From contig NIVC01000764.1 of assembly GCA_002269645.1 (NCBI GenBank), forward strand, positions 124,001 through 188,000: DNA of 64,000 bases. Direction: 5' to 3'. Positions 1 through 64,000 of this stretch are shown in pieces. The notes beneath the pieces were generated by a model. That model did no database searches and was not told where the DNA came from. It worked only from the letters and a program-made list of their open reading frames with translations. This DNA is from Macrostomum lignano (Eukaryota). Made by a program: the position numbers and the translations under genes. How positions within the stretch are numbered: position 1 is the first letter of the stretch; each line of letters starts with the position of its first letter.

Positions 1-470
1 ATGGAGAGCTTTGAGAGGTCATACTATACTTGGTTCTACTGGTTTGTCGGTTTGTCCTGAGAAGCCTTCCAAGAAGCTTTTCAACCTGAAACACGTTCAG
101 TTCAACTCACCGAAAGCCACGGCGGTGGCAGCTTTCAACTTTCTTCGGTACATCCGTCGACAAGTCCACAGCGAGATGCAAGAGAAGAACAGCAGCACGG
201 TTAGTCCGCAGGCCACCGCGATCAGCGAGATCTTCAAAATTTCCAAAGTCTGATCTGTTGGTGTCTGCTGGCGCGCCAGTTTAACGTAGAGCACGCCGAA
301 TCGGCGGTAGAGCACGACCATCTGGTTAGACGACCATCTGGTTCTGCACAGTGATGGCCGGCACGATGCTGTTGTTCGTTCTGTCTATGGCATGGATGTA
401 GACGTCCGATCTGGAAGGAGGATGTTCCGGTTTGGATAACCGTTGGCCATCGCTCAGTTGTGTTACAACC
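1..470 (-). pseudogene. Duplicated, frameshifted copy of cadherin exon 15 (membrane-adjacent domain + TM), exon 410-111
   Basis: Near-identical to 24311-24007 (SDVYIHAIDRT...ILKISLIAVACGLTVLLFF...RRKLKAATA) with the same splice sites, but 300 nt instead of 305 nt. Intron flanks are much more diverged. Confidence 0.85.
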
Positions 471-736
471 AATCCATCCGTCTATATAATTTTTGTACGA
501 CTGACTTCCCCCAGTTTGTTTTTAACATTCGGATAACTATAGTAGAATGGCGTTAGACGAAAAAATTAATTGTGCAAAAATGTGCGAATTTATCGATTTC
601 CAAGCTAAGGATTTAGTGCTAACTGCCTCCAAAACCATTAAATCTTTTCAAAATCGGATTAACGATAGAATTGAGACACAGCATATATGGACTCAGCTGC
701 CAACTACATGTACATCACGGACAATTTAACAATGAC

Positions 737-2690
737 CGACCGATTTTCTAAACTCTCTGTTGTGAAGAGACCTGATGGCTCGGTCACAGAGAGCTCTGAA
801 GAAACTCTAGAGCTCATGCTCAACGGTTTCTCCCCTACATCTCCGACTCAGCAGGGCCCGCCTGACCACACCGTGGGAGGGCAAGGCCTGGCAAAGTCTA
901 TGATCACCAAAGACCGCATTATTAGAGCGGCAAGGTCCTTTAACGCCTGGGCCCGATGGCATCTACACAGCGTTCTTGCACGAGGCGGTGAAAAACCACC
1001 GCTTCCTGGACCTCCTCTGTCGTCTCCCTCGAGCTTGTGTGGAGCTGGGCTATGTACCAGTTGCGTGGAGATAGGCCTGCGTGGTCTTTATCCCCAAGCC
1101 TGGAAAGAGCGACTACCAATCGGTGAAGGCCTTCAGGCCTATCAGCCTTACCTCTTTCTGCCTTAAGCTCCTCGAAAGGCTGGTGCTTTGGCGCCTACTT
1201 TCGGTCGAGCTGAAGCGCTTCCCACTCTCGCAGAACCAGCACGCCTTCCGCGCGGGCAGGTCTACTGAGAGTGCCCTCAATGTAATCGTTGACTTCCTGG
1301 AGATCAGGGCCGTTCTTGGCAGCGGCTTTGCCCTCTCGCTTTTCCTGGACATTGAGGGGGCCTTCGACAACGTCATCTTCGAGGCCTTTTGGAGAGCCCT
1401 GGAATCCAGGGCCACGCACCCTCACCTTGTCCGGTGGATCATGTTCATGATCCGGAACCGCACTGTTGTGGCCCACCTGAACGGCAGCTCTCGAACAGCG
1501 CCTGTTCAAAAAGGGGGCCCTCAGGGCGGGGTCCTCACCCTCGTTCTCTGGAACATTGTCATGGATGAGTTGCTTTGCAGTGATCTCCATGACCCCATTC
1601 TCAAAGTTGGCTATGCCGATGATGTGACCGCAATATGCGCGGGCCCCTCGGTTGATACCATTAGAGATCTTCTGCAGGGCTTTCTGTGACGCTTCTCCTG
1701 AGCCAGAGGTACCAGTATAAGTTCACTATTCAGCCTCGACACGGGGCGAGTGACAGCTGGAGCGATTCTGAAGTCCACTGTTTCACTGACGGCTCAATGA
1801 GGCATGGTCTTTCATGCTTCGGAGCTTGCATCTTCTTCAAGGGAGAAGTGGTGTGGAGCTACTCCCAGCACACTGGACTCAACTCCAGTGTTTTTTCAGA
1901 GCGAGGTGCTTGCCAGGGGCCGGGGGCAGCTCAGCGGTCGGAAATGTAATTTTCACTCTGACAGCCAAGCAGCCCCTCGGGCCCTCTGCCGCAGCACCAC
2001 CAGCTCCAGATTTGTCCTGGACTGCAACGCCCTAGCTCAACGGGTTTGTGCTAGGCAACCAGGTGGAGCTCAGATGGATCCCGGGTCATGCTGGATCCTC
2101 GGCAGCGAGCACACTGACCTGCTGGCTAAGGCAGGCTCCGCCGGCGCTGTTGGGGCCGGGCCCGGGGGCCCCCATCCCCGCTTCGGTGATCAACTCCCGC
2201 CTTAAGCGCTGGGCTGATTCCGAGCATCTCCGCAGGTCGCGCGGAACCCGAAATTGCAGGCAATCCCGTGCTGCCGTCCCCTATCCCTCCCCCCTCCTGC
2301 GTAGAGCCCTCCTCAGGCTCAACTGCAGAGATCTCAGAGCAGTTTGCATGGCCCTCTCCGGGCATGGCTGCTTCTCTCGCCACCGCTTCCTCCAGGGCCA
2401 GGTACCCGAGGAGCGGTGCCCCTTCTGCTGCTCAGGCAGTGAAAACGCCGAGCACTTTATCTGCCACTGCCCGGTTTTTACAGGGCCAGGCCAAGGACCA
2501 CTAGGAACACTAGTCTAGTAGTCCTTGGGCCAGGCTCACTCACCTCGGGCTAAACCCCGTTCTCCGACGTTTGCAGGCCCAAGACAGGAAATCCTATTGG
2601 CTCACTGCGCTCCCCAAGAAGCGACACTGGGCTAGGGGGGAGGGGTGTACAAGGTTAGTCTCAAGACCCCTCTCAAACCACTCATTCTGC
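737..2690 (+). mobile_element. 5'-truncated, degenerate LOA-like non-LTR retrotransposon (RT, RNase H, C-terminal Zn knuckle)
   Basis: Motifs FIPKPGK..FRPISLTS, GGPQGGVL, GYADDV, FTDGS, SDSQAA, WIPGHAG, CPFC..ENAEHFICHCP across several broken frames. Related to but distinct from the element at 2958-8857. Confidence 0.9.
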
Positions 2691-3057
2691 CTATGTTTTC
2701 CTATGAGAAACTCGTTAACTTTGTTATTTAAAAGATTGATGTAATAATTAGCTCTCGTAACAGTTCGAAACCCTTTAACAAGACAAAATAAGGTTAAGAT
2801 AAATAACTCACCAAAAAATATGAACAAGCAATGCTCTAGAGCCGGCGCTTAGTAAAAAAAGGCTAATTTTGTGAGCTGTGCGACCTGACTCAGCTGCTCT
2901 GACAAGAAACTCAGCTTCCCGTACACATTCCTCAGCAGCGGTATCCTGTTCAAGGTTGACTTGACTTACTTGACTTAGCTGCAGGGCTGTCCCGGAGGGG
3001 ACACAGCGGGAAGGCGCGGGCGCCCATTCCGCTAGTCCCTGAACGGCCGACGCGTCG

Positions 3058-6000
3058 CTATGGACGGAGGGTTGGCGCCGCCCAGGGAGGTCCCCCAGTG
3101 TCGCCAGCAGCTATGGTGCTCTCTGGAAAGGAGAGTTCAGCCCTGCGGGTGGCCCGAAGGTAGCGCATGAGCTGATTAAAGTTTTCGGGTTTGCACGCTT
3201 CAGTAATAGATGTGTGTGGCCCGAGGTAAGTGAGTCTGGCCCGCGTGAATGCGGGACAGATGCTGACGAAATGCTCAGCGGTTTCGTCACCTGAGTTGCA
3301 GAAACTACATGTGGCGTTGGTGGCGTTGCCCTGCAGGTACTGGTGCCTGGAGAAGCAGCCGTGACCAGAGAGGGTCATGGTGGCAGCCCGGATGTCTCTG
3401 CGCGAGAGGCGCAAGAGGAGCTTCCGGAGCTGGTGAGAGGGCTGAGGGACAGCGCCTCTGGATTGCCTGCAGTTCGTGCGGTTCGCCCAAGTCGAGCGGT
3501 GCTGAGTCCTGATCCACGCTTTGATGCGCGAGTCGATGACACAGCCAGGAATCGGGACAAGAGGTTCGGGGCCGAGAGAGGAGCCGGAGGCACCAACTTT
3601 TGCAAGGGTGTCAGCCAACTCATTTCCTCGGATCCCCACATGCCCCGGAACCCACTTAAGGGTAATTTTGTTGGCGGAACCCAACATGTTGAGGAGTTTG
3701 ATACAGTCGAGGACTGTAGCAGAGTTGGTGCTGCAGCCACTGATGGCGTGCAAGGCAGCTTGGCTGTCCGAATGGAAAATGATGTTCTTACCAGTAACGC
3801 CAGTGGCGAGAAGCTCTGCAGTGCAGGAGCTGATGGCCAGAACTTCATTTTGGAAAACACTGGAGTTGACCCCAGTGTATTGAGCGTGGGTAGCGATGAC
3901 CCTCCCGTTCAGAAAGATTCCAACACCAAAGCCGGTGTTGGCTGACTGCTTAGAACCGTCGGTGTAGCAATGAAGCTCACCAGGGTTCCATTGGTCATTG
4001 ATGTTATCGCGCGAGTCGATAGCTACGGAGTAGCGCTGTCTCAGGTTGAGCGTTGAGGCAATGCCATCGGTGAAGACGCGATTGGCCTGACACTCGTTGA
4101 GAAAGTTGAGGCACAGATCGCTATGCGGGACAAGGTTCCGCTTAGCAGGTGCTCTCATGTAAATGAATTTGACGCCGGCATCAATTAGACGCCGCGTCGT
4201 TCTAGCCGCCTCACCCCTGATGAAGAGGTCAAGAGGCGGAAGATTAAGGAAGGCCCCCATGCCAGCAAAGGGCGTGGACCTGGTGGCGTTGCAGATGAGC
4301 CTACACGCTCTGCCTTGGATCGTGTTGAGCAGGTCTGCATGGCTTTTGACCTGGGTAGCGCTAACCCAGACAACAGAGGCGTACGTAATGGCAGGTCTAA
4401 CTACGGAAGTATAGATCCACCAAAGCCGCTTTGGGGATAGACCCCAAGAAGTGCCAAGTGCTCGTCGGAGCTGGGCCAGGATGGCTGAGGCACGCTTGGC
4501 TTTTGCTTTCACGTGGAGGACCAGTTGAGCCGGTGGTCAAGTATGACCCCGAGACATCTGGTCTGGTGCGCGAAGGCAATATCTCTGCCGTAGAGCTGCA
4601 GAGGACGTATGTTCCAGCGTAGTCTGCTGGTAAACATAATGGCAACGGTTTTGGGCTCAGAGAGTTCCAGACCATTGTCATTGGCCCAGGATTCTGCTTT
4701 GCGGATAAAGCTCTGCATCAGATCCCTGAGCGTGCTGGGAGACGGTCCTGCCACAATGGCCGTGACGTCATCAGCATACCCGACTTTGAAGACGGGGTCG
4801 GGTCGGGAGTCACTCAAAAGAGCGTCCATGACCAGGTTCCAGAGCGTCGGGGTGAGGACTCCGCCTTGGGGTCCACCCTTACAGACTCTGGTGGAGGCAG
4901 TTTGCCCAAGAAGTTGGGCAGTGACCGTACGGTTGGAGATCATGTAATGATCCACCGTATGAGGGTAGCATGAGCTTTGCGATTTTGAAGGGCCCTCTGA
5001 AACGCTTCAAAGATAACGTTGTCGAAGGCGCCAACAATGTCAAGAAAGAGAGCCAGAGCGTAACCGTCACCCAGTACCGCCCTTTCAATCTTCTCGACAA
5101 TCGCATGCAAGGCGCTGTCAGTCGACCTCCCGGTACGGAAGGCGTGCTGATTATTGCTGAGGGGCATCGCTGTCAGCTCGCAGGACAGCAGCCGCCAGAG
5201 AATAAGCCTCTCAGTGAGCTTAAGCATTGCTGACGTTAAGCTAATAGGCCGGAAGGCCTTGACGCTTTGGTAGTCACCCTTCCCAGGTTTGGGAATAAAG
5301 ACTACCCGAGCTTCAGTCCAGCATTTGGGAACGTATCCCAGCTGGATAGAGGCCCGCATAAGATTGCGGGTGAGTCTCAGGAACGAGGGTATCTTGGCTG
5401 CTTCACGAAGGAGAACAGGGTAGATACCATCAGGTCCAGGAGATTTGAAGGGTTTGAAGGTTCTGACCGCACGAGCGATTAGGTCTTCAGTGACAATGCC
5501 CGCCGCTAGGGTGGCTCCATCCATCGAATGGTTGGGCTCCGGTCTAGCAGTAGGTACCCTCGGGAAGAATGTGCTAAGCATATGCTGAAGCACTTCTTCA
5601 GGGTCTTTAGTAAGAGAGCCATCATCTTTTTTGATCATGGCTAATTTGGACATTTTGTCCATTGTAAGGGCCTTGACAAGCCTAGAAGTAGGTCTGTCTT
5701 GATCCAATTCATTGCAGAATTGGCGCCACTTACATTCCTTGGCCTTGCGCACTTCAGATTTGAAATTGCGGGAGGCTTGCCGGAAAAGCTCCATGTCCTC
5801 CGGGTTTCCGGTCTTCATGGCACGGCGATGAAGGCTTTTGGCCTTCCGCCTGAGTTTCCCCAGCTCCGGGTTCCACCACGGCGCCGAGGTCTTGCCTTTG
5901 TAGGCGCGAGCAGGACAAGCCGCTTCGTAGGCTTCAATAATGCAACCTGTCAGCGTCTCAGCCATATGATCCACATCCTCGCAGGTCTCAATCGGACGTA

Positions 6001-6796
6001 AGTCCGTGAGTTCCTGCAGGTGCAGATCAAGGGCAGCCTTGTAGGCCGCCCAATCAGTGTTGCGGATATTGCGTCTCCAAGTGATCGGAGACTGGGTTTT
6101 AGTGTCCGCGATGTTAAAGGCGATAAAGCAGTGGTCAGACAGGGAGGGCTCCTCAGACCAGACTCTCCACTCCTCAACTCTGTCAAAGAGTCTTGGGGTA
6201 ACGAGTGTGGCGTCGAGGACCTCGGTCCATCTGCCATTATTAAAGGTAGGAGTGCTGCCACGGTTGCAGAGCATGAGGTTTGTGTTAGAGATGAGGGCCA
6301 GAAGCTCCTCTCCTCTAGTGTTGGTATCTTTGCTGCCCCAGTGCTTGTGATGCGCGTTGAGGTCGCCCCCTAAGCACAGCTCAGCGTTCTGGGACTCGCA
6401 GTACTGCGCGAGGCGCAGTAAACTCTCAGGAGCAGGGTCTCTGTCGCCTGGGATATAAACCGAGGCAACAAGACACGTACGCGGAGAGAAATGATTAGAT
6501 TGGATGACGCAAAGGTCTCCATCAGAGAGATCAGTCCTCAGCCAAGCCTGGAGATGGCTAGCAGCGAGGATAGCCGCTCTAGGGCGACTGTTCCCCGGGC
6601 CACACACATAAAAATCAGAGTAGCCAGAGGGAATGTTGGGCAACTTACCGTTGCGCATCCAGGGTTCCTGGATCAGGATGAGGCCTGGCCTGTACAGCTC
6701 AGCAATCTTCATCAGATTTACTGACGCAGATACGCAATGCTGTAAATTAATTTGCAGACAGAATGTCGCTCCTTTGGCAGCGTGGAGCTTAGTCAT
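3058..6796 (-). CDS. LINE ORF2: APE endonuclease + RT + RNase H + Zn knuckle, two frameshifts (about 4950 and 4510)
   Basis: LIQEPW, GGDLNAHH, SDHC, SPGPDGI, FLDIVGAFD, GYADDV, YTDGSK, WVPGHVGIRGNELAD, CSFC..ETAEH..C. Confidence 0.93.
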
Positions 6797-6819
6797 ACTG
6801 TATTAAATGCAATTTCTGG

Positions 6820-8340
6820 CTAGAGCCCAGGGCCATCAAGGAGACTTGGACAACAGATCGTCCTCGTCCCAGGCCGCTGGGGCTTGACTGGGAGATGGGA
6901 GTTGGTCGACGTCCATGGCCTCCTCACCCCCACCGGCCCCCCAGCAGAGTCCTCAGGCTCCGATGACAGGATGGAGGAAGCTTCCTCACCTGCATCTTTA
7001 CCTTCAGACCCCACCAGGGTGGCCGAGGAGAGCTCGGATTCCGAAGACCCGGCCTCGTCCTCAACTCCTTCTCCGACTGGCAGGTTTGGTTCCCGGGGCT
7101 TGGCCGGAGCCGTTACCGCGGTCGCCGAACTGCTGCTAGCAGAGGGGCGAGACGCAGCTTTGGCTTTGGGATCGGCTTGCGCCTTTCCTTGGGCCTTAGA
7201 CTGCGCCCCGCTCTTGCCGGAGATGCCGGGGTTGGCAGTAGCCTTCCCTTTGGCAGACTTTCCTCGGCGCATCTTGAGCTTGAGGGCACCCAGCTGGAAA
7301 GAGGATCCATTAGGGTACCGACTCGCCCAAGTGCTGGAAAGGCCGAGGACAATTGAGTTGCCCGTCTCCCCCCTGCGGACTTTGCGGTGATACACCAGTC
7401 CACTAGCAGGGAGGTCGGGGTTCAGACGCAGTAGGACCCGGCGAATAACGTCTGGTCCAGCTGCGGTGCTCTTAGCAGGGACGAAAACCACATAGGGTAT
7501 CGTCTTTGGACGCTGGCCCTCGCGAAGAAAAAGAGCTCCGCCAAGGTCAGCATCCAAGGAGACCGTCGGTAGCCGCTGGAGCAGCTGCCGAGCGTCCTCC
7601 TCGCTGCTAGGAGCAATAAGAACGAATGTGCTTCGCAGCACCATCCGCTCAATGCCGATGGAGATTCCCTCCTCGACAGTCAGCTCAATCAGATAGGAGT
7701 CAACAGCACTCCACACTTTTTGAAGCTGATCAGTGGTCCAGTCCTGGTCGCGACCTTGGATGATCACTCCCGGGATTTTGGCCTTGGCCTTCGCCGCAAA
7801 GGTAGCTCCCGAAGGAACCTCCTTGTTGGCAGTGGCCATTTGTTGCGCCGTGGTTTCGGCCTCAGCAGCCGCAGCAGCATCTCCAGGGAGCGCCGCCGCT
7901 GAACTACCGGAGCTTCCACCGGCCGGCCCGTCTGGTTGCCTTGGGACGCCAGTCGCTTCAGCATCCATGGTGGACGCCGCCGCTTTGGCCCCCGCAGCTC
8001 CCTTCTTGGCCTGCCTTTTGGCGCGTTGTTTAGCGCGTTTGCGCTCAAGCCGAGCCCGCTGAGCTTCATCGGATCTGCCAGATTTGGCCGGTCCTTTAGG
8101 CTCAGAGCTCGCGGTTCCCTTAGATCCACCAGCGGAGCTGGCAGGTCTTTGGGTATTTTGAGTTTGGTAGCTCTGGTCGGATCTGCCAGCAGAGCCAGCC
8201 GGTCCTTCCTTTGCCACAGTTGAATCAGTCGGTTGGGATCTGCCAGCAGGGCCGGCCGGTCCTTCGGACTGAGGTTGGGGTTTAGAAGGGTCCCCGTCCC
8301 TAGAAATAGCTTGTTTATCCATAGTCGGCTCGAAGGCCAT
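6820..8340 (-). CDS. LINE ORF1 (506 aa, low-complexity basic N-terminus)
   Basis: Long open ORF ending 23 nt before the ORF2 start, after a GC-rich 5' UTR. No clear CCHC knuckle seen. Confidence 0.75.
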   Translation of the reverse strand: MAFEPTMDKQAISRDGDPSKPQPQSEGPAGPAGRSQPTDSTVAKEGPAGSAGRSDQSYQTQNTQRPASSAGGSKGTASSEPKGPAKSGRSDEAQRARLERKRAKQRAKRQAKKGAAGAKAAASTMDAEATGVPRQPDGPAGGSSGSSAAALPGDAAAAAEAETTAQQMATANKEVPSGATFAAKAKAKIPGVIIQGRDQDWTTDQLQKVWSAVDSYLIELTVEEGISIGIERMVLRSTFVLIAPSSEEDARQLLQRLPTVSLDADLGGALFLREGQRPKTIPYVVFVPAKSTAAGPDVIRRVLLRLNPDLPASGLVYHRKVRRGETGNSIVLGLSSTWASRYPNGSSFQLGALKLKMRRGKSAKGKATANPGISGKSGAQSKAQGKAQADPKAKAASRPSASSSSATAVTAPAKPREPNLPVGEGVEDEAGSSESELSSATLVGSEGKDAGEEASSILSSEPEDSAGGPVGVRRPWTSTNSHLPVKPQRPGTRTICCPSLLDGPGL

Positions 8341-8857
8341 GATAAAGGTTGGTGGGCTACCCTCAAAGGGGCGCGGTACCCACCCGGCCGCTCCACCTGA
8401 CCGGGCAGTAGGCCAATAGCACCCTCAAGGCTGGCCCGACACCAGGAGGGGGACCGCTTGCGACCGGACTACTCCCCGGCCTTCCAGCCCATCGGCACGG
8501 TCAACACCTTAGGCATTAGAGAGTACGTTGAGCAGTACCACGGCCTGCAGGTTGGCGAGCCAGACCCGCATACCCAAATTCGGCCGAAGCCACTGGATAG
8601 GGTCGCCAGCGCCGGAGCCCAGTCTGTCCAGCAGCCCTAGGGACTGCCTTGAACACACGCGGGGACGAGTACCCTGGGTCGACTTGCGAGACAGCGTGGG
8701 GGGGGGTCTGCGGCTGCCAGAGGCAAATAGAGGGTGCAGACCTCCCACCAGCCTTGACCTGCTGAAGATAGGGGCAGGCGTGAAGCATCGCAGACCTTAG
8801 CCCATGGGCCTAGTCTGTCTCATACTTCACTGGCATGCTGAATACGCCTTCGCGTGC

Positions 8858-9751
8858 CCTGTTCAAGGTTTGTCTTGTTCTCTAAAATTGAGGACAAATC
8901 ATGGACAGCCTTCTCTACCTCCTTTTGAGCAAGCAGCAAATGGCGCCGGTAGTCAAGAGTACTTTCATCTTGGAGACAGTTCTTCAGCCAAGCAAGTATG
9001 TTTTCCAGCTGCGAAAATGTGCACAACTTACTCTCGGGTACCAAATCTGTCGCAAACTGTTTTGTTTGACTCCACAGATGCTAGAGGTGGCTATCTCAAG
9101 TTCGTCAGCGGAGGACATATTAGTTGTGGAAACGTTACCTGCGAATTGGATGCATGCCTGAAAAAGCAGCTCAAGTAGTCCGGCAGCTGGTGCGTTAGGA
9201 CGTCTTGGAAGCTATCGATAACAACACTTTGAAGAAAAAAGATTGCATCCTCCTCGTAGCGACGCATGACACTCTCACGACGACTCTGGGCGGATGTCGG
9301 GGTGGTGGGCCGCTCCTCAGGAACTTTTTTATTCAAGTACGATGTCGCATTTGGGAAATGCTGAGGACAGCATCCGAAGTCAATTGTCGGAACTTTATTT
9401 TTTTACCTGATTGGTGTCCGAATCAGCAGATGCAGGTCGCTTCCGACGCGAGTTAGAATCCTGTGAGTCAGTAACGAAGAATCTCTCAACGAAATGGAGC
9501 GAACAGATTCTATAGTTGTACTTGGGATCATGGCGTATCTTTTCTAACTCAGCATCGGTCAACTCCCATGGAATAGCCGAAATCCACTTCTCTAAGAGCT
9601 CCGGCTGAGTGCGGGGAGGAAACTTATGGATACTAACAGTTGAATCCTTCTCGTATCGAGGCAGGTTGGTGACGCAAAGTGGGGGGCGCAACACTTGAAT
9701 CCCATCTTTGATAACAGTTGTTTTGGTATTATTTGAAGAATATGTTTTCAA
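8858..9751 (-). pseudogene. THAP-domain gene/transposase relic interrupted by the LINE; continues at about 2800-2944
   Basis: CVTN...IHKFP...EKWISAIP...RICSLHF THAP signature. Removing the LINE at its TSD joins NLEQ to KLSFLSEQL-like sequence left of 2945. Confidence 0.65.
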
Positions 9752-9984
9752 AGTTTCAGTTTTGAGCGTTTTTGAGTGTAACAGAGATTTTTTATTTTAG
9801 CAGGGTCTCTCCTTCCCTCTGGGTTTGCTTTCATATACTCATAGGCATGAATGGGAAACAAAGCGACGACTGCACAGGATAAAAAAGTCAGACTTTTCAA
9901 CTGGACTCGTTCAAATGAATCCTTTTCTTCTTCCCACACAGCTCGAAAAACGAGACTAACCTTGTACAACGGAGGGGTGGGGCA

Positions 9985-10309
9985 GGGTGAGTGTCGCTTC
10001 CTGGGGAAGCGGTCGAAGCAACCAAAGAGGATTCCCTGTCCGAGAGCACACCACTGCTCGCCCGGTACCCCAGGGACACTCAGAAACACCTGGGACACTT
10101 CTTCCCCAGGGACACCTGGGGAAGAAAGCTGATTTCTTCCCCACCGCCGGTGAGGAGGACCGCGCTGCAGGCGAGACCGACGGGTATCCCTGAGCGACAT
10201 CGCTTCAATGGAAGTCATTGGTCTCCAGGGGCTAGCGGAATGTGCGGTCTCCTCCGCCTCCTCGTTGCATCCGCCGGACGCCCCCTGCAGCAAAGTCAAG
10301 TAAGTCAGA
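9985..10309 (+). mobile_element. Short 3' fragment of a LOA-related LINE
   Basis: Degenerate CRF.GE Zn-knuckle start. 3' UTR motifs CAGGGGCTAGCGGAATG and CCCTGCAGCAAAGTCAAGTAAGTCA match the 3' end of the 2958-8857 element. Confidence 0.6.
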
Positions 10310-10676
10310 CCGTCTTTTAGCTGTTCATGTCCAAGTTGCAAGTCATAGCAGATGCATGTAAAAAGGACACTCGTAGAGTAGCCAGTAAATGTAAACGCGT
10401 CTGACTCTCGCACTGCCTGCAGCCCCTATTTGGTTCGTAGTTCAATTCCGTGCATTACAGTGTACATGTAACTTGGGGGCTTGTGCACAAAATCCCTGTC
10501 TAGATCTGCAAAACATGGCCTGGGTTGTCATGTAAATCACACAACACAAAGCCAAAGTCAAAGCTCAAGGCAAATCGATCGAATTTCAGTAGGCAAAGAC
10601 CATTCGGCCTCTCAAAAACAGTACTAAAAATAGCTCGTACGGTTGGTTCCCACCTTTTGCAGCTGCTTCAGCATCC

Positions 10677-12400
10677 CTGCTGCCGCCCTCAAAAACACGG
10701 CTCTAGCAAAATATCCTGGCTACGCTCCCAATTTTGATTCTTCCACTAAGACTGCTGAAAAATGCAATTTTACCTTCCATTATTGATGCAAAAGCATCGA
10801 TTTCATGTTGTGCAGAGTAGAAGCAATCGAGGATCCGACTTCGGTACAGTTAAAAGCCCAAATTGCTAGCTGAAAGCTTTTTTGATACGGATGATGGATT
10901 AAAAATTCATTATGGATGGATAAGGGGGGGAGCCACTCAAACCTAAAATTGTATAAATGTGTGCTCAAATTTCGGCGCAGCAAAAGCAATTTACCTGCAC
11001 GAAACCTGGCATGCCACTTCAAGCCCTGACTGCCGCTCTGCTGCTCCTGCAGCTGCAGGCGCTCGCCACCGCCAAAACTCTCAACATTCTCCACACCGAC
11101 TGCCTCGACCAGTCTCGCGGCAGCGACTCCTCCGCCACGTCGTTCATCGACTGCGTGGCGACCAGCCGCACCAACGACATGGGCGGCCTTGCCGTGGCCC
11201 AGTGGAACGACCGCGACAACACCTGCTGGCTGTACAACTACCAGCGAGTCTGCCAGCAGCTTATGGGTGCCGGTCAATATGAGCAACCCACCCCGACCAG
11301 CTGCAGGACGGTCCTCGGCACCAAGTATGACGCGATCTCGGCCAGCCGACTGTTCTTATTTTTCTGGGTTGGAGACGCCGGTACTGGAAGGATGGAAAGC
11401 CTGGCTTGCATGCCGGGCGGAACCGATGCAACCATAATGTCAACTGGAGTCACCTGGACCAGCGAGGGACCTCGTCTGTACGGTTCAAACAACTCTAGGC
11501 TGTGGTCCTCTCCGGTACCGTTGCTCCACCTTACACATACTGTGTCGTTTGGGATTCGCCTGAAAAGAAGGCCGAAGAACAATATCTTTCTTGAACTGAC
11601 TGACTGCGCCACTTTCAAGGTGATGGGCATGAATATCCTCGAGAAGAACTACCTGGCCCCGACTTCGTCACCTAACGGAGCTCTGTTTGCCAACTTGGGT
11701 CCGTTCGCCAGGTCCTACACCGGTGAGTCCGCCCTGCCAGATGATGACAGTCAGTTCTTCACGCTGGGATTGGCTATCAACCGGTCAAGTATTTTTGACG
11801 ACCCAAGCGATTACGATTACAAATACTTCGTGGACTACACCGTGGTGCCGCATAACATTTTGTCTACTACTCACTGGCTCAATGCAAACACCAGCTACTG
11901 CCTGGCCATCGGCTGGAGCGGCAGCACCGGAGGGCCGACAGATTTTCTCGACGGCGTCGTCGCAGCCGTGGGCGTCTCGGCCAACAAGCTGGACAGCGCC
12001 GACTTACGTCTGGTTTTCGACCGCACCGGCTAACGACGTGAACGGATTTATGCGGCTCAGCGATTGCCATCTTTTTGTTTCCTAGCGGATGCGTTGACAT
12101 TCTTTGACTTGACTGGCAAAATATCGATTTTGTATTGGCTCGATTTTGGACTAAATATATTGGAGAAGGCGCTGGGACCGTCCCTGAACATCTTTTGATT
12201 GAATCCGATGCTTTTTCTATCAGTTATTTTTTTAGAACAAGGAACCTGTGCTTTTCTGATCGATTCATGTCACTCTGTCGAGGATTGGGAGGGAAATCTA
12301 CGGATCCAAACCATAGCTGAGGTTTTTATGTCATTCGGGTCATTTTCAGACAACTGCCAACATCCCGCTGTCTCTAGCAATATGGCGTGAAAATCCTGCT
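10677..12400. repeat. About 400-bp sequence shared with 24656-25065, here split by a 1.33-kb extra segment
   Basis: 10677-10950 and 12284-12400 align (roughly 75-80% by eye) end to end with the contiguous 24656-25065. 12450-12690 also aligns to 25760-25950. Confidence 0.75.
10957..12033 (+). CDS. Intronless secreted protein: signal peptide, PAN/Apple-like Cys module, probable LamG/ConA-like beta-sandwich
   Basis: 358-aa open ORF; likely start ATG 11011 (MPLQALTAALLLLQLQALATA signal). SFIDCVATS...WNDRDNTCWLY resembles PAN/Apple. The C-terminal beta-rich fold call is pattern-based inference. Confidence 0.7.
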   Translation: MCAQISAQQKQFTCTKPGMPLQALTAALLLLQLQALATAKTLNILHTDCLDQSRGSDSSATSFIDCVATSRTNDMGGLAVAQWNDRDNTCWLYNYQRVCQQLMGAGQYEQPTPTSCRTVLGTKYDAISASRLFLFFWVGDAGTGRMESLACMPGGTDATIMSTGVTWTSEGPRLYGSNNSRLWSSPVPLLHLTHTVSFGIRLKRRPKNNIFLELTDCATFKVMGMNILEKNYLAPTSSPNGALFANLGPFARSYTGESALPDDDSQFFTLGLAINRSSIFDDPSDYDYKYFVDYTVVPHNILSTTHWLNANTSYCLAIGWSGSTGGPTDFLDGVVAAVGVSANKLDSADLRLVFDRTG

Positions 12401-12813
12401 TAAATTTCGAAAAGTATAGTAAAAATTTAGACCCTGGTTATTTAAGAATGTGCAGTTTTGTGATAAAGTGCGTGCGCATTAGGTTTTTTAGAGTCAGGGG
12501 CAGTGTAAACGACATTGTAAACGTCTTTGTCACACAACCGGCGAGAGACATTAGTGAGAGGCATTACTACCCATTCCGCCGACTCCTTTGAGCAGGCACA
12601 CGAGCGCGCGGATACATACGCAGTCATACGTGCAGGAATACGCACACAGGAGTGTACAGCGGCCTGAACTCTATAGTTAGGCATGTACACTTTACTGTGC
12701 CTTGGTGGCGATAAATGCTAGAAAAATCTAAAAAAAACTACACATGAGAGACAGAAACAACTGCAAGGTTGCTTTCTTGTCGGTCTCCTGTAGCATTTGA
12801 AGCTCGACGATAA

Positions 12814-13343
12814 TGATGTTAGACAGGTAGTTGACGAACGCATCTCGATAGCGGGTGACGTTGGCCGGTACGTCAGCGATGGTGAATACGAGCTGCTGGT
12901 CCAAGCTGAGCAGGTAGATCGTGCAGGATGCTTTGGCTGAGTACTTGGAATCGGATGCGGTCACATTGAAGTAGAGCGAGCCCGCCATGCTGTCTTGGAA
13001 GTAGGTTCGCTCCCCTGTCTTGAGCACGCCAGTCCGATTGTCTAACGCGAACACGTTCGCGTAGATGCCGCGCTCTTCCAGCTGTAAAGTCAGCTGGCTG
13101 GTGCTGGCCAGCACTGGGGTGATGCTGAATATCAGCGCGCTGTTGTTGCCAGCGTCCAAGTCGGTGACGAACTCGGCGAAGCTGAACACTGTTGTGCCAG
13201 GCGGATCATTGACGTTAACGCCTCCGTAGTATTTTGGTGAGCTCCACACCGGCGGGTTGTCGTTGTCGTCGGCAACGTTGACAACCACCTGCGCCATGAT
13301 CGGGTTAGAAGCGTCGAATGACACCGGAGTGTCGTCCACCCCT
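12814..13343 (-). pseudogene. Internal fragment of cadherin exon 14 lacking both splice sites
   Basis: About 8 substitutions in 530 nt versus 26.84-27.36 kb. Truncated at both ends and abutting a CT-rich tract. Confidence 0.9.
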
Positions 13344-13344
13344 C

Positions 13345-13530
13345 TCTTCTCTCTCCCTTCTCTCCCCTCTTCTTTCTCGCCTTTCTTTTCTCTCTCCTCT
13401 CTCCCCTCTCTCCTCTCTTTTCTCTCTCCTCTCTCCCCTCTCTCCTCCCTCCCCTCTCTCTTCTCTCCCTTCATTTCTCATCATGTCTTATTTCTTATCT
13501 CTTCTATTCCATTTCCTTTCCTCTCTCATC
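13345..13530. repeat. CT-rich low-complexity tract
   Basis: (CTCT/CTCC/CTTT)n. Confidence 0.9.
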
Positions 13531-13559
13531 TGGCCCGTAGCCATGAGCTGGATTCTTCC

Positions 13560-13596
13560 TCCGGCCCCCTGAGGTAAAAAAGTTTGCCGACCCCTG
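13560..13596 (-). mobile_element. Isolated hAT-like terminus CAGGGGTCGGCAAACTTTTT...GGGGGCCGG
   Basis: Resembles common hAT non-autonomous ends; no partner TIR or TSD found. Confidence 0.4.
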
Positions 13597-13788
13597 CCCT
13601 GATCCGTCACTGGGATCTCGGATCCGTTCGACAGCAGATTGAAGCAGTCAAACCTGTACCAAAAACATCACGCCAAAATGCTCCCAGTATAGCCTTAAAT
13701 CTCTCGTTTGGCCTTGGGATTTTCCTGGTAAATTTCGGAATTTCCTATCACTTCAATCATAGCATATATGCACACTGATCACGACAAT

Positions 13789-14047
13789 GGGCCGTATGCA
13801 GAAAGCTCTGTCTAGGGTAGTCCGGTCTTGAAAAGCTAGTCTAGACTTGGATTTGGTATGCAGAAACACAAGGGGCCGTATGCAGAAAGCCTAGTCCAGA
13901 CTAGCTAGTCCGGGCTTGGGTAGTTCAGTCTATGGTCTATGGTCTAGCTAGCCTAGTTCTGCTATAGAAGACCGGTCTAACTTTGCGTTTCTGCATACCA
14001 AATCCAAGTCTAGACCACAGATACTAAATACCCTAGATGGTTCACTC
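13789..14047. repeat. Palindromic cluster of Harbinger-like GGGCCGTATGCAGAAAG termini and internal inverted repeats
   Basis: GGGCCGTATGCAGAAAGC at 13789 and 13873. CTAGACTTGGATTTGGTATGCAGAAAC (about 13841) is inverted against about 13987-14013. Confidence 0.65.
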
Positions 14048-17000
14048 AGCATTATCTTTATGCGTCAGTTTGATTTGCTACTCTCTGTCCAGTGGCATAA
14101 GCGCATATTTGCTCTATTTTTTGTCTTGACATAAAATATTTGGAGAGAATGATGGTCTAGATGCCCGCGTCACACGCGCACAACCTTGGCGCTTTCAATT
14201 CTTTTATCTATGGCCAAGCTTGGCAGTGGATCGGAATTCTCAGGCGTAAAAACCACTAGTAAAATTTGCACCCACCCCAAAAAGGCGTTGGTCTTGGCCA
14301 TAGACAGTCGAAGAAATCGATTGACTTCGTTTCTAGCTAGCAGTCAAGTGGGACGAGATACGGAGTTTAAAGTAATAAGGCAGGACGGAGAAAGAAAAGA
14401 TTTTACTTCGCACTTTACCAGCAAGCAGTGCAAGAACGACAAAAACACCAGCAACGCTTCTTGCAATCACCATACTGACATGGAATTCAGCTCAAAGCGC
14501 TGCTGTGCAGCCACCTGCACCCATACAGCGCAATCTCTAACGGACGAGGGAGTGGCTGTGCGAATGCACAGGTTTCCAGCGGACGACGGAGTTGCGAATC
14601 GATGGAGGCAAATGCTGGAAATCGACTTGGACATCGGAGCCATTCGCAAGATGGGATTGCGAGTGTGCAGTGTGCATTTTACTGACAATCATTACAGCTG
14701 TCCTTCTCTGCGACATGAATATACCACACGTTTGCGATGGAATGCCGTTCCAGACAGGGAGCTGACTCTACCCCGCCTCATTGCACATGACCTGACACAT
14801 TTGGTTTTTCGCAGTGACGAAGAGGCTGACAATCTCTATCCACCTGAACTGCAGCCATTCAACAGCACCGATGGTGAGCCGCCACAGGCCGAAGAGCAGC
14901 AGACAATGCCAACAGCCAACAGCTCAACCAACCAAGGTCATGCTGAACAACGAAGCAATAACATCGCTCAGCTGCGCAGCAAAGTTCGCCGCCAAAAAAC
15001 CACCATCCGACAGATGCAAGCGCGAATAGAAAAAGCAAAAGCAGTCCAGTCGGGTAGCAGCAGCTCAATAGCTACTCGTCTGATGCAGCAGAAGATCAGG
15101 CGTGATGTTCGCAGTCGCGGCATGCGCTGGACCAAAAAAGACATTGCGTGCTCAATTCAGCTGCATCACAAACGCTCGTCAGCTTACCGACTGGTCCGCA
15201 ATAAGTGGAAAATTCCGCTACCATCAAGTTCGACAATTAGGCGGCGAATTCGACAGTATTTCGTATTGCCTGGGATTTGCAACTTGACGATACGATCCTT
15301 GCAGTCCAAGTTTGATGCATCATCGACAAATCAGCAGCGGATTGCTACCATTTGCTTCGATGGAATGAGTCTCACACCCAGCCTGCGCTACCAGCAACAT
15401 CGTGACGTGGTGGTGGGCTGCGATCCACGAACCGCTGATGACAGCAAGGAGCAGTTGCCCAGACCTGTAAACGAGGCCATCGTCGCTGTGCTTCGAGGAG
15501 TCTTTCAGGACTGGAAACAAGCAATCGCATATTATCCTGTTTTTCGAACTCTTGGCCAAGAAGGATTCGGGATAGCTATTGATGAGTGCCTGACAGCTAG
15601 CCACAAGGCCGGGATTAAGGTCGTTGCACTGGTTGCGGATCAAGAGTCAACCCAGTGGGCTCACCTTTCCAGACGGGCTGACACTGCAAATCCTTTTTTA
15701 CGTCACCCTGTAACCGGTGAGCCAGTCTACGTCATCGTGGACATCCCACATTGCCTAAAAAATGCTAGAAACGCCCTGATGAAGAACGACATCAAATTCA
15801 ACGAGTGCAAGCTAGCTAAGTGGCAGCATCTCATCCAGTTTTATCAGAACGACAGCGGCCCATCTCTCCGATTAGCAAGCAAGCTCACCGACGCTCATTT
15901 CAGCTTAGCTCTGGGTCAGAAGATGAAAGTATCGCTCGCAGCACAAGTGTTAAGCCATTCTGTTGCAAGTGGTATCAGGACTTTGGTCCATCATAATGAG
16001 TTATCTGAGGATGCGTTGCAGACAGCTGAATTTGCGAAGCGTCTGAATGACATTTTCGACATGCTGAACTCAGCGCATCTCTATGGCAAAGGCTTCCAGC
16101 AGCCGATTCATCGCGATACTCTATCGGCGCAGATCGACCGTCTGACAGAGGCGGAAGACTTCGTGCGGAGCTGGCGCTTTCTCCCACTGAATGGGCGCGC
16201 TGTTAAGCCTACGATGCCATTCAAAGAAGGGTGGCTCCTATCGCTTTCTGCTACCAAGCAGCTGTGCACTACTCTCATTCGGGACCACCACTTTGACTAC
16301 GTGTGTACTCGCCGATTTACTCAAGATCACGTTGAGGTAAGTTCACAAAATTTATTAAAAGCGAGACTATATTTCCATAATTAAATATTTAAAGATTACT
16401 TCACCCTAATTAGTGGTTCAGCAATGTACAAGAATTTGCATTGATGAAACAAAGGGCATCGTACAATTCTCCTCTTCAGAACCTTTTCTGCATCATCCGC
16501 AGGCACAACGGTTTTAACGACAGACCAGAGCTCAGCTCCTTCGTCGGTGCCCTGCGGTCCGTGGCTGCCAGCGGCCTGGCCCAGCCTGACTCGACGTCTC
16601 GCAACTGCGAAGACGACAACTGTGAGGCTGCCATCATAGCAGCCTGCGCCCCACCGGTGCCGGAGACTGTGTGACTACCAAAGCGGGTCCACAGAACTCA
16701 AGCAGTGTTGTATGCCAGGCACCACAGCAGCAGCTGCTCCAAAAAAACTGGACTCCTGGCAGGGCGCAAGCAATGTCTCGCTGGAAGCTGCTGAGTACGT
16801 TGGCGGATATGTGCTAAAGCGAAGCCGAGTTCTTCACTGTCAGGTGTGCAACTCTTTGCTTACAGCATCCGAATCTGCAGGGGTTCACATCCAGCACAAG
16901 ACCTACTCGCATGCATTCCGCGGGTTGACTGCGCCCTCGCCGGTGGCGCTTGTTGCATTTATGAAGATGGAAGCCGAGTTCGCAGCCCTGACATCCAGCT

Positions 17001-17621
17001 TCATAATCCAGCCTCGTGTGGCAGCTCGGTTTGTTAACCACCTCCGGGAACAATTAGTAGCACTGCCTGCCTGCGAGCTGCATCACACGCGGGTGCATAA
17101 TCAGGTTTTTAAAAATTTTGCTCACCTACGGCTGCACCATTGGTGCCGACGTGAAATGAAGAACCTGCGTGCAGTGGCCCAAAAAAAGAAAACTATGGGG
17201 AAAATTCGCAAACTACACTAACTTTGTTACACTAGTATAACTTAAGAACTTTATAGTCGCATCCTTTTATTCTACGGTAATTTTAATTTCACTGTATTAT
17301 AAATACGCTCGTATTACCCCGTTTTGTTCTTTTTTCTCACTTGAAATGCACAAAAATGTTGCTTGCTTGCTAAATAAATAAAAATAATTACTGAGTATAC
17401 CAGTAGCAATGTAGCATTAAAGTTTGACTTACGATTGTGTAGACAACGTCAATAATCAATGTTTTAGCTTAATTATTCACAGCTACATGCAGTTGAATAA
17501 ATAAATATAGCTTTTTACGATCATACTACCGAACAGAGAGTAGTTTTGCTAAATATAGTCGAGTGAACCATCTATGGTATTTAGTATCTGTGGTCTGGAC
17601 TAGGCTTTCTGCATACGGCCC
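13873..17621 (+). mobile_element. THAP/P-element-superfamily DNA transposon bounded by nested inverted repeats
   Basis: Perfect 29-bp IR at 13873-13901 / 17593-17621 and a 40-bp IR with 2 mismatches at 14008-14047 / 17561-17600. Encodes a P-type transposase. Confidence 0.85.
14480..17221 (+). CDS. THAP9/P-element-like transposase; exons 14480-16336 and 16480-17221, one frameshift near 16670
   Basis: THAP (CCAATC...HRFP...RW...VCSVHF), FDGMSL, VADQ, DIPHCLKNARNAL, KMKVSLAAQVLSHSVA, TRRFTQDHVE|NLFCIIR joined across a GT-AG intron, YVGGYV..CQVC, RLHHWC. Confidence 0.9.
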
Positions 17622-17799
17622 AAAATCGAGTGATAGATTCCTACTAGATTGTACACCCATAGACAACCAATTCAAAGTAGGAGACTTCTGGCAAGAGCAC
17701 TTTGGCTGCATAAAAACTCTAACGGGAGCACTCTGGCAGGAGCATCTTGGCATGAGCATTCTGCTTCACATGTCGGTGAATCAGCTAGCGAATCGTCTG

Positions 17800-18250
17800 A
17801 AAAATAGTCGTTTTAATAATATGGCCGTTTTAACAATACTGTCGTCTCGTCTTAAAAATACTGTACTTTTACGGTTGTAATGATACGGTCGTTTTAATAA
17901 TACTCATTTTAATATTCATGTTCTAATAATAGGGTTTTTTAAATAATACTAGTTTTAATTATACTGTCGTTTTAATAACCGTCGTTTTACCAATGGCGTT
18001 TCAAAATTACTGTCGTATAAGTTAATAATAGTCATTTTAATAATAATGTCCTTTTAACAATCTGATTGTTTTAATAATACTGTCGTTTTAATAATACTGC
18101 CGTTTTAATAATACTGTTATTTTAGTATTTATGTCGTCCTAAGTATAATGTAGTTTTAAAATAATGGTCGTTTAAACAATACGGTCGTTTCAATAATACA
18201 GCTCTTTTAATAATATTGTCGTTTTAATAATACCATCGTTCTAATATTAA
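17800..18250. repeat. Degenerate AT-rich tandem repeat (GTCGTTTTAATAATAC core)
   Basis: About 20-bp units repeated many times. Confidence 0.8.
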
Positions 18251-18664
18251 TCAACCGGTCAATCAGCTGTGAATTAAGAAGTAGCGGAATTGAATTTGCG
18301 GAATGGAAATTTCAACCAGAAAAATGATATATATGCCCCAGGCTCTTTCTATCCCACTTGACAAAATTGGTTGGCAATTGTTAGAACTGATTGAAATTTT
18401 GTAGAAAGTGTATGCAAAGTGTCGATTCTGAATCGCAGTTTGTCTTAATTGGTTGAAACGGATGTGTCACGTTTTGAGTCGTAGTCCCCAAAGAAGGATG
18501 AGTTGAACGATTGGCGGTGTAGCAGTTTGTGTAGCGGTAGCACTGATTAATAGACCGTTGGTTAAATTCGTTGTGGTCTTGGCTTTTATATTTTTCTCAA
18601 AAATAGTAATAGAATTACAGAGGATATAACAATATGGGCACTGCCGGCTGCAACAATGAGTTTA

Positions 18665-18940
18665 TGCTAAGATGAGTAGGCGATGGCGGATGGCGATGAG
18701 GCAATAACGGTGAGCAGCGGTCGTGAGTAGCCAGAAGTGGCGGAGAGTGGCGCTAGCCGTAGTAGAAGTACAAGTGGAATACGGTGTGTAACAGGCTGGC
18801 CCAGACAGAGGAGCCGTGGCGAGAGATAAGGAGGTTCGAGGCAGCCAGGCGAGAGAGAAGGAAAACAAGAGCCGCGAAGTGAGGAGGCCCCCAGCCCGCC
18901 GCCAGGCGGGGGTTAATAAAGAGCGCTAAAGGGGGTAGCA
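18665..18940. mobile_element. Possible solo LTR or MITE (TGCTA...TAGCA)
   Basis: 276-bp GC-rich island with short inverted ends, TA on both sides and AATAAA near the right end. Confidence 0.25.
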
Positions 18941-19389
18941 TAAAACACGGAGAGTTTTCATTGGCTAGCGAGAGAATTTGAAATTATCGATCGTGCTAAA
19001 ATTTACAGACGAACGCAAGGCCTACCAAATACACAGTGAATTAGCAATTGATACAGATTATTTGCACGCTACTACAAGTAAACGTTAAAATAAACTATTG
19101 GAGAAATTTAAATGAGAAATTGCAAGGGAAACTACAGTCCAACGGCCCTTTTGCGGGACCACCTTAAACTAGCAACGTCACAGATGCCTCACGTGATGGA
19201 ATAGGTTGGCAGTTGTTGGAACTGATCGACTGTTTGTTGGAAATGTATGCAAACTGTTGAATCCGTATCGTAGTTTGTCGAAACTGGAGGGAACCTGAAA
19301 CTTTCACAACCAAAAAGTGTCAGATGCCAGAAAGTTAAAAATGGTTGCAGCTAGTACAAAACTGAAAGTGAGAAGGTGTAGACCAGTCA

Positions 19390-21501
19390 ATGGCAGACAA
19401 ACCTGCGGATATTCCGCGTGTCGAATCGACACCGTCGATTTCTTTGCCGCGTCAGCGCACTCGTCCTTACAGGTGGTGACCAACAGACGAGCTGGTGTCG
19501 CTTAGCGATCGGCTCAATTGTCTTGGCTATGCACATCGTCTTCTATATCGGGTGCCGTCGGCCAGTCGCGGCAAAATCTGCAATCCGATGGTTTTATCGA
19601 CAACGACGACGATGTGCATCTGCAGAGCCAGTGTCAACGAAATCAGGCGCCAGCTGAACGGTATAAACGATCGCCGACGACGTGGGTATATCGTCAAAAA
19701 CCGAACCACTGGAACCTCATATCGTGACTACGCAACATCTGATTCCCTGCCAACGAACAGCAGCAGGTACACTGTGACCAGTTTTCCAATCAACAAGTGC
19801 CATCCGAGCATCTGCAACAACAACAGCAGCAGTTGCCGCCTCGCCTGTCCAAATTACAGCCAATGCATGACCAGCCGCCGCAGCACCGGCAGCAGCATCA
19901 ATCGCAACAACCGTCGCAGCCACAATCGCGCCCTCGGCGTGCTCTGCAGCAGCAGGGCCATTTGCCCTCGGTGCGAGACCAGTCGTACCGAGCGATTTTG
20001 ATTGGTCTGCGCAACCGGCTCCCCGCGCAAATGTCGGACCTGCTGCAGTTGGCAATGCAATCTATGGCGCTGTCGCCGTCAATCTAGCACAATTACGTCG
20101 TACAGGCTGCTCTAGCTTCTGGGCAGGGCGCAGTCGCCGATACAGCCTCTACCATACCGCGACCTGTTCGGAGATCCGCTCCAACTGTCCAATTGCTTAG
20201 TAGGACCAATAAATGAAGACGGAAATGAACAAGTAACGCTTGAAGCTAGATTTAGCAACAGAGGGCTAAATTATGGATCATGAAACTATTATACGTTCTA
20301 AGTACACACAAAACAGGCACAATTAAAACGGCCCAATTGGGGGCCACCAAATGCAAAATTACATAGAGAAAATTAGGAAAAAGGAAAATTATTGTCAATT
20401 TATGTGGATAAATCTGACACCAACAATAGTCGGTTGCATTTCATCGATTATCGAATGATGCGATGCATCGATCCCGAAGTTGCTGTGTGGACCTGACCAA
20501 ATGGCTGGCCGCGGTAAATGGGCTGACTGCGACATTAGTGCCGGACATACGTGTAAGTTAGGACGGGATTTACAGGTTTTAAATAGTGCCAAACGTTCCT
20601 TCATAGTTTCGTTGTTTTTTCCGTTTTTATATACTAGTAATTATTACCTGTACATAATAATAACGATTAAACAGATGTTTGTACATAGGCGAATGTATTG
20701 AAACGACCTAATTTTAGTACGGTGATACGTTACAGTTTATTAACATAATAATTGAATAAGCGAGTAAAATATTAAATATAGTCAGTTTGAACAACAGCCA
20801 ATAAATTGCGTTGCAGTTTTAACGTTAGTGTCAATGAAAATACGTAAACTACTGTCATACTGTCAATTAAATTGATGCCCATTATCATTTCAATGTTTCC
20901 ATCTCGACGCATTGTCAAATTAAAGCGCTCGATTTTGAATGCAATCCAATCCAATTGATTCATCACCAGTATATCGTTTTATTGTACTATTAACTGAACA
21001 TTAACGATTTAATGTATACGTTGAATCGATACTGCGCATTCTGGCTATTTTAGTCCTTGTTGCTAACCAACGAGTAAATCCTGAGTTTAAATTTTAAAAA
21101 ACGGCATCCCTAATTGTCGTAGGCTTTCTAGGAACCAAAAACAACTGCTTCCACAGTCGGCCGTCAAGGACGACCTTCGCCGCTGCCTGAGCGACGCGGC
21201 CTGGCCGGTGCTGGAGCAGTGCCAGCGGCGGGAGCGCATCGCCCAGGTGCTCGACGGCCTGCCATTGGCCGCAGTCTGGTGCGGCCTCGTCCAACTCGCC
21301 GCCTCGGAGACCGCGTCAAACTCGAAGTCTGGCAGAAGCGGTGGAGTCGGCGGCGGCGGCCTCATCGGTCACGTGGCGTACGCGCTGACGCTGATCTACC
21401 TGCCCACTCTGCCTCCGCCAGTGCCTCTGCAGCCAGCTGCTGCCGCCCAGCAACAGCAGTCTGGCACCGTCGGGAAGCCGGCACAATCAGGTGGGCATTG
21501 A
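19390..21501 (+). CDS. Candidate unassigned gene fragments (Gln-rich segment at about 19800-20087; exon-like 21125-21501)
   Basis: GC-rich, codon-like islands in AT-rich surroundings, with an AG acceptor at about 21122. No family recognised. Confidence 0.3.
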
Positions 21502-22399
21502 GTCTTGTTCCCAACCAGTCTTTATACTTAATGAAAATAATGTTAATCACTGTGGAAAGGCAAAACCTATTCGAATTAAAAAGTCAAGGACAAACGTAAA
21601 AAAACAGAATTGAGATCATTTCGTGTTTGTAATAACCGTTATCATTTGAATTATTTAACAAAAATGTATCGTGCTTATAAAATTGTTCACGTAAAATTCA
21701 TTCGCGTAATGAAAATTAATTGAAAGTAAAAAATACTTTTATACTCGTAGCTCGCGCATGTTTCATGACACAATGTTTTATGTTAGGATTAGTAAAATAT
21801 AACTTTGTATAAGCATTTCATACAAATCAGTTTTATATTTCACCTTGAATATACGCGTGCAAAAGCAGCACGTCTACTTTACAGGCTTGTAAGTAGTATC
21901 GCGCGGGCATTATTGTGAGAAAGTTTGAGGGTAAAACAAACCATATAAAATTTGAGTGTCCGATTAACAAACAGGCACTGAAACAAACGCATTCGCGCTC
22001 TACTTCTTAGTGATACTACTAGAAGTACGAAATGAACCAATTGATTAGTCAATATCGCATAATGAAGAGTGTTTGACTTGGATCTCAATTTAGTCATGAA
22101 TTACAAGTCGTTATTGTACGATCTGGTGCGGATTATATATGAATATTGAAGCATGACGGTATGCGCGATTATTTCTCATTCTCATTGTCAGACATGTCTT
22201 GAAGGTTACATATGTAGGCCGCATTGTCGTCCCTCATTGACGCCAGAGACTGCAATAGTTGGACGCATCACCTCTGACCTGTGAGCTTCATATATTTTAC
22301 TACTTGGAAGCCCAGAGAGTGGGGATATTGTTTATCTACTAGTTGTAGGCACACAAAAAAACTGATACATGTACGTGTGCGTGTCCTTAAAAGAATCTT

Positions 22400-38315
<15,916 letters not shown>

Positions 38316-39134
38316 TTTGAACTCAACTCGTCTTAATCTGGTGCTCAATCGGCGCTGTCACCGACGCAGGAATGTCGGAGAGATGAGCTATCAAATATAC
38401 TCTTTGCCCCACCCAAAATATTCTTCTTGTGGCTAAGAAATGCTCGCCCAGTTCTGCCCAGCCAATTAGGCTGTGTGTGTGCACTGCTCACACCCGGAGA
38501 GAGGTGGGGTATCTCTCTCAATTGGGTGTCTCAACTCTAAACCCTACACAATGAGATTCTTCAGCATTTATATTGTGTGCTGTCAGTTCCAGTACGATAG
38601 TCAGGCCTCCCTTTCATTTTTTACGCATTTTTTATAGCCCTAGCTTCGTCTCAAAACAGACATTGGAGGTAGCAGGGGGTTGAGATGCTATTTTTTGTTT
38701 ATCTTCTCTTTCTCTCTTTCTCTATAAGCTTTCTGAAGGCTCAACGCACGAATTTCAATCTTCATTTCTCATTTCGTCGCAAGAAATTTGAGACCATCAT
38801 ATATAAGCTCGTAGTTAGACTTTGTACTTAACCTCTTGTCACAGGGTCTCGGATAGAATAACTTGACACTATGCTTGCACATTAGTGATGGGGAGACAGA
38901 GAGAGACAGAGGGGTAAATTATAGAAAAGCTGAGTTGCTCTTATTATGATAATATAGTTTAGTTAGAGGCCATATTTAGCATCTAAAATTGTTGTACTCA
39001 CAGTAGCTGAGCTCACCCACCCCCTGGGCTGAAGTAGATGAGCCCACTCGCTGCACAGCTCCATCATCTACCGGTATATCTATTCGTGTAATCAATTCGT
39101 GCTGCAAGAGATTATGAAGCGATCGAGCCTGATG

Positions 39135-39660
39135 TGTTGGCAATCCTGACACCCTCAATTTAGGCAATCCTGACACCCTCAATTTAGGCAATCCTGACAC
39201 CCTCAATTTAGGCAATCCTGACACCCTCAATTTAGGCAATCCTGACACCCTCAATTTAGGCAATCCTGACACCCTCAATTTAGGCAATCCTGACACCCTC
39301 AATTTAGGCAATCCTGACACCCTCAATTTAGGCAATCCTGACACCCTCAATTTAGGCAATCCTGACATCCTCAATTTAGGCGATCCTGACACCCCATTTT
39401 AGGCGATCCTGACACCCCCTCAAATTTAGGCGATACTGACACACCTTTCTTAGAAGATCCTGACATCCTCGCTTTAAGAGATCTTGGCACTCCATTTACA
39501 GAGATCCTGACACCCCACTTGCATAGATCCTGACACCCCACTTTAAGAGATCCTGACACCCCACTTTAAGAGATCCTGACACCCCACTTTAAGAGATCCT
39601 GACACCCCACTTTAAGAGATCCTGACACCCCCATTTTAGACACTCCTGACACCCTAGCAA
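39135..39660. repeat. 24-bp minisatellite (CAATCCTGACACCCTCAATTTAGG) with diverged 23-bp tail
   Basis: About 10 perfect units, then variants. Confidence 0.95.
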
Positions 39661-40329
39661 ACATTATTTTGAAGCTCTAAAAGCATGTATGCATGTATAT
39701 TTCGATTGGATGTCTTAAGAATTGCAGATGAAAAAAAACAAGAAGTTACGAGCGTATCAGCTGATGAGTCACGAACAAGAAGCACAAAACTTTCCTAGAA
39801 ACGCCCTCCTGCAGCGTGAGCTTAGCCGCACGCATGAGATCAGACCAGACAAGGGTAAGGGAGAGCCAGTTCTCATTGTAGTTCAGGTAAAGGCACAGCA
39901 GCTCTCACTGCTCAAATTCAACTCCCAGATCTCCCCCCCCAGTAGCCCACAGCATGTATCGGCCACTTGTGAATTTCAGCTCATATAACATTCACTGCAA
40001 CTCAATTTACCCGTGCACTGCCCCTGACCCTGAGAGTGCCAGCTCTGCACACACTGCCACTGCCACTGCCACTTGATCAGCGGCCACAGTTACGGGGCAT
40101 TTCCACTAAGAGAATTGTTGAAAATGCATAACATATGAAATATGCATAGGCTCTCTTAGTAACGCTTTCACAACTATCTGGAGGTGCAATATTATGGCCA
40201 ATTACAAGTATATAATAAATATACGCTTGTAATAGAAAGATAAGTAAGAGTGCAATTATAAAAATAAGTATAAGTTCATATACGAGTATATCATAATCTG
40301 TCTGGCTGTCTGTCTTATTGTGTTAATTA

Positions 40330-40556
<227 letters not shown>

Positions 40557-41734
40557 TAATAGATAAGTGAAAATCTTGGGCTTGGCCATAGACTTCAGAC
40601 ATGTATTTTTTCTGGCGTTTCACAATCAAACCCCAAATAAATACGTTTCGGCAGTCTACGGCCGGTCCAATTTGCTAGTACGCTCGTAAATAATCGAACT
40701 TTTTGCAAGCCATTCGATGCTACGAGCAAGCAATTTAATAACCATGGTGGGAAAACCCTGTGCTAAAAGATAGAAAAACTCACAGAATCAGACTTACCTC
40801 TGACAGCTGTGGGCAAACCTCTCAGCAAAAGCGGTCAGGTAGTAACGGAACCTGGCACCTCTATAAACAACATCTACGCGAAAGAACCTGCGACGCGGAC
40901 TGCGGCAAGATTTGCGCTAGGCACGAACGATTCTCACCACGGAGGCAGGAATTTGACCAGCGACTGACTGATTTGACTCCAGAATGTCATCTGATCTGTG
41001 TTGATGAAAATAATCCAGGAGGTTTCACCGAATCCTAGACTGGTTCACCATAAGATCGTGAGCCAGATACTGACTGCCGACCTATTCCGGGTGTTCATCG
41101 AGGAGCTGCTCAACTCCGGTGGTCGGTTTCAGTTGTGTTCGGTTCAGTCTTCTTTCTCAAAATGTTTGTGATTATTGCTTTGTCTCCCCAAATGCAGTGT
41201 TTAAAAGCGATACAAGTCTAAATGATTAAATGGGTGCTCGGATTAATTAATTGCTTGCTTTAAATATCAAATGGCTTGCAAAAGCTACAGCACGCATTGA
41301 ATTTAATCCAAGATACGTTTGCCAAAGTAATGGAGCTTTTGTGTATGGTAGCAACAATTACACAGTCTCTATTTTGCAGAAAAAATCGATTCAATGCCCC
41401 TATAGTACTTCATCTCATTTTTTCTCAAGTACACCATATGCCGTGGTACTGTTTTATAGCATAGTGAAGTGTGGAGTCGCCACTGAGTCAGTGAAAACTT
41501 GTTAAAAATGCAGCTCCTACATTCATTCGAGATCGGCGCTAGCGCTAGGACTTAATTAGGGCCGTACGACTGACTCTTTTGCATGCTGAGGAAAGGCAGT
41601 CACGTATGGCAACCAACAACTACATACGAGGTACATGTAGTAGTGCAGCCAGGTAAATAAAAAACATGCTATTTTCGGAAATAATTCAGTACGTGTATGA
41701 CGGTGCAAAGCTTTGGAAAGAGGCGTTGATAGTG

Positions 41735-41945
41735 TCTCTCTGTCTGTCTGTCTGTCTGTCTCCGTCTGTCTGTCTGTCTCCGTCTGTCTGTCTGTCTGTC
41801 TCCGTCTGTCTGTCTGTCTGTCTGTCTTTCTGTCTGTCGGTCTGTTCAGACATGGGAGCCCACCAAGAAACAGGGGCGCCCACCAAGAGACAGGAGCGCC
41901 CACCAAGAAACAGGGGCGCCCACCAAGAGACAGGGGCGCCCGCTA
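41735..41945. repeat. (GTCT)n tract followed by about 20-bp GCCCACCAAGAAACAGG minisatellite
   Basis: Direct reading. Confidence 0.9.
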
Positions 41946-42459
41946 AGACACCATAAGTTCCGAAAGCGCGCCGTTGTAGGTCGAACAAGTGCGGGTGCCA
42001 ATTACATGTATGTTGGTTGAGAGAATCGGGTTGAATTATGGACATAATTGTTGCAATTAAAGCCTTTCAATTTACGACTACGAGTTGCAAATTTCTCAGA
42101 ATACTGTGTTCGTGAATTTAAAACGCATACATGTGTGCCGCTGTTTATTCATCTTAAAAAATTCTCTTTGATTTCGCAGCGGGTGCAGTCGGTCATGCGA
42201 GCTGCAGCAGCAGCCAGAGCATACCGCAGGGCTGACGCATCCGATCGTAGCGATCTGAGACATGCTCGAAAAAACTGGGTCTTTCCGGGATTATGCGCAG
42301 CGCGGCTCAGCTCATGCGTCAGGGTGTGCACGTAGCTGCAAATGCGCTTGATCGGCTGTAGGTTGGAATTAATTTTGTGTGCCCGAGGGCTTTCTGGAAG
42401 TGCGGCCTTCCAAGCTGAACTGACAACCATTTATTTCATGTACATGCTATGCTTTAGAC

Positions 42460-43080
<621 letters not shown>

Positions 43081-44080
43081 GGGCGCTCCGGCCCCTATCT
43101 CTCAGGCCACGGATGCAGGAAAATTTGAACTCCAGTCAGCTTGATTACCTCCAGTAGCATTCATTTTCTGGAGAAGCGTTAATTACTGTGGGGGGGGGCG
43201 ATTGAGAGGGCGTGGCCCTCCCGTTGTGAGCTCTGATCACTGAGCTGCAGTGCCCATTGCTGGCTTCCTTATTGCCGTTTACTAAAAAAACTCCATCTCC
43301 ATCCCCCGTCGGAGCCGTACAGTCGCATTCACTTGAGCCGCAGGCCACTCTTATAGTGGACAATATAAATAATTAATTAACCAAAAAATGTAACCGAGAG
43401 AAGGAACCAGCCGCAGTGTAGCAGTGTAGAAGCTTAAGGAACAAGACAACACACAGTTGTAAAAGCGAAATTAGTGGCTTCAACAACGGTAACAGAAAAC
43501 AGGGAACAGACGGGGGGATTTCAGAGTTGCAAGAAGTTGAGGGTGGTGTGGCGCGGTACTTAATTAAATCTGTCGCCAATGGCATAAATGTTTTACGAGC
43601 ACGTAGGAGGGAACGAAAAAAACTGCAATTAAAAAAAGCTTGAAAAATTCTTTCCGGCATGTCTTAGACACGCTACTTAGTAACTTGAATATCAGTAGCA
43701 AAATAAGCATTTTTACGCTATAAATATATTTCTTACTGACAGAATAACTTTTAAACAGTTTTATTTTTAGCCGAGGGCAAGAAGGATAGACCGACACTTT
43801 TAATTCTGGATAAGCTAAGATTAGGAAACAATATATGATTGATGAGGAGTGTAAAGGTATTTGAGAAATTTTAGCTTGCAACACCGAAGGGTGTTTGTAC
43901 TTGTAATATGTTTGTGTTTGTGTTTATAATATACAATTCAATACCCTTTACGAGGCGCGTTATAGCTGGCTTAGCCAATCAGAGATGAGTTGAGGAAATG
44001 TAAATATACATGTATATTTATAAACATATACCCACTTGAATTAAAATAAAACAGTAAAAATGTCTTCATTGCTACTGACA

Positions 44081-47000
44081 TCAGTAGCCTAGTGCGGACA
44101 GCTCGTCGCTGATTCGGCTCAGATAGCCGCTGTCCGGGTAGCCGTGGCTGCGGGATGCGTAGAGTAGAGAAATAATCAATTCTGTTTGACAGTCACGGAC
44201 TCAGAACTGACCTGGCCTATTTATTCGAATCTGACCCAACTTGACCCAAACAGACCCAATTGACCCAACTTGACCCAAACTGACCCAATTGACCCAACTT
44301 GACCCAATTGACCCAAACTGACCCAATTGACCCAACTTGACCCAACTTGACCCAAACTGACCCAACTTGACCCAACTTGACCCAAACTGACCCGACCCAA
44401 CTTGACCCAAACTGACGGCCCAAACTGACCCAACTTGACCCAAACTGACTCAAACTGACCCAACTTGACCCAAACTGACCCAACTTGACTTAAACTGACC
44501 TAAATTGACCTACTAAAACCAAACTGGCCAAAATCAACCCAACTTGACCTAAACTGACCTAAATTGACCTACTAAAACCAAACTGGCCAAAATCAACCCA
44601 ACTTGACCTAAACTGACCTAAATTGACCTACTAAAACCAAACTGGCCAAAATCAACCCAACTTGACCTAAACTGACCTAAATTGACCCAACTTGACCTAA
44701 ACTGACCTAAATTGACCTACTAAAACCAAACTGGCCAAAATCAACCCAAATTGACCCAACGTGACCTACATTGACCCAACTTGACCTAAATGATCCCATA
44801 TTGACCCAAATCGATCCAAAATTGACCTAAACTCACCTAACTTGATCCGAACCCAGATTGACCCAAACTGATCCTAACCTGACCTAAACTGACCCAACTT
44901 GACGCAGATTGACCTAGTTTTCTCCAACTTGACCCAACCTGACCCAGAAAACTCAAAAACTTACTTGGGAGGTCCGCCATTAATCTTGGTCTTGTGGTGC
45001 AGGGTGTTCCACGTGATCGCCATGTTATTTCCGGTGGTCGCTGACTGGCCCACCTGGAATACGATTCGACCATTGAAGGCAGCCCGAAGGCGCTGTACAA
45101 TGCCTCTGCCCTCTTCGTTGTTGGGAAAATAGGCCTCCCTGCTGATGCCCTTGTACTGCACTCCGTCCACGGTTCCGCTGGGAAAGGAGTACTTGATGAC
45201 TATGGTGCCGTTAGAGCGATCGTAGCCTGTAAAAAGACGAATGAAATTAGATAATTCTGACAACGTTTAGACCGGAAGTGCCAGTGCTAATAAATCGTTC
45301 TTTGAATACCACACAGGCACAATCAATTCGGAAATACCTCAACCGGAAGTGGCACAATACATATAGGCTCTAATACTAGTAAATGACACAGTCGTTTATA
45401 AAATCGCAACCTAAACTCTAAGGAAGTGCTACAACTCTAAACCAACGCAACCGGAATTGGTCCAGTAGTCTATAAAATCGCGACCGGAAGTGCTACTGCT
45501 TCAAAAAAACACAACCGGAAGTGGCACAGTAGTTTATAAAATCGCAACGGGAAGTGCTACTACTCAAAAATAACACAACCGGATGTGGCACAGTACTCAA
45601 TAAAATCGCGACTGGAAGTGCAATTGCTTTAAAATAACACAACCGGAAGTGGCACAGTAGTTTATAAAATCGCAACGGGAAGTGCTACTACTCAAAAATA
45701 ACACAACCGGATGTGGCACAGTACTCAATAAAATCGCAACCGGAAGTGCAATTGCTTTAAAATAACACAACCGGAAGTGGCACAGTAGTTTATAAAATCG
45801 CAACGGGAAGTGCTACTACTCAAAAATAACACAACCGGATGTGGCACAGTACTCAATAAAATCGCGACTGGAAGTGCTATTGCTTTAAAATAACACAACC
45901 GGAAGTGGCACAGTAGTTTATAAAATCGCAACGGGAAGTGCTACTACTCAAAAATAACACAACCGGATGTGGCACAGTACTCAATAAAATCGCAACCGGA
46001 AGTGCAATTGCTTTAAAATAACACAACCGGAAGTGGCACAGTAGTTTATAAAATCGCAACGGGAAGTGCTACTACTCAAAAATAACACAACCGGATGTGG
46101 CACAGTACTCAATAAAATCGCGACTGGAAGTGCTATTGCTTTAAAATAACACAACCGGAAGTGGCACAGTAGTTTATAAAATCGCAACCGGAAGTGCTAT
46201 TGCTTCAAAATAACACAACCGGAAGTGGCACAGTAGTTTATAAAATCGCAACCGGAATTGCTACTACTCAAAAATAACACAACCGGATGTGGCACAGTAG
46301 TCTATAAAATCGCAACCGGAAGTGCTTCTACTCCAAAATAACGCAACCGAAAGTGGCACAGTACTCTATAAAATCGCAACCGGAAGTGCTTCTACTCCAA
46401 AATAACGCAACCGGAAGTGGCACAGTAGTTTATAAAATCGCAACCGGAATTGCTACTACTCAAAAATAACACAACCGGAAGTGGCACAGTAGTCTATAAA
46501 ATCGCAACCGGAAGTGCTTCTACTCCAAAATAACGCAACCGGAAGTGGCACAGTAGTTTATAAAATCGCAACCGGAAGTGCTTCTACTCCAAAATAACGC
46601 AACCGGAAGTGGCACAGTAGTTTATAAAATCGCAACCGGAATTGCTACTACTCAAAAATAACACAACCGGAAGTGGCACAGTAGTCTATAAAATCGCAAC
46701 CGGAAGTGCTTCTACTCCAAAATAACGCAACCGGAAGTGGCACAGTACTCTATAAAATCGCTACCGGAAGTGCTTCTACTCCAAAATAACGCAACCGGAA
46801 GTGGCACAGTAGTTTATAAAATCGCAACGGGAAGTGCTACTACTCAAAAATAACACAACCGGATGTGGCACAGTAGTCTATAAAATCGCAACCGGAAGTG
46901 CTTCTACTCCAAAATAACGCAACCGGAAGTGGCAGAGCCCTTCCTCGTGTAATACAATTAAATGGCGATACAGAGATATTTCTAAAATCTTGGCCGAAGG

Positions 47001-49457
47001 TACACACTGGAAGGCAATTGATCTGAGCTCACCGGGCAGCTTGCGCTGATCCACTCGCTCTAGCATAGTCCCATTTGGCGGTTGATTCCCCACGGCCGGC
47101 CGGAAGCGCTGGAAGCAGAGAACGCATTTGCCGTCAGTTGGCAACTCGGAGCTGTTCAAGCGGTCCACGCACTCGCTGCACAGCTGGGTGCCGGCCGAGT
47201 CGCAGTGGAACGGCTTGGCTGGCCGATCGGCTGAGAAGTCCTCCGAGCAGATCGCGCAGGTGCCTGAAGCTTCAGCGGGATCAGCGGTGGCCGGGGCGGT
47301 GGCCGGGGCAGATTCAAACTGCTGCTGATTATCCGGTTCAACTTCCATCGATTCGGCGGCCTCAGAGGCGACGACCGCGGCTTCGTCGGTGTCAGTGTCG
47401 ACTTCGGAGTCAGGTGGCGGAGGGGCGGAGGCCAGCGAGACTGGAAATTGAGTTGGGTAGAGAGGGTTAAGAATGGGAGGGTAAATAATGGGAAAGTAAA
47501 GAATTAGGGGGTAGAGAAGGGGAGGGTAAAGAAGGGGAGGGTAGAGAAGGGGAGGGTAGAGAAGGGGAGGGTAGAGAAGGGGAGGGTAGAGAAGGGGAGG
47601 GTAAAGAAGGCGAGGGTAAAGAAGGGGGGTAAAGAAGGCGAGGGTAAAGAAGGGGGGTAAAGAAGGCGAGGGTAAAGAAGGGGGTAGAGAAGGGGAGGGT
47701 AGAGAAGGGGAGGGTAGAGAAGGGGAGGGTAGAGAAGGGGGTAGAGAAGGGGAGGGTAGAGAAGGGGAGGGTAGAGAAGGGGAGTGTAGAGAAGGGGAGG
47801 GTAGAGAAGGGGAGGGTAGAGAAGGGGAGGGTAAAGAAGGCGAGGGTAAAGAAGGGGAGGGTAGAGAAGGGGAGGGTAAAGAAGGCGAGGGTAAAGAAGG
47901 GGGGTAGAGAAGGGGAGGGTAGAGAAGGGGAGGGTAGAGAAGGGGAGGGTAGAAAAGGCAAGGGTAAAGAAGGCGAGGGTAAAGAAGGGAAGGGTAGAGA
48001 AGGGGAGGGTAAAGAAAGTAAGGGTAAAGAAGAGGGTAAAGAATGGAGGGTAAATAAGTGGAGGGCAAAGAATGGGAGGGTAGAGAAGGGGAGAGTAGAG
48101 AATGGGAGGGTAGAGAATGGGAGGGTAGAGAAGGGGAGGGTAGAGAAGGGGAGTGTAGAGAAGGGGAGGGTACAGAAGGGGAGGGTACAGAAGAAGAGGG
48201 TGGAGGAGGGTAGAGAATGAGGGCACACAAGACAATAGAAGAATGTAGAGAAGACAAGGGAACAAAGAAGGTCACGTCTGTCTCTCACGAGGCGCCTCGG
48301 CAACCCACGAAGCGGCGCTATTTCCGGCGCCAGGATTCGCCGGCGGAGGCGCTTCTTCGCTGGGCAACCGCCTGGCAACGGCGCCAATCAGCGCCTGCAG
48401 GGAGTCGCGGGCCACGCAGCAGACGTGCAGGCGCAGCGAGGCGCCGCCCAAGGCCCCAGACTCGACCAGACGGACAACGGCGGTGGCCAGGGCCTCGGCC
48501 CATTCGTGCGAGCCGCCGCCCCACAGCGGCAAGTTGTTGCCAAGTGTTGGCATGGCAACCCGATTGACGCCTTCGCTGACGGCCAAGCGAGCCAGCCGGC
48601 TCATCAGCTGTTCCAAGCAGCCGTCCATGGCCCGCCTTCGGGGGAGGGGGGTTCGAATTTGAATTCGCGCCAATTTAATTCAAAGAAAAGTAACGAATTA
48701 GTTTATAGAACAAATTGAGAAAACCGAGAAGTTAAAGTTTTACGTGCAAATTAACAATTTTTTACAAATTTTCTAAACCAATTAAATCCCCTCAAACCCC
48801 AACCAACCAGAAGATCTAATTCCCCTCAAACCCCAACCAACCGGAAGATCTGATCCCCCCAAACACCAACCAACCGGAAGATCTGATCCCCCCAAACACC
48901 AACCAACCGGAAGATCTGATCCCCCCAAACACCAACCAACCGGAAGATCTGATCCCCCCAAACACCAACCAACCGGAAGATCTGATCCCCCCAAACACCA
49001 ACCAACCGGAAGATCTAATTCCCCTCAAACACCAACCAACCGGAAGATCTAATTCCCCTCAAACACCAACCAACCGGAAGATCTAATTCCCCTCAAACAC
49101 CAACCAACCGGAAGATCTAATTCCCCTCAAACACCAACCAACCGGAAGATCTAATTCCTCCAAACACCAACCAACCGGAAGATCTAATTCCCCTCAAACA
49201 CCAACCAACCGGAAGATCTAATTCCCCTCAAACACCAACCAACCGGAAGATCTAATTCCCCTCAAACACCAACCAACCGGAAGATCTAATTCCCCTCAAA
49301 CACCAACCAACCGGAAGATCTAATTCCCCTCAAACACCAACCAACCGGAAGATCTAATTCCCCTCAAACACCAACCAACCGGAAGATCTAATTCCCCTCA
49401 AACACCAACCAACCGGAAGATCTAATTCCCCTCAAACACCAACCAACCGGAAGATCT

Positions 49458-49499
<42 letters not shown>

Positions 49500-52400
49500 T
49501 TATTAGTAGCTCCTTGGCAGCAGAGAGAAGAGCCCTCCATCTAGCCCTTGACCTGATCGAGGAGGAATCTCCGGAAAGCGCCCTCATCCTGACCGACAGC
49601 AAATCCGCCGTCCTGGCCGTCGCCAAGGAGAAGCTCTCCAGGAATCGATCCCATTTCCTCCTGATCGAGAGACTGAGGAGACTTAGTTCCCAATGCAAGA
49701 TCCTGGGGACTCTCCTGGACCAGAGCACGATCCCGATCGAATTTGAAGTGCTCGATAGACAAGTCAGAAACCGTTGGAAGCCGGTCACGAAAGACAAAGC
49801 GTCTGGCGGAGATCTACGGCACCACCCGAGACCCCGGCAACTTCGGCAGGAAGAACTCAGTGTTGCTCGCCCAGCTCCGATCCGGTCACTGTAAATGGAC
49901 ACCCTACTGGCGCCAGAAGATCGGGCTAGAGGAGCCTCAACCATGCCCAGATTGCGGAGAAAATCCCGACAAGGACCACTGGTTCCTCTGCCCCAGGTGG
50001 GACTGCCTACGGCTAGAGCTCGGACTCACGGAAGGGAAATGATGATGTTTGAGTTCCTGAGGAAGGCCCACCCGGAATGGCTGGCCTGATCTCGGAGACT
50101 CGTTCCGATGACAAACACACACAACAACAAAATACGCGACCCCGCATGCAAGTCAGTTAAAGCAGGGTGCGTCAGATGGCGCGCCGCAGAGCCTGGGAGA
50201 GAACAAAGTCCGCTCTCTTGGCAGTGTCGGGCGCCCCGGCGTCGCACAGCAGGCAGTCCACGTATCGACGGGTTCGGGCCTGACCCCTGCCTGAACGGAC
50301 CCTGCAAGGTGAGCAGCAGGACGTCCTGAACAGGTTGGCGGCAGAGGGCCCTCAACCCGGATCACGTGGCCCGCCAGTTGAAGTCGCCGCCGGCGCAGGA
50401 TGATGGACGGGCGCTGCAGCTTGGCCCGATCGTACAGGGCCTCGGTTCCGACGCTCTCGTTAGCTCGAAAGGCCGCACGGAGCAGCCCTGAGTGCGCCGA
50501 GTCCAGCTGCCGCTCTAGCGTAGCCGTCAGCGTCCATGTCTTGGCGTTGTAGAGCAGGACGGTTTCGACCACCGCCTGCCACAGCCGAGCCCTCTGGCGG
50601 TCGGGCAGCGCTTCGGGCTGGAGGACGGCTCGGATCGAACGAAAGGCCGCCCAGGCAAGTCCTCTGCGCCGCCGGAGGTCTTCTTCCACGTGGGGCACCA
50701 GACCGCCGAGGTAGGTGAACCGCTGGCAGCGTGCGAGCCTGGTCGTCTGCCCGTCTGCGCCGCGGCACGTCAGGTCCGCTGGGATGTCGGCCGGCACAGT
50801 CAGCACCTCGGTCTTCAGCGTGTTGACGATCAGACCGACGCTCGATGCCACCTCGACCAGCCTGTCGATCTGGCGCTGGACGCCTTCAACGGACGAGGAC
50901 AGGAGGGCGAGGTCGTCGGCGTAGCCAAGTACGCTCAGGCGCTTTTCGCGATGGCGGCGACCGATGCGTCTGCGCAGCAGGAAGCCGTCATTAGCCGGGG
51001 GGAGTGCGGTCCGAAGCACCCAGTCCAGCAGCAGCACGAAGAGGAACGGCGCTAGCGTGTCGCCCTGCAGAACTCCTGATGAAGTGTCGAACCAGGCCGT
51101 CTGCCGTCACCACAGCAGCTCGAGTATCGCAATACAGCGGCATGACAGCGTCGATTAGCTGCTGGGGTACCCGGTAGGCTCGAAGGACAAAGGGAAGCGC
51201 GGCTCTCAACACGGAGTCAAACGCCTTTCGAAAGTCAACGAAGACAATGATCAGCGTAGACTGGCGGATGCGCGCCTCCTCGATGACACGGCGGAGTGCA
51301 AGGATCTGTGTCACTGTACCGCGTTGCGGCCGGAATCCGTTCTGCTCGTACCGCAGGTACGGGTCCAGCACCGACTGGAGACGATCGAGCAGCAGCCGGT
51401 TGAAGAGCTTCGCGGTGCAGGACATCAGCGAGATCCCGCGGTGGTCTTCTTTTCTTCGGTGGTCTGCGTTGTCCCTGCCTTCTTCAGGATCGGCACGATG
51501 TGCGCGACGGTCCACTCGGTAGGCGCAGGAGCGCCGGCGAGCACGCGGTTCATGACGCCTGTGACCTAGGAGGCCACACAGCGGAGCCGCAGCGCTTCGA
51601 ACAGGACTTCGTCGGGGCCGAGCGCCTTGCCGCCTGATGTTTTCCGAGCCAACAGCACAACGTCCTCCGTGGTGACTGGTCTGGTGCAGAAGTCCTTCTC
51701 AGCTGGGAGCGGCGTGTCCAGTGGGAGCGCAAAGCTGGCGGGCAGCGGCGACGCGGGCGCGTTCACGATGCCGGCGAAGAAGTCGCGCAATTCATTCCTG
51801 CGCTCCTCCGGGGTGTCGCCGGCCAGGTTCAGCGCCACGCGCTTTTTGCGCCCCGTCAGAGTCCGGACGGCCGTCCACACTGCGCGGTTCTTCACGTCGG
51901 GGCCGGCTGCAGTGATGGACCTAATGGCGTCGTCGACAGCGGCCTGCTGCCGCTCGTCAAGAAGGCGCTCAAATGCTTCTTCAGCGTTGCCCGTGGGCCG
52001 CCGGTTTCTGCGGAGTCGCTCGATGTTGAACAGCGCCTGCCTGATGATGGGGTCGCTCTGCCAGACAGGCAGCGATTTCTGCGCTGGCCGCATCAGCGAG
52101 ACCTTCTGCTCTGCAGCGGCTCTAACGGCGGTGCTGATGTCGAAATACTCCACCTCGCGCTGGTCTCCAAGCGCGCCGACGAAGGCGCCCGCGAATTGAC
52201 GCTTCACGCGGGTGTCCAACCGTGGCCGCTGCTTTGGCGGTCGGTAGAGCTGGTCGCGGAGCCGCAAGTCGCAGATCAGGAGTCGGTGGTCTGACCGGAG
52301 AGCCAGCGGAGCCATGGTGTCGCAGTTGGTGACGCGGCGGCGCTCGCGAGTGCGAACCAGCGCATGATCGAGTTGCGCCAGTCTCCTCGTGGCATTCCGC

Positions 52401-53858
52401 CCGCGTGCGTTCCGCCGCCTTCTCTTGCAGCCCGCAAAGGTGACCAGGCGGGCAGGGGGCTTGCGGAACTGGGTGTTCGCGGACACCAGGTCCAGCCGGT
52501 CAAGCAGGTCCTCCAGCGCCTCGGTGTTGGCGTTCTCGCGTCCCGCGACAAAGGGCGAGCGCTCGGACCTCCGCGGAACTGCGTTCAGGTCTCCGAGCAT
52601 CGCCAACGTGTCGCGGTTTGGCACGTCTTCCAGCTGCCCAGCCAGGAAGTCGAAAAAGGCACGAGCCTTCTCGGGGTGAGCAGCGGTGGGTGCATACGCG
52701 CAGAACAGCCGGATGCAGCGGGCGCGCAGTCGCAGGTCGACCCGCATCAGTCGCGGGGACAGCGAGATGCAGTGCACGCTCTGCTGGAGGCGCGGTCCGA
52801 TCAGCACGCCGACACCGCCCCGGCCGCGGTTGTCTGCCAACGTGTACAGGAGGCTCCAGCCGGCTCCGAGGTCCTCAGAGTGGAGCCCCGGCTCAGCCAC
52901 GATAGAGACCTCCTGCAGCGAGACGAGGTCCAGCTGTAGGTCGTGGGCCAGCTGGACAAGTATGGTGCGACGCCAGGGGGCCTTCAGAGTTCGGCAGTTC
53001 ATCGTGCCGTTAATATCTTTAACTCCTTTGTGAGCCACGGAAAATCTAATTCCTCCCAAACAACAACCCAACCGGAAGATCTAATTCCCCTCAAATCCCA
53101 ACCAACCCGAAGCCCTTATTCCCCTCAAACTCCAACCAACCGGAAGCTCTAATTCCCCTCAAATCCCAACCAACCGAAAGCTCCAATTCCCCTCAAATTC
53201 CAACCAACCGGAAGCTCTAATTCCCCTCAAACCGCAACCAACCGGAAGCTGTCTCCGCTGCCCAGCTGCCGCTCCATCCGGCGGTCATTGGGCAAGGCTA
53301 TAAATAGAATCTTGCGGAAGCCGCGGCTGCCCCGATGGCACAGGTAGGTATCGCCAAACGGCATCGCCCCGGACGACAGGCTGGTCACGTGATGCCTGCA
53401 GTCGGCGGCGATTTCCTGGCTCCGGCTGGCAACCGCCTTGGCGAGGCCGAACTCAAGCGACAGTTTCAAGTTGCTCGGCACGATCACAAGGTCGGCCCGC
53501 TGGTTGGCCGGAAGCGATGTCAGGTCGGAAAGGTCGACGCGGAGCTGGCAAGACGGCCCGAGTTGGAAATCGGCCGAGTCATCCTTGATCTGATGCTGAT
53601 GGTGTACAGCAGCCAGAGATGGCGGCTGGGGCGCTGGGAGTTGCGGCTGCGGCTGCGGCTGTGGAGGTGGCGGCTGCTGAGATTCGAGCTGCGCTGGTGA
53701 CGCAGGGGAGGCAGCGGCAGCCGCCTGCAAGGCTTCGGGAAACAGCGGGCGGCGGTTACGTCTGACTGCCGCCGGAGCGGGGGCGGAGACTGGAGCGGCT
53801 GAGGCGGCGGCAGAACCTGCTGGCTGTGGCTGCGGGGCAAAAAAAACATGAGCTTTCA

Positions 53859-53919
<61 letters not shown>

Positions 53920-53936
53920 CACAGACATAGAGACAT

Positions 53937-53979
<43 letters not shown>

Positions 53980-53998
53980 GGCAGACAGACAGACAGAC

Positions 53999-54062
<64 letters not shown>

Positions 54063-54098
54063 GGACAGACAGACAGGCAGGCAGGCAGACAGACAGAC

Positions 54099-54151
<53 letters not shown>

Positions 54152-54276
54152 GGCAGACAGACAGACAGACAGGCAGGCAGGCAGACAGACAGGCAGACAG
54201 ACAGAAAGAGAGACAGACAGACAGATAGACAGGCAGACAGACAGACAGACAGACAGACAGACACACAGACAGACAC

Positions 54277-54307
<31 letters not shown>

Positions 54308-55633
54308 CAGACTGACACTAAAGCAGACAGACAGAGACAGACAGGCAGACAGACAGAGACAGACAGGCAGACAGACAGACAGTAGCAGAAAACAACTCAC
54401 TGGACTTGAAGCAACAGTTTGGAATGCAATTCCACTGCTAGCAGCAGAAGCTACAGGCTGATTTTGCTGTTGTTGTTGATAATTGGAAAGCCATTCCAAA
54501 GCAGCTTCCAATACCTCATCATTGCAGGCAACAATGGAGACAGTTGGCAGCTTGGCTAATCCAGGACTAGGTGGACCACTTGGGTTCAAATAGTATGCAG
54601 TGGCACCAAAAAAAGTTTTTAGATCTTTGGCAATAGCTTCAAAGTTGAGCATTTCACTTGGCTGCTGCAAGATGCAAGCTCTGGCAGTTGCAGAGGTTGT
54701 CTAAAAGGTATGAATATTTATTACAAGCATACAAAGTTTTTAAAATAAAAAATTATAAAAAAACTAAAAACATTAAATAGAATTTTTAAGTCTTACCTGA
54801 TCATAAGAATCAATAATAGTTGTTAAATGACCATTAATAATGAATTGGCTTGTAGTAGCTAGTAATGACTCCAAATTTGTATCTAAAATTATGTCATTTG
54901 TATTTATTTAATAATAAACAAAGCTACAACAAAAATAGTTCAAACATACACTTTCAAGCAATATTCTAAATTATAAAAGTAATCTTATGAATTTATAATT
55001 AATAATATCATTAAAAACCTAAAAGTCAACCTTTAAATAGACATAAAACATAATATTATTAAATTTATTTATTGCTTTGAAATCTTAATAAAGAAAATTA
55101 AGAATACTTAAATTAAAGGCTAAGAAAATATTAATATTAAATGATAAATTTCAATTCTTAATGCCTAAAGAATGTGTAAAATGCATATCTATTCTAAGTA
55201 ATAGTTTTGGATTTAAACTTTCAAGTGGAAATAGATATATAGGATAAATAATTAGTTTAGGAAGCTGTAGCATTACTAGAAGACAGTATTAGGCCCTACT
55301 ATATAGCACCATTTAAAGGAACAATTTTTGTAATACATAGCTTGTAATAGCATATAGGCCTATTGCTCTTTGCTCATTAGAAAATGCATAATAATTTTGC
55401 TGTTGTCAGAAATGCTATTACTCTAAGTCTAACTTCAATTTTGTATTTTATAATTATTTTTACACTCAAAAAGCAAAGTTGTAAAATACCTTTCGTTCGC
55501 ATGAAAACTTTGGCTTGCGACTCCAAATTTTTATAAGGTCGAATAACACAGATAAATGACTCTGGAAACGAATACTGAAAAAAAGCATGCAGTGCTAGCC
55601 AATGTGTTTCATTTGATTTAGTCAAACTACATT
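44081..55633 (-). CDS. Macrodomain-RING-DTC protein (Deltex/DTX3L-like E3 ligase fused to a divergent macrodomain), at least 732 aa, 5' end not located
   Basis: Exons 55633-55490, 54882-54797, 54700-54401, 53829-53243, 48635-48289, 47440-47033, 45226-44965, 44147-44081; all GT-AG, phase-compatible and open. Macro: LRVDLSDLT...ADLVIVPSN...RKILFIALP...[10 protein letters not shown]...[12 protein letters not shown]: CAIC...CSEC...CVLC. DTC: [51 protein letters not shown]. The two 5'-most exons are less certain. Confidence 0.88.
44225..44945. repeat. 10-bp satellite (TGACCCAACT/TGACCCAAAC)
   Basis: Fills the last intron of the Deltex-like gene. Confidence 0.95.
45300..46935. repeat. About 32/64-bp satellite with ACCGGAAGTG core and 128-bp higher-order repeat
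   Basis: Identical ORF ends recur every 128 bp (45675, 45803, 45931, 46059, 46187); 64-bp dimers further right. Confidence 0.95.
47460..48220. repeat. 15-bp purine-rich minisatellite (AGAAGGGGAGGGTAG)
   Basis: Fills intron 47441-48288 and is pyrimidine-rich on the transcribed sense strand. Confidence 0.95.
48780..49456. repeat. 34-bp minisatellite (AACACCAACCAACCGGAAGATCTAATTCCCCTCA), about 19 copies
   Basis: The same array resumes at 53040-53250 on the other side of two LINEs. Confidence 0.95.
49457..50132 (+). mobile_element. 3' fragment of an RNase H-containing LINE (I/Ingi-like) flanked by (ACA)n
   Basis: [10 protein letters not shown]...ILTDSKSAV RNase H; LAQLRSGH...CPDC...DH..LCP Zn knuckle; (ACA)n at 49457-49499 and about 50112-50130. 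Confidence 0.75.
50140..53040 (-). mobile_element. RTE-clade LINE (APE + RT), several frameshifts
   Basis: [75 protein letters not shown]. Confidence 0.9.
53040..53250. repeat. Left-over part of the 34-bp minisatellite overlapping the exon 5' splice site at 53243
   Basis: About 6 units containing AACCGGAAG. Confidence 0.9.
53857..54380. repeat. (GACA)n microsatellite filling intron 53830-54400
   Basis: Direct reading. Confidence 0.97.
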
Positions 55634-56542
55634 CTGAAAACTCCACCACAAAAGAAAACATTTTTAGTTTAAATACTGAATAAATGGAACTGCTAAAGCA
55701 AATAAAACTCTGACCCTAATATAACAGCTTTTCAGCAATTTAATGATGAGAACCGGGATTACTCTTGATTAGAATCGAAAACGAAAAATCTCAAAGTTTC
55801 TTGTAAGCGCGATAAACTGAATTTTCTAACTAGTTTTTATGGAAAGTATTATAACGCAATTTTTCATAAAGGTTCTTTTTTAAATTTATTGAAGTCCATA
55901 GGAGCAAACCATTATTAGAAACAAACTAAAGTCAGTAGTATTTTTTAACATTTTATTATTACACAAATGACGTAAGGGTAAATCGAAACGGGCATAAAAC
56001 ATACGCTCGTATCTACGGCGGACCCAGTGGCACATCAGGTGCTCCCAACGATGCATAGTAAAAATTTGCTATGTATGCAAACTATTAGACCGACATCAAA
56101 TGAGAAAATGATTAAGACGACCGGCCCTAAATACTGCAGCGTTATCAAGCGCAGGGGCGGATCCAGCAGGTGGGGGCCAAAAGGAGGCCCATGGCCCCCT
56201 TCAGTCGCGGCCCAGTAGTGTTTTTGGTATAGCTGCATATATACATGTATGGCTTTACTCAGATCAATGATTAAGACATATGTATATATATTATACATAT
56301 GTACAATAATACATGACTACATGTATTTAGTACGTGTACATGAATGTACATGTACTAAAAATATACATGTTTTGGCGGCTTGCTGCGCAAGGCGAAAATT
56401 AAAGGAACACGGTTGGTTTTATATTTGATTATGCCCGTGGGCTAAATAGAGTAGCGCGGTGCGTAAACGAAAAAGTGGTGTCATAGATTAAAGTGAAAGT
56501 CATTAGGCTAGCCGCCACACAGCTCCCCCCCCCAGCACCAAG

Positions 56543-59500
56543 CTACTTGCTGAAGTGTACTGGCCGACACTTCCGATGAGGCTGTCGGCGACGCTGAACA
56601 ATGGTTGGCGGCGCTGCTGGCTGTGTCATATCCGTGTGCTCGGCTGGCTGCCGAAGTGGCGAGTCTGTAGCTCTCCAACCGGTGTGAGGCGAAACGATAC
56701 TGACTGGTGCCCGCCTGGGTCGACCTCGAGGGCGTAGCGCCGGCTGTGGAATGGGATCAGCAGTGTTCAACAGCGCAGGCTTTAACCTGTCCACGCTGAC
56801 TCGATCTTTCCGGGTGCCTAGATCTAACAGAAAGGCTTTGGCTTCCCGCTCAATGACCTTGAATGGCCCATCATACGGTCTTTGCAACGCCGTGCGGTGG
56901 CCGTCTCGACGGACGAATACGAACGTGCAGGTATCGAGGGCCGCGGGCCAAGCAGATGGACGGCTGCCGTGGTGCGACGTTGGCACCGGCCGAAAAGCCT
57001 GCACTGCTCTGCGCACTTGCAGCAGGAACTGGTCGTAGCCCAGAGTGTCGGGTGGGCTGGGTAGTAGGCACTCTCCGGGTACGCTGATAGGTGCCCCGTA
57101 CACCAACTCTGCTGATGATGCTGGCAGATCTTCCTTGGGAGCCGTGCGGATGCCGAGAAGCACCCAGGGCAGCTCGTTGACCCATGTCGGTCCGGATAAG
57201 CGCGCCATCAATGAAGCCTTTAATTGCCGATGAAATCGCTCGACCAGCCCATTCGACTGCGGGTGAAAAGCCGTTGTCCGGTGCAGCTGCATTCCGAGTA
57301 GCCGGGAGCAGTTCGTCCATAGCTGTGAAGTGAACTGCGAGCCCCTGTCCGATGTAATGTCACTTGGCACGCCAAAGCGGGTGACCCAATGGGAAATAAA
57401 AGCTGATGCACAGGCTGCTGCTGAAGTATCCGTCATGGGAATTGCCTCTGGCCACCGAGTGAAGCGGTCCACGATGGTAAACAAGTGAGTGAAACCCTGT
57501 GACTGCGGCAGCGGTCCTACCAGATCCACGTGGACATGGGCAAAACGCTGTCCGGGGACCCCGATGCCTTCGATGGGTGCGGCGACGTGTCGATGGACTT
57601 TAGCTGTCTGGCAAGCGACACAGGTCCGGGCCCACTGGGTAACGTCCCGGTTCATTTTTTCCCACACAAATTTTTCGGCCACCAAATGGCGCGTGCTGCG
57701 AACCGATGGGTGCGCGAGGCCGTGAATTGCGTCAAAAACAGCGCGGCGAAACTCCGGAGGCACGAATGGGCGTGGCCGACCGGTAGAGGTGTCGCACAAC
57801 AACACCAGTCCTGGGCCGATCTCCACTCGCGCCAGCTGAAGGCTACTGCTTGTGTGAGCCACTGGGACCACCTGTTGCGCCCTCGCCATCTCCTCAAAGT
57901 TCACGCCGGGGAGCCACTGCAACTGAACTGCTGCCGCCGTACACCGAGAAAGCGCGTCCGCTGCCGGGTTCTCTTTGCCCGCGATGTGCTGGATATCCGT
58001 TGTGAACTCGGATATGTAAGCTAAGTGTCGCTGCTGCCTGGCTGACCACGGATCCGAGATTTTTTACATAGCTGCGACCAGTGGCTTGTGGTCTGTGAAA
58101 GCAGTGAAAACCCGACCTTCTAGAAAGTAGCGAAAGTGCCGGACAGCCAGGTATAATTGGCTAGCAACTCGCGGTCGAAAGCACTGTATTTCTGCTCCGG
58201 AGCACGGAGCTGGCGACTGAAGAAAGCCAGCGGTTGCCAGCCGTTGCCAACTCGCTGCTCCAGAGCGGCACCAATAGCGATGTCAGAAGCGTCCACGGTC
58301 AGGCCGATCGGCGCCTTTGGCAGTGGGTGCGCCAGCATTGCCGCACCTGCCAGGGCCTGCTTAGCATTGTTAAATGCGGCCGTCAGCTCGGGTGTCCAAC
58401 GGACCAGTTTGCCTTTTCCAGCAGTAGCCACATGAATGGGGCGCAGTAGCTGAGCGGCTCGCGGCACAAAGCGGTGGTACAAGTTTACCATGCCGGCGAA
58501 CTCCTGCAGGCCCTTGACGGTGGTGGGCGGTGCAAAACGAACGACAGCGTCAACTTTTGAGGGCAGCGGCACGGCTCCCTGAGCGCTGATTCGATGGCCG
58601 AGGAAATCAATTTCGCTGCGGCCGAACTGGCACTTCGCGGGGTTGACTAGAAAACCATTGCTGGCCATACGTTGGAACAGCGTTCGCAAGTGCTCCAAGT
58701 GCTGATCTGGGTTGTGACTGGCCACTAGGAAATCGTCAATGTAAGCAAATACGAAATCCAAGTCTTGGCAAACAGAGTCTACTAGGCGCTGGAAAGCCTG
58801 GGCCGCGTTTTTTAACCCGAAAGGCATCCGCAGAAATTCAAAAAGTCCAAACGGGGTGATTACGGCTGTCTTTGGAACATCTGTAGGCGTTACTGGCACC
58901 TGATGATATCCACGGACGAGGTCGATTTTTGAAAAAACTGAGCATCCGGCCAGTCGCGCTGAGAAATCCTAAATGTGCGGCACTGGATAGCGATCTGGCA
59001 CAGTGATATCATTTAGGCGCCTGAAATCGCCACAAGGTCGCCAGCCCTCCGAAGACTTGGGCACCATGTGCAGGGGCGATGACCAAGGGCTGTTTGACCT
59101 GCGCACGATGCCGAGCTGCTCCAAGAGTCGGAATTCTTCTTTGGCCACTGCCAGCTTGTCCGGTGGCAGGCGGCGGGGGCGGGCATGGACCGGCGGGCCG
59201 TTGGTCGGGATGTGGTGTTCGACCCCGTGGCGCGGCTGGGCTCGGCGGAAACTCGGCTCGGTGAGGGCAGGAAAATCTGCTAGCAGCTGGCTATATGGGT
59301 CCGCAACAGCGGCTGCGGAGAGCTGCAAGCCAGGGCCGGCTCCGTTCAAAAGGTGGACGCTCGCCAGGGATTGGGCGTCGAGCAGGCGCCGCTGCGGCAG
59401 GTCCACCAGCAACCCGTGGTGCCGGAGGAAATCTGCGCCGATTAGTGGTCGGGAAACCGCTGCCAGAACGAAAGGCCACGAGCAACGCCGGATTCCAAGA

Positions 59501-59730
59501 TCCAGAGTGAGCTGGCGTGTGCCGAAAGTCTGGATTTTACTGCCGTTGGCTGCATAGAGCGGTGGTCCTTGGCGCTTCAGTCGGGCGTCTGTTCCGGCGA
59601 CCGGGAAAATACTGACCTCGGCGCCTGTGTCCACTAGGAAGCGCCGGCCTGACTGTACATCCGGGATGAGGAGCCGACTGCTGTCGCCGGCCGCCGAGCT
59701 GTTCACTGACTGCCGGCCTGCTCGTTTCCC
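56543..59730 (-). pseudogene. pol: Pol (PR-RT-RNaseH-IN) with TAG at about 58969, frameshift at about 58165 and TAA at about 58068
   Basis: [64 protein letters not shown]. Confidence 0.93.
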
Positions 59731-60521
59731 TGAAACTTGCATGGTGCTTCGCAGCGTCTAGCCTTCGCGCCGAACTTCTTGTGATAGTAACAAAGACCTT
59801 TGGCTTCCCCGGCGCGACCTTGGGGTGGCTGAGTCCTGCTAAAGCGGTTGGTGCCGCTCTGACGTGCGACTGCGATCACAGGAAGGTCGGGCTGCTGAAC
59901 TTCTGCAACCACTGGCTGCGGTCGGCTGGCCCAGAGCTTGTCGGCGAGGAGCGCCACTGCTCGCGGGTCTTTAAAATCAGCGGAGACTAACACCATGCGG
60001 ATGTCCACCGGAAGCTGCTGGCGGAAAAGCTCTTCAAAAAGCAGGCACGGCGAATGGTCGCCCAGCAGAGCCAACATTTCGTCCATTAGTTCGGACGGCC
60101 GCCTATCGCCGAGGCCAGCTATGTTGAGCAACCGGTTGGCCCGCTGTTGTCGCGACAAACTAAAAGTGCCAAGCAGGCGAGCTTTCAGCTGCATGTACTT
60201 GCCCGTGTTGGGAGGGCTCTCAAGCACGTCTAGGAGTCGCTCGGCAGACTGTTGGTCAAGTGCTGCGACCAGGTAGTGGTATTTGGTCTCGTCCTGTGTA
60301 ATGCCTCGCAATGTGAACTGCGCTTCTGCTTGGATGAACCAAGCTCGGGGCTGGGAGGTCCAGAACTGCGGCAGCTTGAGTGCCACGGCATTGATGGGAG
60401 CTGTGGTTCCGCCGACTGCAAAGGTGACTTCAGGTTCTGAAGGTTCTGAAGGTTCTGAAGCATTGACGGCAGCTCCGTCAGTTGTGCTACCGTTAGCTTC
60501 TTCGTGTTCGGGCATACTCAA
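59703..60521 (-). CDS. gag: Gag (272 aa) with CHCC motif
   Basis: KLPQFW...WFIQAEAQF...TKYHYLV; [18 protein letters not shown]. Confidence 0.92.
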
Positions 60522-63168
60522 AAGCTATTTGAGCAGTCGGGCTCACCAGTTTGGCGGCTTGCTGCGCAAGGCGAAAATTAAAGGAACACGGTTGGTTTTA
60601 TATTTGATTATGCCCGTGGGCTAAATAGAGTAGCGCGGTGCGTAAAAGAAAAAGTGGTGTCATAGACTAAAGTGAAAGTCATTAGGCTAGCCGCCACAAT
60701 GTACACAATAATCCATAAATCTTCGCTCTCCCGACTTTTCTAACAATTTATGCAGGCCATAATTAACAATTTACACCTTTTCATTCCGTACTACTACGTT
60801 ATAGGATACGTACACTGTAAGTACCAACCATGACATGCATGTGCATTTTCTTTTGCAATTTGCATGCATTATTCTAATGTTACAGTGTACGTATTCGATC
60901 TAGGATCATTGCAGTCAAGGACCACTGGAAGTTACCGTTGTTATGAGTATGTAGCTCGTATTTTAAGGGTTAGCTGCAATGTAAACAAGCGGGCCCTCAA
61001 AATAATTTTGCAATATTTGCGAGTGTTGCGGATCTTGATAGAAAAAACTGTAACTTCTAGTGGTGATCCATTGATTGCAGTCTTGAACTACATGAACATG
61101 TACTCTGTGAGGCTTTACAGGGTCCTTATTTTTACTATTTAAGGACATTTAACTGTACTTCTTAGAGATTTATTTTTGCTAAGTTTCAGCAGCCAGTACC
61201 TGAGCCGGTTTTATTTATTTACGATCGCCTACCATGTAATGCAGCTGTCACTTGCACCAATATAGTCCGCAAGGACAACTTCCGTAACTTCAGTTGTTCT
61301 TGATAGTCCGGAAAAGTGATCCGACCTCGATCAGTCTCAACTTTTTCTCCTTATTTTTTACAGCTTTTATGATCGTGTATTGCTGTCACTTTTGTCTCCA
61401 AAAAGCCTAGGATTTGACCCTATGGTTTGAGAGGTCGACCGCGGTGGAGAGGGTTTTGGGGCGGCCTAGAGAGCTCAGCCAATCAGAGTCGAGCTCTAAG
61501 TTATCATAGTTATCTAAGGATTGACTGATCTGAAAAGTCTACGACTCTACGTCGAGTATAACAAAACATATCAGAATATCCGACGCTTGGTATAACTAAT
61601 CCGCCGTTGGAAGACAAATTAAGGAAGGATCGGCAGAAAGCCCGGTCACGTCCTTCAAGTCGCTAGCAGGCTCATTGGGAATTAGCCTTCTTGACCTACT
61701 TTATCCGGTGCACTTTCTGTCCGACCCATCGTTCGGTAGCTGGATAGCTAGGATTTTACCTTTCGCTAAGTTGCTTCTAAATGTGCTGAATTTGAGCCAG
61801 AACTTGTAAAATCAATAATGAAGAGAAACTTATATTGGAAATATATTATAAAGGAAATGTGAATCTAGTATTACTATTTGTTAAGCTTTTAAGTTTTCTT
61901 TTTTCACCATGCCTGGCCAAGATGAGAATGAGAGGCCAATTTACTGGAGCAAAAGTCGATCGCACCTTTAAACCGAAAGCAAGGTCAGTTCCCAGTCAAT
62001 CAATCGATATAAATCAATCAATCAGTCGGATTCCGAAATCATGCAAACTAAAGTACACAGGGCATGTACTTTAGTGCAGCCCAAGGCGGCGAAGCGGCTG
62101 GAATTTGTCACTAGAGTTAGTCAGGAGTGTGCAGAAGAATAAGTTATCCATTGAATTATTTGGTTGACTTAATTATAACATTAATTGGAAGTGAAAAAGT
62201 GTTAGTGGGGCCGGCCCAAGCGAGTGGTACGTGCATTTACGAGCGTATAAGACTTTAAAATTAGGGGGCTAGCTGGGCGCAGATAACGAAAGGAGGGGTT
62301 GGATCAGTGCGCGATTGAAGAGCCAATCAGAAGGCAGCGAGGGACAGAGATAAGAATAACAAGACTGAACAAGACAAGAGAGGGAGAGAACAAAGTAAAC
62401 AAAGACGAGTGCACATGAACCTAACAAATGACTAAGAAAGTCTAGTAGCGACGTGAGGATCGCTGGAGGGCTCTGATACATGTACTTCTGCCGACGAGTT
62501 GATACATTTCAGGCCAAAAGCGATCAAGTACATCTATTGTACATGTATTTTCTGGGAATCCAATAATGTAATAGTGCATCCAGTGGTGTAGAAAGACTCG
62601 CATGTCCATGCTCTGAGGCCTGACAAGCCTGAGGATGCCGAACCCATCACAATGCATACAAACAAATCGTTTAGAAGGCGATTTGATCTTAATAAAAAGC
62701 TGTCATGCTTAGTACCAACGATTATATCCCTTGTGTTGATTTGAAAAGCGAACTTCAAAGAAATCATACGAAGTCTGCATACACCGTTATGCTTAAGCAT
62801 GATTGACGTTGAAAGCTACGATGTTGCAGTAAATTTTGCCAAAAATTCTGGCTAGCGAAAAAAAATTCCAAAAATTTAGAAACTAGAGAAGGCGTTAAGC
62901 TCTATTTGCTTGACAAGCTGCTCAAATTTGACAAATGTGGGATATAATTTCATCGGTTAAAATGAATAATGCTTCAATTCTTTTGTCTGTGGATAGAGTA
63001 ACTAAATGACTCCTTTTAGAAGTAGCTGGCTTGCGTGAGCCGCACAAACAGTCGGTTACTGCTTGAGCTGCTTTGTGCCATGTCTATGCAGATTGAATTA
63101 CCAAGCACAATGTGAACCTGTATTTTATTGTGTACATTTGCCAAAGGACTCAAACTATACTTGTGAAG

Positions 63169-63169
<1 letters not shown>

Positions 63170-63220
<51 letters not shown>

Positions 63221-63368
63221 GGCAGGCAGGCAGACAGACAGACAGACAGATAGACAGACAGACAGACAGACAGACAGGCAGACAGACAGACAGACAGACA
63301 GACAGGCAGGCAGGCAGACAGACAGACAGACAGACAGGCAGGCAGGCAGACAGACAGGCAGACAGATA
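63170..63368. repeat. (GACA/GGCA)n microsatellite
   Basis: Direct reading. Confidence 0.97.
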
Positions 63369-63514
63369 GAAAGACACGTCATGGGGATCCTTGTCTTTTA
63401 ATTGGCTAGCGAAGAGGCTGCACTGCCATTGGATTCCAAGTCAATAAATACGGGGCACAGCAGTTCTCGGCAATTTCCCTGCCCACCCGATCAGCTCGGA
63501 CAGCCCGATAAGCC

Positions 63515-63823
63515 ATGCCTAGCAACAAGATCACCGTAGCAGAGTGCAAAAGCCGACGTGAGTCGTCGCGGCTGTCGCCGTCGCAGTCGCAGCCGCGGGA
63601 GGCGGCCGCCCTGGCGGCGATCCCATTCGCCGAGAAGCCACTGGCTCTGAGAGTCTTCGGATTGTTGCTGGGAGTTGCTCTGTTGCTGCTGCTGCTGTAC
63701 CAGGCTCGGCAGCTGTACACTGAGTATTCGCAATCGCCCACCGTCGCTTCGATGACTGCTGTGGAAAATTCACCGTTTCCCAGCCTGCTGATTTGCAACA
63801 GCGTGCCAGCGAGTTACACCACG
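63515..63823 (+). CDS. First coding exon of a DEG/ENaC-family channel (TM1 + FPxxxxCN motif); gene continues beyond the window
   Basis: Hydrophobic LRVFGLLLGVALLLLLLYQ followed by YTEYSQSPTV...FPSLLICN; GTGAG donor at 63824. Confidence 0.75.
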
Positions 63824-63864
63824 GTGAGCTCTGACTTGTTGCTGCGCAATATCCTGATAGATCT

Positions 63865-64000
63865 TTCTGTCTGATTGCAGTTCTGTCTGATTGCAGTTCT
63901 GTCTGGTTGCAGTTCTGTTTGGTTGCAGTTCTGTCTGGTTGCAGTTCTGTTTGGTTGCAGTTCTGTCTGGTTGCAGTTCTGTCTGGTTGCAGTTCTGTCT
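63865..64000. repeat. 16-bp minisatellite (TCTGTCTGGTTGCAGT)
   Basis: Direct reading; runs off the window. Confidence 0.93.

What the first reader, a model, noticed from the sequence alone, without database searches (positions are those of the whole stretch)
44081..55633. Single-chain macrodomain-RING-DTC protein: a PARP9/DTX3L-like ADP-ribose reader and ubiquitin ligase in one gene
Seen: eight phase-compatible open exons encode an N-terminal region, a macrodomain split across a 4.6-kb intron, an acidic linker, a RING and a complete Deltex C-terminal (DTC) domain. The DTC tail [30 protein letters not shown] has His...His 12 residues apart and Glu 14 residues later, the spacing I recall for the DTX2 H582/H594/E608 triad. 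Established: Deltex RING-DTC modules bind ADP-ribose/NAD+ and can ubiquitylate ADP-ribose; DTX1/2/4 use WWE domains for targeting, while DTX3L relies on the macrodomains of its partner PARP9. Inference: this is a Rosetta-stone fusion, a self-contained ADP-ribose-directed ubiquitin ligase possibly acting in invertebrate innate immunity or DNA damage. The ORF track hides it because satellites and LINEs fill the introns. I cannot tell whether this architecture is already catalogued.
Basis: partly seen in the sequence, partly recalled or inferred. Interest (0 to 1): 0.9.

Follow-up and report, generated by a model that had tools for sequence, protein, structure and literature searches.

The report
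Flatworm Deltex ligase with hidden macrodomain
This is a real, already-catalogued gene of the flatworm Macrostomum lignano that joins a very divergent macrodomain fold, a RING-like finger and a complete Deltex C-terminal domain in one protein; a 2026 preprint reports a macrodomain in DTX3L before PARP9 emerged, so it is a new member of a known kind.

Summary
Eight GT-AG, phase-compatible minus-strand exons (55661..44081) translate exactly to UniProt A0A1I8GAK8 (742 aa, Macrostomum lignano). The window is 100% identical to GenBank NIVC01000764.1, whose RNA-seq-derived model PAA77106.1 joins the macro-like, RING and DTC exons. The DTC is unambiguous (Pfam E=5e-39), with the DTX2 catalytic His/Glu and nearly all ADP-ribose contacts conserved. 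The RING is atypical and sub-threshold in Pfam. No sequence method finds the macrodomain: no Pfam hit, and only M. lignano paralogs among 1.84 billion representatives. An AlphaFold model (pLDDT 72) matches only macrodomains in the PDB, led by PARP14 MD2. In a paralog, one uninterrupted exon encodes most of the macro fold plus the RING, so the fusion is genuine. ADP-ribose binding by the macro fold is unproven because both glycine-rich loops are altered. The architecture is not new: a 2026 preprint reports that DTX3L lost a macrodomain when PARP9 arose. Verdict: a divergent new member of a known kind. The added annotation is a macrodomain that profile searches miss.

The parts
55490..55661 (-). 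Exon 1: ATG and an RRM-like N-terminal domain (aa 1-57)
   Evidence: Part of the 8-exon model that exactly matches P0005. It is 98.8% conserved in homeolog L003 and conserved in paralog P0008. AF2 gives beta-alpha-beta-beta-alpha-beta topology, with only weak RRM hits. It is not included in the GenBank model.
54797..54882 (-). Exon 2 (aa 58-86)
   Evidence: 100% identical in L003.
54401..54700 (-). Exon 3: second small alpha/beta N-terminal domain and a poly-Q stretch. The GenBank transcript model starts at 54664, just after TTGCAG.
53243..53829 (-). Exon 4: Pro/Ala/Gln-rich linker, then the N-terminal half of the macrodomain fold (fold from about 53580)
48636..53242 (-). Intron 4 (4.6 kb): a 34-bp satellite at both ends, with a frameshifted non-LTR retrotransposon (endonuclease + RT) between them
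   Evidence: arrays 48783-49458 and 53038-53250. (Exo_endo_phos 1.8e-9; RVT_1 1.9e-14 and 4.4e-10). An intron of about 4.8 kb lies at the same position in L003 (coordinates).
48289..48635 (-). Exon 5: C-terminal half of the macrodomain fold (to about 48353), then the start of the linker
47033..47440 (-). Exon 6: acidic linker, RING-like zinc finger (about 47264-47109), and the first residues of the DTC
44965..45226 (-). Exon 7: core of the DTC domain, including W and HH of WNTLHHKT
44081..44147 (-). Exon 8: DTC tail [22 protein letters not shown] and the stop codon

Best explanation
Window 44081-55661 (minus strand) is an intact Macrostomum lignano gene for a Deltex-family E3 ubiquitin ligase with a DTX3L-like layout. 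Its parts, in order, are an RRM-like N-terminus, a second small alpha/beta domain, a low-complexity linker, a highly divergent macrodomain fold, an acidic linker, a RING-like finger and a complete DTC domain.

Shown here: the gene structure; the DTC with the His-Glu pair and ADP-ribose-contact residues; the predicted macrodomain fold; and that the macro fold and RING lie on one polypeptide.

[quoted passage not shown] The macro fold would act in cis as a targeting or reader module for ADP-ribosylated substrates. That job is done in trans by PARP9 macrodomains for vertebrate DTX3L.
For: Gene model. The eight GT-AG exons translate exactly to UniProt A0A1I8GAK8. The window is identical to GenBank NIVC01000764.1. 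That record's annotation derives from RNA-seq-based transcripts (PMC5730564), and its protein PAA77106.1 runs from exon 3 through the macro fold, RING and DTC.

Single chain. At the paralog locus L001, a single 249-codon open exon encodes about three quarters of the macro fold, the linker and the RING.

Maintenance. Homeolog L003 keeps all 8 exons. It differs by 18 synonymous and 11 non-synonymous changes; within the macro region the count is 3 and 0.

DTC. Pfam PF18102 scores E=4.9e-39, 134 bits against a cut-off of 25. PDB matches are DTX3L 5e-29, DTX2 3e-23 and DTX1 2.7e-22. The equivalents of DTX2 R535, S567, W578, H582, H594 and E608 are all conserved; their roles are given in PMC7442474 and PMC7615817.

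Macro fold. The AF2 model has pLDDT 72.4 and pTM 0.77. Foldseek against the PDB gives 156 hits at E<=1e-3. Nearly all of the top 50 are annotated macrodomains or macrodomain-derived constructs, led by PARP14 MD2 (E=1.2e-7, TM 0.67/0.72), then macroH2A and PARP9 MD1/MD2. An hhalign comparison with PARP14 MD3 and PARP15 MD2 is collinear over 119 columns (E=0.0018). The segments that align to the ligand-cleft loops are 71% identical between paralogs, against 24% elsewhere (p=1.3e-7).

RING. A profile of the region hits the CNOT4 RING (E=0.0016) and the TRIM32 RING.
Against: No macro HMM hit appears even at E<=10, and there is no sequence hit to any solved macrodomain. The macro model comes from a 2-sequence alignment. 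Its pLDDT is below 50 over model residues 39-54, which in the alignment correspond to the glycine-rich loop 1. That loop reads S-L-E-F-G-L-A instead of the usual glycine run, and the second loop keeps only one Gly. The hhalign probability is only 15%.

The RING is below Pfam thresholds (E=0.36). It has adjacent H-C where ligands 3 and 4 are normally C-x-H. The DTC lacks six residues (the HPNPG loop) that human DTX proteins and the paralog keep.

The GenBank transcript model lacks exons 1-2, so the mature N-terminus is uncertain. No biochemical or expression data were examined.
Confidence: 0.6

Rival explanations
1. The middle domain is a degenerate macrodomain. It keeps the fold but no longer binds ADP-ribose, and instead serves as a scaffold or protein-interaction module, or binds another ligand. 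ADP-ribose recognition would then be done only by the DTC pocket.
For: No macro HMM or sequence match was found. Loop 1 has bulky E-F or N-F residues where the glycines normally sit, and the second Gly of loop 2 is replaced by Asn or Ser. The model has low confidence in loop 1. The DTC alone is sufficient to bind ADPr/PAR in DTX2 (PMC7442474).
Against: The adenine-contacting Asp of the (G)D(I/L)T motif and one Gly in each loop are retained. In the alignment, PARP14 MD3 shows the same single-Gly loop 1 pattern, and PDB entry 4abk is an MD3 complex with ADP-ribose. The cleft-forming segments are the best-conserved parts between paralogs that are only 34% identical. That argues for a conserved ligand site of some kind.
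Confidence: 0.3
2. The macro fold is an eraser, not a reader. It would be an ADP-ribosyl or ADPr-Ub hydrolase that regulates the ligase's own product in cis, as proposed for PARP9 MD1 and PARP14 MD1.
For: PARP9 MD1 is among the structural matches (9qyd). The PARP14 review describes the hydrolytic function of PARP9 MD1 as negatively regulating DTX3L/PARP14 signals (PMC13224862). An Asn is present at the D+7 position in this copy (DLVIVPSN).
Against: The glycine-rich loop is absent. From general knowledge, hydrolytic macrodomains have this loop. The D+7 Asn is Ser in the paralog. The best sequence and structure affinity is to PARP14 MD2 and MD3, which the PARP14 review describes as ADPr-binding, with hydrolysis assigned to MD1.
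Confidence: 0.07
3. The single chain is an annotation artefact. Macro-encoding and RING-DTC-encoding exons would belong to separate genes, wrongly joined across the 4.6-kb LINE-bearing intron or across the 0.85-kb satellite intron.
For: The GenBank model is flagged partial and differs from the UniProt model at the 5' end. Many M. lignano transcripts are polycistronic precursors resolved by trans-splicing (PMC5730564).
Against: The paralog encodes the macro C-terminal part, linker and RING in one uninterrupted exon. Splice phases match across all junctions. The RNA-seq-derived GenBank models of two loci span both parts. All exons stay intact in the homeolog, with a non-synonymous:synonymous ratio of 11:18, well below the roughly 3:1 expected without selection.
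Confidence: 0.03

Closest known systems
DTX3L (with PARP9) of vertebrates
   Same: A RING followed by a DTC, with the catalytic His and Glu. The DTC's best solved match is DTX3L (3pg6, E=5e-29). The N-terminus is RRM-like, followed by small alpha/beta domains. The association with PARP14/PARP9-type macrodomains is functional.
   Different: Here the macro fold is in the same chain, whereas human DTX3L borrows the PARP9 macrodomains. The residue equivalent to DTX2 H594 is His here and Tyr719 in DTX3L. No tandem KH-like array is evident. The RING ligand spacing is atypical. The HPNPG loop of the DTC is deleted.
Macrodomain-bearing DTX3L orthologues of lineages without PARP9 (Picard et al., bioRxiv 10.64898/2026.04.23.720386)
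   Same: The reported features are an RRM with RING-DTC in most metazoan orthologues, and a macrodomain in DTX3L that was lost when PARP9 emerged. The gene here is best filed as a flatworm member of this kind.
   Different: The word search of the preprint's text found no mention of flatworms, and its figure and species list were not seen. The macrodomain here is too divergent for Pfam or InterPro-type detection. Orthology to DTX3L, as opposed to another ancient DTX lineage, was not established by phylogeny.
DTX1/DTX2/DTX4 (WWE-WWE-RING-DTC)
   Same: An ADP-ribose-related reader domain sits N-terminal to a RING-DTC in one chain. The H594-equivalent His is conserved. All ADPr pocket residues of DTX2 are conserved.
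   Different: No WWE or proline-rich Notch-related region is present.
PARP14 macrodomains 2/3 and PARP15 macrodomain 2
   Same: These are among the closest structural neighbours of the middle domain, and the only macrodomains with a collinear, though weak, profile alignment. They share the pattern D-x-[IV]-[IV]-x(11)-G-[VL]-[SA]-K-A and P-x-[IL]-G in loop 2.
   Different: Identity is 11-21%. Loop 2 lacks the second Gly. There is no ART domain in the protein.
RNF146 (Iduna)
   Same: Both put an ADP-ribose-reader domain and a RING in one polypeptide, giving ADP-ribosylation-dependent ubiquitylation (established knowledge).
   Different: RNF146 uses a WWE domain that binds iso-ADPr and allosterically activates a canonical RING, which then modifies lysines. 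It has no DTC and no macro fold.

Membership tests
Deltex (DTX) RING-DTC E3 ligases | C-terminal DTC domain (Pfam PF18102) above the gathering score | tested here: met
   134 bits against a cut-off of 25, E=4.9e-39, covering profile positions 2-132 of 133. The paralog scores 157 bits.
Deltex (DTX) RING-DTC E3 ligases | Catalytic His-Glu pair (DTX2 H582/E608), strictly conserved among DTX proteins | tested here: met
   The ungapped alignment with 6y22_A places LHHKT and SDEL on H582 and E608. The residues' roles are given in PMC7615817.
Deltex (DTX) RING-DTC E3 ligases | ADP-ribose pocket residues R535, S567/S568 (main chain), W578 and H594 (DTX2) | tested here: met
   R (GISRE), S-A (GQSATTG; the S568 equivalent is Ala, a main-chain contact), W (ITWN) and H (NHGYPD) are aligned. 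The residue list comes from PMC7442474.
Deltex (DTX) RING-DTC E3 ligases | RING finger immediately N-terminal to the DTC, with cross-brace Zn ligands and an E2-binding Ile | tested here: inconclusive
   Pfam RING models give only E=0.36-2.1, below cut-off. The pattern is C-x2-C-x13-H-C-x7-C-x2-C-x14-C-x2-C: eight candidate ligands, but no ligand at the canonical C3+2 position. A profile of the region hits the CNOT4 RING at E=0.0016 and TRIM32 at 0.07. The equivalent of Ile414 (C-A-I-C) is present. The last CxxC aligns with the DTX1/2 RING.
Deltex (DTX) RING-DTC E3 ligases | E2-dependent ubiquitin transfer to ADP-ribose or to ADP-ribosylated substrates | not testable with these tools
   Needs a biochemical assay.
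Macrodomain (Pfam Macro clan) | Significant match to a macro sequence profile | tested here: not met
   No Pfam macro family matched at E<=10 for the whole protein, the isolated region or the paralog. phmmer over 1.84e9 representatives found only M. lignano proteins. No PDB macrodomain was found by sequence or profile.
Macrodomain (Pfam Macro clan) | Macrodomain three-layer alpha/beta/alpha fold | tested here: met
   The AF2 model (pLDDT 72.4, pTM 0.77) was searched with Foldseek against the PDB. There were 156 hits at E<=1e-3. Nearly all of the top 50 are annotated macrodomains or macrodomain-derived constructs, with TM 0.6-0.75 normalised on the target. This is a prediction, not an experimental structure.
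Macrodomain (Pfam Macro clan) | ADP-ribose-binding signature: adenine-contacting Asp, glycine-rich loop 1, G-x-x-G loop 2 | tested here: inconclusive
   The Asp of the D-[LI]-T motif is conserved. Loop 1 is SL[EN]FGLA, with one Gly. Loop 2 is [LI]G[NA][NS]LP[LY]W, with one Gly. The loop 1 pattern resembles that of PARP14 MD3 in the alignment. The model is unreliable in loop 1.
Macrodomain (Pfam Macro clan) | Binding or hydrolysis of ADP-ribose derivatives | not testable with these tools
   Needs ITC, DSF or hydrolase assays.
DTX3L subfamily | N-terminal RRM (reported for most metazoan DTX3L orthologues) | tested here: inconclusive
   AF2 on a 2-sequence alignment gave only one of five models at pLDDT 69, with beta-alpha-beta-beta-alpha-beta topology at aa 2-73. 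The Foldseek hits are mostly RRM or KH proteins, but none is better than E=9e-3. There is no Pfam RRM hit.
DTX3L subfamily | Orthology to DTX3L rather than to other DTX lineages (phylogeny; Tyr at the H594-equivalent position) | tested here: not met
   Among the solved DTCs, DTX3L scores highest: 104 bits against 85 and 82. However, the position is His, as in DTX1/2, not the Tyr719 described as strictly conserved in DTX3L. No phylogeny was run.
DTX3L subfamily | Partnership with a PARP9/PARP14-type protein | not tested
   No PARP gene lies in the 64-kb window or next to the paralog.

The most novel reading that the evidence does not exclude
The macro fold has drifted beyond the reach of all sequence profiles, yet it keeps a strongly conserved and re-patterned cleft (SLxFGLA, FGDT, LPND, GxxLPxW). 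It may therefore have acquired a new specificity, for example for the ADPr-ubiquitin ester made by its own DTC, or for ADP-ribosylated nucleic acid. The protein would then be a self-contained writer and product-reader with feed-forward behaviour, and a lineage-restricted, fast-evolving immune effector in flatworms.
Probability: 0.1. Interest if true: 0.6.

Novelty: new member of a known kind. Interest (0 to 1): 0.3.

Why it matters
The gene gives a concrete invertebrate example of a macro fold and a RING-DTC in one chain. A recent preprint reports that DTX3L carried a macrodomain until PARP9 emerged. The example also shows that domain-based surveys using Pfam or InterPro would miss this macrodomain. 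M. lignano supports transgenesis (PMC5730564), so the gene could be used to ask what a cis macrodomain contributes to ADP-ribose-directed ubiquitylation. It does not open a new class of system. The gene model and the general architecture are already public.

Tried and rejected
1. A full-length homolog search and an alignment search were swamped by low-complexity words, because only 8000 candidates are scored.

2. A word-indexed search with the macro region alone returned nothing, not even the self hit. I treat this as a limit of the tool. The exhaustive HMMER scan did find the self hit and the paralog.

3. Pfam at E<=10 on the isolated macro region of both paralogs gave no family.

4. A profile of the macro region against PDB sequences gave only chance hits, to rhabdovirus phosphoprotein at E~0.09. 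Rejected.

5. The N-terminal model gave no Foldseek hit better than 9e-3, so the RRM assignment is left open.

6. Two literature searches for other descriptions of Macro+RING+DTC proteins in invertebrates found nothing beyond the 2026 preprint.

7. I looked for a PARP neighbour in a head-to-head arrangement like PARP9/DTX3L. There is none. Upstream lies an LTR retrotransposon and downstream a cadherin gene.
Full report
WHAT IS THERE

The finding lies on the minus strand. Reading the three minus-strand frames and the sequence at each boundary gives six exons, E3 to E8. They join through canonical GT..AG sites in compatible phases into one 656-codon frame. Adding two upstream exons gives an eight-exon CDS: E1 55661-55490, E2 54882-54797, E3 54700-54401, E4 53829-53243, E5 48635-48289, E6 47440-47033, E7 45226-44965 and E8 44147-44081. 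Its translation is identical, residue for residue, to P0005 = UniRef100_A0A1I8GAK8. That entry is a 742-aa protein of the flatworm Macrostomum lignano named 'E3 ubiquitin-protein ligase'.

The window is 100% identical over 29.9 kb to GenBank NIVC01000764.1, part of assembly GCA_002269645.1 (Mlig_3_7). In that record the gene is annotated from window 54664 to 44081 as PAA77106.1, 'hypothetical protein BOX15_Mlig011245g1, partial'.

The introns are filled with tandem arrays whose units are 4, 10/59, 15, 34 and 64 bp long. The 4.6-kb intron 4 also carries a frameshifted non-LTR retrotransposon, with Exo_endo_phos at 1.8e-9 and RVT_1 at 1.9e-14 and 4.4e-10.

IS IT ONE GENE?

Four lines of evidence say yes.

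- All splice phases match.
- The GenBank annotation of this assembly was built from a genome-guided RNA-seq transcriptome, with boundaries set by trans-splicing and poly(A) evidence (PMC5730564). Its proteins at two loci (PAA77106.1 and PAA84102.1) run from exon 3 through the macro-like region, RING and DTC.
- M. lignano has a paralog that is 38% identical (P0008, 640 aa) with the same layout. At its locus L001, a single uninterrupted 249-codon exon (12637-13383) encodes about three quarters of the macro-like domain, the linker and the RING. No intron lies there to be mis-joined.
- The homeologous copy L003 keeps all eight exons with GT-AG sites. It differs by 18 synonymous and 11 non-synonymous substitutions. 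Within the macro-like region the count is 3 synonymous and 0 non-synonymous. A non-synonymous:synonymous ratio of 11:18 is well below the roughly 3:1 expected without selection.

DOMAINS

DTC. Pfam PF18102 matches at E=4.9e-39, 134 bits against a cut-off of 25, over nearly the full profile. The solved relatives are DTX3L (3pg6, 5e-29), DTX2 (6y22, 3e-23) and DTX1 (6y5n, 2.7e-22). The C-terminal 47 residues align to DTX2 without gaps. With chain index + 387 = DTX2 numbering, the query carries the equivalents of W578, H582, H594 and E608, and further upstream R535 and S567. S568 is Ala, but that contact is through the main chain. These are the ADP-ribose-contacting residues (PMC7442474) and the catalytic His-Glu pair (PMC7615817). 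This copy lacks six residues (the HPNPG loop) that human DTX proteins and the paralog retain.

RING. Pfam RING models reach only E=0.36-2.1. The pattern is C-x2-C-x13-H-C-x7-C-x2-C-x14-C-x2-C. That gives eight possible ligands, but an adjacent H-C sits where a RING normally has C-x-H. A two-sequence profile of the region hits the CNOT4 RING (1e4u, E=0.0016) and the TRIM32 RING (E~0.07). The final CxxC aligns with that of the DTX1/2 RING. I call it a RING-like finger of atypical spacing.

Macro. No sequence method detects it. There is no Pfam family at E<=10 and no PDB hit by sequence or profile. An exhaustive phmmer scan of 1.84 billion representatives found only the protein itself and the M. 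lignano paralog. A ColabFold model built from the two paralogs has pLDDT 72.4 and pTM 0.77. Foldseek against the PDB gives 156 hits at E<=1e-3. Nearly all of the top 50 are annotated macrodomains or constructs derived from one: PARP14 MD2 (5o2d, E=1.2e-7, TM 0.67/0.72), Capsaspora and human macroH2A, PARP9 MD1 and MD2, PARP14 MD3, MacroD-type and viral macrodomains. From my own recollection, the SPX entries in that list are crystallisation fusions that carry a macrodomain tag.

I then recovered the true sequences of PARP14 MD3 (4abk) and PARP15 MD2 (3v2b) from the PDB search. A profile-profile comparison with them is collinear over 119 columns (E=0.0018, probability 15%). It aligns D-L-T with [25 protein letters not shown] with [30 protein letters not shown] with IIHVIGGND, and MPTLGNN with LPAIGTG.

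So the fold is a macrodomain, with PARP14/PARP9 and macroH2A macrodomains as the nearest solved neighbours.

N-terminus. AF2 predicts a beta-alpha-beta-beta-alpha-beta unit (aa 2-73) and a second small alpha/beta unit. Only one of the five models is confident (pLDDT 69). Foldseek returns mostly RRM and KH proteins, with no E-value better than 9e-3. This is compatible with the RRM reported for DTX3L orthologues, but it is not established.

HOW IT PROBABLY WORKS

What is shown: the DTC has every residue known to be needed to bind ADP-ribose and to activate its 3'-hydroxyl.

What is inferred: the RING-like finger brings E2~Ub, and the protein ubiquitylates ADP-ribose on modified substrates, as DTX2 and DTX3L do. 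The macro fold, held in cis by a roughly 85-residue acidic linker, would help select ADP-ribosylated substrates.

Whether the macro fold still binds ADP-ribose is open.

- Against binding: loop 1 is SL(E/N)FGLA rather than a glycine run, loop 2 keeps only one Gly, and the model is least confident exactly at loop 1 (pLDDT below 50 at model residues 39-54).
- For binding: the adenine-contacting Asp is kept. The single-Gly loop 1 pattern is the same as in PARP14 MD3, which has been crystallised with ADP-ribose (4abk). The four segments that align to the cleft are 71% identical between paralogs, against 24% elsewhere (Fisher p=1.3e-7).

COMPARISON AND NOVELTY

The closest known system is DTX3L/PARP9. 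A 2026 preprint (bioRxiv 10.64898/2026.04.23.720386) makes three relevant statements. DTX3L predates the radiation of extant Metazoa. Most orthologues carry an RRM plus RING-DTC.

The flatworm gene fits that kind, with some differences. It has His at the H594-equivalent position, where DTX3L has Tyr719. Its RING is atypical. Its macrodomain is invisible to HMMs. I did not run a phylogeny, so membership in the DTX3L lineage specifically is not established. Membership in the Deltex family is.

No PARP gene lies in the window or beside the paralog. The rest of the genome could not be searched.

VERDICT

The gene is a new and very divergent member of a known kind. The genuinely new piece of annotation is a macrodomain fold that public domain annotation misses: the precomputed Pfam annotation lists only PF18102 for these proteins. 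Interest is about 0.3.

Noticed in passing
window 53038-53250 and 48783-49458: The donor site of exon 4 (53243|53242) lies inside the first unit of a 34-bp satellite. Each following unit repeats the motif AGCTTCCG|GTTGGTTG, giving a row of cryptic copies of the donor. The same satellite family flanks the LINE on the other side of intron 4, so the LINE appears to have inserted into the array. The paralog has no intron at this position.
   Followed up: partly
window 54664 (minus strand), inside exon 3: The GenBank gene model starts at 54664, immediately after TTGCAG, five codons before Met (MLNFEA...). This looks like a spliced-leader trans-splice acceptor. A short isoform of about 640 aa lacking the RRM-like exons 1-2 may therefore exist alongside the 742-aa form. 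Exons 1-2 are 99-100% conserved in homeolog L003 (1992-2163 and 2781-2866), upstream of its annotated gene start.
   Followed up: partly
L001 10001-15537 compared with window 44081-55661: Intron positions differ between the two paralogs. The first two introns and the last one (before HGYPD) are shared. The paralog splits the macro fold after IVAAK and the RING after CMDRY. The window gene splits the macro fold at DSFR|RAMDG and the DTC at KLPG|YD. This is considerable intron turnover within one gene family.
   Followed up: partly
window about 47300-47320 (exon 6): GenBank protein PAA77106.1 lacks seven residues (FESAPAT) that the identical genomic DNA encodes, and no GT-AG flanks the missing 21 nt. 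The cause is probably a transcript from another allele or homeolog mapped onto this locus. This linker is also the most variable part between the homeologs.
   Followed up: no
window 45090-45140 (exon 7): The DTC of this copy lacks six residues corresponding to the conserved E-H-P-N-P-G loop of human DTX1/2/3L. The paralog P0008 retains that loop (REHPNPG).
   Followed up: no
window 56543-60521, minus strand: An LTR-type retrotransposon with long open reading frames lies about 0.9 kb upstream of the gene's ATG, in the same orientation. Pfam confirms the integrase (Integrase_H2C2 and rve) and the RT plus RNase H. The upstream ORFs, likely gag and protease, were not scanned.
   Followed up: partly
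window 14186-16384, plus strand: An intact 732-aa ORF carries THAP plus TNP-like RNase H and GTP-binding insertion domains. It is a P-element/THAP9-like transposase and appears undisrupted.
   Followed up: partly
window 12728-13474 and 26767-27351, minus strand: Two ORFs share a long cadherin-like peptide that looks essentially identical by eye ([33 protein letters not shown]...). This suggests a duplicated cadherin exon block about 14 kb apart. The large cadherin gene at about 26.7-33.6 kb is the downstream neighbour of the Deltex gene.
   Followed up: no
(tool behaviour): The word-indexed protein search with the 215-aa macro region returned no hit at E<=10. The database contains P0001 with this exact stretch, which the exhaustive search found at 2e-136. 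Negative results from the word-indexed search should not be read as absence.
   Followed up: yes
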